Shown: positions 1 through 64,000 of the stretch, piece after piece
Layout: each line of letters opens with the position of its first letter
Position numbering within the stretch: the first letter of the stretch is position 1
Source of the DNA: an uncultured Thermodesulfobacteriota bacterium
GTDB lineage: Bacteria; Desulfobacterota; B13-G15
Length of the DNA stretch: 64,000 nt
Reading direction: 5' to 3'
Assembly: GCA_964543765.1 (NCBI GenBank)
Contig: CAZIZI010000001.1
Location: 170,475 to 234,474, forward strand
Program-made: the position numbers and the translations under genes
Notes under the pieces: generated by a model
Databases searched by the model: none
The model's input: the letters and a program-made list of their open reading frames with translations, nothing else
What the model was told of the DNA's origin: nothing

Positions 1-168
1 AAAAGAGCCGGTTTTTCCGTAGCACCAGCGGATGCTTCTCAGGAGGCTCGTGAGATAGCCGATTACGTGACCTCAGTGGGAGGAGGGATGGGTGTGGTGA
101 GGGAGGTGGCGGAGTTTATCCTCAAGGTCCAGGGCAAATGGGAAGAGATAATCGATAAGGTTTTTTGA
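1..168 (+). CDS. KdsC-like HAD phosphatase (3-deoxy-D-manno-octulosonate-8-phosphate phosphatase family), C-terminal fragment; gene begins upstream of window
   Basis: Frame 1 translates to ...SVAPADASQEAREIADYVTSVGGGMGVVREVAEFILKVQGKWEEIIDKVF*, matching the conserved C-terminal GG-G-VRE motif region of KdsC-type HAD phosphatases; stop TGA at 166-168 overlaps next ATG. Confidence 0.45.
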   Translation, partial: KRAGFSVAPADASQEAREIADYVTSVGGGMGVVREVAEFILKVQGKWEEIIDKVF

Positions 169-1379
169 TGCCTAAAAGGCGTACCATCCTATTAGGCGCT
201 TGTTTAGATACAAAAGGGGAAGAGGCGGAGTATCTTTATGAGGTGCTGAAAGATCTTGGTAATGAGGTTCTCGTGATAGATGGTGGCATTAAAGGAGTTC
301 CTTTTTTTGAACCTCATATTAGACGAGAAGAAGTAGCTCGAGCCGCGGGGATTTCTCTTCAGGAGATACAAGGGATACCTCATGAAGGTGAAGTCCTTAT
401 GTTAATGGCTCAAGGAATTCAGAGGATAACAGAAGAGCTAATAAAAGAGAAGAAAATAGAGGGGATGATCGGTTTCGGGGGAAGCATGGGGACTTTGCTC
501 TGGGGAACTGTTATGCAAGGCCTTCCCCTTGGTTTCCCTAAGGTTCTAGTAAGTACCCAAGCTTCAAACCCTGAAGTTATAAAAAGGGTCGTCAGAGGGA
601 AGGACCTTTGTCTCTTTAATAGTCCTGTGGATCTTGCGGGTTTAAACCCTCTTACCAAATCGATCCTTTTGAGGGCGGCTTGGGCCATAAGTGGGATGGT
701 CCAGTGCGAATTTGAGGCGATGGAGGAAAAGACAGTAGCCCTTTGCGCCAAAGGAAACGTAGAAGGCCTTACGGCTTTAGTGAGAAAAAAACTTCTGGAG
801 AGTGGTTTTACACCCATAACCTTCCACGGATGGGGGTACGGTCCTCTGAGCCTTGAAGAGGCAATAAAAGAAGGACTTATTACCGCTGGGGTGATTGAGC
901 TTTCAAATGATTATCTGGAATACCTTTGTGGGGGAACTTCTTATCCTCCGGAAGATAGGTATGAAAATGCCATAAAAAAAGGACTTCCTTTAATTTATGT
1001 CCCAGGTTCTTGCGACATAATTGCAACTTTACCTGAAGACGAAAGATTTAAAGAAAGAAAATATGTAAAACATAATCCTTCTGTTTGGAGTTATAGAACA
1101 ACAAAGGAAGAATTATACGATTTTGCTATCAAAATTGGAGAAAAATTAAAGAATGGAGGGAAAAAAATAACGGTTCTTATACCAGAAAAAGGGTTTTCAA
1201 TATATGATGGTGAGGGAAAGATTTTAGATGATGAAGAAGCACGAAAAGAGTTTATCAAAGGTATAAAAAATTTTGATAAACTAATAACGGTAAAGGTATT
1301 GCCATATCATATTTTAGATGCTAAATTTGCTGAAGAAGTAGTGAATGAATTTTTAAGGCTTTACAAAAGTATGCAATAA
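168..1379 (+). CDS. UPF0261 / Tm-1-like ATP-binding domain protein
   Basis: N-terminus RRTILLGACLDTKGEEAEYLYEVLKDLG matches the UPF0261 consensus (I-G-LDTKGEE); ~400 aa as typical; ATG at 168 (ORF track begins 3 nt earlier at TTG). Confidence 0.65.
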   Translation: MPKRRTILLGACLDTKGEEAEYLYEVLKDLGNEVLVIDGGIKGVPFFEPHIRREEVARAAGISLQEIQGIPHEGEVLMLMAQGIQRITEELIKEKKIEGMIGFGGSMGTLLWGTVMQGLPLGFPKVLVSTQASNPEVIKRVVRGKDLCLFNSPVDLAGLNPLTKSILLRAAWAISGMVQCEFEAMEEKTVALCAKGNVEGLTALVRKKLLESGFTPITFHGWGYGPLSLEEAIKEGLITAGVIELSNDYLEYLCGGTSYPPEDRYENAIKKGLPLIYVPGSCDIIATLPEDERFKERKYVKHNPSVWSYRTTKEELYDFAIKIGEKLKNGGKKITVLIPEKGFSIYDGEGKILDDEEARKEFIKGIKNFDKLITVKVLPYHILDAKFAEEVVNEFLRLYKSMQ

Positions 1380-1383
1380 GGAG

Positions 1384-2838
1384 GTGGAAGAAGTGGCTTA
1401 TAAGTATTTTATCGACAATAGAGAGTATATTAAGGCATTGAGAAAAAGTGGTGATCTTGTTGACATTATGCAAGAAGTTGATTGGGATTTGGAATTGGGT
1501 GCAATTGTAAGAAGAGTATGTGAAAAGAAGGGGCCCGCTCCGTTCTTTCACAAAATAAAGGATTATCCAGAGTTTAGGGCTTTGGGAGCTCCCATAGCTA
1601 CTTGGAGAAGGCTCGCGGTGGTTTTGGGATTGAGTCCTGAGGCTTCTATTCCTGATATTGTTGAAGAGTGGAGGAGAAGGACGAGTGGGCCAGTTTATAA
1701 ACCTGAAATAGTGGATAAGAAGGATGCTCCCTGTAAGGAAATGGTCATTATGGGGGATGAGGTGGATGTGTTTGAGCTTCCTGCTCCTATGGTTCATGAT
1801 GGTGATGGGGGCAGGTATGTTGGGACATGGCATTTTGTGGTGGCCAAAGATGAAGAGACGGGTTTTGTAAACTGGGGGATGTATAGACTTGCCATATTTG
1901 ATGAGAAGACGCTGGTTGGTCCGGTTCTGCCATTTTCCGATATGGGGCGGATCTTTTATCAAAAGTACGAGCCTTTTAACAAACCTATGCCCGTAGCCAT
2001 TGTCATAGGGCCTGACCCATTGAGCGCCTTAGCCAGTTTAGCACCTACCCCTTTACCTGAACCCGAATTTGCCGGTCAGCTTATGGGAGAGCCGGTTAAG
2101 CTTGTTAAGTGCGAGACCTGTGATTTGTATGTTCCAGCTACAGCGGAGATCATTTTAGAAGGAGAACTGCTGCCAAACGTTCGCTTAGAAGAGGCTCCGT
2201 TTGGGGAATATACGGGTTATAGGACAAGCCCCAGGGATAAGAGGAACGTCTATAGGATAAAGGCCATTACCATGAGAAAAGGCGCTATATTGACCGTTTC
2301 TAATATGGGGGTTCCAGTTGATGAAGGGCAGCTGTTAAGGTCCTTTACCTTGGCGATGGATATGGAGCAGCTGCTTAAAAGTCAAGGTTTGCCCGTTACT
2401 GGGGTTTACATGTGGCCAGAGTCCACGCATCACCTTTTGGTAATAGGAGTAAAACCGGTTTATTCCAACATCGCCCAGCAGGTTGGTTCCTTGGTTTTAG
2501 GAAGCAAAGCTGCTCCCTGGTTTCACATAGTGGTAGTTGTGGATGACCAAACGGATGTCTACAGTTTAGATGACGTTATTCATGCCATTTGCACCAAATG
2601 GCATCCTGTAAGGGGTACCATTTTGATGCGCGAAGGGGTAGGGACCCCTCTTAATCCCTTTGCTAGCCCTGAGGAGCGGTTTTCTCAAAGGGCTCCAAAG
2701 GTGATTTTGGATTGTACATTTCCTCTTGATTGGCCTAAACCCCTTGTACCCATAAAGGTAAGTTTTAACAACGTTTATCCCGAAGAAATTAGGAAGAAAG
2801 TTCTTGAAAACTGGAGAGCTTATGGTTTTAAGGATTAA
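1384..2838 (+). CDS. ubiD: UbiD-family (prFMN-dependent) decarboxylase, paralog 1 (full length, 484 aa)
   Basis: GTG start after AAGGAGG RBS; conserved UbiD core GGRYVGTWHFVVAKDEETGFVNWGMYR and EYTGYR; length typical of UbiD/PpcA-type. Confidence 0.85.
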   Translation: MEEVAYKYFIDNREYIKALRKSGDLVDIMQEVDWDLELGAIVRRVCEKKGPAPFFHKIKDYPEFRALGAPIATWRRLAVVLGLSPEASIPDIVEEWRRRTSGPVYKPEIVDKKDAPCKEMVIMGDEVDVFELPAPMVHDGDGGRYVGTWHFVVAKDEETGFVNWGMYRLAIFDEKTLVGPVLPFSDMGRIFYQKYEPFNKPMPVAIVIGPDPLSALASLAPTPLPEPEFAGQLMGEPVKLVKCETCDLYVPATAEIILEGELLPNVRLEEAPFGEYTGYRTSPRDKRNVYRIKAITMRKGAILTVSNMGVPVDEGQLLRSFTLAMDMEQLLKSQGLPVTGVYMWPESTHHLLVIGVKPVYSNIAQQVGSLVLGSKAAPWFHIVVVVDDQTDVYSLDDVIHAICTKWHPVRGTILMREGVGTPLNPFASPEERFSQRAPKVILDCTFPLDWPKPLVPIKVSFNNVYPEEIRKKVLENWRAYGFKD

Positions 2839-2859
2839 CTCAAACAAAGGGGGTTAAAA

Positions 2860-3105
2860 ATGGCTGAATATGATATCTTTATCAATAAGAACTTTGAGGA
2901 CTTAAAGGACGAAGAGGAAATAGTAGGAGTTATAAGGGATCTTAGTCCTGGAAAAAAGAAGTACAAGTGTCTATGCGCCAAATTGATCATCTCGAAGGAT
3001 CCTGATAAATACCCGGATAGACTCTGGGTAAGGCTCGGAAGAGGACAACTCGTTAAGGATCATCCTTGTTCGGTAAAGATAGTGGAGATATTGAAACCTT
3101 ATTGA
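2860..3105 (+). CDS. small (81 aa) hypothetical protein embedded between UbiD paralogs
   Basis: ORF with RBS GGGGG upstream, tightly spaced between ubiD-1 stop and ubiD-2 start (2-nt gap); no recognisable motif. Confidence 0.4.
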   Translation: MAEYDIFINKNFEDLKDEEEIVGVIRDLSPGKKKYKCLCAKLIISKDPDKYPDRLWVRLGRGQLVKDHPCSVKIVEILKPY

Positions 3106-3106
3106 G

Positions 3107-4393
3107 ATGAGGCTTCGGGAATTTTTGAAAACCGCTGAAGAAAAAGCTTTTTTAAAGGAAGTGAAAGAAGAAGTAGAAAGAGAGGAGCTTCCTCAGTTAA
3201 TAGAAGATTTATCGAAGGAAAATAAAATTTTGATTTTCCAAAACGTAAAAGGTTATAAGGCAAAAGTGGTGGCTAATCTTTTACCTACAGAAGAGGTATG
3301 GGAAATCTTTTGGGGCGAAAAGCCTTCAGAGGAGTTTTTGAAAAGAATTGAAAAACGTGGAGAGAAAATAAGTTCGCCACAAAAGATGGATGAATATGAG
3401 GAGATTGAGGTAAAAGAGTTTCTTGAGATTCTTCCGATCCTTCATCATTACGAAGAGGATTCAGCACCTTACATAACTACTGGTGTCGCTTCTTCTTGGG
3501 ATCCTCAAAAAAAGACGGTGGGACGTGGGGTCTATAGGATGGAATATCGAGGCGGGAACGAACTAGGTATAGCTCTTCTGAATCCACCCTTAAAGGACAC
3601 ATTGGAGCTTTATCGGGAAAAGGGAGAAAGTATGCCCATAGTGATCACCATTGGACATCATCCCCTGGTTTTTTTAGCCATGGCCATGAGGATCCATGAA
3701 GGGATCGATAAACTGGAAGTGGCCTCTTCCCTGTTGGGAAAGGGAATAGAAGTGATGCCTTCTTTTTCCTTTCCCCAAATAGACATTCCTTCCGGCTGTG
3801 AGGTAATCCTCGAAGGGCACATTGATCCTAAAGACGAGAGAAAAGATGGCCCCCTTGGAGAGGTAAGTGGGTTCTATCACACGGTCGAAAAAAGTCCTAC
3901 CGTGAGGATAAAGAAGGCTTTTTTGAAAAAACCCTTTTATTACTATCACGCCCTTTTACCCACTGGTTGGGAAGCGGATACCTATCTTACTTTTGTAAGT
4001 AAGGCTTTTTTAGAAAAAAAGCTTAAAGAGAATTTCCCTTTTGTGATTAACATAAGGTTTATAAAAAAGACTTTTGGTTCATCGGTGCTTATTCAGGTTA
4101 AAGAAGTAAAAGAAAGACCGTTAATTACTAATTTAATACTTTTTGTTCTGTCAAATCCAATGATAAAAAAATGTGTAGTAGTGGATGATGATGTTAACTT
4201 ATCGGAATTAGAAGATGTTGAATGGGCTATCATTACACGATGTTGGGCAGATGAGGATGTAATAATTATTTCTTATTCTAAGGCTCAACAAATAGATCCT
4301 GAAGCAAAAAGAGGATACTCTTCAAAAATTGGTATAAATGCAGTTAAGCGAGAGGATATAAAAAGAGCAATTATAAAAAGAAAAAGGAGTTAA
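3107..4393 (+). CDS. UbiD-family decarboxylase, short paralog 2 (428 aa)
   Basis: UbiD N-terminal LREFLKTAEEKAFLKEV, core APYITTGVASSWDP...GRGVYRMEY, EVSGFYH; ends KIGINAVK like paralog 3. Confidence 0.75.
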   Translation: MRLREFLKTAEEKAFLKEVKEEVEREELPQLIEDLSKENKILIFQNVKGYKAKVVANLLPTEEVWEIFWGEKPSEEFLKRIEKRGEKISSPQKMDEYEEIEVKEFLEILPILHHYEEDSAPYITTGVASSWDPQKKTVGRGVYRMEYRGGNELGIALLNPPLKDTLELYREKGESMPIVITIGHHPLVFLAMAMRIHEGIDKLEVASSLLGKGIEVMPSFSFPQIDIPSGCEVILEGHIDPKDERKDGPLGEVSGFYHTVEKSPTVRIKKAFLKKPFYYYHALLPTGWEADTYLTFVSKAFLEKKLKENFPFVINIRFIKKTFGSSVLIQVKEVKERPLITNLILFVLSNPMIKKCVVVDDDVNLSELEDVEWAIITRCWADEDVIIISYSKAQQIDPEAKRGYSSKIGINAVKREDIKRAIIKRKRS

Positions 4394-4395
4394 AT

Positions 4396-5061
4396 ATGAA
4401 ACTTCCAGTTAATAGATTAATCATCGGTATTTCAGGAGCAACAGGTGCAATTTATGGTATTAAACTATTGGAAGTGTTAAAGCGCTTAGGTATTGAAAGT
4501 CACGTTGTAATTACCGATCCTGCAAAAAGAACTATCCTTTATGAAACTGATTATAGTTTAGATCAAGTTAAGTCTTTAGCTACTTATTATTATGATATAA
4601 ATAATATTGGTGCTGCCATTGCAAGTGGTACATTTAAAGTGGATGGAATGGTAGTTATTCCGTGTTCGATAAAAACGCTTTCAGCTATTGTTAACTCTTA
4701 TAATGTTAATTTGTTAATCAGAGCAGCAGATGTAACTTTAAAAGAGAAAAGAAAGTTAATTTTAGTAGTAAGGGAAGCTCCTCTTCACAAAGGGCATTTG
4801 GAGTTGATGATGAAGGCGTGTGATCTGGGGGCGATTATATTACCTCCTATGATGGCTTTTTATTTTAGACCTAAGACGTTGGAGGAAATGATCGATCATT
4901 TGATAGCCAAGGTGTTAGGACTTTTGGGAATTGAGTATTCGAAGTTTCAAGGTTGGGGGATAAAGGAAGGAGAAGAGATAGAGAGGTTGGAGATAAATGA
5001 CGTTGAGAGAGTGGGTAGAGTTCCTCAGAGAAAAAGGGAGGCTTATATCCCTAAAAGATGA
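4396..5061 (+). CDS. ubiX: flavin prenyltransferase UbiX (prFMN synthase)
   Basis: N-terminus RLIIGISGATGAIYGIKLLEVLK is the classic UbiX/Pad1 flavoprotein signature; the last ~20 codons overlap the true N-terminus of the next UbiD gene in another frame. Confidence 0.9.
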   Translation: MKLPVNRLIIGISGATGAIYGIKLLEVLKRLGIESHVVITDPAKRTILYETDYSLDQVKSLATYYYDINNIGAAIASGTFKVDGMVVIPCSIKTLSAIVNSYNVNLLIRAADVTLKEKRKLILVVREAPLHKGHLELMMKACDLGAIILPPMMAFYFRPKTLEEMIDHLIAKVLGLLGIEYSKFQGWGIKEGEEIERLEINDVERVGRVPQRKREAYIPKR

Positions 5062-6378
5062 AATTTCTCCTCAGTGGGAGATTTCGGCAGTCTTAAAGAT
5101 TTTTCAAAAAGGCAGATAAAAAAGGGGGTTCTTTTCGAAAGAATCAAAGGTTATGAGGCTTATCGAATAGTTGGGCACTTATTTTTGGAAGAAGATTATT
5201 TTTTGAGTCCGGAAAGCGGCATTGAAGATATAAGTGATTGGTATGAAAAAAGAAGGGGTAAGCCTATTCCCCCTGTTTTAGTTAAATGGGGACCGGTGAA
5301 AGAGGTGAGAATAAATGGTAAAGGGCTCGAGCTTAAGAAGGAGATTCCGGCTTTAGTTCATCATGAAGAAGATGCAGGCCCTTATCTTACTGCAAGTGTA
5401 GTAATCGCTAAAGATCCAGAAACAGGCCGAAGGGGAATGGGAATACATCGAATCCAGATCGTGGAAGAGAACCGAATAAGGATCTTTATCGCTAACCCTC
5501 CCCTCTCATTGTTCGTAAAAAAAGCTGAAGAACTAAAAAAGCCTTTAGAAATAGCTATCATTAACGGACTTGATCCAATAACGATTTTTTCGGCCATCCT
5601 TCCTTTACCAGAAGAGGATAAACTGGCAATCGCGGATGCCCTCAGAAACAAAACCATTCCATTGGTCGAAGCAGAAATAATAGAGTTACAAATCCCTGCC
5701 GAAGGAGAAATAGCCTTAGAAGGGCTTCTTTATCCTGATAAAAAGGAAATAGACGGTCCCTTTGGTGAAAATACTGGTTATTACTTCACTAATGAAAGCT
5801 ATGTGAGTATTATCAAAACATTAACCCGTAGAAAAGATCCAATTTACCACGTAATACTTCCATTTTCTTCTGAAGTCGAAAACCTTATCAATTTGGCTTG
5901 GGAGGTTGAAGAATTTAAAAAACTTAAAAACAAATTTAATTTTGTGAAAAAAGTAAAATTTTATCAAACCAGAATGTTAGCCGTAATTCAAATACAAAAG
6001 GAAAGTGAGGAACAAGTGTCTTTAATAATTGATTATTTTTTAAATCAACCAATAATCAAAGGAGTTATAGTTGTTGATGAGGATGTGAATGTGAATGATT
6101 TAAACGAAATATTTTGGGCTTTAATGACGAGAGTTAATTTTGAAAAGAGTATCTTTTTAAGAAGAGAAAAACCCGGTTGTCCTATTGATCCTACGGCAAA
6201 GATTTATTATAGAGAAGAATCGCAATTTTACGGACTTTATCCTAAGACTACTAAAATTGGAATTAATGCTACAAAACCCCTCGATGGAAAGGAACGTTTT
6301 AAAAAGGTGGAGGTGCCTCTATCTGTAGCGAAAAGATTAAAAGGAGTGTTAGGAATTGATAGGGGAAATAACTTTTAA
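4997..6378 (+). CDS. UbiD-family decarboxylase, short paralog 3; N-terminus (from ATG 4997) and body (ORF 5074-6378) are in different frames: frameshift or sequencing indel near 5100-5115
   Basis: Frame from 4997 encodes MTLREWVEFLREKGRLISLKDEISPQWEISAVLKIFQKGR*, the canonical UbiD N-terminus; body frame continues KKGVLFERIKGYEAY...DAGPYLTASVVIAKDPETGRRGMGIHR...ENTGYY; switch lies in a tttttcaaaaagg run. Confidence 0.6.
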
Positions 6379-7342
6379 AGCTAACTTTTTGAGCGGCGTT
6401 GGGAAAGGTGCTTTTTTTGTGAATATCGATTGGGTTAAAGAGGGCATTCGTAAAAAATTTGGCTTTTTGCCTTTTCCTGGAACGTTGAATTTAAAGGTTA
6501 AGAAGGAGGATTTTGAAAAATTGCAAAAAATAATCCCGAAAGGCTATGTTTTGATTCCTCCTGCCTCCTCTTTTTGTGTAGCGCGTTTCCTGAAGGGTAA
6601 GGTGGGTGAGGTGGAGGGAGTTTTTGTCTTTCCAGAAGAAAGGGTTTGGCTTCACAGGAACGTATTAGAATTTATTGCTCCTTATAAGGTTAAAGAGAGG
6701 ATGGAATTGAAAGAAGGAGACCAGGTTGAATGCGCTGTGTTTTTTAAATTCACGCCTGACGCAGTAATATTCGACCTTGATGGGGCATTGGTTGATCCAT
6801 CGGAGGCTTATGAGGAGATCTTAAAAATAATAAGCCAAAAGTTTAAATTATTGCCTCCTTCTAAAGAAGAAATAAAAAACCTCATCAAAGGGAGAAAAGA
6901 TCCATGGAGTTTCATTTTTTCAACCTTGGATAAAGAAAAACTCGAAGAAGCAAAAAATTTGGATAAAATGCTTTTACCTCAAATATATCCTAAAAAGACA
7001 AAACTACTGCCTTATGCAGTTGAGCTTATAAAAGAATTAAAGAAGAAAGGAATAAAACTCGCAATATGTACCAATCAATTAGAGTTGAGCAATGAGATAC
7101 ATGAATTGCTTGAAGAAAAGGGAATAAAGGATTTTTTTGATTTGATAATTGTGCGTAGATTGGGTGAATATTTTGATAAAAAAGAAGCAATAAAAATTTG
7201 CTGCGAAAAATTTGGAGTCGATATTTTATTTTCGGTATATGTAACTGATGACAAAAAAGAAGCAGAATTATGTAAAGAAATTGGAATACAATGTATAATT
7301 GTGGAAAATCTGGAAGAAATTGCTCAGATACTTTGGAATTAA
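6356..7342 (+). CDS. CTP-dependent (archaeal-type) riboflavin kinase domain fused to a C-terminal HAD-superfamily phosphatase domain
   Basis: N-terminal SGVGKGAFFVNIDWVKEGIRKKFGFLPFPGTLNLKV matches the MJ0056-type RibK motif (G-G-G...GF-P-GTLN); C-terminal half has HAD motif I FDLDGALVD, motif II Thr (ICTNQ), motif IV VTDD; TTG start with AAAGGAG RBS. Confidence 0.7.
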   Translation: MIGEITFKANFLSGVGKGAFFVNIDWVKEGIRKKFGFLPFPGTLNLKVKKEDFEKLQKIIPKGYVLIPPASSFCVARFLKGKVGEVEGVFVFPEERVWLHRNVLEFIAPYKVKERMELKEGDQVECAVFFKFTPDAVIFDLDGALVDPSEAYEEILKIISQKFKLLPPSKEEIKNLIKGRKDPWSFIFSTLDKEKLEEAKNLDKMLLPQIYPKKTKLLPYAVELIKELKKKGIKLAICTNQLELSNEIHELLEEKGIKDFFDLIIVRRLGEYFDKKEAIKICCEKFGVDILFSVYVTDDKKEAELCKEIGIQCIIVENLEEIAQILWN

Positions 7343-7344
7343 AA

Positions 7345-8343
7345 ATGGACGAAAGGAGTTTAAAGGACAAGCAAATAGAGATTTGTCTCAAAGAAAAAGT
7401 TGAGGATGAAGGTGATAATGGTTTTGATTTTTTTAAATTAGAGTATCAAATTCCAGATTTTTCTTTTGAGGAAATAGATATTTCTTTAGAATTGTTAGGG
7501 AAAAAATTAAGTTTTCCCTTGATTATTGCTCCTTTAACTGGGGGAGGACATAAGTCATTAGAGATCAATAAACGATTAGCTGAAGCTGCCGAGATTATGG
7601 GCATAGGGATGGCTCTTGGTTCTCAGAAGTTAATGGTTAAGTATCCGGAGTTGAAGGTTACGTATTATGTAAGGGATGTGGCTCCTTCCATATTGTTATT
7701 CAGTAACTTGGGCTTAGTGCATCTTAATTATGGAATAGGGTATGATGAGTGTATGTATGTGGTTGAGGAAGTGGGGGCAGATGGTCTTATGTTGTATGTA
7801 AATCCGTTGCAGGAGGTATTTCAAGAGAATGGAATGGTGAATTTTAGTGGAATTTTGAGGAAGTTAGAGGATCTTTGTAAGCGTTTTCCTTATCCTATTG
7901 TGATAAAAGAAATAGGGTATGGGATATCGCGTGATTTCATGTTGAAGTTAAAGGGGGTCGGAATATGGGGTATTGATGTGGCGGGACGAGGGGGTACAAA
8001 TTGGGTAAAGATTGAGTGTTTGCTTAGATCAAAAGAGGTACCCGCAGGTTTTGAAGAAATGGGCGTTTCTACTGCTTTGGCCCTTAAGGAGGCTTCTGAG
8101 ATTATAAAAGATAAAGCGATTTTTGCCTCTGGAGGCATAAGAAAGGGCAGCGAGATAGCTAAAGCCATTGCTTTAGGAGCAAAGGCGGTGAGTATAGGGC
8201 TTCCTTTTCTCAGATGGGCTTCTCAAGGCGTTGAAGCGATACTTAAAGGAGTGGAGACCCTAAAGGAAGAACTGCGATTTTGGATGTGGTATACTGGATC
8301 TAAGGATCTTAAGTCTCTTCAAGGAAAGATAAGGGAAAAATGA
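7345..8343 (+). CDS. fni: type 2 (FMN-dependent) isopentenyl-diphosphate delta-isomerase
   Basis: MDERSLKDKQIEICLK...FPLIIAPLTGGGHKSLEINKRLAEAAEIMGIGMALGSQ aligns with IDI-2 (Fni) N-terminus including the GGG loop; start placed at ATG 7345 right after the previous stop (ORF-track start 7291 overlaps the upstream gene). Confidence 0.85.
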   Translation: MDERSLKDKQIEICLKEKVEDEGDNGFDFFKLEYQIPDFSFEEIDISLELLGKKLSFPLIIAPLTGGGHKSLEINKRLAEAAEIMGIGMALGSQKLMVKYPELKVTYYVRDVAPSILLFSNLGLVHLNYGIGYDECMYVVEEVGADGLMLYVNPLQEVFQENGMVNFSGILRKLEDLCKRFPYPIVIKEIGYGISRDFMLKLKGVGIWGIDVAGRGGTNWVKIECLLRSKEVPAGFEEMGVSTALALKEASEIIKDKAIFASGGIRKGSEIAKAIALGAKAVSIGLPFLRWASQGVEAILKGVETLKEELRFWMWYTGSKDLKSLQGKIREK

Positions 8344-8888
8344 CAATTTACTTCTCCAAAAGAGTATCAGGCGAAGGTTGGATAAGTTTCGAAAGTGATC
8401 CTTATTTGTCTAAAACCAAAAGAAGAATTTATGAAAAATGTTTGCCTTGTCTCGAAGAATTCCTCCAACAGTTAGAAGAAGGAAAACGAGAAATAGATCT
8501 TGGGCCTGCTTATGATTGTTGGAAATTGACTGTTGTCCTTAATGACTTTGAAGAATGTTTGAAATTATTAAATGCCTTTAGCGAATTATATCCTAATGAA
8601 TATGTAATAGGAAAATTTGGAACAGGAACTCTCGAGAAGCCTACTAAAGCCGTGGTTTTTCATGTAGATGAGAAAAAGGCATTAAAAGGATTAGTAAAAA
8701 AAGTACGGGAAACATTACGGAAACTAAATTTGTCTTCTAGCATAAAGATTACGCGAGGTTGTTCTAATCCTTATGAATATCTTTTTGGTCCTTCCAAAAA
8801 ATGGAGAAGGACAATTAATCCTCTTTATCCTGAGAGAATTCCTGAAGTGATAAGAAGAGTAAGGAGGATGATCTATTTTTCGAGCTAA
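8340..8888 (+). CDS. hypothetical protein (182 aa), translationally coupled to fni
   Basis: ATGA overlap with fni stop; no recognisable family motif. Confidence 0.4.
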   Translation: MTIYFSKRVSGEGWISFESDPYLSKTKRRIYEKCLPCLEEFLQQLEEGKREIDLGPAYDCWKLTVVLNDFEECLKLLNAFSELYPNEYVIGKFGTGTLEKPTKAVVFHVDEKKALKGLVKKVRETLRKLNLSSSIKITRGCSNPYEYLFGPSKKWRRTINPLYPERIPEVIRRVRRMIYFSS

Positions 8889-9466
8889 AAAATCCTCGGT
8901 TCTTGTCCAACGATTAGGCGTTTAATGTTTGAAAAGTGGCGGATAATTATAAAAGAGGAAAGGAGGAGGGTCAAAGAAAAAAGAGATGGCGGTTCTACTT
9001 TTAATAGATAAAGAAAACAAGGTATACTTAAAGCTCCCGAGATGGAACCCAAAGAAACCTTTCTAGTGATAAGAAGGACAATCATAAAAATCCCCAAGCT
9101 TAAAACCAAAGGAAGTGGGGTAATTACCAAGTATAACCCGGTAGCAGTGGCTACGCCTTTTCCCCCTTTAAATTTAAGAAAAAGCGGAAAAAGATGACCG
9201 AAAAAGGCAGAAAGCCCAAACAAAAACCCCCATTCAGGTCCGTAAAGGCTTTTACCCACAAAGGCTGGTACACCCCCCTTGAGGAGGTCGCTTATTAAAG
9301 TCAAAAGGCCCATAGTTTTACCGGCGGTTCTCATCACATTTGTAGCTCCTATATTTCCGCTTCCCCCTTTTCGGGGATCTACGCCTTTCATTTTGGCGAA
9401 TAAGAGACCGAAAGGGATTGATCCCAAAAGGTAAAAGGAAAAAAGGAAAAATACCCGCCACCCCAT
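8885..9466 (-). CDS. plsY: glycerol-3-phosphate acyltransferase PlsY
   Basis: MGWRVFFLFSFYLLGSIPFGLLFAKMKGVDPRKGGSGNIGATNVMRTAGK is the PlsY signature. Confidence 0.9.
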   Translation of the reverse strand: MGWRVFFLFSFYLLGSIPFGLLFAKMKGVDPRKGGSGNIGATNVMRTAGKTMGLLTLISDLLKGGVPAFVGKSLYGPEWGFLFGLSAFFGHLFPLFLKFKGGKGVATATGLYLVITPLPLVLSLGIFMIVLLITRKVSLGSISGALSIPCFLYLLKVEPPSLFSLTLLLSSFIIIRHFSNIKRLIVGQEPRIF

Positions 9467-9479
9467 TTTTACCTATTAA

Positions 9480-9556
9480 TGGTCGGGATGACTGGATTTG
9501 AACCAGCGACCCCCGCGTCCCGAACGCGGTGCTCTACCAGGCTGAGCCACATCCCG
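9480..9556 (-). tRNA. tRNA-Pro (anticodon CGG), CCA encoded
   Basis: Reverse complement reads CGGGATGTGGCTCAGCCTGGTAGAGCACCGCGTTCGGGACGCGGGGGTCGCTGGTTCAAATCCAGTCATCCCGACCA; 7-bp acceptor stem CGGGATG/CATCCCG, D-arm GCTC...GAGC, anticodon loop TTCGGGA (CGG), T-arm GGTTCAAATCC; very similar to E. coli tRNA-Pro. Confidence 0.85.
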
Positions 9557-9608
9557 ACCTTTGTTAAAATTAACCAAAAATCGGTTATATGTCCAGAGGG
9601 AGGGGGGT

Positions 9609-10154
9609 TTGGAGGAAGAAAAGTACATTTACCTGTTTTTCTCAGAAGGAATAAAGGAGGTGGATTTCGAAAAAGTGAGATTTCAAATACAAAAAGAGTT
9701 CTTTCTGAAAACAATAGCTCAAATAAAAAAACTGGATCTTCGTCCTTATTATGAGAAGGGAAGAAAGCAATTTTATTCCACCTTGATCCTCAAAGAACTT
9801 CTCAAAAAACTCCCAAAAGATGCGGAAAAAGCCCTGCTCATCGTGGACGTTGATCTTTTTATACCTATTCTCACTTTTGTCTTTGGAGAGGCTCAACTAG
9901 GAGGTAAAGTTGGGATAGTATCATTAACCCGTTTAAGGCAAGAGTTTTATGGGCTTCCTTCAAACGAAGAGATTCTTCAGCGCAGGTTGATAAAGGAAAT
10001 AAAACACGAACTAGGACACACCTTTGGGCTTCTACATTGTTCATCCAGGGAATGTGTCATGTCCTTTGCTCCTAATATTTTAGCAGTCGACCAAAAGGGC
10101 ATGACCTTTTGCGCCTCTTGTAAGGATTTTCTTCTTAAGAATTTGATGCGTTGA
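9609..10154 (+). CDS. archaemetzincin-like zinc metallopeptidase (Amz family)
   Basis: C-terminal HELGHTFGLLHCSSRECVMSF...(16 aa)...CASC fits the archaemetzincin signature HExxHxxGx3Cx4CxM...CxxC; start set at TTG 9609 after GAGGGAGGGGGG RBS (ORF-track start 9561 is a TTG directly abutting the tRNA). Confidence 0.65.
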   Translation: MEEEKYIYLFFSEGIKEVDFEKVRFQIQKEFFLKTIAQIKKLDLRPYYEKGRKQFYSTLILKELLKKLPKDAEKALLIVDVDLFIPILTFVFGEAQLGGKVGIVSLTRLRQEFYGLPSNEEILQRRLIKEIKHELGHTFGLLHCSSRECVMSFAPNILAVDQKGMTFCASCKDFLLKNLMR

Positions 10155-10253
10155 AAAATTCAACAGAAGCGTTGAAAAAGCCAACGCATCTTTGACCCCC
10201 GGTTTTGACCCACTTCCCAAAAGGCTCCATATTTATTCACCTTTTTCTTTCTC

Positions 10254-10273
10254 GCTTCGGCATGCAAGTTGCT
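10254..10273 (+). promoter_or_regulatory. candidate sigma54 (-24/-12) promoter upstream of the GcvH-like / HybA-NrfD-c3 / two-component operon
   Basis: cGGCATgcaagTTGCTt matches TGGCAC-N5-TTGCW at GG (10259-60), CA, and TTGC with exact 12-nt GG-to-GC spacing; lies ~40 nt upstream of the first ORF start; an NtrC-type sigma54 activator is encoded in the same gene string. Confidence 0.3.
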
Positions 10274-10311
10274 TTTAAATAAGTGGACTTTATAAAAAGG
10301 AGGTGAAAGAG

Positions 10312-10521
10312 ATGGCAGCAGTAAAGATAGCGATACTTATAGCGGTGGGAGTTTTGGCCATAGGTTTTGTAGGGCTTGTGATCTTTTATCCTTTGCTGAA
10401 GACGCTTCAGGGTTGGCTTGAGGGCTTTAAGGTTTGGGCTTTTGGAAAAGAGGTGCCTGTTGAAGTGGGTTTAACCATAGCTGATGGAGGTGAAGAGGCT
10501 AAAGAGAATAAGGAAGAATAA
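10312..10521 (+). CDS. small single-pass membrane protein (hypothetical)
   Basis: ATG 10312 follows GGAGGTG RBS; AAVKIAILIAVGVLAIGFVGLVIFYPLL hydrophobic helix then acidic tail. Confidence 0.45.
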   Translation: MAAVKIAILIAVGVLAIGFVGLVIFYPLLKTLQGWLEGFKVWAFGKEVPVEVGLTIADGGEEAKENKEE

Positions 10522-10537
10522 GTAAGGAGTTAAAAAG

Positions 10538-11464
10538 ATGGAGAGGTTTCTGAACAAAAAGTGTCCATTCCTTGGGGAGGAGAAAGTGCTTATTTGTAGG
10601 GCATTTCCTCTTAAAAAGCCCATTCCCCTGGATAAAGTTTATGCCCAGGAGAACTTTTGCCTAAAAGGCAATTACCAGAAATGTCCCGTATATCAAGAGG
10701 TGGCAAAAGAAAAGGAGAAAAGCCCTCATGGAGTATGTCCCTTTGTGGAAGTTGAAAACGTGAGTTTTTGTAAGCTGTTTCCGGCTAAGAAACTCTCTGT
10801 TTCGGGTGTTTATGAGCTCGGAAACCCTTGTACTACTGAGAGGCATCAAGAGTGCATTCTGTTTCTTACAGTTAGTAAAGGTGATCTAAGTTTATCAACG
10901 GAAGGAAGGCCTTATGTGGATTCTAACCGTCAATATCTAAAGGGACATTTTTGGATCAAAGAGGAAAGTGAAGGATTTAAAGTAGGCCTTGATGATTTCG
11001 CCCAGTTTTTGCTCGGTTCCATAAAAAGAATCACTTTACCTCCGGAAGGAACCATCCTGAAAATAGGAGAAGAGTTTTTAACGCTTGAAACCGAAAAAGG
11101 CACTTTTCAATTGCTTTCCCCTTTGGAGGGCGAAGTACGAAGACTCAACCTTGAACTTCTCGAGCATCCTGGCCTTTTAAATGAAGAACCCTATGGGAAG
11201 GGTTGGATTTTGATCATGAAAATTTCTGGTATTCCACTTACTTTAATGTCCCCTGAAGAAGCGAAGCAAGAGCTTTCCCATAAGTTACAATGGCTTTCGA
11301 GGTTCTTGGGTTCGGAAGACACAATGGCAGATGGAGGGGAGATAACATTCGAAAGCCTTAAAACATTAGATCGTGAAAAACAGAGGGTTTTGATCGAGGA
11401 ATTGCTTTTAAAAGAAATTAGGAAGGAGGTAAAGGATGGAGCTTTATCAGTATCAATGGGTTGA
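10538..11464 (+). CDS. GcvH-like (lipoyl-carrier-type) domain protein with N-terminal duplicated 4-Cys motif
   Basis: C-terminal GHFWIKEESEGFKVGLDDFAQFLLG...LETEKGTFQLLSPLEGEV mirrors GcvH (GITDFAQ..LG; ESVKA...SPVSGEV) with the Lys retained; N-terminal has two ~45-aa repeats CPF..(9-10)..C..(19)..C..(7)..C. Confidence 0.6.
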   Translation: MERFLNKKCPFLGEEKVLICRAFPLKKPIPLDKVYAQENFCLKGNYQKCPVYQEVAKEKEKSPHGVCPFVEVENVSFCKLFPAKKLSVSGVYELGNPCTTERHQECILFLTVSKGDLSLSTEGRPYVDSNRQYLKGHFWIKEESEGFKVGLDDFAQFLLGSIKRITLPPEGTILKIGEEFLTLETEKGTFQLLSPLEGEVRRLNLELLEHPGLLNEEPYGKGWILIMKISGIPLTLMSPEEAKQELSHKLQWLSRFLGSEDTMADGGEITFESLKTLDREKQRVLIEELLLKEIRKEVKDGALSVSMG

Positions 11465-12134
11465 TTTCTTCGCCACCAAGGGTCTCAAGTATCTGTTGAT
11501 CTTGGGCTTTTGGCTTGCCCTTTTCCCCTTCTGGAGGCTCCTTATGGGACCAGTTGGCAGAGTTTCCCTTCTTGTTTCCAGGGCCATAGAGGCGCTTTAT
11601 GGATGGTTCAACTTCCCCCAGACTCTTTACTACCATCAGGGTCACACTTGGGCAAAGGTGGAGGATGGTTTGGTAAAGGTGGGGCTTGATGACTTCGCTC
11701 AGAAGCTTTTGGGAAGGCCCGATGCCATAGAACTTCCCCTTATCGGAGGAAAGGTCAGACAAGGCGATATAGGTTGGAGGATAAGGATAGAGGAGAAGAT
11801 CTTAGAGATGCTTTCTCCGGTAAGTGGAGAGGTTTTGGCCATAAACAAGAAGGTCCTTGAGGATCCAAGTCTAATCCTTAAGGATCCCTATGGAGAGGGA
11901 TGGCTTTTGAAGATTAAGCCCGATAACCCTAAGGTTGACCTTCGGAACCTCCTTAAGGGTGAGGCCTTGAAGGGATGGATCCAAGGGACCCTTGATAGGT
12001 TAAGGGAGAGGCTTGGGGGAGAGCTTGGGCTTATGTATCAAGACGGTGGTCTTCCGGTGAACGGATTTGTCCGAATGATAGATCCCCAAAACTGGGACCA
12101 AATAGCAAGGGAATTCTTAATACCTGAGGGATAA
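11436..12134 (+). CDS. membrane-anchored GcvH-like (lipoyl-carrier-type) domain protein
   Basis: N-terminal TM helix LKYLLILGFWLALFPFW; then HQGHTWAKVEDGLVKVGLDDFAQKLLG...IEEKILEMLSPVSGEV (GcvH fold signature, Lys retained). Confidence 0.6.
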   Translation: MELYQYQWVDFFATKGLKYLLILGFWLALFPFWRLLMGPVGRVSLLVSRAIEALYGWFNFPQTLYYHQGHTWAKVEDGLVKVGLDDFAQKLLGRPDAIELPLIGGKVRQGDIGWRIRIEEKILEMLSPVSGEVLAINKKVLEDPSLILKDPYGEGWLLKIKPDNPKVDLRNLLKGEALKGWIQGTLDRLRERLGGELGLMYQDGGLPVNGFVRMIDPQNWDQIAREFLIPEG

Positions 12135-12283
12135 AGGCAAAAACGAGATGTCTCCTCGTTATTACCAAAGGGAAGGTTTCGGTTTTAAACTAAGTGTTTT
12201 CTTAAGTTATCAAGAAACTTGTGCAAATTTTCACTTATGCTAAATTCTCTATATGGAAGGCTATTAAGGCATGGGAGGGGGTT

Positions 12284-13126
12284 ATGAACAGAAGGGACTT
12301 TTTAAAAGCTTTAGGGATAGGGTTAATAAGCATTGGTGTTCGGCCTATTTTGGGTAGAGCGGAGAACGAAGAGTTTACGGAGTTTATGGGAATCCTGGTG
12401 GATACAACTCGGTGTATAGGATGTAGGGCTTGTGAAGCGGCTTGTGCCGAGAGTCACGGCCTTCCCGTTCTTGATATAAATGATACCAGCGTGTTTAAAA
12501 CCCCAAGAAAACCTTCTACCCAGCAACTGACAGTGGTCAATCGTTTTGAAACGGAAAAGGGAGAGGTATTTGTCAAAACCCAATGCATGCATTGTAATCA
12601 ACCCGCTTGTGTGGCAGCTTGTTTGGTTAAGGCTTTTAAAAAACAACCGAGTGGCCCTGTTACCTGGGATAAAAACTGCATAGGTTGTAGGTTTTGCATG
12701 TACAGTTGTCCATTTGACGTTCCAAAATTTGAATATGAAAAGGCCATTCCAGAAATAAAGAAATGTGACCTCTGTTGGGATCGTTTAAAGAAGGGTATGA
12801 TTCCCGCTTGTGTAGAAGCCTGTCCCCAGGAGGCTTTGATATTTGGTAAAAGAAGGGATCTTATCCATGAAGCAAAAACAAGAATTTATAAGGATCCCGA
12901 CAGATATTATCACCATATTTACGGTGAAAATGAAGTGGGGGGCACATCTTATTTATATCTTTCTAAAGTGCCTTTTGAACAAATTGGATTCCGTACCGAT
13001 TTGGGTTATACCCCTTACCCTGAATATGCAAAGATATTCATAGAAAGTGACGATCTCGTGTACATATTATGGCCCGTTGGCATGTGGTTGGTATATGAAC
13101 TCACTAAAAAAGGAGGTAGCCAATGA
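12284..13126 (+). CDS. Tat-exported 4x[4Fe-4S] ferredoxin-type subunit (HybA/HmcB/DsrO/PsrB-like)
   Basis: Twin-arginine signal MNRRDFLKALGIGLISIGVRPILGRA; four Cys clusters (CIGCRACEAAC, CMHCNQPACVAAC, CIGCRFCMYSCP, CDLCWDR...CVEACP); start ATG 12284 after GGGGG. Confidence 0.8.
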   Translation: MNRRDFLKALGIGLISIGVRPILGRAENEEFTEFMGILVDTTRCIGCRACEAACAESHGLPVLDINDTSVFKTPRKPSTQQLTVVNRFETEKGEVFVKTQCMHCNQPACVAACLVKAFKKQPSGPVTWDKNCIGCRFCMYSCPFDVPKFEYEKAIPEIKKCDLCWDRLKKGMIPACVEACPQEALIFGKRRDLIHEAKTRIYKDPDRYYHHIYGENEVGGTSYLYLSKVPFEQIGFRTDLGYTPYPEYAKIFIESDDLVYILWPVGMWLVYELTKKGGSQ

Positions 13127-13204
13127 GCCAGAGAAGGAAAGAAGTAATAAGCTTTATATTTATCCGAACTTAAACCCAAAGGCCCGATCTTTACCCCATT
13201 TAAT

Positions 13205-14320
13205 ATGATAACAGCTCCTATCATTCTTATAGGATTAATCATAATTGCCATTAGGTTTTTTAAAGGACTAGGAGCAGTAACAAACCTTTCCCAAGAATTC
13301 CCATGGGGTTTGTGGATAGCTTTCGATGTAATGACAGGGGTTCCTTGGGCCGGTGGGGCTTTCTGTTTATGCTTTGTAGTGTACGTGGCACACTTTGAAA
13401 AATACAAGCCCATCTTGAGGGCTGCTATCCTTTCAGGGCTTTTAGGATATTCTTTTTACGCTGGAGCGTTAGTGCTTGATTTAGGTAGATGGTGGAATGC
13501 TTTTAATCCATTTATAGGAAATAAATTCGGATTTCAATCAGCTCTATGGTTGGTGGCCATCCATTTCTTACTATATACGATCTGTGAATTTATTGAGTTT
13601 TTACCTGTAGTAGCAGAGTGGTTAAACTTCCAGAGATTTAAACAATTTTTGCATTCAATTGCCTTGCCGGTTGTTATCTTGGGCATTACTTTGTCAACTC
13701 TTCACCAAGCTGGATTAGGAGCATTAGCGTTAATGGCGAAAGGTAAAATTCATCCTTTGTGGTGGTCAGAATTTACACCGGTTTTATTTTTCCTCCAAAG
13801 TATATTCGGAGGAATTGCTATGGTTATATTTGAGGGTTCTATAACACATAGAGTATTTAGTTATCGCATTCCCGAAGAAATACATGAAAAGCATTATTCT
13901 ATATTAATTGGATTGGCAAGAGGATGTGCGGGAGCCTTGTTTGCATATTTGGTTTTGAAAATTTTAATGTTCATTCATGTATACGGATGGAATTATGTCA
14001 TCTCAAAAATGGGAATATGGTATCTTATTGAGGTTATTGGTTTTGGTTTTTTACCTCTTTTTATGCTCGTTTCGGGAGTAAGGAATGAAGCTATAAATTT
14101 GATAAAAATTGCAGCATTAATGGCCATGATAGGTGTGGCAATATCTCGATTTAATTACGTGTTTATAGCTTATAAATGGTATTTACCTTTGAGCGAAAGG
14201 TATTTCCCCAGCTGGATGGAGATTTGGGTGACAGCTACCGTCGTTTTGGCTGAGATATGGGTTCTCAGATGGATAATAAACCGTATGCCTGTATATGCGG
14301 TTGAGAAGGAAGAGGAATGA
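13205..14320 (+). CDS. NrfD/PsrC-family integral membrane quinone-interacting subunit (HybB/HmcC/DsrP-like)
   Basis: 371 aa, ~10 predicted TM helices, typical NrfD-family length and hydrophobicity; immediately follows the HybA-like gene. Confidence 0.7.
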   Translation: MITAPIILIGLIIIAIRFFKGLGAVTNLSQEFPWGLWIAFDVMTGVPWAGGAFCLCFVVYVAHFEKYKPILRAAILSGLLGYSFYAGALVLDLGRWWNAFNPFIGNKFGFQSALWLVAIHFLLYTICEFIEFLPVVAEWLNFQRFKQFLHSIALPVVILGITLSTLHQAGLGALALMAKGKIHPLWWSEFTPVLFFLQSIFGGIAMVIFEGSITHRVFSYRIPEEIHEKHYSILIGLARGCAGALFAYLVLKILMFIHVYGWNYVISKMGIWYLIEVIGFGFLPLFMLVSGVRNEAINLIKIAALMAMIGVAISRFNYVFIAYKWYLPLSERYFPSWMEIWVTATVVLAEIWVLRWIINRMPVYAVEKEEE

Positions 14321-14333
14321 AGGGGGTGTGGAA

Positions 14334-14697
14334 ATGGGGCGTACGTCTGTTATTATTTTTGCAGTTATAATGGTAGCGACAGGGGGTTTTGGGTTTAGAT
14401 GTTATAAAAATTGACATCTTGAAAAACCGTTATGAAGGTGTTGAGTTTACCCATGGGGCGCACGTCGATTATGTGGGTGATTGTTCGCGATGTCATCATT
14501 TCAGCCAGGAACAAGTTAGATGCACAACTTGCCATGAGATTATCAAAGTTTATACTTACAAAGGAAGCAAAAGAGGTGCAGGTATTGGCCTCAAGGGCGC
14601 TTATCATGGTCTTTGTCTTGGGTGCCATAGGGAAATGGGAGGGCCCATTGGGTGTGAAGATTGCCATGTGCGAAAGAGGGTGAATCAGACGAGATGA
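14334..14697 (+). CDS. tetraheme cytochrome c3-type protein; signal peptide (ATG 14334) and heme domain (ORF 14389-14697) in different frames: frameshift/indel in a G5T4G3T3 run
   Basis: Frame of 14334: MGRTSVIIFAVIMVATGGFGF then stop at 14412; other frame: four CxxCH (CSRCH, CTTCH, CLGCH, CEDCH) plus His ligands; removing one base near 14385-14395 joins a Sec signal peptide to the heme domain. Confidence 0.6.
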
Positions 14698-16283
14698 GAT
14701 TTAAGTGGAAAGAGAGCTTAAGCTTTAAATTAATCATATGGGTTAGCACGGTAACCACTATTGCAATAGGGGGATTAACTTACGTTAATCTTCAAACAAA
14801 AAAGAAATATCTTATGGAAGAAGTAACCTCGCGTACTGAGCAATTAAGTGATGTGATAGTGCGAGGTCTTTGGTATGATATGTTGCACAATTACCGCGAT
14901 GCTTTATATCACTCGATAAAAGTAATAGGTGAACAAGAAGGTATAGTAAGAGTAAGAATTTTTAACAAAGAGGGCATTATCACCTATTCTTCGGATCGCA
15001 CTGAAATAGGCCATCAAGTAGATATGAAAGCTGAAGCGTGCTATGTTTGCCATGCGAGGGATAAACCTCTGGAGAGGTTAGATCTTCCAAAACGTACCCG
15101 CATTTTTAAGACTCCTCAGGGGCGAGTTCATGGGATGATAACGCCAATTTATAATGAGCCAGCTTGTTGGCAAGCTCCTTGTCACGCGCATCCGCCGGAA
15201 AAAACAGTTTTGGGAGTTCTTGACGTGGTGCTTTCCTTGAACAAGACCGACGAACGGATAAAACGCTTATTTTACAGGACTGTCCCATGGGCTGGGGTTA
15301 CCGTGGTTTTAATCTCGGTGATAATAAGCCTTTTCTTACGCGAATACGTTTATAAACCCACAAAAAGACTTTTAGAAGGGACAAAAAGGATTGCCGAGGG
15401 AGATTTTGATTATCGCATTCCTGTAACGTCGAAGGACGAATTAGGTGAGTTAACATTGGCTTTTAATGCGATGGCTAAAAGATTAAAGGAGGCAAATTTA
15501 GAGATAAAGGAACTGGTGGAGACATTGGAGACAAAAGTACAAGAAAGGACAAGGGAACTCGAGGAGATTCATAAGCAACTGTTACAAACAGAAAAACTCG
15601 CTGCCTTAGGAAAACTTGCTGCAAGTGTAGCTCACGAGATAAATAATCCATTAAGTGGAGTACTTACTTACATAAGATTAATGCAGAAAAAGCTTAATCA
15701 AACTGATGATCATGTATATTCTAAATTCAATCAATACCTTTCAACAATGGAAAGGGAAATTGAACGTTGTAGTACTATTGTGAAAAATCTTCTTGATTTT
15801 GCTCGAAAGAGGGAACCAAGTTTAAAAGAAGGCGTGGATATTAATGAGGTAATTGAGGAAACTGTAAAGCTAATTTCTAATAGGTTAAGTTTGCAAAACA
15901 TATATCTTGAAAAAGATTTGGGAGAACTTCCTCCTATTGTTGGTGATCCTGCGCAATTGCGTCAAGCTTTTTTAAATCTTATAATAAATGCTGCTGAAGC
16001 GATTCAAGACTCAACAGGTAAGATTACCGTAAGGACACGATATTTGCCCGATGAGAAAATGGTGATGGTGGAGATTTCTGATACTGGCGTAGGTATAAAA
16101 GAAGAGAATCTCAACAAGATTTTCGATCCGTTTTTTACCACAAAGGAAAAGGGCACGGGATTGGGGTTATCGGTGGTTTACGGTATAATAAGTGCTCATA
16201 AAGGACATATTTCAGTGAAGAGCAAAGTGGGTGAAGGGACGACTTTTACTATAAAACTACCGCTTGGGTTTAATGAGGCATGA
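14694..16283 (+). CDS. sensor histidine kinase with periplasmic heme-c-motif sensor domain, HAMP, HisKA, HATPase
   Basis: TM1 LIIWVSTVTTIAIGGL, periplasmic region with CYVCH and CWQAPCH (CxxCH and Cx4CH), TM2 VPWAGVTVVLISVIISLFL, HAMP, H-box AHEINNPL, N/G boxes (LIINAAEA, DTGVGI, GTGLGL); ATGA overlap with the c3 gene. Confidence 0.8.
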   Translation: MRFKWKESLSFKLIIWVSTVTTIAIGGLTYVNLQTKKKYLMEEVTSRTEQLSDVIVRGLWYDMLHNYRDALYHSIKVIGEQEGIVRVRIFNKEGIITYSSDRTEIGHQVDMKAEACYVCHARDKPLERLDLPKRTRIFKTPQGRVHGMITPIYNEPACWQAPCHAHPPEKTVLGVLDVVLSLNKTDERIKRLFYRTVPWAGVTVVLISVIISLFLREYVYKPTKRLLEGTKRIAEGDFDYRIPVTSKDELGELTLAFNAMAKRLKEANLEIKELVETLETKVQERTRELEEIHKQLLQTEKLAALGKLAASVAHEINNPLSGVLTYIRLMQKKLNQTDDHVYSKFNQYLSTMEREIERCSTIVKNLLDFARKREPSLKEGVDINEVIEETVKLISNRLSLQNIYLEKDLGELPPIVGDPAQLRQAFLNLIINAAEAIQDSTGKITVRTRYLPDEKMVMVEISDTGVGIKEENLNKIFDPFFTTKEKGTGLGLSVVYGIISAHKGHISVKSKVGEGTTFTIKLPLGFNEA

Positions 16284-17635
16284 AAGAAAAGGTTAACATA
16301 CTGGTTGTAGACGATGAGGAGATCGTCAGGGAGTCGCTTGTAGAATGGTTAAGGGAAGAGGGATATAATGCGGAGGCTGCGGAAGACGCTTTTAAGGCCC
16401 TTGAAAAAATCAAGGAACGGAATTGGGACATAGCTCTTGTGGACCTCAAGATGCCCAAAATGGATGGTTTGGAGCTTTTGGAAAGAATCAAAAAGGAGAG
16501 TCCAGATACACAGGTCATTATATTTACCGCTTATGCCACGGTTCATACGGCCGTTCAAGCTATAAAAAAGGGGGCTTACGATTACTTGGTTAAGCCATTG
16601 GATCCGGAGGAGGTTTCGCTTTTAATAGAGCGACTTTTAAAGAGTCAAGAGCTTTTAAAAGAGGTTTCCTTTTTAAGGAAAGAGCTTACCAAACAATATC
16701 GATTTCACGATCTGGTGAGCAAAAGTCCCAAAATGCAGAAGATTTTTGAGCTTGCTCGTACGGTTGCAAAAAGCAACTCCAATATCCTCATCCTTGGAGA
16801 GAGTGGGACGGGGAAAGAACTTTTGGCCAGAGCCATTCACAACGAAAGCCCTCGGGCGAATGGTCCTTTTGTGGCTGTTTCATGTGTGGCCATACCGGAT
16901 ACGCTTTTAGAAAGTGAGCTCTTTGGCCATGAGAAAGGCGCCTTTACCGATGCCATATCTCAGAAGAAGGGGAAGTTTGAGCTTGCTCACGGAGGTACCC
17001 TCTTTTTAGATGAGATAGGTGATATAAGCCCGAAGATGCAGCTTACCCTTTTGAGGGTATTGGAAGAGAAAGAATTTACCCGGGTTGGAGGCACAAAGCC
17101 CATAAAGGTGGATGTGAGGATCATCGCGGCTACTAATCGCGATTTACAAAAGGCAGTCCAAGAAGGACGCTTCCGCGATGACCTTTACTATAGGCTTAAT
17201 GTAATTACCATTCATTTACCGCCTTTAAGGGAACGTAAAGAGGATATCCCTCTTTTGGTTCAACATTTCATAGAGAAGTTTAACCTTCAGATGGGGAAGA
17301 AAGTAGAACGTATAAGTGACGAGGCTTTGAGAATGCTCATGCAATATGATTGGCCCGGTAACGTGAGGGAACTTGAAAATACCATCGAAAGGGCTATGGT
17401 AATTACTAAGGGAAAGGCGATAACGCCTGAAGATATTGAAATTCCAAGCCTTCAGAAGAACTTCCCTACGGAGGAAAGCGGAAAGACGCTTGAAGCTGTT
17501 GAAAGGGCGCACATTTTGAGGGTCCTAAACGAAACCGACTGGAATATCCAACGATCGGCCCAGATTCTGGGTATCGATAGGACTACTCTTTACAACAAGA
17601 TCAAGAAATACAACTTAAAAAAGCCCGAAGATTAA
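16280..17635 (+). CDS. sigma54-dependent response regulator (NtrC family: REC + AAA+ + Fis-type HTH)
   Basis: ILVVDDEE...DLKMP receiver; GESGTGKE Walker A; GAFTGA sigma54-interaction motif; C-terminal HTH ...RSAQILGIDRTTLYNKIKK; ATGA overlap with the kinase gene. Confidence 0.9.
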   Translation: MKEKVNILVVDDEEIVRESLVEWLREEGYNAEAAEDAFKALEKIKERNWDIALVDLKMPKMDGLELLERIKKESPDTQVIIFTAYATVHTAVQAIKKGAYDYLVKPLDPEEVSLLIERLLKSQELLKEVSFLRKELTKQYRFHDLVSKSPKMQKIFELARTVAKSNSNILILGESGTGKELLARAIHNESPRANGPFVAVSCVAIPDTLLESELFGHEKGAFTDAISQKKGKFELAHGGTLFLDEIGDISPKMQLTLLRVLEEKEFTRVGGTKPIKVDVRIIAATNRDLQKAVQEGRFRDDLYYRLNVITIHLPPLRERKEDIPLLVQHFIEKFNLQMGKKVERISDEALRMLMQYDWPGNVRELENTIERAMVITKGKAITPEDIEIPSLQKNFPTEESGKTLEAVERAHILRVLNETDWNIQRSAQILGIDRTTLYNKIKKYNLKKPED

Positions 17636-18240
17636 TCTTCATATCCCAAAATCATTGCCTTGAAGTGTGAGAAGAAAGTATGCCCGAGTGTGGCTAAGTA
17701 TATGTGGGCGATAACAAAGGCGAAGAAAGTATAGGCCAACAAGAGATGAACGGCCGCTATGACTTTGATTCCCCCGAGGAAGTTTATTACTTCCTTAAAA
17801 GTAAGGGGATCCCACAGGAATAAACCCGTGAGAATTTGGAGGGGCAACAGGAGGAACATAAGCATGAAGTAAATGATTTTTTGCAAAGAGTTAAACTTAT
17901 CGTCAGGTTTGGGCGTGAAAGGATGGGGTTCCCCAAAAAAATAACGAATAAAATAGTAATTGGCATAAATGGGAACCTTCTTAAGATCCTCCGAACGCGG
18001 TAAATAGACCTTCTGGAATTTCCCGGTGAGTACGTAATAGGCTCCAAGGATGAAGAAAGTAAAAAGTACTAAAAAACCACAAAAATTATGAACTTTAACG
18101 GATCCTTCAAATGAAAACATCTTAAGGGCTTCGGTAAAACGCATTTGAAAACCTGTAAAAATCAAAACCACAATACACACCGCATGTACCCAATGGCAAA
18201 TTCTTACCACTAAAGGATGCAATATTTCCCTCTTTCCCAT
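17632..18240 (-). CDS. membrane di-heme cytochrome b (Ni/Fe-hydrogenase b-type / cytochrome b561 PF01292-like)
   Basis: HPLVVRICHWVHAVCIVVLIFTGF and later His-containing TM helices typical of the PF01292 family; 4 TM; directly downstream of the multiheme cytochrome c gene. Confidence 0.65.
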   Translation of the reverse strand: MGKREILHPLVVRICHWVHAVCIVVLIFTGFQMRFTEALKMFSFEGSVKVHNFCGFLVLFTFFILGAYYVLTGKFQKVYLPRSEDLKKVPIYANYYFIRYFFGEPHPFTPKPDDKFNSLQKIIYFMLMFLLLPLQILTGLFLWDPLTFKEVINFLGGIKVIAAVHLLLAYTFFAFVIAHIYLATLGHTFFSHFKAMILGYED

Positions 18241-18241
18241 A

Positions 18242-19315
18242 TTACTCCTCCTCGTGTTTCTTACGCCATTTGATAGTTAAAATCCTCAATATCCCATGGA
18301 GGCCGACAAAAAGTATGGCTCCAATCAAGAATATGTATCCCAGTATATCAAGCCACCGCCATCCTATCTTAAATAGAACGCTTTCAAACTTTTCTGGTTC
18401 TTTTTCATTTATTAAGTCCTTCAAGTTTAGTAAAGTAAAACGATCGGAACCGATGGGATAAAAATTGAAGAGCCTCGTTAAGATGGAAGGATCCGCTTCC
18501 AAAGGACTTTCTTCATCTGAAAGGAGTAAAATGGGCCTTTTAGTTAATAATCTTGGCGAATGACAAGTGAGACAATCTTTTGCTTCTTCTTTGACTGCAT
18601 AATTATGAGAAACATTCAGCGGTAAAAGTTCTGCTTCAATTTTAACCTTCGCTCCTTCCTTTTTAAGTTTAGAAAGGTATGATTTAAATTCCTCATAACT
18701 CACAAATCCGTCGCCGTTAATGTCGACTTTTTTCCCTTTAGCGGTTTGCCCTTTTACAAATAAAAAAATCCTACTCTCACCTTCCGCATTATGACAAGCG
18801 GTGCAGGAAACTTTTTCTCCTAAGATATGTTTACAGTGGGGGTAACCTTTAGAAAGAAGCTCCTTTTTTTCGTGACAATTTAGACAGGGCAGGTTTCTAT
18901 CTTTAACCTGAACTTGGAGCGTAGGTTTAACGTAGTGAGGGTCATGACATTGATAACATAAGGCCGGATGGCCGCTTGATTCGTATGCTTCTGCTACCTC
19001 CTTGTGGCATAAACTACAGTCAACTCTTCCAAGCTTTTGAGGATGGGGAACATCTGATATGTCATTGTGACAATCCAAGCAATTAAATCCTCCGTGAGAA
19101 GAGGAGGCAAACCGCTTCGGATCTATGTAGAGGGAAGAAAGCCCTCGAGGCAATTCCTCTTTTTTTTCCGATGGGATTACCATTTGATTTCTTTCTTCTG
19201 GTGACATGGATAAGATTTCCGGTTTACCATGACACTCGAAGCAGGCCTCTTTTTCTAAGGCCGATGAAAAAAAGGGGAAACATAACAAAAATAAGAAAAT
19301 TACAAAGCTTCGCAT
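18242..19315 (-). CDS. membrane-anchored multiheme (7x CxxCH) cytochrome c with internal EF-hand-like motif
   Basis: Signal peptide MRSFVIFLFLLCFPFFSSA (ATG 19315 after GGGAG RBS); CFECH, CLDCH, CSLCH, CYQCH, CLNCH, CTACH, CLTCH; DINGDGFVSYEEF matches the EF-hand loop DxNxDGxxxxxE; C-terminal TM helix FLIGAILFVGLHGIL. Confidence 0.75.
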   Translation of the reverse strand: MRSFVIFLFLLCFPFFSSALEKEACFECHGKPEILSMSPEERNQMVIPSEKKEELPRGLSSLYIDPKRFASSSHGGFNCLDCHNDISDVPHPQKLGRVDCSLCHKEVAEAYESSGHPALCYQCHDPHYVKPTLQVQVKDRNLPCLNCHEKKELLSKGYPHCKHILGEKVSCTACHNAEGESRIFLFVKGQTAKGKKVDINGDGFVSYEEFKSYLSKLKKEGAKVKIEAELLPLNVSHNYAVKEEAKDCLTCHSPRLLTKRPILLLSDEESPLEADPSILTRLFNFYPIGSDRFTLLNLKDLINEKEPEKFESVLFKIGWRWLDILGYIFLIGAILFVGLHGILRILTIKWRKKHEEE

Positions 19316-19382
19316 ACCCTTACTCCCGCTAAGGATTAGATTAGCGATGAATTTTGAAACACAAAAATTACCCCTTGTCAAG

Positions 19383-19625
19383 CTACAAGGTGATAACTAT
19401 CGCTCCAAAAGGACATTCCGTCACACAAGTGTAACAACCATGACAACGGCTTGAATCTAGGGAGGGGATTTCGCCTGGATCCAGTTGGATCAAGGCCTTA
19501 CTCTTACAAGCTTTAAGGGCGAGACATTTCTTACAAGCTTTACATAAAGCTGGATCTACCCGAGGCGGCTTATGGGCTTGAAGGTTAATGCTTCCCATCG
19601 ATTTATAGGGCATAAATACCCACAA
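19383..19625 (-). CDS. 2x[4Fe-4S] ferredoxin
   Basis: CKACKKC...C and CHGCYTCVTECP cluster motifs; 80 aa. Confidence 0.7.
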   Translation of the reverse strand: MWVFMPYKSMGSINLQAHKPPRVDPALCKACKKCLALKACKSKALIQLDPGEIPSLDSSRCHGCYTCVTECPFGAIVITL

Positions 19626-19684
19626 GCCCCCTTCTAACGCAAGGGGGCTTGGGGGACCCTTGGTTGAACTTAGCCCTAATCCAC

Positions 19685-19900
19685 TTATTTGCTCTCGGGA
19701 GCCTTTTGGGTTGCGGGTGCTTGAGTCTGGTTCTCGGCAGGGGCAGGCTGTGTTTGATTTTCAGAAGGAGCCGGAGCAGGTGCCGTGACGTTTTCAGAAG
19801 GAGCCGGAGCAGGTGCTTCCTCTTTTTTCTTACACCCATATCCAAAACCTATTGCACCAGCCAGGATAAGACTCAATACAATGCCCCCTACTTTTTTCAT
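19685..19900 (-). CDS. small lipoprotein with Pro/Ala-rich repeat linker
   Basis: Signal peptide plus lipobox GFGYGC, then APAPAPSEN(V/Q)T repeats encoded by a ~33-bp tandem DNA repeat. Confidence 0.55.
   Translation of the reverse strand: MKKVGGIVLSLILAGAIGFGYGCKKKEEAPAPAPSENVTAPAPAPSENQTQPAPAENQTQAPATQKAPESK
19757..19816. repeat. tandem direct repeat (2 copies, ~33 bp: ttttcagaaggagccggagcaggtgc) inside the lipoprotein gene
   Basis: Exact 26-nt core repeated at ~19757 and ~19791; encodes the PAPAPSEN repeat. Confidence 0.7.
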
Positions 19901-19938
19901 CGTTCCACCTCCTAAGGTTAAATATTTTTAAGATGACA

Positions 19939-19979
19939 ATCATATGTCCTATTTAAGATAAGTGTCAAGAGGGTTGACT
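19939..19979. promoter_or_regulatory. divergent sigma70-like promoter region (minus-strand TTGACA-18-TATGAT for the lipoprotein/cytochrome operon; plus-strand TTGACT for mltD)
   Basis: Minus strand: TTGACA (19968-19963) and TATGAT (19944-19939); plus strand TTGACT at 19974-19979 followed by TAAAT ~17 nt downstream. Confidence 0.3.
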
Positions 19980-19992
19980 TCTTTAAAAAGGT

Positions 19993-21384
19993 TTGATAAA
20001 TGATCCCATCATGATATGGAGAACGTTGGGGATAGTTCTCCCACTGATTTTCTTTTTTTCTTGTTCTTTATACGATAGAAAGACAAGCCAAGTGACAAAA
20101 CCTCCCGAAGAAGTGGCGAATGTTTTTCTAAAAGAAGCGGAAACTGCTTCTGACAAAAATATCTATGCAAATGAATTTGTAGCAGAAGGAATAAAGGAAG
20201 AAGCTCCTATGGAAATGGAGGGAGCAAACTTTGATATTCCCATTGTGATAAACGATCGGGTTCAATATTTTATCAAGTTTTTCCAAACTGTTGTGAGGGA
20301 TAGGTTTGCTCAATGGCTTAAGCGATCTGGGCGTTATATCCCCATAATGAGGGATGTTTTAAGAGAACACGGTCTTCCAGAGGACTTGGTGTATTTAGCG
20401 ATGATAGAAAGTGGTTTTAACCCCACTGCCCGGTCATACCGACAGGCGGTTGGACCATGGCAATTTATAGAGGGCACAGCCCTTAAGTACGGCTTGAGGG
20501 TGGATTGGTGGGTAGATGAGAGGAGGGATCCGATTAAGTCAACAATTGCGGCAGCAAGGTATCTTAAAGACCTTTATGATCAGTTCCGATGTTGGTACTT
20601 AGCCGCCGCTTCTTACAACGCAGGTGAAGGGGCGGTAAGTAGGGCAATGAGGAGATATCAAGTTGAAGATTATTGGCAACTTATAGAATATCCCGGTTTA
20701 AAGCAGGAGACCAAAGAATACGTGCCTAAAATGATCGCCGCGGCGCTAATCGCCAAAAATCCTGAGAAGTATGGCTTTAAGGATATAGAATACGATCCTC
20801 CTTTGGAATGGGATGAGGTGGTCCTTCCTCCGGGGACAAGCCTTGAAGCGGTAGCCATGTGTGCTAACACAAGCCTTGAAGAGGTAAAGAATCTCAATCC
20901 CCATTTGCTTAGACAGTCTACCCCTCCGGATACCTCCTATCCTGTTAGGATTCCGAAAGGTAGGGAAGCCATCTTTTGGGAATGTTTTTTGGCTCTTCCG
21001 CTTCCTAAGAAACAGCTCATGTTCGTGAAAGTGAAAAGTAATCATTTGAGGAAATATAAAGTTCAAAAAGGTGACACTCTCTTCAAAATCTCTAAACGAT
21101 TTGGGGTGAGCCTACAAGAATTGAAGGTAGTAAACCACATAAAAGATTCTTCTAACCTTAAGATCGGACAAGAGCTTCTTATACCCGAAAAAGAGCGAAA
21201 TGGGGTCAAAACCGTATCGAAAGGTCGAACTAACAAAAAAGTGGTTCACGTGGTAAGGGAGGGCGAGACTCTTTGGCGCATTGCTAAAAGTTATGGGGTT
21301 TCGGTTGAAGACTTAAAAAGGTGGAATAAACTGGAAGGTAAGACCATCCGTCCCCACGAGAGACTTCTGATTTATACAGATTAA
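19993..21384 (+). CDS. mltD: membrane-bound lytic murein transglycosylase D-like (SLT domain + 2 LysM)
   Basis: SLT motif YLAMIESGFNPTARSYRQAVGPWQF; two C-terminal LysM repeats (YKVQKGDTLFKISKRFGVSLQELKVVN; HVVREGETLWRIAKSYGVSVEDLKRWN); lipoprotein-like signal. Confidence 0.85.
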   Translation: MINDPIMIWRTLGIVLPLIFFFSCSLYDRKTSQVTKPPEEVANVFLKEAETASDKNIYANEFVAEGIKEEAPMEMEGANFDIPIVINDRVQYFIKFFQTVVRDRFAQWLKRSGRYIPIMRDVLREHGLPEDLVYLAMIESGFNPTARSYRQAVGPWQFIEGTALKYGLRVDWWVDERRDPIKSTIAAARYLKDLYDQFRCWYLAAASYNAGEGAVSRAMRRYQVEDYWQLIEYPGLKQETKEYVPKMIAAALIAKNPEKYGFKDIEYDPPLEWDEVVLPPGTSLEAVAMCANTSLEEVKNLNPHLLRQSTPPDTSYPVRIPKGREAIFWECFLALPLPKKQLMFVKVKSNHLRKYKVQKGDTLFKISKRFGVSLQELKVVNHIKDSSNLKIGQELLIPEKERNGVKTVSKGRTNKKVVHVVREGETLWRIAKSYGVSVEDLKRWNKLEGKTIRPHERLLIYTD

Positions 21385-23138
21385 AGGTCAAGTTTGATAT
21401 GTAACTCCTTAAGCTGGGTTAGGTCCACAAAAGAGGGGGCTCCGGTAAGAGGACATACGCCCTTTTGAGTTTTAGGGAATGCTATTACCTCGCGTATAGT
21501 CTCTTTTCCGCAAATTATCATGACCAAGCGGTCGAAACCTAAGGCTATTCCTCCGTGGGGAGGGGCTCCATATTGAAGGGCTTCGAGTAAAAATCCAAAC
21601 CTTCTCTGAGCTTCATCAGGAGGAAGCCCTATTACTTGAAAGATCTTCTTTTGAATCTCAAAGCGGTGATTCCTTATACTTCCTCCCCCTATTTCATGGC
21701 CGTTAAGAACTATATCGTAGGCCCTAGCCTTCACCTTAAGCGGATCAGTTTCCAGGAAGCTAATGTGCTCTTCCTTAGGAGAGGTGAAAGGATGGTGAAC
21801 TGCCACATAACGGCTTTCGGTTTCATCCCATTCGAACATGGGAAAGTCAACGATCCACACGAATTTGTATTTTCCTTCCCTTATAAGTCCTAAGGACCTT
21901 CCTAATCGAAGCCGAAGTTCCCCCATGATTTGGGAGGCCTTTTCCTTTTGATCGGCCAAAAATAGGAGAAGATCACCGGGTTTAAGACCGGTTCTTTCCC
22001 TCAATTTTTCCTTTAAGCCCTCTGGAAGGTATTTTACGGGGGGACCCTGCCAGCCGGTCTCACCGAGTTTTATCCACCCAAGTCCCTTTGCCCCAAGGTT
22101 TATGGCTTGTGAGGTAAGATCGTCCAGCTCCTTCCGAGAGAATTGCGCTCCTCCTTCGATCACAAGCCCTTTTACCTTTCCTCCTTTTTCGAGTTCTCTC
22201 TTTAAAACTTCCAAGGAGGATTCTTGGAAAAGGTCGCTCAGGTCCTTGAGCTCCATTCCAAATCGAAGATCTGGCTTGTCAGTGCCAAATCTCTCTATGG
22301 TTTCATCATAAGGGATTCGGGGAAAAGGAGTCTCCAGTTGGATACCTAAGAGTTCTTTAAAAAGCTTCACAAGGAGCCCTTCTATTAGTTCTTGAACATC
22401 CTCTTCTTGGACAAAGGACATCTCTATATCCACTTGGGTGAACTCCGGTTGCCTATCGGCTCTCAAATCCTCGTCTCTGAAACACCTGGCTATCTGGAAA
22501 TAGCGGTCAATGCCGCTTATCATGAGGATTTGTTTAAAAAGCTGGGGTGATTGGGGAAGGGCATAAAAATTTCCCGGATTCAGCCTTGAGGGAACCAAAA
22601 AATCCCTTGCCCCCTCGGGGGTAGATTTGGTTAAAAAAGGTGTTTCCACCTCAATGAAATTTCTGGAAGAGAGATAGTTTCTTATCAATTGAGCAGCTTT
22701 ATGTCTCAACAAAAGGTTTCGGAACATGGAGGGTCGGCGGAGGTCAAGATAACGATATTTTAACCTCACCGCTTCCCCAATCTCCACTTTATCTTCGATG
22801 GGGAAAACGGGAGGCTTTGAGGTATTGAGTATTTCTAAATAAGTTCCAATGACCTCTATTTGGCCCGTTTTAATTTTTGGATTTTCCGTACCTGGAGGCC
22901 TTTTTTGGACGGATCCCTTTACCACGATGACGTATTCGTCGCTTAACTGTTGAGCGAGCTGGTGAGCTTCTCTAGATACTTCGGGGTTAAAAACCACCTG
23001 AACGATGCCTTCTCTATCCCTCAGGTCAATAAATGTTACTCCTCCGTGGTCCCTTATACTCTGGACCCATCCCATAAGGATTACTTCCCGTCCCACATCT
23101 TTGAGGTCGAGTTCTCCACAGTAACAAGTCCTTTTCAT
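21381..23138 (-). CDS. aspS: aspartate--tRNA ligase
   Basis: Class II aaRS; FIDLRDREGIVQVV anticodon-binding OB region, QSPQLFKQILM, GGGSIRNH, GAPPHGGIALGFDRL motifs. Confidence 0.95.
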   Translation of the reverse strand: MKRTCYCGELDLKDVGREVILMGWVQSIRDHGGVTFIDLRDREGIVQVVFNPEVSREAHQLAQQLSDEYVIVVKGSVQKRPPGTENPKIKTGQIEVIGTYLEILNTSKPPVFPIEDKVEIGEAVRLKYRYLDLRRPSMFRNLLLRHKAAQLIRNYLSSRNFIEVETPFLTKSTPEGARDFLVPSRLNPGNFYALPQSPQLFKQILMISGIDRYFQIARCFRDEDLRADRQPEFTQVDIEMSFVQEEDVQELIEGLLVKLFKELLGIQLETPFPRIPYDETIERFGTDKPDLRFGMELKDLSDLFQESSLEVLKRELEKGGKVKGLVIEGGAQFSRKELDDLTSQAINLGAKGLGWIKLGETGWQGPPVKYLPEGLKEKLRERTGLKPGDLLLFLADQKEKASQIMGELRLRLGRSLGLIREGKYKFVWIVDFPMFEWDETESRYVAVHHPFTSPKEEHISFLETDPLKVKARAYDIVLNGHEIGGGSIRNHRFEIQKKIFQVIGLPPDEAQRRFGFLLEALQYGAPPHGGIALGFDRLVMIICGKETIREVIAFPKTQKGVCPLTGAPSFVDLTQLKELHIKLDL

Positions 23139-23149
23139 CCAACTTCTCC

Positions 23150-23542
23150 TTAGTAAAGGTTTTTTACTTCAAATCCTTCTTGTTTGAGTTTCTTAGCTAT
23201 AAACCATCTATGGCACCTCCAGGGAAATCTCTCACAACAAAAAAAGGCGCTAAGTTCCTTTTGGGCAATTTCCTTAAGCTTTTCGAATCCGTTCTTAAAG
23301 TCCGAGCTTTCCATATAAGCCTCATATCCTCCTTTTCTGAATCCTCCAAGGGAGTCACCCAAGTAGTGATAGGATAACCCCGCGTCTTCAAGGGCTTTCT
23401 TTAGAGCCTCTTGACAAAAATGGGGCAAACGGCTTTTAGGGAATCGACGTATATCAATACCGTTCTTCACCCCATTTTTCTTCAAAAGGTCGATGAACTC
23501 TTCAATTGACCGGGTACTTGTCCCTAAACTATAGATTTTCAT
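23150..23542 (-). CDS. DUF488 family protein
   Basis: MKIYSLGTSTRSIEEFIDLLKKNGV... matches the DUF488 N-terminus (IYTIGHS-SIEEFI-LL). Confidence 0.7.
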   Translation of the reverse strand: MKIYSLGTSTRSIEEFIDLLKKNGVKNGIDIRRFPKSRLPHFCQEALKKALEDAGLSYHYLGDSLGGFRKGGYEAYMESSDFKNGFEKLKEIAQKELSAFFCCERFPWRCHRWFIAKKLKQEGFEVKNLY

Positions 23543-25266
23543 CTTTCGAGACTTTTTAATTCTCTTTCAATTAGCTCTTTTGCCCTTTCTAAGGCCTCGC
23601 TAAGGTTCACCAAGATGACCTCTTTGGTCTTACGGATCCGGATTTCTACCTTCCCTTCTTTGAGGCCTTTTTCCCCTATGGTCATCCTCAGGGGTATTCC
23701 CAAAAGATCGGCGTCTTTAAATTTTACACCGGGTCTTTCTTCTCGATCATCATAAAGGACTTCTATGCCGTTTTCAGAAAAAGCACGATAAAGTTTTTCG
23801 CTTGTTTCTCTTATTTTGGGGTCATCTACATTGATTGGTAAAAGATAAATTTGGAAGGGGGCCATACTCATGGGGAAGATCATGCCGTCTTGATCGTGAT
23901 GTTGTTCGATACAGGCAGCTACAGTCCTTCCGACTCCTATTCCGTAACATCCCATTTCGAAAGGCCTTTCTTTCCCTTCTCGATCCAGAAAGGTGGCCTT
24001 CATGGCCTTACTGTATTTGGTCCCAAGTTTAAAGATGTGTCCTACCTCTATTCCTCGGTAAAGCTCGAGCTTCCCCTTCTCACATTTGGGACAAGGGTCT
24101 CCGGGAACTACCTTTCTTATGTCCGCAAAAAGGTCAACCTCAAAATCCCTTCCCACATTTATTCCCACAATATGAAGGCCTTCCTGATTACCTCCTACCA
24201 CCATTCCTTCGGCTCCTTCCAAATCCCAATCGGCTATTTTCATCAATGGGAGTCCTATAGGTCCTGAAAACCCCCGAGGTCCGCCGGTTAAAGAAAGTAT
24301 GCTCTCTTCATCGCAGAGTTCCGCCATTTTTAAGTTAAGGATCCTTTTTAACTTGGTCTCACTCAATTCGTGATCACCCCGAATTAAGGCAGCAATGGGA
24401 CCTTTGTCGGTTTGAAGGATTAAGGTCTTTATTAATTTTGAGGGTTCCACCCCGAGGAAGTTTGATACCTCTTCGACGGATTTCATCCCAGGTGTTTTTA
24501 CGGGTTTGGGGGTTTGGAAAGTTATTTCTTTTTTACTGAGATTTGCCCTCCGCCTTTGGGCTAATTCAATATTAGCCGCATAAGAACAGGTGTTACAGGT
24601 GACAATGATATCCTCCCCTGTTGAAGCCAAAACCATAAACTCATGAGAAGACTCTCCTCCGATTAAGCCCGTATCCGCTTCCACGACCCTGAAGTTTAAA
24701 CCAAGACGGCGGAAGATCCTCTCATAAGCCTCGTACATTTTGGAATAACTTTCGTCCAGCCCCTTCTGGTCCGCATCAAAACTATAAGCGTCTTTCATGA
24801 CAAATTCCCTTGCTCTCATCACACCAAAGCGAGGTCTTATCTCATCCCTGAACTTCACTTGAATTTGGAAAAGACAAAGGGGCAGTTGCCGGTAAGAGCG
24901 AACTTCTCTTCTCACCAAGTCGGTTACTACTTCCTCATGAGTTGGACCAAGGCAGTAATCCCTTTCGTGTCTGTCTTTAAGCCTCAAAAGTTCCTTACCA
25001 TATTCATCCCATCTTCCGCTTTCCTTCCATAATTCCGCGGGGATAACCACCGGTAATAACACCTCTTGAGCCCCGATCCGTTCCATCTCTTCCCTTATCA
25101 CCTTTTCCGCTTTTCTCATGGTTCTAAGGCCGAAGGGCAAAAGTTCATAAATACCAGAGGCCACTTTTCTGATCATTCCGCTTCGAATCATCAACTTATG
25201 GCTTATTACTTCGGCTTCTTGGGGATCCTCTCTCAAAGTGGGCAATAGATATTTCGAATATTTCAT
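23539..25266 (-). CDS. proS: proline--tRNA ligase (bacterial type with editing domain)
   Basis: MKYSKYLLPTLREDPQEAEVISHKLMIRSGMIRKVASGIYELLPFGLRTMRKAE is the ProRS N-terminus; class II motifs; 575 aa. Confidence 0.95.
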   Translation of the reverse strand: MKYSKYLLPTLREDPQEAEVISHKLMIRSGMIRKVASGIYELLPFGLRTMRKAEKVIREEMERIGAQEVLLPVVIPAELWKESGRWDEYGKELLRLKDRHERDYCLGPTHEEVVTDLVRREVRSYRQLPLCLFQIQVKFRDEIRPRFGVMRAREFVMKDAYSFDADQKGLDESYSKMYEAYERIFRRLGLNFRVVEADTGLIGGESSHEFMVLASTGEDIIVTCNTCSYAANIELAQRRRANLSKKEITFQTPKPVKTPGMKSVEEVSNFLGVEPSKLIKTLILQTDKGPIAALIRGDHELSETKLKRILNLKMAELCDEESILSLTGGPRGFSGPIGLPLMKIADWDLEGAEGMVVGGNQEGLHIVGINVGRDFEVDLFADIRKVVPGDPCPKCEKGKLELYRGIEVGHIFKLGTKYSKAMKATFLDREGKERPFEMGCYGIGVGRTVAACIEQHHDQDGMIFPMSMAPFQIYLLPINVDDPKIRETSEKLYRAFSENGIEVLYDDREERPGVKFKDADLLGIPLRMTIGEKGLKEGKVEIRIRKTKEVILVNLSEALERAKELIERELKSLER

Positions 25267-25318
25267 TTAACCTCCTCCCGGTGGAAGATGGTAAGAGAGG
25301 CATTGAAGGGTGTCAAGG

Positions 25319-26293
25319 CTAAGGAAGAGTTATCTCCTTAACCCAAGATCGATTTTCCAGGTACCATTCTAGTGTCTTCAGAAGCCCCTCCCTAAAGGTC
25401 GTTTTGGGAGTCCATCCCAAGAGCGTTTTAGCCCTATTTATGTCGGCCCAAGTTTCCCTCATATCTGCAGGATGAGGAGGTAAGAACTTTATTCGAGCCT
25501 TTTTCCCCGTAAGTTTTTCAAGTAAATGAACGAGATCCAAAAGGGTTTGGGGATTATCATTTCCGAGGTTTATCACCTGGTACCCCAAGCTTTTAAGACC
25601 CAAGACTGTTCCTTCTGCGATATCTCTTACATAAGTGAAATCCCTTTTTTGAGAACCATCACCGTAAAGCAGAATAGGTTCTCCTTCGACTATCCACTTG
25701 ATGAATTTAAAGTAGGCCATATCTGGTCTTCCCGCAGGTCCGTAAACGGTAAAATACCTGAATATAGTTATATCAATTCCGTAAAGGTGATGATAAGAAT
25801 AACAAAGCGTCTCAGCGGCTTTTTTTGAAGCTGCGTAAGGAGAAAGGGGTTTTGAAGTTGGCATCTCCTCATGGAAGGGCACATTGGCTCCTTCGCCATA
25901 CACACTTGAAGTTGAAGCGAGGACGAATTTTTTCACCCCATGTTTTTGGGCAAGCTCCAAAAGGTTTAAGGTCCCGATGAGATTCGTTTCATAATAGGAC
26001 CAAGGATCAATGATACTATTTCTTACCCCAGCTTTTGCCGCCAGGTTTATTATGGCTGTAAAGGGACCGAAACGCGCAAATATCTCTTCAAGCCTTTTCC
26101 GATTCCGAATGTCGGCCTTGATGAAGGTAAAACCGGGATAGCCATCTAAAGTTTTAAGGCGCCATTTCTTTAGATTAACCTCATAAGCTTCGTCAAGGTT
26201 ATCTATTCCTAACACCTCGTGCCCTTGGTGGAGTAAAAACCTTGAGACTTCAGCTCCGATAAACCCCGCACATCCGCTCAGAAGATACCGCAT
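25319..26293 (-). CDS. NAD-dependent epimerase/dehydratase (SDR family; UDP-sugar 4-epimerase-like)
   Basis: N-terminal GCAGFIGAEV Rossmann motif, YxxxK catalytic pair (YAASKKAAE), 324 aa. Confidence 0.8.
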   Translation of the reverse strand: MRYLLSGCAGFIGAEVSRFLLHQGHEVLGIDNLDEAYEVNLKKWRLKTLDGYPGFTFIKADIRNRKRLEEIFARFGPFTAIINLAAKAGVRNSIIDPWSYYETNLIGTLNLLELAQKHGVKKFVLASTSSVYGEGANVPFHEEMPTSKPLSPYAASKKAAETLCYSYHHLYGIDITIFRYFTVYGPAGRPDMAYFKFIKWIVEGEPILLYGDGSQKRDFTYVRDIAEGTVLGLKSLGYQVINLGNDNPQTLLDLVHLLEKLTGKKARIKFLPPHPADMRETWADINRAKTLLGWTPKTTFREGLLKTLEWYLENRSWVKEITLP

Positions 26294-26373
26294 CGTTCCT
26301 CCAAATTAGGTATTGTCAATGGGCAAAGTAGTACTTATTAATAATACTTTGAATGCCTTAAAGGAGGAAAGGG

Positions 26374-28203
26374 ATGGTTGAACTTCGAGGCAGGAAAAAA
26401 AGTGGTTTTTTGACTCACGTGGTAAAGAAGCAGAGGTTTCAACTTGAGGACGTGGATAAACCCGAGTTGTTTAAAGACATATTTCCCTATGAAGAGATCT
26501 GTAGAACCGTATTCGATCATCGGGTTGAGCTTATTGATCCTCCCGACGAGATTTTCATCACGGATACCACCTTTAGAGATGGTCAACAATCAAGGCCTCC
26601 TTACACGGTAGAACAGATGGTAGACCTTTACAAGTTCCTATACCGCCTTGGAGGAGCAGCTGGAGTGATCCGTCAGACCGAGTTTTTCATCTATACCAAA
26701 AGGGACCGGGAGGCGGTAGAGAGATGTCTTGAGCTTGGTTACAAGTATCCGGAGATAACGGGATGGATAAGGGCTAACAAGGAAGACCTGAAGCTGGTAA
26801 AGGAAATGGGCTTAAAGGAGACGGGGATTCTCACTTCCGTTTCGGATTATCACATCTTTCTTAAGCTTGGCAAAAACCGCCGTACGGCTTTGATTGATTA
26901 CTTAAGGGTTGTAGAGGCGGCTCTTGAACATGGAATAAGGCCAAGATGCCATTTTGAGGATGTCACTAGGGCTGATATTTACGGATTTGTGATCCCCTTT
27001 GCTCAAGAGTTAATGAGGCTTTCTGAGGAGAGCGGTATTCCAATAAAGATTCGCCTTTGTGATACCTTAGGCGTAGGGGTTCCTTATCCTGGGACGGTTC
27101 TACCTCGAAGTGTTCCTAAACTGGTCAGGGCCATGGTGGATGAAGCAGGGGTTCCTTCTGAACAGCTTGAGTGGCATGGTCATAACGATTTTTATAAAGC
27201 TTTGATCAATGGAGTTACCGCTTGGCTTTACGGCTGTTCGGCCGTAAACGGAACCCTTTTGGGTATTGGTGAGAGGACGGGCAATACCCCTATTGAGGCC
27301 TTGATAATAGAATACATAAGCCTCACCGGTAACCATCACGGCATTGATACCACCGTAATTACCGATATAAAGAATTATTATGAATACGTAATAGGAGAAA
27401 GAATCCCTAAAAACCAGCCCTTTGTAGGTGCCGAGTTTAACCTTACAAGTGCGGGTATCCATATAGACGGTCTCATAAAGAATGAGGAGATTTATAATAG
27501 CTTTGACACCGAAAAGATCCTTAAGAGGCCTATTGCTATAGCCATTAACGATAAATCGGGAACCGCTGGTATTGCTTATTGGATAAACTCTTACTTCGCT
27601 TTGCCGCCCGAAAAGCGGGTCGATAAACGACATCCCGGAGTTGTAAAGGTTTATAAATGGGTTAAAGAGCAATATGAAAAGGGACGTACCACCAACATTT
27701 CATCTGAAGAATTGGAACGAAAGGTCAGAAAGTATCTGCCTGAGCTTTTCGTTTCCGATTTCGATCGGATAAAACGAAGAGCTTACGAAATGGCTGCCCA
27801 TTTGGCGGAAAAACTTGTGGAGCATCCCGAGATACGCTCAATGGATCCGAAGCGTCAAGAACTCTTGTTGGCCAAAGTGCTTGAGGAGTATCCATTTATA
27901 CAATTCCTTTACGTGGTGAATTTAGAGGGCAAAAAGGTCACTCGCAATATTTGCCATCCGGAAGATAGGGCCAAATACGAAGTGATAGGGCTTGATGAGG
28001 ACTTCTCAAATAGGGATTGGTTCATCGAACCCCTTAAGTCAGGAAAGGTTTATATCTCAAACTTCTATACCTCCAGAATAACCGGTGCCCTATGTATAAC
28101 GGTTTCGGCTCCTATAAGGAACGAGGAGGAGGAGATCGTGGGTATTTTAGGGATGGATTTGAGGTTTGAAGAACTCGTCAAGGTGGAAGAAGAGGAAGTA
28201 TGA
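26374..28203 (+). CDS. DRE-TIM metallolyase (HMGL/LeuA-like, isopropylmalate/citramalate/Re-citrate-synthase family) fused to a C-terminal Cache-like sensory domain
   Basis: FITDTTFRDGQQS; CDTLG; HGHNDFYKALINGV; GIGERTGNTPIEALI (LeuA/HMGL catalytic motifs); C-terminal KVYISNFYTSRITGALCITVSAPIRNEEEEIVGILGMDLRFEEL resembles a Cache/PAS-like ligand-binding module. Confidence 0.6.
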   Translation: MVELRGRKKSGFLTHVVKKQRFQLEDVDKPELFKDIFPYEEICRTVFDHRVELIDPPDEIFITDTTFRDGQQSRPPYTVEQMVDLYKFLYRLGGAAGVIRQTEFFIYTKRDREAVERCLELGYKYPEITGWIRANKEDLKLVKEMGLKETGILTSVSDYHIFLKLGKNRRTALIDYLRVVEAALEHGIRPRCHFEDVTRADIYGFVIPFAQELMRLSEESGIPIKIRLCDTLGVGVPYPGTVLPRSVPKLVRAMVDEAGVPSEQLEWHGHNDFYKALINGVTAWLYGCSAVNGTLLGIGERTGNTPIEALIIEYISLTGNHHGIDTTVITDIKNYYEYVIGERIPKNQPFVGAEFNLTSAGIHIDGLIKNEEIYNSFDTEKILKRPIAIAINDKSGTAGIAYWINSYFALPPEKRVDKRHPGVVKVYKWVKEQYEKGRTTNISSEELERKVRKYLPELFVSDFDRIKRRAYEMAAHLAEKLVEHPEIRSMDPKRQELLLAKVLEEYPFIQFLYVVNLEGKKVTRNICHPEDRAKYEVIGLDEDFSNRDWFIEPLKSGKVYISNFYTSRITGALCITVSAPIRNEEEEIVGILGMDLRFEELVKVEEEEV

Positions 28204-29216
28204 GGGTGGAAGATTTCGATTACGAACTTCCAAAGTCAGCTATTGCTCAAAAACCTGCTCCCGTAAGGGATGCTTCTCGGTTGATGGTCCTCTATAAGGA
28301 GAATGGTAAAATCGAGGAGGCCCTTTTTCGGGATTTGCCGCGCTTTTTAAAGGAGGGGGATGTATTAGCTTTAAATGATACAAAGGTCATAAAGGCGAGG
28401 CTTTTTGGAAAAAAAACGACAGGAGGAAAATGTGAGGTATTTCTCCTGAAAGACCTCGGCGAAGGAAGATGGGAGGCCCTTCTTAAGCCTTCCAGACGTT
28501 TAAAACCAGGTACGGAGATCCTTGTTGGAGAGGCTAAACTTAAGGTTCTCGAAAGGAAAAAGGACGGTACAAAGATCATAGCCTTTCCCGAGGGAAGCGA
28601 TCCTTACGAGATTATGGAGAAATACGGTGAACTTCCTCTTCCTCCTTACATTAAAGAAAAACCCGAGGACCCCGAACGTTATCAGACCATCTTCTCACAG
28701 ACTTTGGGCTCCACGGCTGCTTCAACCGCAGCACTTCACTTTACCGAAAGACTCCTTCAAGAGCTTAAAGAGAAGGGGGTGAAGATCGTCTATTTCACCC
28801 TTCACATGGGACTTGGGAGTTTTAGACCTATAAGAAGTGAGAACGTGGAAGATCATAATGTGCCCCCCGAATTTTACATCATGCCTGAAGAGACCGCAAA
28901 GGAGATAAACTTGGCCAAAAGGGAAGGGAGAAGAGTTATAGCTTGTGGAACAGGAGCCGTGAGAACCATCGAAGGGTGTTCTGATAAAGAGGGGGTTGTA
29001 AAGCCAGGCTGTGGATGGATGGATCTTTTTATCACGCCTGGGTATAGGTTCAAGGTAATAGATGGGATGATCACCAATTTTCATATGCCTCGTTCGAGTC
29101 ATCTTGTTTTGGTCTGTGCTTTTGCGGGGAGGGGGAAAATACTTGATGCCTATAAGGAGGCTTTGAAGAGGGGGTTCAGGTTTTTAAGTTTTGGCGATGC
29201 CATGTTGATAATTTAA
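28200..29216 (+). CDS. queA: S-adenosylmethionine:tRNA ribosyltransferase-isomerase
   Basis: MRVEDFDYELPKSAIAQKPAPVRDASRLMVL is the QueA N-terminus; 338 aa; ATGA overlap with upstream gene. Confidence 0.9.
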   Translation: MRVEDFDYELPKSAIAQKPAPVRDASRLMVLYKENGKIEEALFRDLPRFLKEGDVLALNDTKVIKARLFGKKTTGGKCEVFLLKDLGEGRWEALLKPSRRLKPGTEILVGEAKLKVLERKKDGTKIIAFPEGSDPYEIMEKYGELPLPPYIKEKPEDPERYQTIFSQTLGSTAASTAALHFTERLLQELKEKGVKIVYFTLHMGLGSFRPIRSENVEDHNVPPEFYIMPEETAKEINLAKREGRRVIACGTGAVRTIEGCSDKEGVVKPGCGWMDLFITPGYRFKVIDGMITNFHMPRSSHLVLVCAFAGRGKILDAYKEALKRGFRFLSFGDAMLII

Positions 29217-29231
29217 GAAACGGAGGGGATA

Positions 29232-30263
29232 ATGGTGAGGCTTTTAAAGGCTGGAAGCGTTAAAAGGGTTTATGTGATAAAAAACCCGGATGAGGAAGTA
29301 GGGGAGGGCAGGTTTATATTTACGGACAGCTACTCGGTATTTGATTGGGGTGAGATGCCTCAAGTGATTCCTCATAGGGGAGCGGCCCTTTCGGTTATTG
29401 GGGCCTTCTTTTTCGAAAAACTCCAATCCTTGGGCATAAGGACCCATTATTTGGGTCTTGAAGAGGAGGGGAAAATAAAGAAACTCCATGAATTAAAAGC
29501 CCCTTCTGCGGTTATGGCGGTGAAGCTTGTGAGGATAATAGAGCCCACCTTAAAGGATGGCCAGTATGATTATTCCGTTTTCAAGGGCTTGAAAGGCAAT
29601 TTCCTCATTCCCCTTGAATTTATTTATCGAAATTCCCTGCCCGAGGGATCAAGTGTGTTTCGCCGTTTGAAGGAGGGGAGTCTAAACCTTAGTGACCTTG
29701 GTTTAGAAAGGATGCCTGAAGTAGGAGAGAAGTTAAAAAAGCCTATCCTGGATTTTTCCACAAAGCTTGAAAAGATTGATAGATACTTGACCGGCCGAGA
29801 GGCCAAAGAGCTTGCCTTTTTAAATGACCAGGAATTCGAGGAAATAAAAAGGACAGTATTAAGGATCAACGACCTCATAAACGAGACCCTTAGCCCCTAT
29901 AACTTGGAAAATGAAGATGGAAAAGTGGAGTTTGCTTTTGACGAAAACAGAAACCCTATGGTGGTTGATGTGGTCGGGACACCCGATGAATGCCGATTTA
30001 CTTTCGAAGGGATTCCCTTGAGTAAGGAGATTCTAAGGATCCTTTATAGGAAGACCAAGTGGTATGAAGAGATTGAAAAGGCCAAAAAAGAGGATTCCAT
30101 AAACTGGAAGGAAAAGGTTTCATCCCCTCCACTTCTTCCCGAAAGGGCGATTGAGGCCGTTTCTTATATTTATCAGGCTTTGGCCAATACCATTTGCGGG
30201 AAAAAATGGTTTGATGCCCCTTCGCTTGAAGAGTCGATCCGGATGGTCAAGGAGCTTCTTTAA
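29232..30263 (+). CDS. purC: phosphoribosylaminoimidazole-succinocarboxamide (SAICAR) synthase, long form
   Basis: GSVKRVYVIKNPDEEVGEGRFIFTDSYSVFDWGEMPQVIPHRGAAL matches the PurC N-terminal pattern (GKVR-Y...ATDR-SAFD..MP..IP.KG). Confidence 0.6.
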   Translation: MVRLLKAGSVKRVYVIKNPDEEVGEGRFIFTDSYSVFDWGEMPQVIPHRGAALSVIGAFFFEKLQSLGIRTHYLGLEEEGKIKKLHELKAPSAVMAVKLVRIIEPTLKDGQYDYSVFKGLKGNFLIPLEFIYRNSLPEGSSVFRRLKEGSLNLSDLGLERMPEVGEKLKKPILDFSTKLEKIDRYLTGREAKELAFLNDQEFEEIKRTVLRINDLINETLSPYNLENEDGKVEFAFDENRNPMVVDVVGTPDECRFTFEGIPLSKEILRILYRKTKWYEEIEKAKKEDSINWKEKVSSPPLLPERAIEAVSYIYQALANTICGKKWFDAPSLEESIRMVKELL

Positions 30264-30264
30264 A

Positions 30265-31227
30265 ATGAGGCTTCTTAAAGGTGAAGATCCCTTGGCCATA
30301 AAGGAGGCGGGACGCATAATAAGGGAAGGTGGGATTGTGGTATTTCCCACCGAGACCGTTTATGGCCTTGGAGCAGATGCCTTTAATCCTCATGCAGTGG
30401 CCCGGGTTTTTGAGGTTAAAAAAAGGCCCTATTTTGATCCTTTAATTGTTCACGTAAAGGACCCGAAGGACTTGGAGGAACTATGTGAAGGACTCGATGA
30501 GAGGGCAAAAAAACTAACCAATCGTTTCTGGCCAGGACCTCTTACCTTGGTCCTTCCTAAGAAGGATAAGGTGCCGGATATCGTTACTTCGGGCTTAAAC
30601 ACCGTAGCCGTGAGAATGCCTTCCCATCCGGTAGCCCTTTCTCTTATAAGGGAATCTCGAACTTTTATCGCTGCTCCAAGTGCCAATTCCTTCGGCAAAC
30701 TCAGCCCTACAAGGGTTGAACACGTCTTAAGGGACATTGGGGAGAAGGTCGATCTGATCCTCGACGGAGGCCCCTGTGAAGTAGGTCTGGAATCCACGAT
30801 TTTAGCCTTATATCCAAAACTGACTCTTTTGAGACCTGGGGGGATTCCCTTGGAAGAGATAGAGAAACTAATAGGAAAAGTTGAAATCGCTTCCTCCGGA
30901 AGAAGGCCTCTTGCCCCGGGAGGGCTTTCTAAACATTACAGCCCTCGTACTCCTTTAAGGATAATCCGAGAAGAAGACGAGATCCCTGAAGGGTTAAAGG
31001 TAGGGCTTTTGGCCTTTAGAAGGCCAAGGGAGGGACCTTTTTGGGCGATTGAAGTGCTTTCTGAAAGGGGAGATTTGAGAGAAGCCGCTTCAAGGTTCTT
31101 TGAGGCTTTACACAGGCTTGACAGCCTGGGGCTTGACCTCATTTTGGCCGAGCCCTTTCCTGAGGAAGGTTTAGGGCTTGCCATAATGGACCGTTTGAGG
31201 AAGGCTGAAGGTGATAGAAAGGCTTAA
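30265..31227 (+). CDS. tsaC: L-threonylcarbamoyladenylate synthase (Sua5/YrdC family, long form)
   Basis: MRLLKGEDPLAIKEAGRIIREGGIVVFPTETVYGLGADAFNPHAVARVFEVKKRPYFDPLIVHV is the YrdC-domain signature; start set at ATG 30265 directly after purC stop. Confidence 0.85.
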   Translation: MRLLKGEDPLAIKEAGRIIREGGIVVFPTETVYGLGADAFNPHAVARVFEVKKRPYFDPLIVHVKDPKDLEELCEGLDERAKKLTNRFWPGPLTLVLPKKDKVPDIVTSGLNTVAVRMPSHPVALSLIRESRTFIAAPSANSFGKLSPTRVEHVLRDIGEKVDLILDGGPCEVGLESTILALYPKLTLLRPGGIPLEEIEKLIGKVEIASSGRRPLAPGGLSKHYSPRTPLRIIREEDEIPEGLKVGLLAFRRPREGPFWAIEVLSERGDLREAASRFFEALHRLDSLGLDLILAEPFPEEGLGLAIMDRLRKAEGDRKA

Positions 31228-31954
31228 GGAACTCCTCCTAAATTATAAGGAAGGGAAGGTAACCCTTGAGGAGGTACTGGAAAAACTAAAGATATTGCCC
31301 TTTGAGGACCTTGGGGATCTTAAAATTGACCACCATCGTACTTTAAGAAAGGGGTTTCCTGAAGTCATATATGGTCCAGGGAAGACTTGGGAGCAGATAG
31401 CCAAAGCCATAGAGAGCATTTTAAAAACGGGGGAAAACGTCCTAGTTACAAGGCTTTCTCCTCGCAAAGCCGAAAAGATCCTTTCGCTTTTCCCTCAAGC
31501 CCAATACCATTCTATACCGAGGCTTTTAACACTGAAACAAAAGGAGATTCCTATCCTTGGAAAAGGGGAGATCTTGGTAATAAGTGCTGGGACAAGTGAC
31601 CTTCCGGTTGCCGAAGAAGCTGCTTTATGCGCCGAAATGATGGGGAATCGGGTCGAACGGCTTTACGATGTTGGAGTAAGTGGGGTTCACCGTCTTTTTA
31701 GTCACCTTGAACTTTTGAGAAGAGCCAATGTTTTGATCGTTGTCGCGGGAATGGAAGGTGCCCTTCCAAGCGTTGTGGCAGGTCTTGTGGAAAGACCGGT
31801 TATAGCAGTTCCCACCAGTATAGGATATGGGGTTTCCTTCAGAGGAGTGGCTGCTTTACTGGGGATGTTAACAAGCTGTGCTTCCAATGTGGCAGTAGTG
31901 AATATTGAGAATGGCTTCGGTGCTGCTTATGTAGCAAGCCTTATAAACAGATAA
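31211..31954 (+). CDS. larB: nickel-pincer cofactor biosynthesis protein LarB (PurE-like nicotinic acid adenine dinucleotide carboxylase/hydrolase)
   Basis: LPFEDLGDLKIDHHRTLRKGFPEVIYGPGKTWEQIAKAIE...VLVTRL closely parallels the LarB N-terminal domain (IDLGFAKLD-HR-LRQG-EVVY--GKT); C-terminal PurE-like fold; GTG start. Confidence 0.8.
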   Translation: MIERLKELLLNYKEGKVTLEEVLEKLKILPFEDLGDLKIDHHRTLRKGFPEVIYGPGKTWEQIAKAIESILKTGENVLVTRLSPRKAEKILSLFPQAQYHSIPRLLTLKQKEIPILGKGEILVISAGTSDLPVAEEAALCAEMMGNRVERLYDVGVSGVHRLFSHLELLRRANVLIVVAGMEGALPSVVAGLVERPVIAVPTSIGYGVSFRGVAALLGMLTSCASNVAVVNIENGFGAAYVASLINR

Positions 31955-31957
31955 AAG

Positions 31958-31981
31958 GGAGCCCCAAAGGGGCCCCCTTGG
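31958..31981. terminator. GC-rich hairpin between convergent larB and molybdopterin-oxidoreductase genes (probable bidirectional terminator)
   Basis: GGGAGCCCC-AAA-GGGGCCCCC forms a ~9-bp stem (1 mismatch) with a 3-nt loop, located between two convergent stop codons. Confidence 0.4.
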
Positions 31982-31987
31982 AAATGT

Positions 31988-34036
31988 TTAAGCTTTCCTC
32001 AGGTTACACCTTAGCGCTTTATAATGAGGATACCCAGTTACTGGATCCTTCGGATCAAGACCTGTAAGTAAATTTACGTTAGCTTCTTCCCATCCATGAG
32101 AGATAAGGACCACATTTGGTGATACTTCCGGTACATATTTGGCCTTAATCTTGAGTTCTCCCTTCGGAGTCTCCACAATTACCATCTCTCCGTCATTTAT
32201 CCCATAAGATTTGGCCGTTTCGGGATTTATCTCCGCTACCGGTTCAGGAAAGCCTTTTCTTAAACTTGGGATGGTGCGGAATTGAGTATGAGTGTAATAA
32301 ATGCTTCTCATTCCGGTACTTAGCCACAATGGATATTTCTTCTCCTCCTCTTGAGTTGAGAAGAGGACCTTCGGAGGATCCACCGGTTCAGGAAGTGGAG
32401 AGTAGCCATGCTCAGCCAAAGTATCCGAATAGATCTCGATCTTTCCGGAAGGGGTTCTTACTTTCCCCTTTATCACCATGTCGTAAGTCTTTTGAGCGTA
32501 GAAAAATCCATGAGGATATTCGTCAAGTTTCGAGTAACTCAACCCCATGGGTTCGAGGAAGAAATCAATGATTTCTTCGTCTGTCTTCCATGGAAAGAGC
32601 TCACCATATCCCAATTTCTTTCCTAATTCACTCCAAAACTTCCAATCAGGCCAAGCCTCTCCTACTGGCTCTATAACCTTTCTCCTCAACATGATATAGG
32701 GTATTCCAGATGTAACCGCATAAACATACCCGAGTCCAGGCCTTTCCAGGAACGAACAAGCGGGAAGCACTATGTGAGCCTTTTTGGCTGTGGCGGTCAT
32801 GAACATGTCCATTACCACTAAAAGGTCAAGCTTCTCAAAAGCCTTTTCCCAGGTTTTCGATTCGGGCATGCTCAAAGCAGGGTTACCAGCTACTACAATA
32901 AATGCCTTAACCGGATAAGGCTTCTCTTCAAGGATAGCCTTAGGTAAATAGAGGGTCTGTCCATAAGGAGAAGACCTGCCCCAAAAGCTATAGAAAATCG
33001 GATGTTCTTCCGCTCCAAGGGGTTTTTCCTCTACAGGAAGTCTAAGGTCACCCAAGCGCGGGAACATAACCGAAGCCCAACTGCCTTTAATATCCACATT
33101 ACCCGTAATGGTTTGAAGGATAGCAAAAGCCCTCATAGTCTGAAGGCCATCAACCCTCTGGTCAAAACATGTCCCGGGTATTATGCAAGCGGGCTTATTT
33201 GTGGCAAAGGTCCTCGCGAGTTCCCTGATCTCGGAAGCGGAAAGCCCCGTAACTTCACTGACTTTCTCAGGTGTATATTTTTGAACATGCTCCTTAAACT
33301 GATCAAATCCCTTGGTATACTTCTCTACGAAGTCCTTATCATAAAGGCCTTCACTTATGATCACATTGGCTATACTCAACGCCAAAAAACAATCACTTCC
33401 GGGACGCACCGGGTAATGTTGACCAAGCTCAGCCAAAGGAATCCTCTTTGGATTTATCACGATGATGTTTTTGCCTCCCCCTTGAGCCCTTAAATAATTG
33501 GCCAAATGGGGTCTGGAGTTGTCAGGGTTTGTGGCCCAAAGGACAATGCACTTGGCGTCTTCGGGTTCTTCAAGCAAAAAGGTTCCAAAGGTAAGCTGAT
33601 GGGCTATGATCCTTGAACGATAACACACGCTTTCAACCGAGAGAAGGTTTGGTGTTCCATAAGCGCCTTTAAAACGCTGAGCAAATGCCGCTATTTCTAA
33701 GTTCTCAACCCCTATAGAACCACAAAAGAGAGCAAGAGAATGCGCACCGTACTTATCCTTTATCTCCGCCAGTTTGGAAGAGATGAAATCAAGCGCCTCG
33801 TCCCAACTTATCCTTTTCCACGAGCCATTTTCCCTCTTCATCGGATAAAGAATCCGGTCAGGAGCATAAACCCATTCGGGTAAAGCCTCTCCCCTCGGAC
33901 ATAAATAACCCCTGCTTAAGGGATGCTCAGGTAATCCCTCAACTTTAACAAGCTTCCCCCCTTCCACATGGGCCACCATACCACAAGACCATACACACCC
34001 TATACACACACTCGGTATCTTCTTTACTTCCGCCAT
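31988..34036 (-). CDS. cytoplasmic molybdopterin (bis-MGD) oxidoreductase, formate-dehydrogenase/DMSO-reductase superfamily
   Basis: N-terminal 4Fe-4S motif CIGCVWSCGMV...CPRG; ~680 aa with the MGD-binding domain architecture; no Tat signal; start ATG 34036 after GGAGGTG RBS. Confidence 0.75.
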   Translation of the reverse strand: MAEVKKIPSVCIGCVWSCGMVAHVEGGKLVKVEGLPEHPLSRGYLCPRGEALPEWVYAPDRILYPMKRENGSWKRISWDEALDFISSKLAEIKDKYGAHSLALFCGSIGVENLEIAAFAQRFKGAYGTPNLLSVESVCYRSRIIAHQLTFGTFLLEEPEDAKCIVLWATNPDNSRPHLANYLRAQGGGKNIIVINPKRIPLAELGQHYPVRPGSDCFLALSIANVIISEGLYDKDFVEKYTKGFDQFKEHVQKYTPEKVSEVTGLSASEIRELARTFATNKPACIIPGTCFDQRVDGLQTMRAFAILQTITGNVDIKGSWASVMFPRLGDLRLPVEEKPLGAEEHPIFYSFWGRSSPYGQTLYLPKAILEEKPYPVKAFIVVAGNPALSMPESKTWEKAFEKLDLLVVMDMFMTATAKKAHIVLPACSFLERPGLGYVYAVTSGIPYIMLRRKVIEPVGEAWPDWKFWSELGKKLGYGELFPWKTDEEIIDFFLEPMGLSYSKLDEYPHGFFYAQKTYDMVIKGKVRTPSGKIEIYSDTLAEHGYSPLPEPVDPPKVLFSTQEEEKKYPLWLSTGMRSIYYTHTQFRTIPSLRKGFPEPVAEINPETAKSYGINDGEMVIVETPKGELKIKAKYVPEVSPNVVLISHGWEEANVNLLTGLDPKDPVTGYPHYKALRCNLRKA

Positions 34037-34158
34037 TAATTCACCTCCTTCAAAATTGCTTCTACAAAATAACATACTATTTCAAGTTTTGCAAGATATA
34101 CCGCTGTTCTCCATAAGATAACTTTTTACGACTGCTTTTTGGGTTATAATGTTTACTT

Positions 34159-35019
34159 ATGAGGAGGGTAGAGGTTATAGGGCTTTTGAGTCTGGGGATT
34201 GGTTTGGTTTTGGCAGTTTTGGCCTTTTTGGAGAAATTGAGGGTAGAGGAAGTGGGTTTTGATGTTTGTAGAAGTGAATCTTGTGAGGTTGTTCAGTATT
34301 CCGGGTTTTCGGACCTTTTTGGTTTTCCCATAACGCTATTTGCGATCTTAGCCTTAGGTGGGGTTATCCTTCTTTGGTTTTTGCGGAGAAAAGAAAAGGC
34401 TCTTTTTATTCTGGCCTTTTTGGTTGGGTGTGAAGCTTATTTGACCTTTATTGAGTTTTATTATTTAGAAGGGAAGTGCCCTCTGTGTATAGCTTTTTTA
34501 AGCAGTTTAGTGATAGGGTTTGTTTTTTCGGTTCTTCAAAGGTTTAGACCATCCCTTTTTTGGTTTATGGCCTTAGGGTTTTTGGGATTGCATTTTCTCT
34601 TCTTCTTTCCGAGATTTGATCTCGCTTATACCCCCTATTTTGACCCCAAGGGAAAGGTTATTGAAGTTTTTCTTTCGCCAAGAGAGTCTCGGATCCTCAA
34701 AGAACTTCAAGGCTTTTTAAGCCAGAGAGGTTTTCAATTGTGTCCGAGGTTTGTCCCTCAAGATCCTTCGTCAAGAAGGGAGGCCCTTTTAGAGATGGCC
34801 AAAATGCTGTTTTCTGAACCGAGTGAAGAAGCTTTGAGGGTCTCAGAAAGGACGTTAAGGAGGAATGAAGAGGAGCTTAAAAATTTTAACGGTTCCCTTC
34901 CCCTGTTGGTAGTGAAGGAAAAGGGAGAAGTGAAAAAGGTGATAAGTGGTCCCAATTGGAGAGAGGAACTTGAGGAATACTTCTCTTTGCCCCCTTTGTT
35001 TTTCTTCAGTTCGCCTTAA
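34159..35019 (+). CDS. VKOR (vitamin K epoxide reductase) family membrane protein with C-terminal soluble extension
   Basis: Loop Cys pair CRSESC and membrane-embedded CxxC (GKCPLCIAF) within 4-5 TM helices as in VKOR homologues. Confidence 0.6.
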   Translation: MRRVEVIGLLSLGIGLVLAVLAFLEKLRVEEVGFDVCRSESCEVVQYSGFSDLFGFPITLFAILALGGVILLWFLRRKEKALFILAFLVGCEAYLTFIEFYYLEGKCPLCIAFLSSLVIGFVFSVLQRFRPSLFWFMALGFLGLHFLFFFPRFDLAYTPYFDPKGKVIEVFLSPRESRILKELQGFLSQRGFQLCPRFVPQDPSSRREALLEMAKMLFSEPSEEALRVSERTLRRNEEELKNFNGSLPLLVVKEKGEVKKVISGPNWREELEEYFSLPPLFFFSSP

Positions 35020-37345
35020 GGGATAGCAAAGCCCTTTTGAGTATCACCCTTGTTATTTCGATCTTATAAGCGTTTTTGTTAAGAGGAAGGGTTTCTTTTA
35101 CGGCCATTTTGGCTGCTTCTTCTATTACTAGGTCTTCTAGCTTTTTGTCCTCAAGCCAACTTTCAACTTCCCTTACCCTTAGAGGTACCGGAGCTACCCC
35201 TCCAAGAGCGATGCTAATTTTTTTGACCACTTTTTCGTTTATTTCTGCGACAATTCCTACACTTACGATCGGAAAATCGATAGAATTTCTGAGCCTGAAC
35301 TTCATGAATACTTGAGGGAGATTTGCCATTTCCTTGGGTATTAAAATCTCCGTTAAGATCTCATCGGAAGCCAAATTGCCTCGGACGGAAGTAAAAAATT
35401 CCTCTACTGGAATTACCCTTGTCCCATTGGAAGTGATTATTTTCAATTTTGCCCCTAAGGCCATTAGCGCCACCGCCATATCTGAAGGATTTACCGCCAC
35501 ACAGCCGCAGTTGAAACATCGGTCTGCTTCCTTTTGAATTTCTTCGAACTCAAAGGGCTTTTTTTCTTTGAAACTAGTGAGCCTTTCGATCTTTTTGAAA
35601 GCCTTAATATTAACTTTGTGAAGGGTCTTTTTGGAAGAGGAAGGGCTTTCTTGGGCAAATTCTCCCAGAAGGAACCGATTTATTGAAACTACTGCCTTTT
35701 TCGCAGAAGCTATTGATTCAACTACCGTTGAGGGACCACTTACGAAATCTCCTCCTGCGAATAGGTTTTTCCCCAAAAAGTAAGAGGAATCAATCTTTAA
35801 ATTCCCCTTTTCATCAATGAAGTCCGAGGGCAAAAAGGAAAGATCCGCTCTTTCCCCCACTGCCTTTATCACCGCATCGTACTCTTCCTCGAATTCCGAT
35901 CCGTAAATGGGAAGGGGTGTAGGTCTACCTGATTCATCCTTAGGCCCAAGGCGCATTCTAACGGAGCGAAGGATCAATTTTTCTCCTTTTTTCTCAAGAC
36001 CTATAGGCTGAGTCAAAAATTCAAATTCTACGCCTTCCTCTTTGGCTAATTCCCTTTCTTCCTTCAAAGCCGGCATTTCGTTCTCCGTTCGACGGTAGAG
36101 GATTTTGGGTTTTGCCTTAAGTCTTAAAAGACTTCTTGCTACATCTATAGCCACGTTCCCACCGCCTATTACCGCTACCTTCTTCCACTTAAACTCTTTT
36201 TGATCCAAATTAATGCTTCTCAAAAAATTCAAACCGCTTAATGCCAACTCTTCACCTGGAATGCCCATTTCCCTTTCCTTCCAAGCCCCTATGGCCAAAA
36301 GCACAGCATCATATTGAGCACATAGATCCTCTAAAGTCATGTCCTTGCCCAAATGGACGTTGAATTTAAACCCGATTCCCAAAGCCTTCTTAAAGGCTTC
36401 AACCACTTTGTTTACGATCCTCTTATTGAGCCTAAATGGAGGTATCCCATATCTTAAAAGTCCACCTGCTTCGCTTTCCCTTTCAAAAATTACTACATCG
36501 TGTCCGCTTTTTCTCAAGTAATAAGCGGCGGTAAGTCCCGCCGGCCCGGATCCAACTATTGCCACTTTTTTCCCCGTTTTCTTATCGGGTAAAGAGAGAA
36601 GCTTGGGCAGGTTCTCAAGAATATAATCTCCCAAAAACCTTTCCACTTCCCTTATCGCCACAGGTTCATCGAATTCTTTTCTGGAGCATCTATCCTCACA
36701 AAAACGAGGGCAAATGCGGCCGGTTATAGAAGAAAGGGGATTAATCTCAAGAAGCATCCTAGCTGCTTCGTCGTTTTTCCCTTCTCTTAAGTTTTCCAAA
36801 ATGGAAGATATGTCAGTGTGAACTGGACAGGCATCCCAACAAGAGGTAGGACGATTCGTATGTTTATAGCATCCAAAAATCGAATGGTAATGGTTTTCTC
36901 CAGTTAGAGCGTAACAAGTATCCCCACCCTTTAGATAACAAGTCAAACGACCCCCTATCTGATGGGGATACCAAAAATACCAACATCGTACCTCCTGACA
37001 CAGATTACCCCCGATTGTGCCCATATTCCTTATTTGAGGCGTTCCTACTGAAGAGGCCGCTTCTTTAAGCAGAGGATATTTTTCAAGCTTCCCAGATCTT
37101 ACGATTTCCTCCAATTTCGTTAAGGCCCCTATCTTGATCGCCTCTTCATCTTCTTCGATTAAGGATAATCCCGGTATCTCCTTAAGGTTTATCAAAGCCT
37201 TTGGGTATTCCGGATAAATGTCCTTTTTTAAGGCAGGGATTAAAACTGTGCCGCCTGCTATAAGTTTCGCCTTTCCATTATACTTTTTTAACAAACTAAT
37301 TGCTTCTTCCAATGTATGAGGGGTGAAATGCTCAAATGGCTTCAT
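35006..37345 (-). CDS. xanthine-dehydrogenase-family medium (FAD) subunit with an inserted GltD-like NAD(P)H-dependent FeS flavoprotein module
   Basis: N-terminal CoxM/XdhB FAD-binding domain (KLIAGGTVLIPAL); then GltD/NfnB-like segment (ITGRICPRFCEDRCSR; KKVAIVGSGPAGLTAAYYL; second Rossmann VAVIGGGNVAIDVAR); then CO-dehydrogenase-flavoprotein C-terminal domain; 779 aa versus ~290 aa for a plain CoxM. Confidence 0.7.
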   Translation of the reverse strand: MKPFEHFTPHTLEEAISLLKKYNGKAKLIAGGTVLIPALKKDIYPEYPKALINLKEIPGLSLIEEDEEAIKIGALTKLEEIVRSGKLEKYPLLKEAASSVGTPQIRNMGTIGGNLCQEVRCWYFWYPHQIGGRLTCYLKGGDTCYALTGENHYHSIFGCYKHTNRPTSCWDACPVHTDISSILENLREGKNDEAARMLLEINPLSSITGRICPRFCEDRCSRKEFDEPVAIREVERFLGDYILENLPKLLSLPDKKTGKKVAIVGSGPAGLTAAYYLRKSGHDVVIFERESEAGGLLRYGIPPFRLNKRIVNKVVEAFKKALGIGFKFNVHLGKDMTLEDLCAQYDAVLLAIGAWKEREMGIPGEELALSGLNFLRSINLDQKEFKWKKVAVIGGGNVAIDVARSLLRLKAKPKILYRRTENEMPALKEERELAKEEGVEFEFLTQPIGLEKKGEKLILRSVRMRLGPKDESGRPTPLPIYGSEFEEEYDAVIKAVGERADLSFLPSDFIDEKGNLKIDSSYFLGKNLFAGGDFVSGPSTVVESIASAKKAVVSINRFLLGEFAQESPSSSKKTLHKVNIKAFKKIERLTSFKEKKPFEFEEIQKEADRCFNCGCVAVNPSDMAVALMALGAKLKIITSNGTRVIPVEEFFTSVRGNLASDEILTEILIPKEMANLPQVFMKFRLRNSIDFPIVSVGIVAEINEKVVKKISIALGGVAPVPLRVREVESWLEDKKLEDLVIEEAAKMAVKETLPLNKNAYKIEITRVILKRALLSLKAN

Positions 37346-37349
37346 CCTT

Positions 37350-39635
37350 CTAAGCCTCCTTCCGTTTTCCTAAAGCCTCAAGAATTACCCACGGAGAAGC
37401 GGGATAGGCATTGATCCATTTGCCTATAGCATTTGATATCGCCATAAGAACCGCTGGTGGACCAGGAGAGGTGGCTATCTCGCCCACTCCAACGGCTCCA
37501 AAGCGATGGCTAGAGAAGGGCGTCTCCAAGATGACGTTTTTAATCTCGGGTAAGTCCAAAAAGGAACGCCATTTATAATCAATGAGATTGGTCGTTAAAA
37601 TTCGCCCTATCTTGGGATCAAGAACCGTTTCCTCGAATATGGCTGTATCTATTCCGGCGGATCCCAAACAACCGTTGAGTTGGTTTTCCAAACACAAGGG
37701 GTCTATTATCTGTCCCGCATCGGTGGCATTGACGACCCTTATAAGGTCGACCTTCCCCGTTTCGGTATCCACCTCCACTTCTACGAAACTTATCATGAAG
37801 TTGCAAAGACTATAATCGGGTTCATAATGCCCGTATCCCCATATGGTGTAAGTTGGGCCCATGGCCCTTCTCCAGGTGATTTGCCTTTTGGGGTCGTCTT
37901 TTACGTAAATTATCCCATCCGAGGTCTCAAGCCTTTCAGGAAGTACACCTAATTTTTTGGAAGCCCGTTCGAATAACTTCCTCTTTGCGTCTTCAGCGGC
38001 CTCTATAACCGCACTTCCTATGGCATAAGTACCTCGGGATCCCACCAGTCCGAATTCATAAGGGTTTGTATCGGAATCAGGTGGAGATAAGAACACGTTT
38101 TCCAAGGGTATCTGAAGGACCTCAGCTACGAATTTACAAAGGTTACTCCTCTGTCCCCCTCCTTGTTCGGGAACTGCCACATAAAGGGTGACCCTATGAT
38201 CGGGGTCTATACGGACAAAGGCTTCGGCATCATCCTCCCCAATATCAGCATTGCTGTGAACCCCGACCCCTACGCCTCTCCTTTTCGGTCCATTTACCAC
38301 GGTTGGTTTAAGCCAGCCCTTCCATTTCTCCTTCCACCCAAAGACTTCGGCTCCTTTGTCGATTGTCTTGGTGAAATCCACCACCCTGGAGATCCACCAA
38401 CGTCCGTCTCTCCAATAATAACCTTGGCCATTCTTGATGACGTTTTTCTTGAAGAACTCAACGGGATCAATGTCAAGTTTCGCCATAGCCATATATAAAA
38501 GGGGCAAAAGCACCGACTTGAGCTCCTGTCCTCCAAACCCTCTTATCCAGCTGGAATTATCCCTATTAGTGCAAATCACCTTGGGTCTCAAATCCCAATT
38601 CTCGCATCTTATGACAAGCTGTACTTCTCCTAAACCTACAGCCACTTGTCCCTGGGTTACTGCTGAATAATACCCGGTATTCACCAGCCAATTACCCGAT
38701 ATGGCCGTGACAGTCCCATCCTTTTTCATACCCACTTTTCCTTTGAGGCGCGTTCCCAAACGGATGGTAAAGCTTGTAAGGTGTTCTTCTTTCGTGTAAC
38801 ACAATTTAACGGGTTGCCCAGCGGCTTTAGCCAACACAATGGCATAAATTGCGATAGGGAGAATAGTCCCTTTTGATCCGTAACTTCCACCGCATTGGCA
38901 GGCATGAACTATCACGTTGTATTTTCTCTGCATTATGTAATAAAGGCTTATTTTGTCCATATAAAACCCTTGAGAAGAAAGCCATACGTGAACCGTCTCT
39001 GGGTCTTCCCAATAGGCTATGGCGCCTGGGGGTTCAGGAGGTAAGGGGTTAGCGATGTTTTCATAATAAAATGTCCCCTCCACCACCACATCCGCTTCTG
39101 AAAAGCCCTTTTCCACATCGCCAAGTCGGAGTTCCTTTAATCCTTCTGGAGCCTCAGGGCTTCCAAACCAGGGGTTCCCTAAGGGTAAGATGTTATTGGG
39201 AAATTCGTCGTAAAGCTGAGGAGCTCCCTCCTTTATGGCCTCTTCTGCGTCAAAAACGGCTGGAAGTATCTCATACTCCACTTCGATTAAGTCCAAAGCC
39301 TCTTGGGCGATTTCTTCCGTTTCAGCGGCTACAAGACTCACCGCATCACCCACAAAGCGTACCTTCTGGTCAAGGACGCGAAGGTGAGGCGGTAAGCCCA
39401 TCTTCCAATCTGGAACGTCCTTATAAGTTAAGACTGCTTTAACACCGGGTAAGCTTTTGGCCTTTTCTACCTTTATCTCCTTTATAATCGCATGGGGATA
39501 AGGGCTTCTTAAAACCTTTCCTATGAGCATATTCGGTAACTTCACATCGTTAATGTAAATGGCCTTCCCCGTGACAATAGATAGGGCGTCCTTCCTCGGG
39601 GTTGGTTGACCTATAAACCTATATTTTTTGGCCAT
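37350..39635 (-). CDS. xanthine-dehydrogenase/aldehyde-oxidase-family molybdopterin-binding large subunit
   Basis: 761 aa, a/b-hammerhead plus MoCo-binding domain architecture typical of CoxL/XdhA/HcrA; sits between the 2Fe-2S and FAD subunits. Confidence 0.8.
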   Translation of the reverse strand: MAKKYRFIGQPTPRKDALSIVTGKAIYINDVKLPNMLIGKVLRSPYPHAIIKEIKVEKAKSLPGVKAVLTYKDVPDWKMGLPPHLRVLDQKVRFVGDAVSLVAAETEEIAQEALDLIEVEYEILPAVFDAEEAIKEGAPQLYDEFPNNILPLGNPWFGSPEAPEGLKELRLGDVEKGFSEADVVVEGTFYYENIANPLPPEPPGAIAYWEDPETVHVWLSSQGFYMDKISLYYIMQRKYNVIVHACQCGGSYGSKGTILPIAIYAIVLAKAAGQPVKLCYTKEEHLTSFTIRLGTRLKGKVGMKKDGTVTAISGNWLVNTGYYSAVTQGQVAVGLGEVQLVIRCENWDLRPKVICTNRDNSSWIRGFGGQELKSVLLPLLYMAMAKLDIDPVEFFKKNVIKNGQGYYWRDGRWWISRVVDFTKTIDKGAEVFGWKEKWKGWLKPTVVNGPKRRGVGVGVHSNADIGEDDAEAFVRIDPDHRVTLYVAVPEQGGGQRSNLCKFVAEVLQIPLENVFLSPPDSDTNPYEFGLVGSRGTYAIGSAVIEAAEDAKRKLFERASKKLGVLPERLETSDGIIYVKDDPKRQITWRRAMGPTYTIWGYGHYEPDYSLCNFMISFVEVEVDTETGKVDLIRVVNATDAGQIIDPLCLENQLNGCLGSAGIDTAIFEETVLDPKIGRILTTNLIDYKWRSFLDLPEIKNVILETPFSSHRFGAVGVGEIATSPGPPAVLMAISNAIGKWINAYPASPWVILEALGKRKEA

Positions 39636-39636
39636 T

Positions 39637-40131
39637 TTAAGTTACCCTCCTTTTTATTACGTCACTTACAGCGTGGAGGACATGATAATGGCTTATACAA
39701 CGACAGAAATGTCCGGAAAGGGCTTCCTTTATCTCTTCCTCCGTTGGTGCTTCCTTTCTATCCAGAAGAGCCTTAAGGCTCATGATTATCCCTGGGGTGC
39801 AAAAACCGCATTGAAAAGCCGTATGGTTTATAAAGCTTTCCTGGAGAGGGTGAAGTTCACCTTTTTCGGGATTACCCAGCCCTTCGATGGTCGTTATGGT
39901 TTTTCCATCGCATTCAATCGTGAGGGTTAAACACGATAAAATCGGTTCTCCATCTATCAATACGGTACAAGCACCACAAGCCCCATGATCGCATCCGACC
40001 TTTGTACCTGTGAGGTTTAGGGTTTCTCTTAACGTGTAAGCCAATGTGTGATGGGGAAATACGTCCTTGTTGAGGAGAAGTTCATAGGACTTTCCATTCA
40101 CATTCAAATTGATGACCTTTCGTTCCTTCAT
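39637..40131 (-). CDS. [2Fe-2S]-binding small subunit of the xanthine-dehydrogenase-family enzyme
   Basis: GCDHGACGACTVLIDG...SC (plant-type ferredoxin cluster) and QCGFCTPG (second cluster) motifs; 164 aa. Confidence 0.9.
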   Translation of the reverse strand: MKERKVINLNVNGKSYELLLNKDVFPHHTLAYTLRETLNLTGTKVGCDHGACGACTVLIDGEPILSCLTLTIECDGKTITTIEGLGNPEKGELHPLQESFINHTAFQCGFCTPGIIMSLKALLDRKEAPTEEEIKEALSGHFCRCISHYHVLHAVSDVIKRRVT

Positions 40132-40224
40132 ATATTGACTCTCCTCAATTTTTCAACCACGATTAAGTTATAGCACAAGAAATAATTTATTGAAATTACG
40201 GTACAGGTATATAATTTATACCTA

Positions 40225-42853
40225 ATGGGGTTGAACGAGGCTGATACAAGGGCTATTCTCGTTGAACACAAGCTCAAAGCTGCTGGTTGGACAGATCAAC
40301 AAGTTAGAAGGGAGTTTTTCTATCACCGTGATCATCAGTATACTCCAGGGCGCATAATATTAGTAGGTGATAGAGTCAAACGAGGAAAACCCCGAAAGGT
40401 GGATTATCTTCTACACCTGACTGATGGTTTTGAGATAGCTGTAATAGAAGCGGAACCCGAGGATAGTCCGGCAGAAGCCGGCTTAGAGCAAGCAAAGACT
40501 TATGCCAAAGATTTAGGATTAGCCTTTGCCTATGCTACAAATGGACACAAGATCTTGGAATATGACTTTTTCACTCATACGACAAGAGAACTTGCGAACT
40601 TTCCTCGTCCCGAGAAGCTTTGGTATCGGTGGAAAATAAACACAGGGTTGAGCTCCTTAGAGTTTACCAAGGAGGAACGTTCAGCCTACCTTTCTAAGTT
40701 AGGAGCGGAACGATACCAAAATCCTCTTCTTTATAGCTATTGTTCGGAAAGCCTTTGTGGGAAAAGACCGTTCTATTTTCAGGAAGTGGCGATTCCTGAG
40801 ATTATAAAGCGTATCATGCGCGGACAACGCCGAATTCTTTTAACCATGGCTAAAGGTACTGGAAAGACATTTGTGGCTTTCCAAGTTGTGTGGAAGCTTA
40901 TAAAATCCGGATGGCTTCAAAGGGGGCATCCTAATAAGCCCACACGTGTTTTATTTTTGGCCGATCGGATTGCCCTTCGTGATCAAGCCTATAACACTTT
41001 TGCACCCTTTGCAGACGGAGTAAACGAACCTCGCTTCAAAATTGAAGGACACCCTCCGAGTTTCACGCGTGACCTTTATTTTGCAATTTATCAGACATTA
41101 TGGAGTCCTAATGAAGAAGGAAAGCGCCTTTTTGAGCTTTACCCACCGGACTTTTTTGACCTGGTGATCATCGATGAATGTCACCGTTCAGGTTGGGGGA
41201 CTTGGCGGGAGATACTCGACCACTTCAAGGATGCCATTCACTTGGGAATGACCGCCACCCCAAAGCAGGATGAAAATATCGATACATACGAATACTTCTG
41301 TCAGGAAGAGCCTGAGGTATTTATTGATCCTGAGCATCCCGAAAAAGGAAAGCGCCTTACTGCTGCTTATGAGTACATCTTGGGGCGAGGCATCGAGGAT
41401 GGATTCCTTGCTACGTATAAGGTGCATCGTGTTCGAACCACGGTGGATAAAGAAGGATTGCGTCTTGAGGATGCCATCGAACAATGAGCTGAGGTTTTCA
41501 TCCCTGAGGATGTAGAACCAAGGGGATATTACACCACTCCTCAATTTGAGCGAGAGATTACCCTTCCAGATCGTACAAAAGCCATGGTCAATCACTTAGC
41601 TAAGCTTTTGCGCAAGTTCGGGTTTTGGGAAAAGACCATGGTTTTCTGGGTGGAAATAGAGCATGCTCGACTCGTGGCTAAATTACTGCAGGATGAATTT
41701 GGTCCGGAAACAGGTTTTGATAACTACGCCGTCCTCATCGTTTCTGAAGAGGGTGCGGAACGCCAGGCGATGGCTTGAAGATTTTGTAAATTCAGAGAAA
41801 GGCGCCATTAGTAGCTACCACGGCGGAGCTTCTCACTACCGGTGTAGATGCTCCGCCTTGTGGAAACATCGTGTTCATGAAGACCTTTTCTTCGCCACTT
41901 CTTTTTAAGCAGATCATAGGCCGGGGAAGTTGCATTGACCCGGCTACAAATAAATACTGGTTTCGCATCATAGATTTTACCAGGGTAACAAAACTTTTCG
42001 ATGAGTGGGATCGTTCCGGGCAAAGAATTATCTAGCGGCCTCAAGGCCCCTTTACTGCTTCTATTTCTGGTCGCGTGTTCCATGCGCAAACGGGTGATCT
42101 CATTGTGGGAGCTCAGGTAAGCGTTCGCACAGGACCCAACACCCAGCAAGGTTCCATTCGTACAGACCAAAATGGCTCTTTATTTTTGAGGAGCTACCAG
42201 CCGAAACCGTTACCCTGATTGTCAGTGTTCCGGGTTTTGTGCGACGTGAATTCAAGGTGGGAACCCTTGCAGATCAAACTGTGGAGATCAATGGTTTCCT
42301 AAAACGTGAGAGCAAAAGAAAATCTAAGATAGAAGTTGAAGGGTTAACCGTAGAAATCGCGGATGAAGCGATTTTTATAATGGAGTCAACTGGGCAACAA
42401 CTCACTTTGGAGCAGTACCGAGATTATACTCCTCGAAAGATCATTCAAGTTGCTCCCACAAGAAAAACTTTGCGCCAGATCTGGATAAACCCAGAAAAGC
42501 GCCAGCATTTCTTAGAAGAGCTTCGTCGGTCTGACATTCATCCTGAGGTTTTTAGGGAAATTCTTAACCAAAATGAGGCGGATACGTATGATCTTTTGCC
42601 CCATCTTGCCTTCGGGGCCCCCATTCGTACAAGAAGCGAACGAACCCTAGCGTTCCGAAATCGCGAGCAAGCATTCTTACAGCGCCACAGCGAGAACGCA
42701 CCTCAAGTCGTCCTCGCGCCTTTGGAAAAATACCGCGTGGGGTTGAGGAATTGCAACCGAAGGTGTTCGGCCTTTCCCCATTCCGGGAGTGGGATGAAGC
42801 TTTTTGCATTCAAAATTGGTTTGGTGGTGCGGAAGGGCTCGCCCGAACCTTGA
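40225..42853 (+). pseudogene. hsdR: type I restriction enzyme R subunit (HsdR), disrupted into >=4 fragments
   Basis: N-terminal MGLNEADTRAILVEHKLKAAGW (HsdR N-domain), DEAD-box IIDECHRS, then stop at 41487; continuation in shifted frames (41584-41908) and EcoEI-R-C-like C-terminal domain ORF 42239-42853. Confidence 0.75.
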
Positions 42854-42926
42854 AGAAATCCAGAAGCGCATTTACCCTGAAGAGGAGGTGGTAGTAAGAT
42901 GAACCGGCCACAGACGAAGGGAAACA

Positions 42927-43907
42927 TTGGCCAATGAAATCTGGAGGGCTTGTAACATCCTTCGCCAAGACAACAACTGCACTGGTATTATGGAATACGT
43001 AAAGCATTTATCCTGGCTTCTCTTTCTTCGTTTTCTGGACGCCCAGGAAGAGGAGTGGGAAACTCAGGCCAAGCTTGAACGCAAAGAGTATCAGCCGATC
43101 ATCGAGCCGCCCTACCGTTGGCGGGATTGGGCTACCAGAGACTGGTCTGCGGAGGAGCTCCTTTCTTTTGTTCATGGCCGCCTTATTCCTTACCTCCAAA
43201 ATCTTGGAGATGATCCCGTTCGCGCGATCATCCGCGGAATTTTCGCTGAAAGAAACGTTATCGTCTGTGCCTCCGGCTACAACCTAAAGGACGTTCTTCA
43301 AATCATCAACGGCATCGATTTCTACTCCCAGGATGACATATTCACCGTATTCCAGGTTTACGAGGAGTTACTTCGTCGCTTAGGCAGTGAAAACTGCCTG
43401 GCCGGAGAATTCTATACTCCAAGACCAGTTGTTCGTTTTATTGTGGAAGTTGTGGACCCCAAAATTGGGGAAACCATCTATGACCCAGCCTGCGGAACCT
43501 GCGGCTTTTTGGCCCAAGCTTATTTACACATGCGCAAATACGAGCAAACCATTGAGGATCACAGGATTCTTCAGGAGCAAACATTTTATGGCCAGGAAAA
43601 GAAACTCATTCCAGTCCTTCTTGGTCTCATGAATATGGTCCTTCACAGCGTGACTATACCCCGCATCGCCCGCCGAAATACCTTGGGAGAAAACATCCGC
43701 CATGTTACCGAACATTATGATGTGATTATGACAAATCCCACTTTCGGCGGGACAGAAGGTATACATATTCAGCATCATTTCCCCATCCGGTCTCAGGCTA
43801 CGGAGCTTCTTTTTCTACAGCACATCATGGAAAAGCTAAAACCCAGAGACGGTGCCCGCTGCGGTATGGTCGTGCCCGAAGGAACCCTTCCATTGTGGAG
43901 GAGCTGA
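42927..43907 (+). pseudogene. hsdM: type I R-M DNA methyltransferase subunit (HsdM), truncated (~326 aa of ~500)
   Basis: HsdM N-domain ANEIWRACNILRQD...HLSWLLFLRFLD, AdoMet motif DPACGTCGFL, catalytic NPTFGG (NPPF-type); ends prematurely after MVVPEGTL; upstream start region also out of frame. Confidence 0.65.
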
Positions 43908-43934
43908 ATGAACTCCTCAGCTCCAATGAGAAGG

Positions 43935-44261
43935 AAAAAAACAATGGATGACATTCGGAGCTTAGCAGAGAAAATACGAACGGACCTAAAGGAACGCTAT
44001 GACTCAAAAGTTCTACAGATCATCCTTTATGGCTCGTAAGCGCGCGGTGAGGCCACTTCTGAATCCGACATGGACCTTTTAGTGGTGGTAGACGATTCTT
44101 TGGATCCATGGGAAGTCCGTCGGAATCTGGACGATTTGCTTTTGGACATACTTCTTAGGGATGGCCGTTTGGTTTCCGTTTTAGTGGTGCCAAAAAGCTT
44201 CTATGAAAGCTACCACTCGCCCTTTTTGAAGCAAGTCCACAAGGAGGGAATTCCCCTGTGA
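43935..44261 (+). pseudogene. MNT-type nucleotidyltransferase (antitoxin of HEPN/MNT pair) with in-frame TAA
   Basis: ILYGS*ARGEATSESDMDLLVVVD: the GSxARGx9SDxD NTase motif is interrupted by TAA exactly where a conserved Tyr (TAY) is expected. Confidence 0.7.
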
Positions 44262-44266
44262 AGTAA

Positions 44267-44619
44267 GTGCAAGATTTTGTCGCCAAAGCTGGGCGTTTTC
44301 TCAAAAGTGCGGAACACCTTTTGGCCCTCGGTGACTACGATTCCTGTGCCTCGAGATGTGATTACGCCATGTTTTTATGGCTGAGACAGCCTTAATGGTA
44401 AAGGAGGTTAGCGCATCCTCTCACCGGGGTGTCATAAGCCTTTTTGGTCAGCACTTTATCCGCACGGGAATTTTCTCGGCAGAATTAGGGCGTGCGTTAA
44501 GTCGGGCTTACGATGTGCGCCTTACAGGTGATTATGCGGTTGGTTTAAGCGTGAGCCGTGAGAAGGCGGAAAACCTTCTGGAAGCTGCCCGGCGGTTTGT
44601 CGCCGAAGTGCGGGCCTAG
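44267..44619 (+). pseudogene. HEPN domain protein (toxin partner), frameshifted
   Basis: N-terminal frame AKAGRFLKSAEHLLALGDYDSCASRCDYAMF and C-terminal frame ...SHRGVISLFGQHFIRTGIFSAELGRAL...RLTGDY together form a HEPN domain; frames switch in a ttttta run near 44375. Confidence 0.6.
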
Positions 44620-44642
44620 CTGGAAAGGGAGGCGGAGAACCG

Positions 44643-45703
44643 ATGACCAAGGGACCCTACAAACTTCCTGAAGGCTGGCGGTGGGTGCGGTTGGGGGAGG
44701 TGTGCAATGTTGAGCACCGAACAATAATTTCTCGTTTACAGCCTCCCTGCCTATGATAAAAACCGGTCCCCTGAGCTACTTAAAAGGGGCTGAGACAGGT
44801 AGTTCAAAGTTAGTCATCAAACCTGGGGTTTGCTTATTTTCAAAACTTAATCCAAGGATTCCCCATGCATGGGCTGTAAAAGGAAATCCGTCCGTTCTCA
44901 ATATACCGTTACTTGCCTCCACCGAGTTCATGTCGTTGCGGCTACATTTCCAAAAGCTCAATTTGGACTATCTACGTCCACTTTTGTTATCCGATATTTT
45001 CCTTAACCAAATTCGTACAAACGTTACAGGATGATCAACTGATAGCAGGCAAAAACTAAGACCCGATAGAGTGCTTGATGCTCTTGTTCCCTCCCATCCC
45101 TTGAAGAATAAAAACGCATTGTGGCGCGGATTGAGGAGCTGATGAGAAGAGTGCTGGAGGCGCGGCGCTTAAGGAAAGAAACAACAAAAAAGAAGCCGAC
45201 CACCTCTGGCAAGCCGTCCTCGCCCAAATCTTCCCCCGCCCCGGCTCGAAACTTCCAGAAGGCTGGTGTTGGGTATGGTTGGGAGAAGTTTTTTCGGTTA
45301 AAAAATGGCAAATTCATCCCGGCAAGTGATCTTGCATCCCAAGGCAAAATTCCTGTTTATGGGTCTAATGGATTACTGGGCTTCACAATTGTACACTTGT
45401 TCACGGAAGGAAAGACAATAGTGATGGGCGTGTGGGCGCTTGTGGTGCAATCAATGTAGTTGATGCACCATTTTGGATATCCGATAACGCCATGTTTGGT
45501 GCTAAATGGCTCACTGAGTGTGAGATAGAGTACATTGCCCTGGTGTTGCGCAGTATAGATTTATCCTCATTTGCTAAAAAGGGACACGACCTTCCATTTC
45601 GTAAGAGATGGTTTACAACGCTCTCGTCCCCCTTCCACCCCTTGAAGAGCAGTGCCGGATTGTGGCACACCTTTACGAGGTGCAGAAAAAAACAAGGCCT
45701 TAA
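44643..45703 (+). pseudogene. hsdS: type I R-M specificity subunit (HsdS), multiple frameshifts/stops
   Basis: MTKGPYKLPEGWRWVRLGEVCNV (HsdS start), TRD-like LFSKLNPRIPHAWAV...LNLDYLRPLLLSDIFLNQIR, central RIEELMRRVLEARRLRKE, second LPEGWCWVWLGEV, C-terminal VPLPPLEEQCRIVAHLYEV, all in different frames. Confidence 0.7.
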
Positions 45704-45749
45704 AAGAAGCCCAAGCCCAAACGGAAGCAGAACTTAAAAGAGCTCTCCG

Positions 45750-46385
45750 AGTTTAAAAGGCTAAGTGAAAAGCTCATGGAACGGGGACCAGAGGCCCTCT
45801 CGGAGGCTGAGCTTTTGGTCATTTTCCTCCGCACAGGGGTGGAAGGAAAAGCGCCCTGGACTTGGCTCACTCCATTTTGGAGAAGGCCAGGCCTGAGCTT
45901 CCTCGCTGGTCCGTAAAGGAACTCGCCCAAATTCCCAGTGTAGGTGTGGCCAAAGCTTGCGAAATCGTGGCTGCCTTTGAGCTTGCCCGCTCTCTTATTC
46001 AAGGAAAACGCCCAGCCATTAACCAAAAGATGTTTTCCCTTTAGCGCAAGATCTTTTGGATAGGAAACAAGAGTATCTCTTCATCCTCTTTCTTATGGGT
46101 GCTAACGAAGTTATCGCAAAGAAGGTCATAAACTGTAGGCTTCCTGGATTCCGCACAAGTGCATCCACGGGAGATATTTGCTGAGGCTATTGCAGATCGG
46201 GCTGCGGCTATTATCCTTGTTCACAACCACCCATCAGGTAAACTTGAACCAAACCCCCAAGACCTTTTCGTTACTCGTCGTTTAGTTGAGGCCGAAAAGC
46301 TTTTTGGAATAGACGGTTTGGCCGTGTGATCGTCGCCAAAACCGGTTGGTTTTCCTTCGTTAAGGAAGAACTTCTCGGGTTAGGA
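45750..46385 (+). pseudogene. radC: RadC-like JAB-domain protein, frameshifted
   Basis: [18 protein letters not shown] / [13 protein letters not shown]...[29 protein letters not shown] and later VHPREIFAEAIADRAAAIILVHNHPSGKLEPNPQDLFVTRRL (JAMM motif HNHPSG) lie in three different frames. Confidence 0.65.
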
Positions 46386-46387
46386 GT

Positions 46388-47542
46388 TTATCCATCTTTT
46401 AGTGATTCCCAAATGACCTTCGTGATATAGGTGACCTTTTTGCCCATCTGGCCAATTTTATTCGTGTAGTTCAGGTTAAAAGTGCAGAAGGGACAAGGGC
46501 TTATTAACTCTTCGGTTTCCGTTTGCTTTAGTAAGGTACTAGCAATATCAAAAGAAAGGTTTTTGAAAGCTGATCTTATCCCTCCGCCCGATCCACAACA
46601 TAATGTTTCTTCCCGTGAACGGGAAAGTTCATAAACATCGATCCCACACAACTTTAACAGCTCTCACGGTTCCTTGGTGTATCTTTCGCCTCGGCCTAAA
46701 CGGCAACTGTCATGATAAGTGACTTTTCTTTCCACTTTTCTTAAAAGGGAAGGGTCCTTCTTTAATTCCTTGTAAATGACCTGAAGCACATGAAAGACTT
46801 CAAAATCGACTGACCCCAAAACTTCCCGATAAAAATACTTGAAACACTTCAACAACCGTTACAAGCCACAATAAGCCTTGTTATACCGAGTTTCTTAAAA
46901 CGATCTGCGTTTTCTCGGAAAAGCCTTTCAGCTATCTGGACTTCGCCGGCTTCATATATATAAGTGCCACAGCATCCTTCATCCTCAAGGATCATGAAAT
47001 CTATCCCCAGTTTTTTAAGCACAAGATAGGAATATACAGCCGCATCTTTAACCAGATAAGAGGGCAAGCACCCCACAAAAAACAAAGTCCGAGACCTTCG
47101 AGGCTCAAAGGGCTCAGGAACCCATCGCAGTCTTTCCGAGGGATCTCCGTTTACGCTGTTTCCCTTTTCTAATATGCCTTGAATAATCTTTTTATGAACG
47201 GGAAGAGGTCCTTTTCCATTTTTCACAATCTTGTTCCTAATGAGAGCAACGATTTTGCTTACTTCAATGTCCTGAGGACAAACCACTTTCACAAGCCGCA
47301 CATTTGGGACAGTTATAAAAAGTGGTGACCATTTCTTCCGTGATTTCACCGCTTTTCATGAGGTTTTTAACGCTTTTTAAACGCCCTTTGGGGGAGAAAA
47401 AGGGATTTTTTGTGGCTATGTAAGTTGGGCAGACCTCCAAACAAGCATCGCAATCATTACATCTTTCAATTCGACTTAGAATCCAATTGTCCTGCATTGT
47501 ATTGTTTAAAGTTATATAACCTAATTCTTTTAGAAGTTGCAA
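46388..47542 (-). pseudogene. HdrD/GlpC/LutA-like FeS oxidoreductase (2x[4Fe-4S] + two CCG domains), split into 4 ORFs
   Basis: Fragment 1: CNDCDACLEVCP + CPKCAAC; fragment 2: first CCG domain (GCCG...ACNGC); fragment 3: YHDSCRLGR; in-frame TGA; fragment 4: second CCG domain (CCGSGGG...CPFC). The TGA sits where homologues have PRELLK (Arg CGA to TGA). Confidence 0.65.
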
Positions 47543-47570
47543 ATTTTTTGTGCTTTCTGGATAATAAAAA

Positions 47571-49028
47571 ATGATGGGAGGAATAAAAGCGAAGTTTTGG
47601 GAAGGAGTTCTTGGAACAGGACTTTTGTTTTTGGATATCGCCCCTTTTCGAGGGTTTTTGCTCCGAAAAATAGAAGGTTACTTATGGCAGAGGATCGTCG
47701 AAGGGGAAAAGGATACTATAAGACCTGCTCAGGAGCTGAAGTTTTATTTTGTAAGGAACCTTTTACGGACAACCGATCACCATCTGAGAAAGGGTTGGCT
47801 TCATAAGGATATTTTCCACCGGATGGTGAAGGTCTTTGTCAGAGGTGTTCTCACCGAGGACATCGAGTATAGGGAGAGGAAAAAGCAAAAAGGAGAGGAT
47901 TATCCTACTCCTTCCTTTATCGTAATAAGCCCCACTCAGGCCTGTAACCTTCAATGTCCGGGTTGTTATGCCTTAAGCGGACCCTCCAGTAAAGTCTCTC
48001 TTCCTTGGAGCGTGGCAAGTAGGATCATCGATGAGAAAGCTAGGCTCTGGCATTCCCATTTTACGGTGGTTTCAGGTGGAGAGCCCTTCATGTGGAAAAG
48101 TGAGGGGAAGGACTTGCTTGATCTTGCCGAAAGGCACAATGACAACTTCTTCATGGTATACACCAATGGGACTCTGATAGACGAAAGGGTTGCCGAAAGG
48201 CTTAGGAAACTCGGGAATTTCACTCCCGTCATCTCCGTTGAGGGGTTTGAAGAAAATACCGATCGCCGCCGAGGCAAGGGCACTTTTAAGAAGATCCTTC
48301 GAACCTTTAAAATCCTTCGCGAATACGGGGTTCCCTTTGGTATTTCGGTTGTGGCGGAAAAGCACAATTGGGACGAGGTCACAAGTTGGGATTTTCTGCG
48401 ATTCTTCTTCGATGAGCAGGGTGCATTTTATGGTTGGCTTTTCCAATACATGCCCATTGGACGGGGTTACACGCTTGAAAACATGGTTGGTCCTGAGGAA
48501 AGGCTTGAGATGTTCCGAAGGAACGTGGAGGCTATTAAGGCCGGATATAACTATATCGATTTTTGGAATGAGGGTCCGATGACCGACGGTTGCTTGGCAG
48601 CGGGTAGGTCAGGGGGTTATCTCTATATAGATTGGAAGGGCGATGTTATGCCCTGTGTGTTTGTACCTTATAAGGTTGACAATATCCTTGAGATTTACGA
48701 AAGGGGTGGAACCATCGATGAAGTGCTGAGTTCGGATTTCTTCAGAAGGATAAGGAATTGGCAAGATCAATATGCCTTAAAGAGACCCCCCAAGGAAAAG
48801 GGCAACCTCATTATGCCTTGCCCGATAAGGGATCATCATGAGTTCATGTGGAGTATTTTGAAGGAGACAGGGGCAAAACCCACGGATGATGCAGCCGAGG
48901 AGGCTCTTTTCGATGAGGCTTACCATCAAGGTTTAATAAAATATGACCAAGCCCTGTCCCTTCTTTTGGACCCAATTTGGGAAGAGGAGTTTTTGAAGGA
49001 CCGTTTTCCCTTAAGAAAACTCCCGTGA
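47571..49028 (+). CDS. radical SAM enzyme with ~120-aa N-terminal extension (family unresolved)
   Basis: CNLQCPGCYA (Cx3Cx2C) at aa ~125-134 with glycine-rich SAM motif region VVSGGEPF; 485 aa; C-terminal region lacks a full 7-Cys SPASM motif. Confidence 0.7.
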   Translation: MMGGIKAKFWEGVLGTGLLFLDIAPFRGFLLRKIEGYLWQRIVEGEKDTIRPAQELKFYFVRNLLRTTDHHLRKGWLHKDIFHRMVKVFVRGVLTEDIEYRERKKQKGEDYPTPSFIVISPTQACNLQCPGCYALSGPSSKVSLPWSVASRIIDEKARLWHSHFTVVSGGEPFMWKSEGKDLLDLAERHNDNFFMVYTNGTLIDERVAERLRKLGNFTPVISVEGFEENTDRRRGKGTFKKILRTFKILREYGVPFGISVVAEKHNWDEVTSWDFLRFFFDEQGAFYGWLFQYMPIGRGYTLENMVGPEERLEMFRRNVEAIKAGYNYIDFWNEGPMTDGCLAAGRSGGYLYIDWKGDVMPCVFVPYKVDNILEIYERGGTIDEVLSSDFFRRIRNWQDQYALKRPPKEKGNLIMPCPIRDHHEFMWSILKETGAKPTDDAAEEALFDEAYHQGLIKYDQALSLLLDPIWEEEFLKDRFPLRKLP

Positions 49029-49591
49029 AAAAAGCCCTAATCCTTCTGTTGATCTTATTGATGGCTTGCTTCCCCAAAAGACCTACGCCTCTTTTTGAGG
49101 CGTGTTTTTCTTTTGAAGAATTACCCAAAATTATGAGAGAAATCTTAGAAAATCCAAAAAGCCTTAAGGGGAATTTTTCCCTTAGAATCTCGGCCAAAGA
49201 AGGGGGTTTTGTGATCCGAGGAAAGTTCGTGTACCGAGAAAAAGAAGGGCTTTGGGCTTTGGGCCTTGATCCTTGGGGAAGTGAACTCTTCAGACTGTGG
49301 ATAAAGGATGATGATCTTTCCCTTTTTTATTCCAAGAGAAACGTGCTTTTTATCAGTAAGTTTAAAGGAGGCAAAATTTGCCTCTCCTTTGAGGAGGGTG
49401 TTGGGGGGCCTTCTAAAATTTTGTCTGGCAAAGTGAGGGGGCTTGATTTCCGTCTCATTTTGACTGAACTCGAAGAGAGTCAAGAGATCCCTCCGCAGAT
49501 GGACGTTTATTCTTATCCTTCTTTTTTCATAAGTGACCTATGGAGTTTATTTTTTGGGCCTTCAGTTGAAGGGAAAGAGGAAGTAGAATAA
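49025..49591 (+). CDS. lipoprotein (LolB/LppX-like fold possible), hypothetical
   Basis: GTG start overlapping upstream stop; signal peptide KKALILLLILLMAC with lipobox LMAC; no catalytic motif. Confidence 0.45.
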   Translation: MKKALILLLILLMACFPKRPTPLFEACFSFEELPKIMREILENPKSLKGNFSLRISAKEGGFVIRGKFVYREKEGLWALGLDPWGSELFRLWIKDDDLSLFYSKRNVLFISKFKGGKICLSFEEGVGGPSKILSGKVRGLDFRLILTELEESQEIPPQMDVYSYPSFFISDLWSLFFGPSVEGKEEVE

Positions 49592-49627
49592 AGTATTAAG
49601 GATTTCCTTTTTCAACGGGAGGTAAGA

Positions 49628-51724
49628 ATGAAGCGGATCGAAAGGGATAAGGTAAGGGTAGTGGGCCTTTTTGGACATTCAAGCGAAGGAAAGACTTCCT
49701 TAGGTGAGGCCATACTTTTTAGAGCAGGGGTGACTCCGAAGTTAGGTAGTGTTGATGAGGGGTCTTCAGTGTTTGATTTCGAGCCCGAGGAGATAAACCG
49801 AAAGATATCCATAAGTACAAGCGTAGCCAGTTATAGATGGGGGGATTGTTTGGTCACTCTGGTGGATACGCCGGGTGATGTCCATTTTGCCTTTGAGGCA
49901 AGAAGTGCCATGGCAGTTGTGGAAGGAGCTATTCTGGTGCTTGGGGCTAACTCGGGTGTTAAGGTTCAGACGGAGAACATGTGGCGGGAAGCTCAAGAAA
50001 GGGGAGTGGTAAGGGTCCTTTTTATCACCAAGTTGGATGCGGAAAACACCCGCTTTTGGGAGGCATTAAAGGACGCGCAAGAGAACCTGGAGGGAAGTAA
50101 AATTCTTCCCCTTCAGTTGCCGATAGGGGAGGAGGTTTCGTTTAGAGGGGTTGTAGACTTATTGAAGAACGAGGCCTATTACTACGAGGATTCGAGCGGT
50201 AAAGCCAAAAAAGGACCCGTCCCCGAGGAGCTTCAAACGAAGGTTCAGGAAGAAAGGCTTAAGCTTATGGAATCCCTTATTGAGGTGAAAGAAGAGCTTA
50301 TGGAAAGGTACCTGGAAGGGGAGGAGATCTCTCAAGAGGAGCTTTATTCCTGTCTTAAGGAGGGTATGCGGAAGGGAGAAGTGGTTCCGGTTCTTTGTGG
50401 TTCGGCCTCTAAGCTCATAGGGATTGACCTTCTCATGGATTTCATAAACCTTTGTCTGCCTTCTCCTCTTGAGAGAAGACCCGCCAAAGGCCTGAACCTC
50501 CTTGGTCAAGAGGAGGAGAGGAAGCCTTCTTTAGAAGAGCCTTTTTCGGCCTATGTCTTTAAGACCCTTGTAGATCCCTTTGCAGGAAGGATCTCGTACG
50601 TGAAGGTACTTTCCGGAAGCATCGGACCCGATGTTACGGTTTTGAATTCCACTAAGAAGACCAAGGAAAAGGTGGGACAGATATTCGGTCTTCAAGGTAA
50701 AAAGCAGGAGGTTGCGGGGATCGCTGAGGTGGGCGACATTGTGGCCTTGATAAAGCTCAAAGATACCCAGACGGGTGATACCCTCTGTGACGAGAAGGCC
50801 CCTATTGTTTATCCACCTGTCATCCCCCCAACGCCCGTTTTATCCTATGCCATAAGGCCGAAAGCCAGAGGGGACGAGGAGAAGATTTCTTCGGCCTTGT
50901 CCAGGATAAAGGAAGAGGATCCGACGATCGTATTGAGTCGGGATGAGCAGACGAAGGAGCTCATAATTTCTTGTTTAGGGCAATTGCACCTTGACGTGAT
51001 AATCGAAAGGATGAAGAGGAAATTCGGGGTTGAGGTTGAGTTGAGTCCTCCCAAGATTCCTTACAAGGAGACCATAAGGAAGGTGGTAAAAGGGGTGATT
51101 TATCGGCATAAGAAACAAACCGGTGGAAGGGGACAATTCGCGGAGGTTCATTTCGACATCTATCCTCTGGAAAGAGGAAAGGGCTTTGAGTTTGAGGAGG
51201 CCCTAACGGGGATGAACGTTCCGAGAAACTTCGTCCCAGCTGTTGAAAAGGGGATAAGAGAAGGGATGGAATCAGGGGTTCTGGCGGGATTCCCGGTGGT
51301 TGACGTGAAGGTAAGGTTTTACGATGGAAAAAGCCATGAGGTTGACTCTTCGGATCTCGCTTTTAAGATCGCCTCTTTTATGTGCTTCAAAAAGGGGCTG
51401 CAACAGGCGGAACCGGTACTTCTTGAGCCCATAATGAAGCTTGAGGTGACGGTTCCTGAAGATGCCCTGGGTGATGTGATGGGAGATTTAAACGGTCGAA
51501 GGGGGAAGATACTGGGGATGGACCGAAGGGGCAAAAATCATGTCATAAGGGCCCTTGTTCCCATGGCAGAGGTATTGCAGTATGGGCCAATTTTGAACTC
51601 ATTGACCGGAGGCCGTGGGAGTTTCACCATGGAGTTTTCCCATTACGAAGAGGTGCCTCCTCATCTGGCCCAAAGGATAATAGAAGAGGCCCGAAAGGAA
51701 AGGGAGAAGGATAAAGAGGATTAA
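49628..51724 (+). CDS. elongation factor G-like GTPase (EF-G paralog, EF-G2 type)
   Basis: G1 GHSSEGKTS, G3 DTPGDVHF, G4 TKLD, and EF-G domains II-V (698 aa); G motifs diverge from canonical fusA (AHIDAGKTT). Confidence 0.8.
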   Translation: MKRIERDKVRVVGLFGHSSEGKTSLGEAILFRAGVTPKLGSVDEGSSVFDFEPEEINRKISISTSVASYRWGDCLVTLVDTPGDVHFAFEARSAMAVVEGAILVLGANSGVKVQTENMWREAQERGVVRVLFITKLDAENTRFWEALKDAQENLEGSKILPLQLPIGEEVSFRGVVDLLKNEAYYYEDSSGKAKKGPVPEELQTKVQEERLKLMESLIEVKEELMERYLEGEEISQEELYSCLKEGMRKGEVVPVLCGSASKLIGIDLLMDFINLCLPSPLERRPAKGLNLLGQEEERKPSLEEPFSAYVFKTLVDPFAGRISYVKVLSGSIGPDVTVLNSTKKTKEKVGQIFGLQGKKQEVAGIAEVGDIVALIKLKDTQTGDTLCDEKAPIVYPPVIPPTPVLSYAIRPKARGDEEKISSALSRIKEEDPTIVLSRDEQTKELIISCLGQLHLDVIIERMKRKFGVEVELSPPKIPYKETIRKVVKGVIYRHKKQTGGRGQFAEVHFDIYPLERGKGFEFEEALTGMNVPRNFVPAVEKGIREGMESGVLAGFPVVDVKVRFYDGKSHEVDSSDLAFKIASFMCFKKGLQQAEPVLLEPIMKLEVTVPEDALGDVMGDLNGRRGKILGMDRRGKNHVIRALVPMAEVLQYGPILNSLTGGRGSFTMEFSHYEEVPPHLAQRIIEEARKEREKDKED

Positions 51725-51725
51725 C

Positions 51726-52175
51726 TTGAGGGCTGTAGTAGAAAGGGTAAAAGAAGCGTGGGTAAAGGTTGAAGGGGAGGAAATAGCACGGATAGGCAAA
51801 GGGTTAATGGTGCTTTTGGGGATCGCCAAGGGGGATGACCATAGAGATTTGGCTTATATGGTCTCAAAGATCCCCAATTTGAGGATTTTTGAGGATGAAA
51901 ATGGTTACTTTAATTTATCCCTTAAAGATGTAGGAGGGGAACTACTTGTTGTTTCGGAATTTACCCTTCTTGGCGATGCCCGAAAAGGACGAAGGCCTTC
52001 CTTTAGCGAAGCGGCTCCCTCAGAAGAGGCCTTAAAGCTTTATCTTCAACTTGTGGAGGCCTTTAAAAAAGAAGGGCTCCAGGTCAAGACCGGAAAATTC
52101 CAAGCTAAGATGGAGGTGGGTCATATAAACGACGGTCCGGTTACGATTCTTCTCGATAGCCGTAGGGCCTTTTGA
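51726..52175 (+). CDS. dtd: D-aminoacyl-tRNA deacylase
   Basis: MRAVVERVKEAWVKV...GLMVLLGIAKGD and SEFTLLGD...NDGPVT motifs of Dtd; TTG start. Confidence 0.85.
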   Translation: MRAVVERVKEAWVKVEGEEIARIGKGLMVLLGIAKGDDHRDLAYMVSKIPNLRIFEDENGYFNLSLKDVGGELLVVSEFTLLGDARKGRRPSFSEAAPSEEALKLYLQLVEAFKKEGLQVKTGKFQAKMEVGHINDGPVTILLDSRRAF

Positions 52176-52201
52176 AGGGATAGCCAGAAGGGGGGTGCCA
52201 A

Positions 52202-53617
52202 ATGCCCAAGGAACCCATCAGGGAATCGGCCATAGCGGGCACCTGGTATCCTGGTGACCCGCGGGTTTTAAGGCAATGGGTTGAGGAATTTTTAAAAAAA
52301 GCCACCGTTCCCCCCTTAGAAGGAAGTATAATCGGGATCATCGCTCCCCATGCGGGTTATATGTACTCGGGACAAGTGGCGGGTTATGCCTATCGCGTCT
52401 TACAAGGAAGGAAGTTCTCCAGGGTGGTGGTAGTTGCCCCGAGTCATTACGCTTACTTTAACGGGGTTTCGATTTATCCGAAAGGCAGTTTCCGGACTCC
52501 CTTGGGGCTTGTTGAGGTGGATGAGGAGATGTGCGAAAGGTTCCTTAAGGCCTCTCCCATAATAAGGGATCTTCCCCAAGCCCATGTGAGGGAACATTCC
52601 CTTGAGATTCAGTTGCCCTTTCTGCAGGTGGTTTTGGGGGATTTCAAGCTCATACCCTTAGTTGTAGGCGAACAGGATGAACTCACCATAAAGGAACTTG
52701 CCCGTGTTCTTTCAGAAGTTATAAGGCTTCGAAGGGATGAGGTGCTTCTTGTGGGAAGTACGGATCTTTCCCACTTTTATCCCTATAATCGGGCTCGAGA
52801 ACTTGATGGGATCATCATAGATTACGTACGCAGTTTTGACCCTGAGGGGCTTTTAAGAGAACTTCGAAGCGGAAGATGTGAAGCCTGTGGTGGAGGGCCT
52901 ATGGTCTCGGTTATGATGGCCTCAAAGGAACTGGGGGCCAATAGGTCTTTGGTACTAAAGTACGCCAACTCGGGGGATGTGACCGGGGATAAAACGAGCG
53001 TTGTGGGTTACCTGGCGGCTGTTTTTTATGAGGAGGGAGGGGACCCTTTGGAAAAGGAGTACCTTAACCTAAATGAAGAAGAAAAACGGACACTCCGTGA
53101 GATAGCCAAGGAGACCATATGGAGAAGGGTTTTGGGTAAACCACTCCCCGCTTTTTCTATTAAATCCCCTAAGCTTCAAGTTCCTCGGGGGGTCTTTGTG
53201 ACGATAAAAAAACACGGTCAACTTCGGGGATGCATAGGCTATGTTCGTCCGGTAAAGCCCCTTTGGGAAGCGGTAATTGACATGGCTCAAGCCGCAGCCT
53301 TTGAGGATCCTCGGTTCCCACCTGTAAGAAAAGAAGAGCTTGAGGACCTTGAGATAGAGATTTCGGTTTTAACTCCCTTAAAGCAGATAAAGGGCAGCCC
53401 TGAGGAGATCCTTAAGAGCATAAAAATAGGAAGACATGGCATCATGATCGAAAAGCCCCTTTACTATTCGGGTTTGCTTTTGCCTCAAGTGGCTACCGAA
53501 TACGGTTGGGATGCCGAAACCTTCTTGGAGGAAACTTGTCTTAAAGCAGGCCTGCCTCCCCGGGCTTGGAGAGATCAAGATTTGAGGATCTATATCTTCG
53601 GGGCGGAGGTCTTTTAA
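52202..53617 (+). CDS. fusion of Memo-like (AmmeMemoRadiSam system protein B) and AMMECR1 (protein A) domains
   Basis: N-terminal AIAGTWYPGDP...IIAPHAGYMYSGQVAGYAY (Memo); C-terminal RGVFVTIKKHGQLRGCIGYVRPVKPLWEAVIDMAQAAAFEDPRFPPV (AMMECR1 signature). Confidence 0.8.
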   Translation: MPKEPIRESAIAGTWYPGDPRVLRQWVEEFLKKATVPPLEGSIIGIIAPHAGYMYSGQVAGYAYRVLQGRKFSRVVVVAPSHYAYFNGVSIYPKGSFRTPLGLVEVDEEMCERFLKASPIIRDLPQAHVREHSLEIQLPFLQVVLGDFKLIPLVVGEQDELTIKELARVLSEVIRLRRDEVLLVGSTDLSHFYPYNRARELDGIIIDYVRSFDPEGLLRELRSGRCEACGGGPMVSVMMASKELGANRSLVLKYANSGDVTGDKTSVVGYLAAVFYEEGGDPLEKEYLNLNEEEKRTLREIAKETIWRRVLGKPLPAFSIKSPKLQVPRGVFVTIKKHGQLRGCIGYVRPVKPLWEAVIDMAQAAAFEDPRFPPVRKEELEDLEIEISVLTPLKQIKGSPEEILKSIKIGRHGIMIEKPLYYSGLLLPQVATEYGWDAETFLEETCLKAGLPPRAWRDQDLRIYIFGAEVF

Positions 53618-54639
53618 TGCTCAAAAGGGTAAAGGCCGAAGAAGCCGTGGGGATGATCTTGGGGTACGATGTGACCCAAGTTATTCCCGGGCTAAAAAAA
53701 GGACCCGTTTTTAAGAAGGGGCATAGGATAAGGGAAGAAGATATAAAGGTCTTTTTGGACACCGGAAACGAGTATATTTGGGTTATAGACCTCAAGGAAG
53801 GAGAGCTTCATGAGGATGAGGCAGCCATGGAGTTGGCCAAATCCATAAGCGGGGAGAACTTAAGGTTTGAAAGCGGAGGAGAGGGAAGGGTTTTGATTAA
53901 GGCCGAACGAGATGGCCTTTTGAAGGTCGAAAGGGACCTTTTGGAAGAGCTGAACCTCAAAGGGGATTTTGTCCTTTCCACTTTGAAAAACAACACTCCC
54001 TGTAAAGAAGGGGATCTGATTGGAGTGGCCAAGGTAATTCCCCTTATAATCCAGGAAGAGGAGCTTAAATGGGTAAAGGAGCGGTTTTCAGAAAGGAGAG
54101 TGATATACCTTAAACCCTATAAGGAAAGAAAGGTAGGAGTTATTGTCACAGGGGATGAGGTTTATTTTGGAAGGATCAAGGACGGGTTTGATCAGCAGGT
54201 GTTACCGAAGCTCAAAGAATACGGCGTTACGGTCTTTAAAAAGCTCGTTTTACCGGATGACCCTCAGAAGATCGCTCAAGCTATAAGGGAACTCGTACAA
54301 GAAGGTTGTGATCTTTTGATCTTAACAGGTGGACTTTCTGTTGATCCGGGAGATGTTACTCGTGAAGGCGTTAAGTTAGCAGGTGCTTCTATTCTAAATT
54401 ATGGAGCTCCAGTTATTCCCGGGACCAATTTCTTATACGCCCTTCTGGATAAGGTGGATATCCTGGGACTTCCGGCTTGTGTTTATTACAATCGAAGGAC
54501 TGTTTTTGATGTAGTATTGCCTCGGATATTGGCTTCGGAAAGGCTTTCCCGGGAGGAGATAAGACGTCTTGGATATGGAGGACTTTGTTTAGGATGTGAA
54601 AGTTGTCATTTTCCCCGTTGTCACTTTGGGATGCCCTAA
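53617..54639 (+). CDS. MoeA/MogA-like molybdopterin-binding (MoCF_biosynth) domain protein with Cys-rich C-terminus
   Basis: N-terminal EAVGMILGYDVTQVIPG resembles MoeA N-domain; central GVIVTGDEV...CDLLILTGGLSVDPGDVTREG is the MogA/MoaB/MoeA cofactor-binding fold; tail CLGCESCHFPRCHF. Confidence 0.55.
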   Translation: MLKRVKAEEAVGMILGYDVTQVIPGLKKGPVFKKGHRIREEDIKVFLDTGNEYIWVIDLKEGELHEDEAAMELAKSISGENLRFESGGEGRVLIKAERDGLLKVERDLLEELNLKGDFVLSTLKNNTPCKEGDLIGVAKVIPLIIQEEELKWVKERFSERRVIYLKPYKERKVGVIVTGDEVYFGRIKDGFDQQVLPKLKEYGVTVFKKLVLPDDPQKIAQAIRELVQEGCDLLILTGGLSVDPGDVTREGVKLAGASILNYGAPVIPGTNFLYALLDKVDILGLPACVYYNRRTVFDVVLPRILASERLSREEIRRLGYGGLCLGCESCHFPRCHFGMP

Positions 54640-55433
54640 TGCCTTTGAGGCTTAAGGTCGTAATAAAAGGAGCGGGTGAGCTCGGAAGTGCTGTCGGTTG
54701 GACCTTGAGAAGGTGTGGCTTTTATGTCCTCTTTACCGAGATCCCTCAACCTCTGGCGGTAAGAAGGAGAGTCTGTTTTAGCGAGGCTGTTTACGAGGGC
54801 GAGCAGGTGGTAGAAGGGGTAAAAGGGGTTTTGATTAAGGATCTTCAAGAGGTGGAGGATGTTTGGAAAAGGGGTGAGGTGGCCGTTATAGTGGACCCTG
54901 AGGGAAATTCGGTTTCTCTCATTAAGCCTGATGTTTTGGTGGATGCCATTATGGCTAAAAGGAACACCGGTACTTCTATGGATCAAGCTACTTTTACCAT
55001 AGGGCTTGGACCGGGGTTTTACGCGGGAAGGGATGTTCATGTGGTTATCGAGACCCAAAGGGGACATAACCTTGGAAGGGTCATTTATGAGGGGGAGGCC
55101 GAACCTAATACCGGTATTCCTGGAGAGATAAGAGGTTTCACCTGGCAAAGGGTATTAAGGGCTCCGAAGGAGGGGCTTTTTAAGCCATTAAAGGATATAG
55201 GAGATTCGGTGAAAAAGGGAGAAACGGTCGCCTTAGTGGATTCGGAACCTGTAACGGCTGCAATAGAGGGGGTTATAAGGGGACTTTTAAGAGAAGGTAT
55301 AAGGGTTCCAAAGGGTGAGAAGGTAGGGGACATTGATCCAAGGGGGATAAGGGATTATTGCTTCACTATTTCGGATAAGGCAAGAAGCGTAGCCGGAGGA
55401 GTCCTAAGAGCTATTCTTGAACGTTTCAATTGA
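54639..55433 (+). CDS. XdhC/CoxI-type Rossmann protein, YqeB/EF2563-like (selenium-dependent molybdenum hydroxylase maturation family)
   Basis: VVIKGAGELGSAVGWTLRRCGFYVLFTEIPQPLAVRRRVCFSEAVYEG matches my recollection of the YqeB-family core (VIRGGGDLASGVA-RL-RAGF-VVITE--QPLAVRR-V-F-EAVY); TAATG overlap with upstream gene. Confidence 0.55.
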   Translation: MPLRLKVVIKGAGELGSAVGWTLRRCGFYVLFTEIPQPLAVRRRVCFSEAVYEGEQVVEGVKGVLIKDLQEVEDVWKRGEVAVIVDPEGNSVSLIKPDVLVDAIMAKRNTGTSMDQATFTIGLGPGFYAGRDVHVVIETQRGHNLGRVIYEGEAEPNTGIPGEIRGFTWQRVLRAPKEGLFKPLKDIGDSVKKGETVALVDSEPVTAAIEGVIRGLLREGIRVPKGEKVGDIDPRGIRDYCFTISDKARSVAGGVLRAILERFN

Positions 55434-56176
55434 TGGTAGAAAAGCTTATAGAGGTACTTGGTTTAAAAAAAGGAGAAGTTATAAGTTTAGTCGGGGGAGG
55501 AGGAAAAACCACCTTAATGTTTCGCTTAGCTCAAGGCCTTACCAAAAAGGGATTCAAGGTAATAAGCACAACCACAACCAAGATAAAGGAACCCTCAAAT
55601 GAAGAGGTTCCCCTTTTACTTCTGGGAGAAGAAGAAAGGCTTTTATCGGCATTAAAAGCCCATCAGGATATTCCCCATATTACTTTAGCCCGAGAAAAAA
55701 CCAAAGAAGGAAAGCTAAAGGGGCTTTCGCCCGAATTCATCGGGGAGCTTTCCCGATGGGCCGATTTAGTCCTAGTTGAGGCCGATGGCTCTAAGGGAAG
55801 GCCCATTAAGGTTCATGGGCCAAATGAACCCGTTGTTCCAGAATGTACAACTTTATTTATAGCCCTTTTGGGAGCGGATGGTTTAGGTAAGCCCTTTTTG
55901 GAACAGTGGGTTTTTAGATTTGAAGAGGCCTTAAAGTTTTTTGACCTTAAGCCAGGCGATTTGATAGGGCCTGAGGTGCTAAGAAGGCTTGTTCTTTATG
56001 AGGAAGGCTTGATGAAGGGAAAACCCGAAGGAGTGAGAAGTTTAGTCTTCATTAACAAAGTGGAAGGAGAGGAACGGTTGGAATTAGCCCTTAGTTTGGC
56101 CTGTGAGCTCAAAAAGGAGGGAATTCGGGTCCTTTTGGGGAGTTTACTGGAAGGAAGCCTTATGGAGGGATTTTGA
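55430..56176 (+). CDS. yqeC: putative selenium-dependent hydroxylase accessory protein YqeC family
   Basis: ISLVGGGGKTTLMFRLAQGL...VISTTTTKI matches the YqeC P-loop pattern (VGAGGKTTL-F-LA...TTTTKM); 248 aa; ATGA overlap. Confidence 0.6.
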   Translation: MMVEKLIEVLGLKKGEVISLVGGGGKTTLMFRLAQGLTKKGFKVISTTTTKIKEPSNEEVPLLLLGEEERLLSALKAHQDIPHITLAREKTKEGKLKGLSPEFIGELSRWADLVLVEADGSKGRPIKVHGPNEPVVPECTTLFIALLGADGLGKPFLEQWVFRFEEALKFFDLKPGDLIGPEVLRRLVLYEEGLMKGKPEGVRSLVFINKVEGEERLELALSLACELKKEGIRVLLGSLLEGSLMEGF

Positions 56177-56601
56177 TGGATAAGGTTTTCTTATATGCGC
56201 TTTTAACGGCCATGTTATGGGGATTTGCCCCATTGTTTGGAAAAGTGGGTCTTAAAATGATGGATCCGCTTTTGGCTTTGGCTATAAGAACTTTTTTCGT
56301 ATTTTTAACAGTAAACTTTTTGATAATCTTTACTGGAAAAATAAAGGAGCTTTTTGCGCTTTTACCTTCACGAGGGGCCTTTTACGTGAGTTGTGAGGCC
56401 ATTTTTGGAGCCATTTTGGGGCAGCTCTTTTATTTTTATGCTTTAAAAGAAGGAGAGGCTTCAAGGGTTGTTCCCATTGCTTCCGCTTTTCCGCTTTTTA
56501 CAGCCTTATTTGCCTTTTTGTTTCTTGGGGAAAAATTTCAGTGGCAAAAGGTTTTGGGAGCCATTTTGATAGTGGGTGGAATGACTCTTTTGAGGAGGTA
56601 G
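56173..56601 (+). CDS. small EamA/DMT-family membrane transporter (4-TM half-size)
   Basis: 142 aa, four hydrophobic helices, [12 protein letters not shown] pattern of the EamA domain. Confidence 0.55.
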
Positions 56602-56603
56602 AA

Positions 56604-57389
56604 ATGGGAAAGGCCTTTAAACTTGCCACTTATAATGTGAATTCCATAAGGTCGCGACTTGAATTGGTCTTGGATTGGTTGAAAAAGGAGAGACCTGATG
56701 TACTTTGCATGCAGGAGACCAAGGTTCCTGATTCGGAATTTCCCAAAGAGGCCTTTGAGGAGATTGGGTATAAGGTTTTTTTCCGAGGCACAAAAGGAGG
56801 GAGTGGTGTGGCGATCGCTACTTCCTCCGAACCTAAGGCCTTGCTCGCGGGCCTTGACGATGAACCAAGGGATGAGGATAGGCTTTTGGGGTGTAAAGTT
56901 CAAGGAATTTGGATTGTGAACACCTATGTACCTCAGGGTCAGAGCCCTGATTCGCCCATGTTCTCTTATAAACTTCAATGGTACGATAGGCTTTTGAAGT
57001 TCTTTCAGAATCATTTTAAACCCGAGGACCCCTTAATCTGGTGTGGGGATTTAAATGTGGCTCCTGAAGAAATAGACGTTCATAACCCAAAAAAGTTACT
57101 TGGACATGTCTGTTTCAGGCCCGAGGTTTGGGAGAAGTTTGAAAGGATAAAAAAATGGGGCTTTGTTGATCTTTTCAGGCTCCATCACCCGGGAGAAGGG
57201 GGGCACTATACCTTTTTTGATTACCGGGTGCCCAAGGCTTTAGAAAGAGGACTGGGATGGAGGGTTGATCACATTTTGGCAACCTCACCCTTAGCTTCTA
57301 AGTGTCGTAATTGTTGGATAGATCTTGAACCAAGAAAGGCCCCAAAACCTTCGGATCATACACCGCTTGTTGCGGAATTTGAGCTTTAG
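56604..57389 (+). CDS. xth: exodeoxyribonuclease III (AP endonuclease)
   Basis: [35 protein letters not shown] and later [25 protein letters not shown] motifs of the Xth/EEP family. Confidence 0.9.
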
Positions 57390-57400
57390 GGAGGAGGAAA

Positions 57401-58801
57401 ATGAGTAAGAAAATCTTTAAAGAACTGGAAAAGGAACTCAAACTTCAACCCAAATCCGTGTGGGATAAATACGATGATACCTTAAGAGAAGAGGCCTTTA
57501 AGTTCTGTGAGGGGTACAAGAAATTCCTCTTTCTGGCCAAAACCGAAAGGGAAAGCGTAGAAGAGATCCGCTCTCAGGCCAAGGAAAGGGGGTTTTCGGA
57601 AGAAGGGCCCAAGAAGTTTTACCTGGTCAACCGGGAAAAGGCTGTAGCTTTAGCCGTAATAGGTAAAAGGCCCATCGAGGAGGGTTTAAGGATCATAGTC
57701 TCTCACATAGACACGCCAAGGCTTGACCTCAAGCAGAATCCCCTTTTTGAGGACTTGGAGCTTGGTTTCTTTAGGACCCACTATTATGGGGGGATAAAGA
57801 AATATCACTGGGTAGGAATGCCCCTTGCGCTTCATGGGGTAATTGTAAAGGAAGACGGAACAAAGGTGAAAATAAGGATAGGCGAAGAGGAAGGCGATCC
57901 GATTTTTACCTGTTGTGATCTTTTGCCACATCTTTCGCGAAAGGTTCAGGAGGAGAAAAAACTAAAAGAGGCGATTGAAGGAGAGAAATTAATAGCTCTC
58001 GTAGGCCATATACCCTTGAAAGGGGATGAAGAGGCAAAAGAAAGGGTGAAAATGGGGATTCTTAAAATCCTCAAGGACAAATATGGGATCAAGGAGGAGG
58101 ACCTTATAAGCAGTGAGCTTCAGCTTGTTCCCGCGGGAAAGGCCGTTGACTTAGGGTTTGACAGATCTTTTGTAGGCGGTTATGGACAGGACGATAGGGT
58201 GTGCGCTTATTGTGCCCTTCAAGCCATCCTTGAGCTTGAGGAGCCTGAGTATACGGTTCTTGTCCTCTTCTTTGACAGGGAAGAGATAGGTTCCGAGGGG
58301 GCCACTGGGGCAAAGTCGAGGTTTTTAGAGGTGTTTTTAGGAAGGATCTTGCGGACTTTGGGCCAAGAAGCTTCGGAGATGGGTTTACGGGAGATCCTTT
58401 ACAAATCGAAGGCCATAAGTGCCGATGTGACAGCGGGGGTTGATCCAAATTGGAAGGAGGTCCATGAGCTTCAAAATAATGCCCGGATAGGTTATGGCGT
58501 TGCCCTTTCCAAGTTTACAGGTGCTGGAGGGAAATACGCTACAAGTGAGGCCTCGGCCGAGTATGTGGCAGAGATAAGGAGGCTTTTGAACCGAAGGAGG
58601 ATAAGTTGGCAGATGGCCGAATTGGGGAAGGTGGACGAAGGAGGGGGAGGAACAGTGGCCAAGTATCTAGCCATTTACGGAATGGACATAATAGATTGTG
58701 GGACACCCCTTTTGGGGATGCATTCGCCCTTTGAGGTGGCCTCGAAGGCCGATATCTATGAGACTTACCGGGCCTATAAGGCATTTTTGGAATGGCAATG
58801 A
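57401..58801 (+). CDS. M18-family aminopeptidase (aspartyl aminopeptidase-like)
   Basis: [19 protein letters not shown] and [11 protein letters not shown]... match the M18 signature (SHTDSP-L-LKP); 466 aa. Confidence 0.8.
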
Positions 58802-59271
58802 GGGTTTCTTCTTCGAAGATAAAGGATCGGGAGGAACTAAAAAGGATCGTTCAAGAGCTAAAACAAGAAGGGAAAAAGATAGTCTTCACCAATGGGTGTT
58901 TTGACCTTCTTCATCCGGGTCATATCAAGTGTTTGGAGGAGGCCAAAAGGCTCGGGGATGTACTTATTGTGGGAGTCAATTCCGATCAGTCGGTAAGAAG
59001 GCTCAAAGGCCCTGAACGCCCCATTATGCCCCTTTGGGGGAGGATGACCCTTTTATGTGCTTTAGAAGCGGTAGATTACGTGGTTTCGTTTGATGAGGAC
59101 ACCCCGTTGGAACTGATAAAAGAACTCCAACCCGACGTTTTAGTCAAAGGAGGAGATTGGAAAGAAGAAGAGGTAGTGGGAAGGGAACTGGTTTCGGAGG
59201 TGAGGATAATAAAATATGAAGAAGGTTTTTCTACGACTTCTCTTATTGAGAAAATCAGGAAGGGCGCCTGA
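58792..59271 (+). CDS. D-glycero-beta-D-manno-heptose-1-phosphate adenylyltransferase (RfaE domain II / cytidylyltransferase-like)
   Basis: [43 protein letters not shown] (HxGH nucleotidyltransferase motif); 159 aa. Confidence 0.8.
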
Positions 59272-60835
59272 AGTATTTTAGAAGCTCCTTTTCGCTTATC
59301 TCCCACAAAAGGGGCCTTCCATGAGGGCAGGTTTTTGGACGGCCAAGTGCATCCCATTCTTTAAGTAAAGCCAAAATTTCTTCCTGAGGAAGGGACTCAT
59401 TGAATTTCCGAGCCCCCTTACAGGCGAAAAGCTTAAGGATTTCTTCAAGTTTCATTTCCAAAATCCCTTCTTGGAGGGAACCGATCTCTTGAAGGACTTC
59501 CTTTACCTCCTCCACCTTCAAAAAACTCGGTATTGACTTTACCCAGAGGCTCTTCGGGCCAAAGGATTCGAACTGAAATCCCAATTCCTCAAGAAACTCT
59601 TTTAAAGCGGATATCTCCTTTATCTCCTCCTCTTCCAACTCCACAATCAGAGGAAAGAGAAGGGGGTTTGAATCGAAACGCTTCTTTTTGCCCCTTTCGT
59701 AAAGGATCCTTTCGTTTAAGGCGTGTTGATCGAAGATCAAAAGCCCGTTTGCGTTCTCCACTAAAAGAAAGCCTTCTTTCAATTGTCCTATTACTTTAAA
59801 GTTATCCTCCAAAGGAAAAGAAAGTGGCTCAAACTTTTCCGATTCGAAAGAGCTTACCCCTTTTCTGAGAAGGCCCTTTAGGGTGTCCTTTATGAAACTG
59901 TAAATCTTCTCCGGCTCAAGAAACCTTACCTCTATTTTTGTAGGGTGCACATTCACATCCACTTCTTCAGGAGGAACTTTAAGGTTCAAAATGACAAAAG
60001 GGTAAGTTCCCCGGGGAATCAGATCCGAGTAAATTTCGTTCAAGATCTGAAGGCCCCCCTTTTCCCTCACAAAACGGTTGTTAACAAAAAAGTAAATCCC
60101 CCGTGTATTTCCCCGATAAAGTTCCTTTCCGATCCAGCCCTCAAGTTTAAGATATCCCTTCTCGGCTTGAACCTCTAAAAGCTTACCCTCCAAGTCCTTC
60201 CCAAAAAGAAGGAGGATCCTCTCCTTTGGAGAAGTGGGAGGAAGAAGTAAGAGCTCTTTTCCTTCGTGACTTAACTCAAAAAACACCTCCGGTTTAGGGA
60301 TGGCTAACCTCACGAGGGCTTCTATACACGCATCAAGTTCGGTTTTTGTGCTTTTTAAAAACTTTCTTCGTACCGGAAGGTTAAAGAAAAGTTCTTGAAC
60401 AAAAACGCTTGTCCCCCTTGGAGCTCCCACAGTCCTTTTCGAGAGAAGTTTCCCGCCTTCCACGTAAAGGCTTACTCCCTCATAACCTTCGGCTTTGGTG
60501 ATCAACGTAAGCTTTGAGACACTTGCTATAGAAGGAAGGGCCTCTCCTCGGAAGCCATAGGTAAGGATTTTTTCAAGATCCTCTTCGCTTCGGATTTTGG
60601 AGGTGGCATGATGCAATAAGGCAAGTTCAGCATCCTCTGGGCTCATGCCCTCCCCGTCGTCCCTCACAATTATGGAACGTTTTCCCCCTTCCTCAAGCTG
60701 AACCACGATCTTTTTGGCACTTGCATCAAGGGCGTTTTCCACAAGTTCCTTTACAACCGAAAAAGGCCTCTCGATCACTTCTCCAGCAGCGATTTTGGCC
60801 ACAAGCTCCAAGGGAAGGATCCTTACTTTTCCCAA
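59255..60835 (-). CDS. mutL: DNA mismatch repair protein MutL
   Basis: [33 protein letters not shown] (GHKL ATPase N-box) and C-terminal dimerisation domain. Confidence 0.9.
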
Positions 60836-62154
60836 CTTTCGATCTCCTCTCTCTCCTTTTCAAAACCCTTTCTGCCGAGTATTCCCCAAGTTAGCCTTTT
60901 ACCTCTTTCAACAGCTGGTTGTGTAAGCGGATCGATTCCGTAAAACTCCCCAAGTAAAAGCACTTCAAACTCCCACAGGAAAAACAGGGCTCCCAAGGCC
61001 TTAATTGAATTTTGGAGGTTTATCCTATAAAAAGGACACCCCCTTTCCTCAAGGACGAATTCGGTAGCCTTCTTTTCACTAAGCAGAATTTCCCCCATCT
61101 CCTTGCCCCAAAGACAATAGGTCTCATCCCTCGGGAACTCCTCAGGAAGTTTAAGGGAGGGGTATTCCTTAAGGCCTAAAACCGTAAAGACCTTATCCTT
61201 GGGGCCTTCAAGCCAGAGCTGAAGCTGGGAATGTTGATCGGTTGTGCCCCTTGAGACCATAGGAGTAGGAGCTAAATCTTCCCGTTTTCCTAAACTTTCT
61301 CCCACAAGCTGATTCCTCCAAAAGCCAAGCGGGAAGAGTCCATCTCCATAAATTAAAGTTATCCATATGGGCTTTCCATAATTTTTATGAAGGAGAAAAA
61401 GGCTCATGGCCACTTCTAAAGCCACTCCTCCCTCTTCTTCCCTTATCCACCGATCTGCCTCTATGGCCCCAAGGAGCAGTTCCTCCCCGTTTATCCCCAA
61501 AGTTACCGAAGGAACAAGTCCCACTGCTGAAAGGGCCGAATACCTTCCCACTACTCCTTCTTCGATGGGGAAGCTCCTTAAGCCCTCTTGTTCGGCCAGT
61601 TCCCTTAGAGGCCCCTTTTTAGGGTCGGTTATTATGACCATGCGCTCCTTCCAGTCTGGGAAACAGTCCTTTAAGGCCTTGAGGAAAAGAAGAAGCTGAG
61701 AAAGGGTCTCAAGGGTTGATCCTGACTTACTTATAGCCAAAACAAGAGGATTTCCCTCTCTTGCCTCCTCAAGGGCCTTTTGGCAAGTTGAGGGGTCCAC
61801 GTTGTCAAGGAAAAAGACCTTAGGCCCATTAGGTCCTGCCTTGCTTTCAAGAAGCATCCATGGGTGAAAGGTGAAATGGGCTATGGCCTGAGGAGCAAGA
61901 CAGGAACCTCCGATACCCAGAACCACAACCGGATCAAACCTCAATGAAAGCTCTTTTGACTTTTCCAAAATCTCTTCAGTGTCCTTTCGATAGGAAAGGT
62001 CCAAAAAAGGTAGCTCCCCTCGGTTTCTTTTAGTTTGTACGTTCCAAAGGGCCCTTTGTCCCTTTGGCCAAAATGAATCAACTTCCTTCCGCTCGATCCC
62101 TCCGGGGTTTAAGTCTTTAAAAAGATGTCTTGTATCAACCTCTATTGCTCTCAA
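60823..62154 (-). CDS. pgi: glucose-6-phosphate isomerase (short bacterial/archaeal type)
   Basis: VVVLGIGGSCLAPQAI (SIS-domain GIGGS-LG motif) and conserved C-terminal catalytic region; 443 aa. Confidence 0.8.
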   Translation of the reverse strand: MRAIEVDTRHLFKDLNPGGIERKEVDSFWPKGQRALWNVQTKRNRGELPFLDLSYRKDTEEILEKSKELSLRFDPVVVLGIGGSCLAPQAIAHFTFHPWMLLESKAGPNGPKVFFLDNVDPSTCQKALEEAREGNPLVLAISKSGSTLETLSQLLLFLKALKDCFPDWKERMVIITDPKKGPLRELAEQEGLRSFPIEEGVVGRYSALSAVGLVPSVTLGINGEELLLGAIEADRWIREEEGGVALEVAMSLFLLHKNYGKPIWITLIYGDGLFPLGFWRNQLVGESLGKREDLAPTPMVSRGTTDQHSQLQLWLEGPKDKVFTVLGLKEYPSLKLPEEFPRDETYCLWGKEMGEILLSEKKATEFVLEERGCPFYRINLQNSIKALGALFFLWEFEVLLLGEFYGIDPLTQPAVERGKRLTWGILGRKGFEKEREEIESWEK

Positions 62155-63103
62155 GGAAAACCCCCATTTTTTTATATTTTTGATAACGCCTTTCTAAAAG
62201 CTCTTCCTCTTTCAATTTTAAAAGCTCCCCTAAATGTCTCGAGATCGCCTCTTTAACGGAGGAGAAACAAACTATCCAATTCCGCTGGGCCCCTCCTAAG
62301 GGTTCGGGTATGATCTCGTCGATTATTCCGAGCTCCTTCAGGTCTTGGGCCGTGAGCTTGAGCTGGGAAGCGGCTTCGGGGGCCTTATCCCGGGTTCGCC
62401 ACAAAATGGCAGCGCACCCCTCTGGTGATATAACCGAGAAGGTGGCATTCTCAAGCATTAAAAGTCTATCGGCCAGACATATGGCCAATGCCCCTCCCGA
62501 TCCTCCTTCGCCTATTATGACTGAAACGATGGGAATTGGAAGAAGGGACATCTCAAGCAGATTAGTGGCTATGGCCTCGGCCTGTCCCCTTTCCTCCGCC
62601 CCTACGCCAGGATAAGCCCCTGGGGTATCCACAAAGGTGATTATGGGCTTTTTAAAACGAGCCCCAAGTTTCATCACCCTAAGGGCCTTTCGATAGCCCT
62701 CGGGGTGGGGCATCCCGAAATTACGGGCCTTAAGTTCGTAGATATTACTGCCTTTTTGTTGCCCAATTACGACGCAAGTTCTTCCCTCAAATTTTCCAAA
62801 GCCCGCAACAATCGCCGGGTCATCCCCAAAACGGCGGTCACCATGTAGTTCGATGAAGTCTTCAAAAAGGGCCTTTATGAAATCCAAAGCATGGGGTCTG
62901 TCTATATGACGAGAAAGCTGAGTTTTTTGCCAAGGAGTGAGGTTCGAATAGACTTCCCGAAGGGCCTTTTGTAATTTCTTCTCAAGCTCTTCAAGCCTCT
63001 TTCTTGCCTTAGGATCATCCGGAAGGGAAAACTGCTTAAGTTCCTCATACTCCCTCTCAAGCTCCATCAAAGGCCTTTCAAAATCAAGGTAATGTCTGAG
63101 CAT
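62135..63103 (-). CDS. accA: acetyl-CoA carboxylase carboxyltransferase alpha subunit
   Basis: MLRHYLDFERPLMELEREYEEL N-terminus and crotonase-fold CT domain (GGALAI, PEGCAAILW); start at ATG 63103 overlapping the dnaE stop. Confidence 0.9.
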   Translation of the reverse strand: MLRHYLDFERPLMELEREYEELKQFSLPDDPKARKRLEELEKKLQKALREVYSNLTPWQKTQLSRHIDRPHALDFIKALFEDFIELHGDRRFGDDPAIVAGFGKFEGRTCVVIGQQKGSNIYELKARNFGMPHPEGYRKALRVMKLGARFKKPIITFVDTPGAYPGVGAEERGQAEAIATNLLEMSLLPIPIVSVIIGEGGSGGALAICLADRLLMLENATFSVISPEGCAAILWRTRDKAPEAASQLKLTAQDLKELGIIDEIIPEPLGGAQRNWIVCFSSVKEAISRHLGELLKLKEEELLERRYQKYKKMGVFLESNRG

Positions 63104-64000
63104 CACTCTACCTCCATCCAAAAGGAATGAGGTCCTAAAAGGCGCTCAAGGTCAGCCCTCAGGTTTTCACTCGCTTTTACCCTTAAAGGATCAGGAAGCC
63201 TCACGACAACTTCCCTTTCCCCATCGATCAAGTGCAGGAGGACCTCGCAGGGGCCTTGGTGTCTTAAAAAGGTCGATTTCAAAGCCTCAAGGTCCTTTAC
63301 CGATAGGGCCTTAAGCTTTATTTTGAGCCGTATTCTCTTAGGCTCCTGCTCGGAAAGGTCTTCATTTATAGCTTTAATCGATTGGACCCTTATCCTCGGT
63401 CTTCCCTCCTCATCCTTCTCCAAGATCCCTTCCACTTTGAGGGGAATTTCTTGAAAGAGTAAATTCGATACTTCTCTAAATAAATCGGGAAAGACCACCC
63501 CTTCGATCCTCCCCGTTAAGTCCTCCAATTCTATTACGGCCATCCGATCGCCCTTACGGGTTCGGATCTCCCTAACTTCACTTATGAGGCCCACAAGCGA
63601 GACTTCTTCTCCTCCCTCCAGGTCTTCAAGGGATCTTATTTGTTTTTTTGAGTGCCTGGTGAGGAGTTCCTCATAGTCCTTTAATGGGTGTCCGCTGAGA
63701 TAAAACCCCAGAACCTCCTTTTCCGCTCGGAGAAGTTCAGAGGTGCTCCAATTGGGTAATGGAGGGAGCTCTTCCGAGGTGTTTTTGAAAAGTGTGACCT
63801 GATTGAGGCTTTTCTTCGCCGATCTTTCCAGTACCCGACCCAAAAGGGCTAAAAGTTTTGATCTTTCGCCAAACTGATCGAAGGCCCCCGCTTTAATAAG
63901 GCTCTCTATGGCTCTTCGGTTTACCTTTCTTCCATCAACCCGAAGGCAAAAGTTGGTAAAGTTCCGGAAGGGCCCCTCTTTTCTCGCCTCCAGAATGGCT
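63103..64000 (-). CDS. dnaE: DNA polymerase III alpha subunit, C-terminal part (gene continues beyond window end)
   Basis: C-terminal OB-fold region ...VSLVGLISEVREIRTRKGDRMAVIELEDLTGRIEGVVFPDLF and the frame stays open to position 64000. Confidence 0.8.
   Translation of the reverse strand, partial: AILEARKEGPFRNFTNFCLRVDGRKVNRRAIESLIKAGAFDQFGERSKLLALLGRVLERSAKKSLNQVTLFKNTSEELPPLPNWSTSELLRAEKEVLGFYLSGHPLKDYEELLTRHSKKQIRSLEDLEGGEEVSLVGLISEVREIRTRKGDRMAVIELEDLTGRIEGVVFPDLFREVSNLLFQEIPLKVEGILEKDEEGRPRIRVQSIKAINEDLSEQEPKRIRLKIKLKALSVKDLEALKSTFLRHQGPCEVLLHLIDGEREVVVRLPDPLRVKASENLRADLERLLGPHSFWMEVE

What the first reader, a model, noticed from the sequence alone, without database searches (positions are those of the whole stretch)
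168..8888. Self-contained prFMN module: three UbiD paralogs, UbiX, riboflavin kinase and type-2 IPP isomerase in one gene string
Three UbiD-family (de)carboxylase genes of 484, 428 and ~460 aa, a small 81-aa ORF and UbiX sit in one co-directional array with the enzymes that make both UbiX substrates. A riboflavin kinase supplies FMN, and an FMN-dependent IDI-2 supplies DMAPP/DMAP precursor. The layout (two or more UbiD-like subunits, a small subunit, a HAD-type phosphatase domain) recalls phenylphosphate carboxylase, in which two UbiD-like subunits pair with a HAD-like subunit and a ~10-kDa subunit. The substrate is unknown. A UbiD/UbiX cluster carrying its own cofactor-precursor supply genes is, to my knowledge, uncommon. 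The UPF0261 gene immediately upstream may belong to the same unit.
Basis: partly seen in the sequence, partly recalled or inferred. Interest (0 to 1): 0.75.

Follow-up and report, generated by a model that had tools for sequence, protein, structure and literature searches.

The report
Anaerobic phenol carboxylase operon with cofactor-supply genes
The flagged genes are the second half of a well-known bacterial operon for breaking down phenol without oxygen (phenylphosphate carboxylase), here carrying an unusually full set of helper genes that probably make its prenylated-flavin cofactor, plus a kinase gene that may offer a cheaper way to activate phenol.

Summary
The genes are real and sit at the stated coordinates. 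They are not a stand-alone "prFMN module" with an unknown substrate. The window starts inside an 18-gene operon. On the same contig from other assemblies (99.9% identical), the genes just upstream are phenylphosphate synthase PpsAB, a benzoate-CoA-ligase-family enzyme, LysR, PpcB and two PpcD.

In the window:
- The 484-aa UbiD is PpcA (TIGR02723 above cut-off, 56% identical to Thauera aromatica PpcA).
- The 81-aa ORF is PpcC.
- The other two UbiDs are "PpcX"-type accessory paralogs. The second carries an N-terminal frameshift.

Across 59 independent ppc loci, PpcX, UbiX and a CTP-type riboflavin kinase are the rule, even in Thauera. The kinase is partnered by either a Nudix or a HAD hydrolase, never both. 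IDI-2 recurs in 6 loci. So cofactor supply inside ppc clusters is common. This lineage has the fullest version, with a RibK-HAD fusion and IDI-2.

Three unreported leads came out of this:
- The embedded UPF0261 gene is a homologue of MarK, an ADP-forming phenolic kinase.
- All PpcX proteins have lost the canonical UbiD Mn2+ ligands (N→G, His lost, E→K).
- A conserved five-cysteine 182-aa protein has no known fold relative.

Verdict: a new variant of a known system, of moderate interest.

The parts
1..164 (+). 3' end of the second ppcD-like gene (phenylphosphate carboxylase delta-type, KdsC/Hydrolase_3 HAD phosphatase). The gene is cut by the window edge.
   Evidence: The frame-1 translation is 84% identical to the C-terminus of L001 PpcD2. 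Its best NCBIfam hit is TIGR02726 phenyl_P_delta, positions 115-168. The full 186-aa gene is seen in L088/L089.
168..1379 (+). UPF0261 protein, a MarK-like candidate ATP-dependent phenolic (phenol?) kinase
   Evidence: Pfam UPF0261 N and C domains score 152 and 138 bits. It is 31% identical to MarK (PDB 9MPY, E = 4e-45). It keeps the equivalents of MarK D14-T15-K16, G195, H219 and H304; H348 is Tyr. MarK activity is reported in PMC12624787. UPF0261 genes occur in 12 of 59 ppc loci.
1384..2838 (+). PpcA, phenylphosphate carboxylase alpha subunit (UbiD family, likely the prFMN/Mn2+ site)
   Evidence: TIGR02723 scores 624 bits against a cut-off of 564.6. It is 56% identical to Thauera aromatica PpcA. 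The Fdc1 N168/R173/E233/E277/E282 equivalents are kept and H191 is Asp.
2860..3105 (+). PpcC, phenylphosphate carboxylase gamma subunit (81 aa)
   Evidence: Pfam PF09662 scores 47.7 bits against a threshold of 25. NCBIfam TIGR02725 is the top hit but below its cut-off, 46 against 135.55. A homologue follows PpcA in 56 of 59 ppc loci.
3107..4393 (+). PpcX1, the UbiD-like accessory paralog orthologous in position to the 'PpcX' of other ppc clusters
   Evidence: UbiD Pfam domains are present. It groups with the delta-type PpcX clade. Its signature is G for N168, NPPL with no His, K for E233, with R173 and D/E277-E282 kept.
4396..5061 (+). UbiX/PpcY flavin prenyltransferase (makes prFMNH2 from FMNH2 and DMAP)
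   Evidence: TIGR00421 scores 243 against 108.9 and NF004685 scores 243 against 188. UbiX is present in 51 of 59 ppc loci.
4997..6378 (+). PpcX2, a second lineage-specific PpcX-type UbiD paralog, frameshifted. The ancestral ATG is at 4997, a 1-nt deletion lies near 5106, and the open frame runs 5074-6378 (434 aa).
   Evidence: Searches show the deletion relative to L002, shared with L088/L089. The gene is intact at 459 aa in L093/L094. It has the same loss of metal ligands as PpcX1. The best PDB match is HmfF 6H6V.
6356..7342 (+). Fusion of a CTP-type riboflavin kinase domain (about 6356-6745) with a HAD-IA phosphatase domain (about 6749-7342)
   Evidence: PF01982 scores 86 bits and HAD_2 scores 72 bits. 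The closest solved structure is MJ0056 riboflavin kinase. HAD motifs DLDGA, T and TDD are intact. RibK occurs in 39 of 59 ppc loci, with either Nudix (19) or HAD (10) partners and never both.
7291..8343 (+). Type-2 (FMN-dependent) isopentenyl-diphosphate isomerase. The true start is probably the ATG at 7345, just after the RibK-HAD stop.
   Evidence: TIGR02151 scores 319 against 281.3, with the match starting at residue 25. Orthologues are called at 335 aa. IDI-2 genes above cut-off are present in five other ppc loci.
8340..8888 (+). U182, a conserved 182-aa protein of unknown function with five invariant cysteines. It is the last gene of the operon.

Best explanation
Window 1-8888 is the distal two-thirds of one operon for anaerobic phenol degradation.

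Shown by homology and conserved context:
- Phenol is phosphorylated to phenylphosphate by PpsAB, encoded just upstream of the window.
- Phenylphosphate is carboxylated to 4-hydroxybenzoate by the four-subunit phenylphosphate carboxylase. PpcB and two PpcD are upstream; PpcA and PpcC are in the window.
- 4-hydroxybenzoate is then activated by the upstream CoA ligase.

Inferred:
- The genes after ppcC supply and handle the prenylated-FMN cofactor that UbiD-family carboxylases need.
- The riboflavin-kinase domain makes FMN from riboflavin.
- IDI-2 shifts IPP to DMAPP.
- The fused HAD phosphatase removes the terminal phosphate to give DMAP. This is the job a Nudix hydrolase appears to do in Thauera-type clusters.
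- UbiX joins FMNH2 and DMAP to give prFMNH2.
- The PpcX paralogs keep the Arg/Glu/Glu catalytic and maturation triad but have replaced the Mn2+ ligands (a Lys stands where the metal-binding Glu was). They most likely bind, mature or deliver prFMN rather than act as a second carboxylase.
- The UPF0261 gene between ppcD and ppcA is a MarK-like kinase. It may phosphorylate phenol with ATP to give ADP, alongside PpsAB, which gives AMP + Pi.
- U182 is unassigned.
For: Identity of the system:
- PpcA is above the TIGR02723 cut-off, PpcC is above the Pfam threshold, UbiX and IDI-2 are above their cut-offs.
- The window fragment 1-162 matches PpcD.
- The same contig in L088/L089 (99.9% nt identity) shows YaaH-like, PpsA, PpsB, CoA ligase, LysR, PpcB and PpcD x2 directly upstream.
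- The orthologous upstream genes in L001 pass TIGR02724 (580 against 469), NF006153 (808 against 578) and TIGR02262 (440 against 375).
- The window PpcA is 56% identical to Thauera aromatica PpcA, and the core gene order is shared: PpsAB(C)-PpcB-D-A-C-UbiD-like-UbiX-RibK.

Cofactor module:
- In 59 independent ppc loci, PpcX is in 50, UbiX in 51 and RibK in 39. Nudix is in 19 and HAD in 10, never together. IDI-2 is in 6.
- Nudix hydrolases are reported to make DMAP from DMAPP for prFMN in E. coli (PMC12359138).
- The HAD catalytic motifs are intact.

PpcX:
- The loss of metal ligands is uniform in 60 locus sequences and 120 database homologues.
- Dedicated prFMN chaperones and maturases exist in other UbiD systems: LpdD (PMC10865409) and PhdC (PMC13040415).

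UPF0261:
- The MarK active-site residues are kept.
- MarK is an ADP-forming kinase for phenolic hydroxyl groups (PMC12624787).
- The family recurs in 12 ppc loci, in varied positions.
Against: - No biochemical data exist for this organism; every function is assigned by homology and context.
- PpcB, PpcD and PpsAB are not in the window itself.
- PpcD and PpcC score below the NCBIfam equivalog cut-offs.
- The RibK domain is below the NCBIfam equivalog cut-offs (61 against 168), so it is a divergent member.
- The HAD (and Nudix) partner could act on flavin substrates instead. Candidates are FAD to FMN, FMN hydrolysis, or the ARPP phosphatase step of riboflavin synthesis.
- PpcX has been proposed by others to be a 4-hydroxybenzoate decarboxylase (PMC5946492). 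It keeps the catalytic triad, and a conserved Asn in the NPP motif might still bind a metal.
- PpcX2 is frameshifted in this strain.
- PpsAB co-occur with UPF0261 in every locus where the upstream region is visible, so the kinase is not a replacement. MarK prefers ketone- or aldehyde-substituted phenolics, and its ketone-binding His348 is Tyr here.
- Substrate-pocket residues differ among the ppc-linked UPF0261 proteins.
Confidence: 0.85

Rival explanations
1. The three UbiD paralogs, the 81-aa protein and the HAD domain of the riboflavin-kinase fusion together form a new heteromeric carboxylase for an unknown aromatic substrate, analogous to phenylphosphate carboxylase but distinct from it.
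For: Several UbiD paralogs plus a gamma-like small subunit are clustered. Multi-UbiD carboxylase clusters do exist, for example L064, L079 and L090.
Against: Genuine PpcB and two PpcD genes lie immediately upstream on the same contig. PpcA passes the PpcA equivalog model. The extra UbiDs form their own PpcX clade and lack the metal ligands. The fused HAD is of the HAD_2 type, not the KdsC type, and is swapped for a Nudix in other ppc clusters.
Confidence: 0.05
2. The cluster acts on a different phenolic or aniline-type substrate (aniline via phenylphosphoamidate, cresol, hydroquinone or catechol), not phenol.
For: Ppc-beta paralogs of Desulfatiglans anilini carboxylate phenylphosphoamidate (PMC7500099). 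The embedded MarK-like kinase and the doubled PpcD suggest some substrate flexibility. PpcA is only 56% identical to the characterised Thauera enzyme.
Against: The aniline system lacks gamma and delta subunits, whereas all four subunit types plus PpsAB are present here. PpcA and PpcB are above the equivalog cut-offs. The gene order matches that of phenol degraders.
Confidence: 0.1
3. PpcX1/PpcX2 with UbiX form an independent reversible 4-hydroxybenzoate decarboxylase / phenol carboxylase, as others have speculated for PpcX/PpcY. The riboflavin kinase, HAD and IDI-2 are simply general flavin and isoprenoid housekeeping genes that happen to be adjacent.
For: The speculation is published (PMC5946492). 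PpcX keeps the R173/E277/E282 equivalents. The closest solved relative is a true decarboxylase, HmfF.
Against: All three canonical Mn2+ ligands are replaced across the whole PpcX family. No VdcD/ShdD-type small subunit is present. RibK, Nudix/HAD and IDI-2 recur with ppc genes in unrelated phyla and in different positions, which is not expected for housekeeping genes. Thauera and other Proteobacteria normally also carry a bifunctional RibF (general knowledge), so the extra RibK would be pathway-specific.
Confidence: 0.2
4. PpcX2 with UbiX and IDI-2 is a fragment of an archaeal-type mevalonate pathway (anhydromevalonate-phosphate decarboxylase, a UbiD enzyme), not part of the phenol system.
For: A UbiD, UbiX and IDI-2 are adjacent. 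From general knowledge, the archaeal mevalonate pathway uses a UbiD-family decarboxylase and IDI-2.
Against: No mevalonate kinase, phosphomevalonate dehydratase, HMG-CoA enzymes or IP kinase lie in the locus or in relatives. PpcX-family proteins sit in ppc clusters, including those of Betaproteobacteria. IDI-2 also occurs in ppc loci that have only one PpcX.
Confidence: 0.03

Closest known systems
Phenol gene cluster of Thauera aromatica / Aromatoleum (ppsABC-ppcBDAC-ppcX-ppcY plus downstream ORFs)
   Same: The same four carboxylase subunit families, the same PpsAB and the same core order PpcB-D-A-C-UbiD-like-UbiX-RibK. PpcA is 56% identical.
   Different: This operon has no PpsC. It has two PpcD copies and a UPF0261 (MarK-like) gene inserted between ppcD and ppcA. 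It has a second PpcX, which is frameshifted. The riboflavin kinase is fused to a HAD phosphatase instead of being followed by a Nudix hydrolase. It adds IDI-2 and U182, lacks a PNPOx/PhdC-like gene, and has a LysR regulator rather than a sigma-54 XylR-type regulator.
UbiD/UbiX prFMN system with accessory proteins (LpdD chaperone, PhdC/YclD maturase)
   Same: A UbiD-family enzyme is encoded with UbiX and extra proteins that are likely needed to load or mature prFMN (PMC10865409, PMC13040415).
   Different: No LpdD or PhdC homologue is in the window. The candidate helper here is itself a UbiD paralog (PpcX) with its metal ligands replaced. The precursor-supply enzymes (RibK, HAD, IDI-2) are also encoded in the operon.
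MarK (Saro_1862) of Novosphingobium aromaticivorans, a UPF0261 aromatic kinase (PDB 9MPY)
   Same: The same two-domain UPF0261 architecture and 31% identity. The ATP-site D-T-K, the phenolic-oxygen ligands G195/H219 and the stacking residue H304 are conserved.
   Different: MarK works with a biotin-dependent carboxylase pathway for acetovanillone, whereas this protein sits inside a phenylphosphate carboxylase operon. His348, which binds the substrate ketone in MarK, is Tyr here. Activity on phenol is untested.
Plant AtFMN/FHy bifunctional riboflavin kinase / FMN hydrolase (recalled from memory, not tested here)
   Same: It is a fusion of a riboflavin kinase with a HAD-superfamily phosphatase domain.
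   Different: The plant kinase is the eukaryotic ATP-dependent type and its HAD domain is N-terminal. Here the kinase is the archaeal CTP type (PF01982) and the HAD domain is C-terminal. The context (UbiX, IDI-2, Nudix alternation) points to DMAPP rather than FMN as the HAD substrate.

Membership tests
Phenylphosphate carboxylase (PpcABCD) system | Alpha subunit: a UbiD-family protein matching the PpcA equivalog model | tested here: met
   TIGR02723 scores 624.2 bits against a cut-off of 564.6. It is 56% identical to Thauera aromatica PpcA.
Phenylphosphate carboxylase (PpcABCD) system | Gamma subunit: a ~10-kDa protein encoded next to alpha | tested here: met
   Pfam PF09662 scores 47.7 bits against 25. 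The stricter NCBIfam TIGR02725 is the only hit but is below its cut-off, 46.3 against 135.55.
Phenylphosphate carboxylase (PpcABCD) system | Beta subunit: a second UbiD-family protein (PpcB) in the same cluster | tested here: met
   It is not in the window. It is on the same contig (L088/L089, 99.9% nt identity) about 2.6 kb upstream of the window start. Its 94%-identical orthologue in L001 scores 580.4 on TIGR02724 against a cut-off of 468.95.
Phenylphosphate carboxylase (PpcABCD) system | Delta subunit: a KdsC-like HAD phosphatase of ~18 kDa | tested here: inconclusive
   Two tandem Hydrolase_3 genes (185 and 186 aa) lie upstream, and the end of the second is window 1-164. TIGR02726 is the top hit for both and for the window fragment but is below its cut-off (109-125 against 282), with KdsC models scoring close behind.
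Phenylphosphate carboxylase (PpcABCD) system | Linked phenylphosphate synthase genes (PpsA/PpsB) | tested here: met
   PEP-utilizers (619 aa) and PPDK_N (356 aa) genes are in the same operon. The L001 orthologue scores 808 on NF006153 against 578. They are 39-41% identical to the Thauera PpsA/B region.
Phenylphosphate carboxylase (PpcABCD) system | Catalysis: phenylphosphate + CO2 gives 4-hydroxybenzoate + Pi, dependent on Mn2+ and K+ | not testable with these tools
   This needs enzyme assays.
UbiD family of prFMN-dependent (de)carboxylases | UbiD N, Rift-related and C domains | tested here: met
   PF01977 and PF20696 are found in all three paralogs. PF20695 is strong in PpcA, weak in PpcX1, and absent in PpcX2 because of the N-terminal frameshift.
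UbiD family of prFMN-dependent (de)carboxylases | Mn2+/phosphate ligands equivalent to A. niger Fdc1 N168, H191 and E233 | tested here: not met
   PpcA has N163, D186 and E226, so the set is kept with His replaced by Asp. PpcX1 and PpcX2 have Gly, an NPPL segment with no His, and Lys. The same pattern holds in 60 PpcX sequences from loci and in 120 database homologues. Residue numbering of Fdc1 is from memory and was checked against residue identities in the HMMER alignments.
UbiD family of prFMN-dependent (de)carboxylases | Catalytic and maturation triad equivalent to Fdc1 R173/E277/E282 | tested here: met
   The pattern R ... E/D-x4-E is conserved in PpcA, PpcX1 and PpcX2.
   PRK10922 scores 153, 108 and 109 against a cut-off of 788. 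TIGR03701 scores 213, 140 and 154 against 495.9.
UbiX flavin prenyltransferase | Match to the UbiX subfamily models | tested here: met
   TIGR00421 scores 243.1 against 108.9 and NF004685 scores 243.3 against 188.
CTP-dependent riboflavin kinase (archaeal RibK, PF01982) | Full-length match to the family model | tested here: inconclusive
   Pfam PF01982 scores 86.4 bits against 25 over positions 2-120 of 121, and the protein matches MJ0056 structures at E = 1e-11. However, the NCBIfam equivalogs are below their cut-offs: ribK_Meth scores 61 against 168. Nucleotide and substrate specificity are untested.
Type-2 IPP isomerase | Match to the equivalog model TIGR02151 | tested here: met
   It scores 319.1 against 281.3. 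IDI-2 genes in five other ppc loci score 328-398.
MarK-type UPF0261 aromatic kinase | ATP-site D-T-K and the phenolic-oxygen binding residues G195/H219 with stacking H304 | tested here: met
   All are conserved in the window protein, and H348 is Tyr. The residues are as listed in PMC12624787.
MarK-type UPF0261 aromatic kinase | ATP-dependent phosphorylation of a phenolic hydroxyl with ADP as product | not testable with these tools
   This needs an enzyme assay with phenol and ATP.

The most novel reading that the evidence does not exclude
In strictly anaerobic phenol degraders, the ppc operon may encode two functions not yet described.
1. A MarK-like UPF0261 kinase that makes phenylphosphate from phenol with ATP giving ADP. 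This would halve the ATP cost of phenol activation relative to PpsAB, which gives AMP + Pi.
2. PpcX, a UbiD paralog that has swapped its Mn2+ site for a lysine. It would act as a dedicated metal-independent prFMN carrier or maturase for the carboxylase, fed by an in-operon DMAP and FMN supply line (IDI-2, HAD or Nudix, RibK, UbiX).
Probability: 0.25. Interest if true: 0.75.

Novelty: new variant of a known kind. Interest (0 to 1): 0.5.

Why it matters
Phenylphosphate carboxylase is the textbook entry reaction of anaerobic phenol degradation. Three things about it remain unresolved:
- How strict anaerobes afford the ATP cost of activating phenol.
- Where the DMAP for prFMN comes from in vivo.
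- How prFMN is matured and loaded without oxygen.

This operon and its 59 relatives give concrete candidate genes for each: the UPF0261 kinase, the RibK-HAD or RibK+Nudix pair with IDI-2, and the metal-ligand-less PpcX family together with U182. If confirmed, they would help in reconstituting active UbiD-type carboxylases in heterologous hosts, which is a known bottleneck for CO2-fixing biocatalysis. They would also revise the energy budget of anaerobic phenol metabolism.

Tried and rejected
- **Exact look-up of the 484-aa PpcA.** It found nothing because gene callers start it 3 codons later. Look-ups via U182 and the 403-aa UPF0261 succeeded.
- **Organism name.** Its relatives are Syntrophorhabdaceae and Thermodesulfobacteriota-type metagenome-assembled genomes (MAGs).
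- **Metagenome scan with UPF0261.** It returned only two close relatives from the same lineage, so it could not test whether a whole UPF0261 clade is specific to ppc clusters.
- **Promoter and terminator scan.** It found nothing above the shuffled expectation.
- **Schuhle & Fuchs 2004 (PMC438602).** The paper is not held, so statements about the original Thauera ORF descriptions and about the Ppc mechanism rest on memory.
- **Literature searches.** Searches linking phenylphosphate carboxylase with riboflavin kinase, Nudix, DUF120 or UPF0261 found no paper.
- **Benzene or naphthalene carboxylase (AbcA-type).** Rejected. Those relatives are 48% identical or less and lack PpcB, PpcD and Pps neighbours.
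- **Archaeal mevalonate AMPD reading of PpcX2.** Rejected for lack of any other pathway gene.
- **XDH-family Mo enzyme at 35-40 kb.** Considered as 4-hydroxybenzoyl-CoA reductase, but it is far below the Hcr cut-offs, so it is left as a passing note.

Full report
**What is in the sequence.**
Between 165 and 8888 the + strand carries nine tightly packed ORFs. Profile searches identify them as follows.
- A UPF0261 protein, 165/168-1379.
- A 484-aa UbiD, 1384-2838.
- An 81-aa Phenyl_P_gamma protein, 2860-3105.
- A 428-aa UbiD, 3107-4393.
- UbiX, 4396-5061.
- A 434-aa UbiD, 5074-6378.
- A CTP-type riboflavin kinase fused to a HAD_2 phosphatase, 6356-7342.
- A type-2 IPP isomerase, 7291-8343. The likely true start is 7345.
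- A 182-aa protein with no family match, 8340-8888.

PlsY on the opposite strand (8885-9466) and a tRNA-Pro (9480-9556) end the array.

Two corrections are needed. First, the third UbiD is frameshifted. Relative to the intact 459-aa orthologue, one base is missing in an A-run near 5106. The first 38 codons (ATG at 4997) are therefore in another frame. The same lesion is in two independent assemblies of this organism, while sister lineages keep the gene intact. Second, window 1-164 encodes the C-terminus of a PpcD-like protein, so the window opens in the middle of a larger unit.

**What the unit is.**
The 484-aa protein scores 624 bits on the PpcA equivalog model TIGR02723, whose cut-off is 564.6. 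Close relatives on longer contigs (L001/L002, 94% identical PpcA) show an extended co-directional array upstream of UPF0261. It contains a PpsA-like and a PpsB-like gene, a benzoate-CoA-ligase-family gene, LysR, PpcB (TIGR02724, 580 against 469) and two PpcD-like genes.

Exact-sequence look-ups then recovered the very contig of the window (L088/L089, 99.9% nucleotide identity). Its order is YaaH-like channel, PpsA, PpsB, CoA ligase, LysR, PpcB, PpcD, PpcD, UPF0261, PpcA, PpcC, UbiD-like, UbiX, UbiD-like, RibK-HAD, IDI-2, U182.

This is the gene set of the anaerobic phenol pathway: phenol to phenylphosphate to 4-hydroxybenzoate to 4-hydroxybenzoyl-CoA. The pathway is assigned by homology to the Thauera system, and the Thauera biochemistry is recalled from Schuhle & Fuchs 2004, which I could not open. 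None of the three UbiD paralogs approaches the ubiquinone-UbiD or MqnL models.

**Comparison across genomes.**
A scan of species-representative genomes with a PpcA alignment returned 80 loci. They include Thauera aromatica, several Aromatoleum, Sulfuritalea, Syntrophorhabdus, Desulfosarcina and Thermincola. I annotated all loci by BLASTP with the operon's proteins plus Thauera's extra ORFs.

Fifty-nine independent loci are true ppc clusters, meaning PpcA is at least 54% identical and PpcB or PpcD is present. Counts among them are below. Many loci are cut by contig ends, so these are lower bounds.

| Gene | Loci (of 59) |
|---|---|
| PpcC | 56 |
| UbiD-like "PpcX" | 50 |
| UbiX ("PpcY") | 51 |
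| PF01982 riboflavin-kinase gene | 39 |
| Nudix hydrolase | 19 |
| HAD_2 hydrolase (4 fused to RibK) | 10 |
| Nudix and HAD together | 0 |
| IDI-2 | 6 |
| UPF0261 | 12 |
| U182 | 8 |
| PNPOx-like split-barrel protein | 20 |

In Thauera aromatica itself, the order after ppcC is UbiD-like, UbiX, DUF120/RibK, Nudix, PaaK-like ligase. The IDI-2 genes of the five other ppc loci all pass TIGR02151. Loci where PpcA identity is 48% or less are different multi-UbiD carboxylase clusters without PpcB, PpcD or Pps.

It is a general property of ppc clusters, not a rarity. This lineage has the most complete version.

**The cofactor line (inferred).**
UbiX needs FMNH2 and DMAP. The riboflavin-kinase domain matches Pfam at 86 bits and the MJ0056 structures. 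It would raise FMN.

IDI-2 would raise DMAPP.

The Nudix/HAD alternation suggests both enzymes do one job. The job for which Nudix enzymes are already reported in prFMN biosynthesis is DMAPP to DMAP (E. coli NudJ/B/F; PMC12359138, citing Wang 2018). The HAD domain here keeps its catalytic Asp-x-Asp, Thr and Asp-Asp motifs. From memory, the HAD phosphatase domain of soluble epoxide hydrolase is reported to hydrolyse isoprenoid phosphates, and the epoxide-hydrolase-N-terminal-like model is among the weak NCBIfam hits.

Rival substrates cannot be excluded. They are FAD, FMN, or the ARPP intermediate of riboflavin synthesis.

I found no paper linking phenylphosphate carboxylase with riboflavin kinase, Nudix or DUF120.

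**The extra UbiD paralogs.**
In a neighbour-joining tree, the extra UbiDs of all ppc loci form one group apart from PpcA and PpcB. The window's 428-aa protein falls in the delta-type PpcX clade. The 434-aa protein belongs to a small separate branch.

I mapped residues through HMMER alignments to Fdc1, HudA, HmfF, VdcC and E. coli UbiD.
- PpcA keeps the equivalents of Fdc1 N168, R173, E233, E277 and E282. It has Asp for H191.
- Every PpcX has Gly or Ala for N168 and an [N/T/S]PP[L/I/V] segment with no His.
- Every PpcX also has an invariant Asp-Lys where the metal-binding Glu sits.
- R173 and the E/D-x4-E pair are retained in PpcX.
- This holds for 60 locus sequences and for the 120 best database homologues.
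- PpcB also lacks the His and mostly the Glu.

PpcX-like proteins also occur next to PpcA-like/PpcC-like genes in non-phenol carboxylase clusters, and sometimes alone. The literature names PpcX and PpcY and speculates that they are 4-hydroxybenzoate decarboxylases (PMC5946492).

Dedicated prFMN helpers exist elsewhere: the LpdD chaperone (PMC10865409) and the PhdC maturase (PMC13040415). PhdC is a split-barrel flavin-reductase relative, so it may be what the PNPOx-like genes of other ppc loci are. This operon has no PNPOx-like gene.

I therefore favour, at about 30%, a role for PpcX in binding, maturing or delivering prFMN without Mn2+. The decarboxylase reading stays open at about 20%.

**The UPF0261 gene.**
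It lies between ppcD and ppcA, so it is certainly part of the operon. The only UPF0261 enzyme with a known activity is MarK of Novosphingobium. It is an ATP-to-ADP kinase that phosphorylates the phenolic hydroxyl of lignin-derived aromatics (PMC12624787; PDB 9MPY).

The window protein is 31% identical to MarK. It conserves D-T-K at the ATP site, the Gly and His that bind the phenolic oxygen, and the stacking His. The His that binds the substrate's ketone is Tyr here.

UPF0261 genes occur in 12 of 59 ppc loci, in different positions and in at least three pocket variants, and in none of the 21 non-ppc UbiD loci.

An ADP-forming phenol kinase would halve the cost of phenol activation relative to PpsAB. 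That would matter for energy-limited anaerobes. However, PpsAB are present in every such locus where the upstream region is visible, and MarK prefers carbonyl-substituted phenolics. I put this at about 35%.

**U182.**

**Verdict.**
The finding is a real and coherent unit, but it is a member of a well-known system, the phenylphosphate carboxylase operon. What is new is the variant architecture (RibK-HAD fusion, IDI-2, embedded MarK-like kinase, second PpcX, U182) and three family-wide observations that I could not find in the searched literature.

Confidence in the core identification is 0.85. The sub-mechanisms are inferences with individual probabilities of 0.3-0.6.

Noticed in passing
window 4997-5110: The second PpcX gene has a 1-nt deletion in an A-run (near 5106) relative to intact 459-aa orthologues. 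The deletion is shared by two other assemblies of the same organism. The gene may be a recent pseudogene, or it may be expressed from the internal GTG at 5074 without its first ~36 residues.
   Followed up: yes
window 1-8888: GC and third-position GC fall along the operon. The ppcD fragment has GC 0.53 and PpcA 0.455. UbiX, PpcX2, RibK-HAD and U182 have GC 0.34-0.36 and GC3 0.25-0.31, against a window mean of 0.44. The accessory genes also diverge faster between sister lineages (RibK-HAD 59-67% aa identity against 93-94% for PpcA). This hints at a mosaic origin or weaker constraint.
   Followed up: partly
window 35006-40131 (- strand): A three-subunit xanthine-dehydrogenase-family molybdoenzyme: a 2Fe-2S subunit of 164 aa, a MoCo subunit of 761 aa, and a 779-aa FAD subunit with an inserted GltD-like NAD(P)H/Fe-S module. 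4-Hydroxybenzoyl-CoA reductase models are among the hits but far below cut-off (344 against 995). It is a possible divergent downstream enzyme of the phenol pathway. Unresolved.
   Followed up: partly
L078:13702-14792 (Thauera aromatica LG356): The model organism's phenol cluster carries a DUF120/CTP-type riboflavin kinase gene and a NudC-like Nudix gene with an N-terminal zinc ribbon directly after UbiX. I found no paper in the searched library that discusses them as prFMN-supply genes.
   Followed up: partly
ppc loci L001-L078 (alignment): PpcB, the beta subunit, also lacks the His (replaced by Arg or Lys) and usually the Glu of the canonical UbiD metal site. In these operons only PpcA has a full set of potential ligands (N/D/E). 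This suggests one cofactor site per alpha-beta pair.
   Followed up: partly
L023:11789-15900 (Thermincola MAG) and L064 (Thermodesulfobacteriota MAG): Thermincola has three tandem PpcX paralogs, followed by IDI-2 and a PNPOx-like gene. L064 has ten or more UbiD-like ORFs within 16 kb, a PAH- or benzene-carboxylase-like cluster, and it includes a PpcX-type member.
   Followed up: no
L092:10001-16142: This is a ppc cluster with no UbiX in the locus. PpcX is followed by RibK, a PaaK-like ligase and a PNPOx-like gene. A riboflavin-biosynthesis RibBA gene lies nearby on the opposite strand.
   Followed up: no
window 26374-28203: A 609-aa ORF combines an HMGL-like (homocitrate/isopropylmalate-synthase-type) catalytic domain with a C-terminal Cache/PDC sensor domain. 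This is an unusual pairing.
   Followed up: no
window 10538-14320: Two tandem GcvH-like genes with long N-terminal extensions (308 and 232 aa) are followed by HmcB-like and HmcC-like genes. Both of the latter are below their equivalog cut-offs.
   Followed up: no
window 40225-43907: Pieces of a type I restriction-modification system lie here: ResIII helicase (420 aa), an EcoEI_R_C fragment (204 aa) and HsdM (326 aa). The hsdR gene looks split.
   Followed up: no
L088:1167-1754: A Gpr1/Fun34/YaaH-family (acetate/succinate channel-like) gene is the first gene of the operon, just before PpsA. It is a candidate uptake protein for phenol or a related substrate.
   Followed up: no

What the first reader, a model, noticed from the sequence alone, without database searches (positions are those of the whole stretch)
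10538..12134. Two unusual GcvH-like proteins, one with a duplicated 4-Cys module and one membrane-anchored, leading a periplasmic redox operon
Both C-terminal domains have the GcvH fold signature (GxxDFAQ..LG ... ExxK ... SP(L/V)(E/S)GEV) with the Lys position conserved, so they could be lipoylated or carry another swinging-arm cofactor. The first has two ~45-aa repeats, each with four Cys (CPF-x9/10-C-x19-C-x7-C). The second begins with a TM helix. This resembles the LbpA lipoate-binding proteins that serve sulfur-oxidising heterodisulfide-reductase-like systems. Here they precede a HybA/NrfD/cytochrome c3 module, a combination I do not recognise from described systems.
Basis: partly seen in the sequence, partly recalled or inferred. 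Interest (0 to 1): 0.65.

Follow-up and report, generated by a model that had tools for sequence, protein, structure and literature searches.

The report
Lysine-less GcvH-like partners of a quinone complex
The two genes really do encode glycine-cleavage-H-fold proteins, but they are almost certainly not lipoate carriers; they belong to an undescribed, widely conserved set of cytoplasm-facing partner proteins that travel with a HybA/NrfD membrane redox module and its haem-sensing two-component regulator in more than ten bacterial phyla.

Summary

The lipoyl/LbpA reading is not supported.
- ORF2's lysine sits one residue after the lipoyl position, and many relatives have another residue there.
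- ORF1's lysine is at the lipoyl position, but orthologues in the same operon at about 50% identity have M, T, R, S, G, Q or H.
- The 64-kb window has no lipoate ligase, LipA/LipB, gcvT/gcvP or hdr-like cluster.

Both proteins belong to a GcvH-like subfamily with a C-terminal 'ELGxT(L/M)(A/Q)DGG' motif. The upstream 72-aa membrane protein carries the same motif. ORF2's family was found in 290 species genomes. HybA-like and NrfD-like genes lie beside it in 70 of the 80 loci inspected. Most loci also hold 1-3 further GcvH-like paralogues, a histidine kinase with CxxCH + Cx4CH motifs, and a sigma-54 regulator. A conserved sigma-54 promoter precedes the operon.

Best reading: these are non-lipoylated accessory or regulatory subunits on the cytoplasmic face of an Hmc/Nhc/Cbc4-like quinone-cytochrome c3 module. 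No paper describing this was found. In this window the NrfD and cytochrome c3 genes carry frameshifts.

The parts
10258..10273 (+). sigma-54 (-24/-12) type promoter CGGCATGCAAGTTGCT, about 30 nt upstream of the first gene of the operon
   Evidence: Found in the pattern search. TGGCA(T/C)-N5-TTGC(T/A) sits at the same place upstream of the small membrane gene in L088, L001, L004, L007 (by eye), L008 and L009.
10303..10521 (+). 72-aa protein: one membrane helix plus the C-terminal motif 'VGLTIADGGEE', which is the DGG motif without a GcvH domain
   Evidence: ORF. Orthologues in 12 loci all keep ELGLT(L/M/I)ADGGE. No Pfam family matched.
10538..11464 (+). ORF1: Cys-repeat GcvH-like protein, 308 aa, no signal peptide and no TM helix
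   Evidence: The AF2 model is mediocre (mean pLDDT 65); the GcvH part scores 70-87.
10562..10684 (+). Cys repeat 1 (C9, C20, C41, C49; CPF-x8-C-x20-C-x7-C)
   Evidence: A profile of this module found 136 cluster representatives among 1.84 billion. All five of the longer hits scanned that matched any domain family carry a GcvH-like domain; many other hits are small stand-alone proteins. No Pfam, NCBIfam or PDB sequence match.
10736..10855 (+). Cys repeat 2 (C67, C78, C98, C106)
10931..11278 (+). GcvH-fold domain of ORF1. K186 (nt 11093-11095) is at the canonical lipoyl position and lies in the modelled two-residue turn (K186-G187).
   Evidence: K186 is replaced by M/T/R in P0005-P0008 and by T/S/G/Q/H in L011-L018.
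11321..11338 (+). C-terminal 'TMADGG' motif of ORF1
   Evidence: T262, D265, G266 and G267 are invariant. The motif aligns with the YQDGG of ORF2.
11436..12134 (+). ORF2: membrane-anchored GcvH-like protein, 232 aa. Helix at residues 18-37 (nt 11487-11546), GcvH domain at residues 64-179 (nt 11625-11972), K121 at nt 11796-11798, 'YQDGG' at about nt 12036-12050.
12284..13126 (+). HybA/HmcB-like periplasmic 4x[4Fe-4S] protein with a Tat signal (MNRRDFLK) and a C-terminal membrane helix
   Evidence: HmcB 329 bits, below the 420 cut-off; HybA 238 bits.
13131..14320 (+). NrfD/HmcC/HybB-like integral membrane subunit. The N-terminus is interrupted by a +1-nt frameshift near 13159; the intact ORF starts at 13205.
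   Evidence: HmcC 341 bits, below the 550 cut-off.
14334..14697 (+). Tetrahaem cytochrome c3 (4 CxxCH). The signal peptide is cut off from the haem domain by a 2-nt deletion in a G5T4 run near 14382.
14661..16283 (+). Histidine kinase (HAMP-HisKA-HATPase) whose N-terminal sensor region carries CYVCH and CWQAPCH
   Evidence: CxxCH is present in all 59 cluster-linked kinases and Cx4CH in 58 of them, about 42 aa apart.
16280..17635 (+). sigma-54-dependent response regulator (REC-AAA+-HTH_8)
17632..19381 (-). Neighbouring CbcBA-like pair: a 7-haem cytochrome with a C-terminal His-bearing membrane helix (18242-19381) plus a dihaem cytochrome b (17632-18240)
   Evidence: Description of Geobacter CbcBA/BccR in bioRxiv 10.1101/2021.04.15.440034. 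A similar pair lies near the cluster in 11 of 80 loci.

Best explanation
ORF1 and ORF2 are non-lipoylated, GcvH-fold accessory proteins of a sigma-54-controlled membrane redox module.

The module itself is periplasmic HybA-like Fe-S protein + NrfD-like quinone-interacting membrane subunit + tetrahaem cytochrome c3. In layout it resembles Hmc/Nhc of sulfate reducers and Cbc4 (CbcSTU) of Geobacter, so it most likely moves electrons between periplasmic cytochromes and the menaquinone pool.

The GcvH-like proteins sit on the cytoplasmic side. ORF2 and the 72-aa protein are tethered by one membrane helix. ORF1 is soluble and brings two 4-Cys modules that probably bind metal. The GcvH barrel plus the shared C-terminal 'ELGxT(L/M)(A/Q)DGG' peptide would act as a docking or adaptor unit that attaches variable N-terminal modules to the complex. 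Those modules are membrane helices, Cys clusters and, in other phyla, receiver domains or an acetyl-CoA-synthetase-like enzyme. The unit does not act as a swinging-arm cofactor carrier.

Expression is probably switched on by the adjacent haem-c sensor kinase and sigma-54 regulator in response to periplasmic redox state.

Shown: the fold, the non-conservation of the lysine, the gene linkage, the promoter motif and the kinase haem motifs.
Inferred: physical association with NrfD/HybA, cytoplasmic location, metal binding, and the regulatory or structural role.
For: Fold:
- GCV_H hits.
- Ungapped alignments to solved H-proteins.

Not a lipoyl carrier:
- ORF2's K121 is one residue after the lipoyl position. 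In the model the turn is E119-E120.
- In 80 loci the residue at the lipoyl position is mostly S, G, D or A. The following K is replaced by R/T/H/I/A/N/G/V in many.
- K120 of the A1 numbering is not among the invariant or 90%-conserved columns.
- ORF1's K186 is lost in orthologues that keep the same operon.
- NCBIfam GcvH scores of 74-92 bits are below the 116-117 cut-offs.
- No lipoate or glycine-cleavage genes in 64 kb.

Partnership with HybA/NrfD:
- 290 species genomes hold an ORF2 relative.
- 70 of the 80 fetched loci have both HybA-like and NrfD-like genes within 4.5 kb. Of the 49 loci with at least 2.6 kb on both sides, 47 have both. Of the two exceptions, L071 has only broken copies and L051 has none within 4.5 kb.
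- 72 of 80 loci have 2-4 GcvH-like genes.
- In 34 of 50 loci where NrfD precedes it, the ORF2-type gene overlaps the NrfD stop, most often by exactly 22 nt and in several phyla.
- In Rokubacteria and Nitrospinae MAGs the Cys module is a separate small gene in the same cluster.

Cytoplasmic side:
- ORF1 has no signal peptide.
- For ORF2's family the flank before the helix is net -1.4 and the flank after it net +1.6.
- Paralogues have the order TM-REC-GcvH-like or REC-GcvH-like.

Shared DGG motif.

Regulation:
- Conserved sigma-54 promoter.
- A kinase is present in 56 of 80 loci and a sigma-54 regulator in 54 of 80.
- CxxCH in 59 of 59 linked kinases and Cx4CH in 58 of 59.
Against: - There is no direct evidence that these proteins bind NrfD or HybA; gene linkage would equally fit a purely regulatory role.
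- The window's own gene order (GcvH-like genes before HybA) differs from the common order, so the translational-coupling argument does not apply here.
- NrfD-type subunits have no cofactor to carry electrons across the membrane, so a redox role for the cytoplasmic Cys modules has no obvious wire.
- ORF1 of this lineage does have a lysine at the lipoyl position within the sequence ETEK, so lipoylation of this one protein cannot be excluded.
- The ORF1 model is of low confidence in the Cys region, so metal binding is only a sequence-pattern inference.
- The NrfD and c3 genes are frameshifted in this window, so the module may be decaying here, or the assembly may have errors.
- A Pfam entry that I could not read (PF28260, listed) may already describe part of this family.
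Confidence: 0.6

Rival explanations
1. Signal-transduction adaptors. The GcvH-like/DGG proteins work mainly with the haem-sensor kinase and the sigma-54 regulator, for example as membrane-tethered partners or phospho-controlled modulators. HybA/NrfD is then the regulated target or the redox input rather than their structural host.
For: - A kinase and a sigma-54 regulator accompany the cluster in most loci.
- Bacteroidota, Ignavibacteria and Calditrichia loci encode REC-GcvH-like and TM-REC-GcvH-like proteins, and a second kinase, inside the operon.
- The DGG peptide has low confidence in the model (blocks at 62-65), as expected for a segment that orders on binding a partner.
Against: - The tightest and most constant linkage is to NrfD (22-nt overlap), not to the kinase. 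The kinase can lie on either strand and at variable distance.
- Three to four paralogues per operon, with Cys modules, look more like stoichiometric subunits than regulators.
Confidence: 0.2
2. One reading: lipoylated (or otherwise acylated) swinging-arm carriers analogous to LbpA, shuttling a substrate or reducing equivalents to the membrane complex.
For: - True H-protein fold.
- ORF1 of the window and its four closest relatives have K at the exact lipoyl position in 'ETEK'.
- Some related operons encode an AMP-forming acyl-CoA-synthetase-like enzyme fused to a GcvH-like domain.
Against: - The lysine is absent from orthologues and from all other paralogues examined.
- ORF2's lysine is displaced by one residue and is not conserved. 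From established knowledge of lipoyl domains, not tested here: the modified lysine normally sits at the tip of the hairpin.
- There is no lipoate ligase, LipA/B, LipS-type radical SAM or hdr-like cluster in 64 kb.
- LbpA's two conserved cysteines are absent from both H-domains.
- The GcvH-like domain fused to the synthetase has E-G at the turn.
Confidence: 0.07
3. Ordinary GcvH paralogues serving glycine cleavage or the lipoate relay, placed here by chance.
For: Databases name them 'glycine cleavage system H protein'. The best NCBIfam hits are the GcvH models.
Against: - Scores are below the curated GcvH cut-offs.
- The proteins carry extra N- and C-terminal modules.
- There is no gcvT or gcvP in the window.
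- Linkage to HybA/NrfD is seen in 70 of 80 loci from many phyla.
Confidence: 0.02

Closest known systems
GcvH, the H-protein of the glycine cleavage system (e.g. pea 1dxm, T. thermophilus 1onl)
   Different: - No conserved lipoyl lysine at family level.
- Added membrane helix or Cys repeats at the N-terminus.
- Added helical extension with a DGG motif at the C-terminus.
- Never seen next to gcvT/gcvP here; instead next to HybA/NrfD.
- Below the NCBIfam cut-offs.
LbpA lipoate-binding proteins of the sulfur-oxidising Hdr-like system (PMC6067878)
   Same: GcvH-like proteins recruited to a redox system other than glycine cleavage, often in two or three copies per cluster.
   Different: LbpA is a single-domain protein with a strictly conserved lysine and two conserved cysteines. 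It is encoded with hdr-like genes, a dedicated LplA-like ligase and two radical-SAM maturases. None of these features is present here.
Hmc / Nhc complexes of sulfate reducers and Cbc4 (CbcSTU) of Geobacter: multihaem cytochrome + HybA-like Fe-S protein + NrfD-like membrane protein
   Same: The best NCBIfam matches of the two downstream proteins are HmcB and HmcC. The layout is a periplasmic Tat-exported Fe-S protein, a cofactor-less NrfD subunit and a c3-type cytochrome. The Cbc4 composition is taken from PMC11434368 and PMC13591261.
   Different: - Scores are below the HmcB/HmcC equivalog cut-offs.
- There are no HmcE/HmcF-type cytochrome b or CCG subunits.
- The cytochrome is a small tetrahaem protein, and in most phyla no cytochrome gene is in the operon.
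- The 2-4 GcvH-like proteins have no counterpart in any described NrfD complex. The NrfD review PMC8076601 contains no mention of glycine, GcvH or lipo-.
Geobacter sulfurreducens cbcBA operon and its sigma-54 regulator BccR (bioRxiv 10.1101/2021.04.15.440034)
   Same: - A 7-haem cytochrome with a C-terminal His-bearing helix plus a 4-helix dihaem cytochrome b lie next to a sigma-54-dependent response regulator.
- A sigma-54 promoter heads an operon that starts with small hypothetical genes.
- Part of the taxonomic spread is the same: Caldithrix, Bacteroidetes and deltaproteobacteria.
   Different: - As described, the Geobacter operon has no HybA/NrfD or GcvH-like genes.
- Orthology of the window's regulator to BccR could not be tested, because no Geobacter sequence was accessible.
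- The CbcBA-like pair accompanies the GcvH/HybA/NrfD cluster in only 11 of 80 loci.
Other barrel-sandwich (lipoyl-like) domains used as structural parts of membrane machines, e.g. NqrA and RnfC N-terminal domains
   Different: They are only distant fold relatives. The proteins here are close sequence relatives of GcvH itself.

Membership tests
GcvH (glycine cleavage H-protein) | H-protein fold | tested here: met
GcvH (glycine cleavage H-protein) | Lipoyl-lysine at the tip of the hairpin (ESVK), conserved in the family | tested here: not met
   ORF2: the K is one residue late and is variable. ORF1: a K is present in the window but is replaced in orthologues.
GcvH (glycine cleavage H-protein) | Score above the curated equivalog cut-off (TIGR00527 115.85 bits; NF002270 117 bits) | tested here: not met
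   74-92 bits.
GcvH (glycine cleavage H-protein) | Genomic or functional link to gcvT, gcvP or lpd | tested here: not met
   None in the 64-kb window, and none next to homologues in the 80 loci, which carry HybA/NrfD instead. The rest of the genome was not available.
LbpA (sHdr-associated lipoate-binding protein) | Strictly conserved lipoyl-lysine (PMC6067878) | tested here: not met
LbpA (sHdr-associated lipoate-binding protein) | Two strictly conserved cysteines in the H-domain (N- and C-terminal) | tested here: not met
   ORF2 has no Cys. ORF1 has none after residue 106.
LbpA (sHdr-associated lipoate-binding protein) | Encoded in or next to an hdr-like cluster with an LplA-like ligase and two radical-SAM maturases | tested here: not met
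   There is no BPL_LplA_LipB domain. The only radical-SAM protein (47571-49028) is of the SPASM/maturase type and lies 35 kb away. A lone CCG-domain fragment lies at 46849-47349.
LbpA (sHdr-associated lipoate-binding protein) | Actual lipoylation of the protein | not testable with these tools
   Needs mass spectrometry.
NrfD-type membrane redox complexes (Hmc/Nhc/Cbc4-like) | NrfD-like cofactor-less membrane subunit beside a HybA/NrfC-type 4x[4Fe-4S] periplasmic subunit | tested here: met
   Tat motif MNRRDFLK.
NrfD-type membrane redox complexes (Hmc/Nhc/Cbc4-like) | Periplasmic multihaem cytochrome partner | tested here: inconclusive
   A tetrahaem c3 gene is present (4 CxxCH), but it is frameshifted here and absent from the operon in most phyla (11 of 80 loci).
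Hmc complex proper (HmcABCDEF) | HmcB/HmcC equivalog scores; 16-haem HmcA; HmcE cytochrome b; HmcF CCG protein | tested here: not met
   329 bits against a cut-off of 420, and 341 against 550. No HmcA, HmcE or HmcF equivalents in the operon.
CbcBA/BccR-type module (neighbouring genes) | 7-haem cytochrome with a C-terminal His-bearing helix + dihaem cytochrome b + adjacent sigma-54 regulator | tested here: inconclusive
   The architecture matches the published description. Sequence orthology to the Geobacter proteins could not be tested.

The most novel reading that the evidence does not exclude
The cluster defines a previously undescribed class of NrfD-type membrane complex, found in more than ten phyla. 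In it, two to four lysine-less GcvH-fold proteins dock through a shared DGG peptide onto the cytoplasmic face of a HybA/NrfD quinone module. They carry Fe-S-like Cys modules, receiver domains or an adenylating enzyme. The complex would thereby couple the quinone pool or periplasmic redox state to a cytoplasmic process: signalling, gating of the NrfD ion path, or a new chemistry. The whole would be under a dihaem sensor kinase and a sigma-54 regulator. The H-protein fold would here be reused as a structural adaptor in respiration.
Probability: 0.4. Interest if true: 0.78.

Novelty: new variant of a known kind. Interest (0 to 1): 0.6.

Why it matters
NrfD/HybA modules are the common membrane anchor of many anaerobic respiratory enzymes. 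How they couple to the cytoplasm and to ion translocation is an open question. A conserved set of cytoplasmic partner proteins, present from Thermodesulfobacteriota and Syntrophales to Bacteroidota, Calditrichota and Gemmatimonadota, would be a new handle on that question. The fixed company of a haem-c sensor kinase, and in several lineages of CbcBA-like cytochromes, points to a role at low redox potential, possibly in extracellular or syntrophic electron transfer. The finding also warns that hundreds of database entries named 'glycine cleavage system H protein' are not H-proteins in function.

Tried and rejected
- A word-indexed homology search with the Cys-repeat region alone found nothing, not even the known orthologues. 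The exhaustive profile search replaced it.
- Pfam, NCBIfam and PDB sequence searches gave no significant match for the two kinds of Cys module (CPF-type, and the CxWMxAG...CxxC type of paralogues) or for the kinase sensor region.
I did not fold-search the ORF1 model because its Cys region has low confidence.
- Literature searches found no paper on this cluster. The term sets were GcvH-like + NrfD; glycine cleavage + NrfD/HybA/sigma-54; NrfD-like + glycine cleavage; and GCV_H + response regulator. The NrfD review does not mention it.
- I asked whether the first genes of the Geobacter cbcBA operon (GSU0597, GSU3489, GSU0596) are homologues of the small DGG protein or of the REC-GcvH-like proteins.
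- I asked whether a second sigma-54 promoter precedes the CbcBA-like operon. None was evident at 19600-20000.
- Pfam family PF28260, listed for about half of the ORF2 relatives, is not in the local library, so its definition is unknown to me.
Full report
**What is there.**
The region holds a plus-strand operon. Its genes, in order, are:
- a 72-aa one-helix protein (10303-10521);
- ORF1 (10538-11464, 308 aa);
- ORF2 (11436-12134, 232 aa);
- a HybA/HmcB-like Tat-exported Fe-S protein (12284-13126);
- an NrfD/HmcC/HybB-like membrane protein (to 14320);
- a tetrahaem cytochrome c3 (to 14697);
- a HAMP histidine kinase (14661-16283);
- a sigma-54-dependent response regulator (16280-17635).

Both ORF1 and ORF2 hit Pfam GCV_H at E about 1e-23. 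ORF1's N-terminal 120 residues are two copies of a four-Cys unit, CPF-x8-C-x19/20-C-x7-C. The copies align with a score of 85; 2000 shuffles gave 22.7 +/- 4.5 and none reached 85. All eight Cys are invariant in nine orthologues. ORF2 has a hydrophobic helix at residues 18-37 and no cysteine.

**Is the H-domain a lipoyl carrier?**

ORF1's K186 does align with the lipoyl lysine (LETEK vs LESVK). However, orthologues at 47-49% identity that keep the whole operon have M, T or R there. More distant orthologues have T, S, G, Q or H. Where the hairpin motif could be located in the other paralogues in these clusters, none has a lysine at the lipoyl position, apart from three loci (L068, L071, L083).

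NCBIfam scores against the GcvH models (74-92 bits) are below the curated cut-offs. Scanning every sizeable ORF of the window found no lipoate ligase, LipA/LipB, gcvT/gcvP or hdr-like cluster. LbpA is defined by a strictly conserved lysine, two conserved cysteines, hdr-like neighbours and dedicated maturation genes (PMC6067878). None of these applies. Lipoylation of ORF1 in this particular lineage cannot be excluded from sequence, but the conserved function of the family cannot depend on it.

**What the family is.**
ORF1, ORF2 and their paralogues share a helical extension after the H-domain that ends in the motif (E)LGxT(L/M/Y)(A/Q)DGG, followed by a W...F helix. The 72-aa protein that opens the operon is simply a membrane helix plus this motif (ELGLT(L/M/I)ADGGE), conserved in 12 loci. 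So the motif is a portable module.

ORF1's full architecture is rare: 8 clusters among 5.8 billion sequences. The Cys module itself is wider. A profile search of 1.84 billion representatives found 136. All five of the longer hits scanned that matched any domain family carry a GcvH-like domain. Many other hits are 60-130-aa stand-alone proteins, and one is fused to NUDIX.

ORF2's family is large: 439 clusters and 290 species genomes. It spans Thermodesulfobacteriota, Syntrophales, Myxococcales, Bacteroidota, Ignavibacteria, Calditrichota, KSB1, Gemmatimonadota, Planctomycetota, Rokubacteria, Nitrospinae and others.

**Context.**
- In 70 of the 80 fetched loci, HybA-like and NrfD-like genes lie within 4.5 kb. 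Of the 49 loci with at least 2.6 kb on both sides, 47 have both. Of the other two, L071 has only broken copies and L051 has none within 4.5 kb.
- 72 of 80 loci carry two to four GcvH-like genes.
- 56 loci carry the kinase and 54 the sigma-54 regulator.
- The commonest order is [TM-GcvH-like] HybA NrfD [ORF2-type] [Cys4-GcvH-like] kinase regulator.
- In 34 of 50 such loci the ORF2-type start overlaps the NrfD stop, most often by exactly 22 nt. This is the pattern of translationally coupled subunits.
- The window's order (GcvH-like genes first, cytochrome c3 after NrfD) is limited to its near relatives.
- In Rokubacteria and Nitrospinae MAGs the Cys module is a separate small gene in the same cluster.
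- Other paralogues replace the N-terminus by a second kind of Cys module (CxWMxAG-x6-C-x5-C-x2-C), by REC or TM-REC, or by an AMP-forming acetyl-CoA-synthetase-like enzyme.

**Side of the membrane.**
ORF1 has no signal peptide. In ORF2's family the segment before the helix is net negative and the 15 residues after it net positive; 37 of 48 sequences have more K+R after the helix. Paralogues with TM-REC-GcvH-like order must have the receiver, and hence the H-domain, in the cytoplasm. I infer that all the GcvH-like domains face the cytoplasm, while HybA (Tat motif) and c3 are periplasmic.

**Regulation.**
A -24/-12 element (CGGCATGCAAGTTGCT, 10258-10273) lies about 30 nt upstream of the first gene. 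It is conserved as TGGCA(T/C)-N5-TTGC(T/A) in relatives down to about 50% protein identity. Every one of the 59 cluster-linked kinases has a CxxCH motif in its N-terminal sensor region, and 58 also have a Cx4CH motif about 42 residues away. This suggests a haem-c redox sensor.

Convergent with the regulator lies a second gene pair:
- a 7-haem cytochrome whose C-terminal helix carries a His;
- a four-helix cytochrome b whose best NCBIfam match is the 'thiosulfate reductase' cytochrome b subunit.

This matches the published description of Geobacter CbcBA, which the sigma-54 regulator BccR induces at low redox potential (bioRxiv 10.1101/2021.04.15.440034). That is a lead, not a test, because I could not compare sequences with Geobacter.

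**Interpretation.**
The best-supported reading (confidence about 0.6) is that these are lysine-less H-fold accessory or adaptor proteins on the cytoplasmic face of an Hmc/Nhc/Cbc4-like quinone-cytochrome module, expressed under a redox-sensing two-component system. A purely signalling role is the main rival (0.2). The lipoyl-carrier reading is weak (0.07) and ordinary GcvH is excluded for practical purposes (0.02).

The mechanism by which a cytoplasmic partner would act on a cofactor-less NrfD subunit is unknown. Gating or regulating the NrfD ion path, and recruiting enzymes or receiver domains to the complex, are the options I consider most plausible.

**Caveats.**
- Relative to the closest relative (L088), the window has a +1-nt insertion near 13159 (NrfD N-terminus) and a 2-nt deletion near 14382 in a G5T4 run. 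The deletion separates the c3 signal peptide from its haem domain. These may be assembly errors or real decay.
- Identity to L088 drops from 92.5% over the first three genes to 78.8% over HybA-NrfD-c3. Contigs of three other relatives end inside ORF2, and one relative has unrelated genes after ORF2. The junction after ORF2 therefore looks variable between strains.
- The ORF1 model is poor in the Cys region.
- No paper describing the cluster was found. However, the library is partial, and a Pfam entry that I could not read (PF28260) may cover part of the family.

Noticed in passing
window 17632-19625 (-): CbcBA-like operon: a small 2x[4Fe-4S]-type ferredoxin (19383-19625), a 7-CxxCH cytochrome with a C-terminal His-bearing membrane helix and an EF-hand-like loop (18242-19381), and a dihaem cytochrome b (17632-18240). 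It is convergent with the sigma-54 regulator. The architecture matches Geobacter CbcBA/BccR as published.
   Followed up: partly
window 14661-15380 (+), and kinases in L004-L087: The sensor region of the histidine kinase carries CxxCH and Cx4CH about 42 aa apart. CxxCH is present in 59 of 59 cluster-associated kinases across phyla and Cx4CH in 58 of 59. It is probably a dihaem c-type periplasmic redox sensor. No Pfam model matches it.
   Followed up: partly
window ~13159 and ~14382: Two frameshifts relative to the nearest relative L088: +1 nt in the NrfD N-terminus, and -2 nt in a G5T4 run that splits the cytochrome c3 signal peptide from the haem domain. These are either assembly errors or pseudogenisation.
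   Followed up: partly
window ~12135-12220; L001-L003, L088, L089: Strain-level breakpoint just after ORF2. Identity to L088 falls from 92.5% to 78.8%, three relatives' contigs end inside ORF2, and L089 continues with unrelated genes.
   Followed up: no
L011-L085 (e.g. L052 7959-8684 and its upstream NrfD): The start of the ORF2-type gene overlaps the NrfD stop by exactly 22 nt in many loci from different phyla. This dual-coding overlap may partly explain the very conserved N-terminus MEGFxYVDIFATKG.
   Followed up: partly
L040 6765-9422, L048 9572-12046, L037 2162-4396; L067 3710-5803: Inside the same operons: an AMP-forming acetyl-CoA-synthetase-like enzyme fused to a GcvH-like domain that ends in a DGG or DGE motif, and REC-GcvH-like and TM-REC-GcvH-like proteins.
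   Followed up: no
window 165-6378 (+): Phenylphosphate-carboxylase-like cluster: UPF0261, three UbiD-family subunits, a Phenyl_P_gamma subunit and a UbiX-type flavoprotein.
   Followed up: no
window 35006-40131 (-) and 53566-56176 (+): Xanthine-dehydrogenase-family molybdenum hydroxylase (2Fe-2S, MoCo and FAD/pyridine-nucleotide subunits), together with the selenium-dependent Mo-cofactor maturation genes YqeB and YqeC.
   Followed up: no
window 40225-43907 (+): The type I restriction-modification genes look fragmented: HsdR is in two pieces (ResIII 420 aa and EcoEI_R_C 204 aa) and HsdM is only 326 aa. They are followed by about 3 kb of small ORFs.
   Followed up: no
window 9480-9556 (-): tRNA-Pro (CGG) between plsY-like and archaemetzincin-like genes. 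The archaemetzincin gene (9561-10154) is syntenic with the operon in all close relatives.
   Followed up: no
window 26374-28203 (+): Unusual fusion of an HMGL-like (homocitrate/isopropylmalate synthase family) domain with a C-terminal Cache/PDC sensor domain.
   Followed up: no

What the first reader, a model, noticed from the sequence alone, without database searches (positions are those of the whole stretch)
14694..17635. Two-component system whose sensor kinase carries c-type heme motifs in its periplasmic domain
Between the two TM helices the kinase has CYVCH and CWQAPCH (CxxCH and Cx4CH), so the periplasmic sensor probably binds one or two covalently attached hemes. That makes it a direct redox or ligand sensor, comparable to the periplasmic heme-c PAS sensors described in Geobacter. 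It overlaps the c3 gene by 4 nt and is followed, with another 4-nt overlap, by a sigma54-dependent NtrC-type activator. Together with the upstream sigma54 promoter candidate, this suggests the respiratory locus is tuned to periplasmic redox state.
Basis: partly seen in the sequence, partly recalled or inferred. Interest (0 to 1): 0.65.

Follow-up and report, generated by a model that had tools for sequence, protein, structure and literature searches.

The report
Two-haem periplasmic sensor kinase system
This is a histidine kinase whose periplasmic domain almost certainly carries two covalently bound haems, paired with a sigma-54 activator that probably switches on the adjacent membrane electron-transfer genes. 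It belongs to a large, widespread and experimentally unstudied branch of the Geobacter haem-sensor family.

Summary
The kinase (14694-16283) has two transmembrane helices flanking a 164-residue periplasmic domain. That domain holds C116-YV-C119-H120 and C158-WQAP-C163-H164-A-H166. Both 4-nt gene overlaps are real.

In 280 relatives the first motif is invariant. The second is CX4CH in 260 and CX2CH, CX3CH or CX5CH in 13. That behaviour is typical of a haem c attachment site.

The domain is predicted to have a single-Cache fold. A profile of the family hits the solved Geobacter haem sensors GSU0935 and GSU0582. Their proven CXXCH aligns with the window's second motif, and their distal ligand Met60 aligns with the invariant M63. 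The first motif sits in an insertion those proteins lack.

A sigma-54 promoter candidate (10258) lies downstream of a GTTGAAnnnTTCAAC palindrome (10150). Both precede an operon of GcvH-like, HmcB-like, HmcC-like and c3 genes plus the kinase and regulator, and both elements recur in related loci.

In 80 genomes from many phyla this kinase sits beside the same module. In 36 of them the partner regulator is a receiver fused to a GcvH-like domain.

Haem binding and the signal remain untested.

The parts
10150..10185 (+). Candidate upstream activator sites: perfect palindrome GTTGAAAAATTCAAC (10150-10164) and a 2-mismatch copy GTTGAAAAAGCCAAC (10171-10185), 75-110 bp upstream of the -24 element
   Evidence: The perfect match is the only one in the 64 kb window. 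There are 11 hits at <=2 mismatches against 3.8 expected. In 1.07 Mb of related loci there are only 15 hits at <=1 mismatch, and 9 of them lie 90-570 bp upstream of a stand-alone GcvH-like or HmcB-like gene.
10258..10273 (+). Sigma-54 (-24/-12) promoter candidate cGGCATgcaagTTGCt, about 40 nt upstream of the first gene of the operon
   Evidence: Equivalent GG-N10-GC elements lie just upstream of the first GcvH-like gene (or the small ORF before it) in L007, L008, L012, L016, L026, L034, L042 and L084. Background is 0.17 hits per kb over both strands.
10312..10521 (+). Small membrane protein (69 aa), first gene of the putative operon
   Evidence: ORF. Called in L001-L003. Homologues in L007, L008 and L012.
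10538..11464 (+). GcvH-like protein 1 (308 aa): two N-terminal Cys-rich repeats followed by a GCV_H domain
   Evidence: Pfam GCV_H E 6.7e-24. Homologues sit next to the kinase in most related loci.
11436..12134 (+). GcvH-like protein 2 (232 aa): N-terminal membrane anchor followed by a GCV_H domain
   Evidence: Pfam GCV_H E 1.2e-23. NCBIfam GcvH_rel_desulf E 1.2e-11.
12284..13126 (+). HmcB/HybA-like periplasmic 4Fe-4S protein with a Tat signal (MNRRDFLK)
   Evidence: Pfam Fer4_11. NCBIfam HmcB E 2.2e-98, below its cut-off. Start position taken from the gene calls.
13205..14320 (+). HmcC/HybB-like (NrfD-family) integral membrane subunit
   Evidence: NCBIfam HmcC E 1.1e-101, below its cut-off. 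The homologue in L027 hits Pfam NrfD.
14334..14697 (+). Tetrahaem cytochrome c3 gene, frameshifted: signal peptide from ATG 14334 in one frame, cytochrome domain 14389-14697 in another (extra G in the run 14382-14386)
   Evidence: Pfam Cytochrom_CIII E 1.5e-10. Four CxxCH. Frame comparison with the intact L005 and other homologues.
14694..16283 (+). Sensor histidine kinase (529 aa): TM1, periplasmic two-haem single-Cache domain, TM2, HAMP, HisKA, HATPase_c
14787..15278 (+). Periplasmic sensor domain (residues 32-195), predicted single-Cache/PDC fold
14880..14882 (+). Met63, candidate distal axial ligand of haem 2
   Evidence: Present in 278/280 relatives. Aligns with Met60 of GSU0935, its known distal ligand.
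15039..15053 (+). Haem-binding motif 1, C116-Y-V-C119-H120, in a beta2-beta3 connector about 17 residues longer than in GSU0935
   Evidence: Present in 280/280 relatives. The region is absent from the GSU0935 alignment. Local pLDDT is low, 61-65, as expected for a cofactor loop modelled without its cofactor.
15165..15191 (+). Haem-binding motif 2, C158-WQAP-C163-H164-A-H166, between beta4 and beta5
   Evidence: CX4CH in 260 of 280 relatives, CX2CH in 7, CX3CH in 5, CX5CH in 1. Aligns with the proven Cys140-x-x-Cys143-His144 site of GSU0935.
16280..17635 (+). Sigma-54-dependent response regulator (REC, AAA+ with GAFTDA, HTH_8)
   Evidence: Pfam, NCBIfam AtoC/NtrC-like, motifs.
17632..18240 (-). 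Dihaem cytochrome b, thiosulfate-reductase PhsC-like (CbcB-like); converges on the regulator gene with a 4-nt overlap
   Evidence: Pfam Ni_hydr_CYTB E 3.6e-29. NCBIfam PhsC-like E 2.6e-31. Matches the description of CbcB.
18242..19315 (-). Seven-haem c-type cytochrome with a C-terminal membrane anchor (CbcA-like)
   Evidence: Seven CxxCH and a C-terminal hydrophobic helix. Start taken from the gene calls. Matches the description of CbcA.

Best explanation
The kinase is a two-haem member of the periplasmic haem-c single-Cache sensor lineage typified by Geobacter GSU0935 and GSU0582.

Haem 2 is attached at C158/C163, with H164 as the proximal ligand and Met63 from the N-terminal helix as the redox-labile distal ligand. 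This is the same arrangement as in GSU0935. Haem 1 is attached at C116/C119, with H120 proximal, in an extra loop. H166 is a possible sixth ligand.

The proposed signalling path is as follows.
1. A change in periplasmic redox poise shifts haem oxidation and ligation. The change could reach the sensor through the co-encoded c-type cytochrome and the HmcBC-like quinone module. Displacement of Met63 by NO or CO could act in the same way.
2. The N-terminal helix, which continues into TM1, moves, and the signal passes through TM2 and HAMP to the kinase core.
3. The kinase phosphorylates the sigma-54 activator.
4. The activator binds the GTTGAAnnnTTCAAC sites at 10150-10185 and activates the -24/-12 promoter at 10258.
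5. That promoter drives the operon: small membrane protein, two GcvH-like proteins, HmcB-like, HmcC-like, c3, kinase and regulator. The circuit is therefore autoregulated.

Shown here: motif conservation, homology to the solved haem sensors, predicted fold, intact catalytic motifs, and recurrence of the promoter, the palindrome and the gene module across genomes.

Inferred: covalent haem at both sites, the axial ligands, the nature of the signal, and the regulator-DNA pairing.
For: Motifs and topology.

Conservation: CxxCH is present in 280/280 relatives and M63 in 278/280. The second site is CX4CH in 260, CX2CH in 7, CX3CH in 5 and CX5CH in 1.

Homology: the family profile hits 3b42 (GSU0935) at E 5.4e-7 and 3b47 (GSU0582) at E 4.2e-5. 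NEQRCQSCH of GSU0935 aligns on PIYNEPaCwqapCH, and the Met pair of GSU0935 aligns on M63. The numbering offset of 34 places those residues at Cys140, Cys143, His144 and Met60, which the review PMC8396549 names as the haem site.

Pfam: 30 of 32 relatives touch PF21563 (best E 1.6e-11). PF21563 is the GSU0935 family, since GSU0935 itself scores E 2.8e-40.

Fold: Cache/PDC.

Regulation: sigma-54 promoter and palindrome.

Synteny: 60 of 80 genome loci carry HmcC-like and/or GcvH-like genes within 8 kb of the kinase. Among the 55 loci of at least 12 kb, 40 carry both.

Literature: G. sulfurreducens signal transducers with one or two CX2-4CH motifs include the kinase GSU0599. The sigma-54 regulator BccR (GSU0598, the adjacent locus tag) is required to induce the cbcBA cytochrome genes at low potential. 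No sensor was named in that work.
Against: No haem has been demonstrated for any member of this two-motif clade.

The window protein itself scores below threshold on PF21563 (15.8 bits against a cut-off of 27) and does not hit PF11845.

H166 is lost in the CX2CH variants, so the sixth ligand of haem 1 is uncertain.

The c3 gene that would be the natural redox partner is frameshifted in this population.

Six of the sigma-54-type loci showed no promoter match at my threshold.

Sequence orthology to GSU0599 and GSU0598 could not be tested.
Confidence: 0.65

Rival explanations
1. The domain is a gas sensor, mainly for NO and possibly CO, rather than a redox-potential sensor. The ligand displaces the distal Met or binds an open coordination site, and that event sets kinase activity.
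For: The sCache_heme preprint PMC12889525 reports that a haem-Cache domain fused to signalling modules binds NO tightly with slow dissociation and proposes NO sensing for that class. NO and CO displace Met60 in GSU0582 and GSU0935. No universally conserved sixth ligand is evident for haem 1.
Against: The invariant Met63 (278/280) and H166 (259/280) suggest six-coordinate haems. The conserved neighbours are quinone-linked electron-transfer proteins, not NO-detoxifying or denitrification genes. For GSU0582 and GSU0935 the favoured model in the literature is redox-linked ligand switching.
Confidence: 0.2
2. Only one site binds haem: the CX4CH site homologous to GSU0935. The extra CYVCH motif has another role, for example metal binding or a structural disulfide.
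For: Only the second site has a solved, haem-bound homologue. The motif 1 loop is poorly modelled.
Against: C-x-x-C-H, including the His, is invariant in 280/280 relatives. A disulfide or metal site would not require the His directly after the second Cys. The surrounding segment resembles a haem-motif segment of NrfA nitrite reductases (1fs7, E 1.6e-4). The literature already counts two haem motifs in GSU0599, GSU0591, Adeh_2011 and Adeh_3383.
Confidence: 0.1
3. The cysteines form a thiol/disulfide or Fe-S/Zn redox switch and no haem is bound. The motifs only mimic haem sites.
For: Four periplasmic cysteines could in principle form two disulfides. No biochemical data exist for this clade.
Against: The domain is homologous to two crystal structures with covalently bound haem at the aligned site. 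The Cys spacing varies from 2 to 5 residues while the following His is kept. The distal Met is conserved. The domain is periplasmic, and the surrounding locus encodes several c-type cytochromes.
Confidence: 0.03

Closest known systems
GSU0582 and GSU0935 periplasmic haem-c sensor domains of Geobacter sulfurreducens chemoreceptors (PDB 3B47, 3B42; Pfam PF21563 Mcp40H-20_sensor)
   Same: Both are periplasmic domains between two TM helices, followed by HAMP. Both have a Cache/PDC-like fold. The haem site sits after the conserved P-x-x-N-E segment between the last beta strands, and a distal Met comes from the N-terminal helix. The homology is detectable by profile (E 5.4e-7 and 4.2e-5).
   Different: The output here is a histidine kinase, not a chemoreceptor. 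The homologous site is CX4CH followed by an extra His (CHxH) rather than CXXCH. A second, invariant CXXCH lies in a connector about 17 residues longer. The window protein is below the PF21563 threshold.
sCache_heme family (DUF3365/Tll0287-like, PF11845), preprint PMC12889525
   Same: Both combine a Cache-superfamily fold with a covalently bound c-type haem and occur fused to kinases, chemoreceptors and other outputs. Both are enriched in Desulfobacterota and related phyla. The idea that a cytochrome-derived fragment was inserted into a Cache scaffold fits the extra motif here.
   Different: The window protein does not hit PF11845, and only 4 of 32 relatives do so weakly. Tll0287 uses Cys/His ligation, whereas this family has an invariant Met. 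This family has two motifs, and that study does not describe two-haem members.
GSU0599 kinase and BccR (GSU0598) with the cbcBA operon of G. sulfurreducens
   Same: GSU0599 is a two-component protein listed with two CX2-4CH motifs, and by locus tag it is adjacent to BccR, a REC, sigma-54 and HTH regulator. The genes nearby encode a thiosulfate-reductase-like dihaem cytochrome b and a seven-haem cytochrome c with a C-terminal anchor. The window has the same three elements side by side.
   Different: Sequence orthology was not tested. In the window the cytochrome b/c pair converges on the regulator gene and has a sigma-70-like promoter candidate, not a sigma-54 one. The promoter and palindrome found here precede the GcvH-like/HmcBC-like operon instead. 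Across genomes the kinase tracks that module, not the b/c pair, which is adjacent in only 4 of 80 loci.
DcrA of Desulfovibrio vulgaris (chemoreceptor with a periplasmic c-type haem)
   Same: It is a periplasmic c-type haem used for redox or oxygen sensing in a sulfate reducer.
   Different: It is a chemoreceptor with a single haem. No sequence comparison was made here.
Hmc, Nhc and Qrc-type membrane redox complexes of sulfate reducers
   Same: The regulated genes encode an HmcB-like Tat-exported FeS protein, an HmcC-like NrfD-family membrane subunit and a class III cytochrome c.
   Different: All scores are below the NCBIfam equivalog cut-offs. There are no HmcD, HmcE or HmcF equivalents. The module is instead always accompanied by GcvH-like proteins.

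Membership tests
Haem-c single-Cache periplasmic sensors (GSU0582/GSU0935 type, PF21563) | Extracytoplasmic domain between two TM helices, followed by a cytoplasmic signalling module | tested here: met
   TM1 at residues 8-31 and TM2 at 196-218, with HAMP at 221-266.
Haem-c single-Cache periplasmic sensors (GSU0582/GSU0935 type, PF21563) | Cache/PDC (PAS-like) fold | tested here: met
Haem-c single-Cache periplasmic sensors (GSU0582/GSU0935 type, PF21563) | Conserved c-type haem attachment motif at the position of Cys140-x-x-Cys143-His144 of GSU0935 | tested here: met
   C158-x4-C163-H164 aligns there. It is CX4CH in 260 of 280 relatives and CX2CH, CX3CH or CX5CH in 13.
Haem-c single-Cache periplasmic sensors (GSU0582/GSU0935 type, PF21563) | Distal Met on the N-terminal helix (Met60 of GSU0935) | tested here: met
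   M63 aligns with Met60 and is present in 278/280 relatives.
Haem-c single-Cache periplasmic sensors (GSU0582/GSU0935 type, PF21563) | Score above the Pfam gathering threshold of PF21563 | tested here: not met
   The window domain scores 15.8 bits (E 0.018) against a cut-off of 27, and matches only profile positions 80-111. Of 32 relatives, 30 match at E<=1, best 1.6e-11. GSU0935 itself scores 137.5 bits.
Haem-c single-Cache periplasmic sensors (GSU0582/GSU0935 type, PF21563) | Covalently bound haem, redox-linked spin and ligand switch | not testable with these tools
   This needs expression with the Ccm system and spectroscopy.
sCache_heme / Tll0287-like (PF11845) | Match to the PF11845 profile | tested here: not met
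   The window domain gives no hit at E<=10. Of 32 relatives, 4 hit weakly, best E 0.0018.
Sigma-54-dependent (NtrB/NtrC-type) two-component system | Kinase with HisKA and HATPase_c; regulator with REC, a sigma-54 AAA+ domain carrying GAFTGA, and an HTH | tested here: met
   Pfam hits. Motifs H314, D55, GESGTGKE and GAFTDA.
Sigma-54-dependent (NtrB/NtrC-type) two-component system | A -24/-12 promoter with upstream activator sites at a target operon | tested here: met
   The window has a candidate at 10258-10273 with palindromes at 10150-10185. Both recur in related loci far above background. These are sequence predictions only.
Geobacter BccR/GSU0599-cbcBA system | Two-haem-motif kinase, sigma-54 regulator and a CbcB-like b plus CbcA-like seven-haem c in one neighbourhood | tested here: met
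   The architecture matches the published descriptions.
Geobacter BccR/GSU0599-cbcBA system | Sequence orthology to GSU0599 and GSU0598 | not tested
Geobacter BccR/GSU0599-cbcBA system | Sigma-54 promoter in front of the cytochrome b/c operon | tested here: not met
   There is no GG-N10-GC match at <=2 mismatches between 19400 and 20000. The best element there is a sigma-70-like promoter at 19968-19939.

The most novel reading that the evidence does not exclude
The two-haem kinase is the input of a conserved, undescribed signalling and respiration module found in many phyla. In this module a non-lipoylated GcvH-like domain is the effector. In about half of the lineages the domain is fused to receiver domains (REC-GcvH and TM-REC-GcvH), so the kinase would control the HmcBC-like quinone/cytochrome complex post-translationally by phosphorylation. 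In the window's lineage the same GcvH-like effectors are instead switched on transcriptionally through sigma-54. This would be a new response-regulator output domain and a direct two-component control of an electron-transfer complex. The same kinase family could also be the missing redox-potential sensor upstream of BccR in Geobacter.
Probability: 0.3. Interest if true: 0.8.

Novelty: new variant of a known kind. Interest (0 to 1): 0.6.

Why it matters
Periplasmic c-type haem sensors are known from only a few characterised proteins, all with one haem. This finding defines a large two-haem branch. It comprises at least 590 genome hits and 696 sequence clusters at 50% identity with E<=1e-30. Current Pfam models do not capture it, and it has clear, testable ligand assignments: Met63, H120, H164 and H166.

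The kinase is tied to a specific quinone-linked cytochrome module and a predicted operator, so signal, sensor, regulator and regulon can all be tested in one system.

It also bears on an open question in the Geobacter field. Cells switch inner-membrane cytochromes according to redox potential through the sigma-54 regulator BccR, but no sensor has been named. A two-haem kinase of this description is encoded at the adjacent locus tag.

The receiver-GcvH fusions found in related loci suggest an unrecognised response-regulator output.

Tried and rejected
- A single-sequence search of the sensor region against PDB sequences found nothing relevant. Only the family profile reached GSU0935 and GSU0582.
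- Pfam on the full kinase and on the isolated sensor domain gave no significant sensor-domain hit.
A 10-sequence alignment worked.
- The afdb50 fold library was unavailable, so no UniProt-named structural neighbours, for example Geobacter proteins, could be obtained.
- I looked for a sigma-54 promoter or the palindrome near the CbcBA-like operon and found none. I therefore do not claim that operon as a target.
- The overall count of sigma-54-like matches in the window is not above chance: 21 against 34 expected at 2 mismatches. The promoter call therefore rests on its position and its recurrence in other genomes, not on motif enrichment.
- Literature searches for the GcvH-like/NrfD/kinase combination and for receiver-GcvH fusions returned nothing relevant.
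- A database search with one GcvH-like domain returned only 9 fragments and says nothing about how common the fusions are.
- Ten further large ORFs elsewhere in the window showed no cytochrome c maturation genes.
- A lipoyl-carrier role for the GcvH-like domains was considered and set aside. The lipoyl-lysine column holds Lys in only 17 of 36 stand-alone and 5 of 58 receiver-fused domains.

Full report
**1. What is in the sequence**

The finding covers two overlapping genes on the + strand. The kinase runs from 14694 to 16283 (529 aa) and the response regulator from 16280 to 17635 (451 aa).

Hydropathy gives two transmembrane segments in the kinase, at about residues 8-31 and 196-218. Basic residues flank their cytoplasmic ends, so residues 32-195 face the periplasm. 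This stretch holds C116-Y-V-C119-H120 and C158-W-Q-A-P-C163-H164-A-H166.

After TM2 come HAMP, HisKA and HATPase_c. The regulator has a receiver, a sigma-54 AAA+ domain and HTH_8. Phospho-acceptor and nucleotide-binding motifs are intact in both proteins.

**2. Are the motifs more than chance?**

A word-indexed search with the N-terminal 220 residues found 14 relatives. A second search with their alignment found 579. An exhaustive profile search of 1.84 billion cluster representatives gave 696 proteins at E<=1e-30. The much larger counts at weaker E-values are mostly HAMP matches.

In an alignment of 280 of these sequences, with identity to the window down to about 35%, conservation is as follows:
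- C116, C119 and H120 are present in all 280.
- C158 is present in 274, C163 in 276, H164 in 276 and H166 in 259.
- M63 is present in 278.

At the second site the Cys-Cys spacing varies while the following His is kept. It is CX4CH in 260, CX2CH in 7, CX3CH in 5 and CX5CH in 1. This is how haem c attachment sites behave. A disulfide or a metal site would not show this pattern.

**3. What the domain is**

The periplasmic part has no significant Pfam match, and a single-sequence search of PDB sequences found nothing.

An AlphaFold2 model built on 127 sequences has mean pLDDT 85.4. It shows a long N-terminal helix, a second helix, two strands, a long connector, three more strands and an exit helix.

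A profile of 32 trimmed sensor domains hits GSU0935 at E 5.4e-7 and GSU0582 at E 4.2e-5. In the printed alignment:
- LVLPFPNEQRCQSCH of GSU0935 lies on the family's LINPIYNEPsCxxxxCH.
- The Met pair of GSU0935's N-terminal helix lies on the invariant M63.

The chain numbering offset is 34. These residues are therefore Cys140, Cys143, His144 and Met60, which the review PMC8396549 names as the haem attachment residues and axial ligands of GSU0935.

Three conclusions follow:
- The window's CX4CH site with Met63 is the homologue of an experimentally proven His/Met haem c site.
- The CYVCH motif lies in a connector about 17 residues longer than in GSU0935 and is an additional site.
- H166 is a candidate sixth ligand, but it is lost in the CX2CH variants.

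**4. Family placement**

PF21563 (Mcp40H-20_sensor) is the Pfam model of the GSU0935 domain. GSU0935 scores 137.5 bits on it.

The window domain scores only 15.8 bits against a threshold of 27. Of 32 relatives, 30 touch the model, best E 1.6e-11. Four touch PF11845 (Tll0287-like) weakly.

The family is thus a divergent sister of the known haem-Cache sensors that current models do not capture.

The literature already notes that some Geobacter and Anaeromyxobacter sensors carry a second haem motif. Those named are GSU0591, GSU0599, Adeh_2011 and Adeh_3383. I found no characterisation of any of them. The recent sCache_heme preprint does not describe two-haem members.

**5. Surroundings in the window**

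Upstream on the same strand, with short gaps or overlaps, lie these genes:
- a 69-aa membrane protein (10312-10521)
- two GcvH-like proteins (10538-11464 and 11436-12134)
- a Tat-exported HmcB/HybA-like FeS protein (12284-13126)
- an HmcC/NrfD-like membrane subunit (13205-14320)
- a tetrahaem c3

The c3 gene is broken. Its signal peptide starts at ATG 14334 in a different frame from the cytochrome domain, because of one extra G in the run 14382-14386. The 93%-identical locus L005 and all more distant homologues have an intact signal peptide. The three metagenome assemblies that cover the site (L001-L003) share the extra G.

Downstream, converging on the regulator gene with a 4-nt overlap, are two cytochrome genes:
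- a thiosulfate-reductase-like dihaem cytochrome b
- a seven-haem cytochrome c with a C-terminal anchor

This pair matches the published description of Geobacter CbcB and CbcA. Their induction at low potential needs the sigma-54 regulator BccR (GSU0598). The paper names no sensor.

**6. Regulatory elements**

About 40 nt before the first gene of the operon is cGGCATgcaagTTGCt (10258-10273). Some 75-110 bp further upstream are GTTGAAAAATTCAAC, the only perfect match in 64 kb, and GTTGAAAAAGCCAAC.

Sigma-54-like matches are not enriched in the window as a whole. The case therefore rests on comparative data:
- Among related loci with a sigma-54 regulator, L007, L008, L012, L016, L026, L034, L042 and L084 have a GG-N10-GC element just upstream of the first GcvH-like gene or the small ORF before it. 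Background is 0.17 hits per kb.
- In 1.07 Mb of related loci the palindrome occurs only 15 times at <=1 mismatch. Nine of those lie 90-570 bp upstream of a stand-alone GcvH-like or HmcB-like gene.

I found neither element in front of the CbcBA-like genes. The best match there is a sigma-70-like promoter.

**7. Wider distribution**

A scan of one genome per species found at least 590 genomes with this sensor domain. They span Thermodesulfobacteriota, NC10, Calditrichota, Ignavibacteria, Bacteroidota, Acidobacteriota, KSB1, Gemmatimonadota, Rokubacteria and others. The window's nearest named relatives are Thermodesulfobacteriota MAGs.

In the 80 best loci:
- 60 carry an HmcC-like and/or a GcvH-like gene within 8 kb of the kinase.
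- Among the 55 loci of at least 12 kb, 40 carry both.
- The cytochrome b/c pair is adjacent in only 4.
- The partner regulator is REC-sigma-54 in 30 loci.
- In 36 loci it is a receiver fused to a GcvH-like domain. There are usually two, one soluble of about 267 aa and one membrane-anchored of about 387 aa. Pfam confirmed this for L027 and L072.

The window's two GcvH-like proteins, one soluble and one membrane-anchored, mirror that pair without the receiver.

The lipoyl-lysine column is poorly conserved: Lys in 17 of 36 stand-alone and 5 of 58 fused domains. Most of these domains are probably not lipoyl carriers.

These 80 loci are the ones closest to the query, so the synteny statement applies to this clade only.

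**8. How it most likely works**

By homology with GSU0935 and GSU0582, haem 2 would lose or gain its Met63 ligand with oxidation state, or on NO or CO binding. Met63 sits on the helix that continues into TM1, so this would move the transmembrane helices and HAMP and set kinase activity.

The phosphorylated regulator would bind the palindromes and activate the sigma-54 promoter of the whole operon, which includes the kinase and regulator genes themselves.

A c-type cytochrome gene lies immediately before the kinase gene in many loci, and the HmcBC-like quinone module is constantly present. This suggests that the sensor haems are poised by this electron-transfer chain rather than by bulk solutes. 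That step is inference.

The main rival is NO sensing, as proposed for signalling-linked sCache_heme proteins. I rate it lower for two reasons: the conserved sixth-ligand candidates, and the absence of nitrogen-oxide genes among the conserved neighbours.

**9. Verdict**

The kinase is not categorically new. Haem-c Cache sensors are known, and two-motif versions have been noted.

It does define a large, uncharacterised two-haem variant with a conserved partner module, a predicted operator, and an unexpected alternative output in the receiver-GcvH fusions.

Direct proof of haem binding, the signal, and orthology to Geobacter GSU0599 are still missing.

Noticed in passing
window 14334-14697 (run of G at 14382-14386): The tetrahaem c3 gene just upstream of the kinase is frameshifted. 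Its signal peptide (MGRTSVIIFAVIMVATGG...) is out of frame with the cytochrome domain because of one extra G relative to the intact gene in L005. The same extra G is in the assemblies L001-L003, so it looks real rather than an assembly error. Gene callers on those contigs called a wrong-frame 76-aa ORF instead.
   Followed up: yes
L027 9806-10612 and 10684-11847; L072 9436-10239 and 10296-11465; 36 of 80 related loci: Next to the two-haem kinase, many genomes encode response regulators made of a receiver domain fused to a GcvH-like domain. One is soluble (about 267 aa) and one membrane-anchored (about 387 aa). These take the place of a sigma-54 regulator. I found no description of this architecture in the searched literature.
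   Followed up: partly
window 10538-12134 and the GcvH-like domains of related loci: The GcvH-like domains mostly lack the lipoyl-lysine: Lys in 17 of 36 stand-alone and 5 of 58 receiver-fused copies. Both window copies do have a Lys at the expected spacing. GcvH-like protein 1 carries two N-terminal Cys-rich repeats (CPF...C...C...C) with no Pfam match, and the same N-terminal ...RCPFL... motif is visible in L008, L026, L034 and L042.
   Followed up: partly
window 14880-15080 (kinase residues about 63-129): The family profile weakly matches a haem-motif segment of cytochrome c nitrite reductases NrfA (1fs7, E 1.6e-4). YSDHKVGNPLDNMDKSCMNCH of NrfA lies against YSSDRTEIGHQVDMKAEACYVCH of the window. 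This hints that the extra haem motif came from a cytochrome fragment.
   Followed up: no
window 17632-17635: The sigma-54 regulator gene (+) and the cytochrome b gene (-) converge and overlap by 4 nt at their stop codons. There is no room for a terminator between them.
   Followed up: no
window 19383-19968 (- strand): Upstream of the seven-haem cytochrome lie an 80-aa 2x[4Fe-4S] ferredoxin ORF and a 71-aa lipoprotein-like ORF rich in Ala-Pro repeats. Gene callers did not call the ferredoxin ORF on the identical contigs. The region has a near-consensus sigma-70 promoter (TTGACA-18-TATGAT, 19968-19939). A GC-rich hairpin between the lipoprotein ORF and the ferredoxin ORF was seen by eye in the sequence.
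   Followed up: partly
window 26374-28203: This ORF combines an HMGL-like (pyruvate carboxyltransferase-type) domain with a C-terminal Cache/PDC sensor-like domain, which is an unusual pairing.
   Followed up: no
relatives P0134 and P0009: There are rare departures at the second haem site. P0134 has S-x4-C-H, with the first Cys lost, as in single-thioether haem sites. P0009 has C-x4-C-L-x-H, with the proximal His replaced.
   Followed up: no
L005 (contig CAZZJO010000005.1): The closest genome hit is 99% identical to the window over the sensor-domain segment (about 92-98% across the locus genes). Its MAG is labelled Verrucomicrobiota, whereas all next-closest loci are Thermodesulfobacteriota. 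This is probably a binning or labelling problem for that 3.8 kb contig.
   Followed up: no
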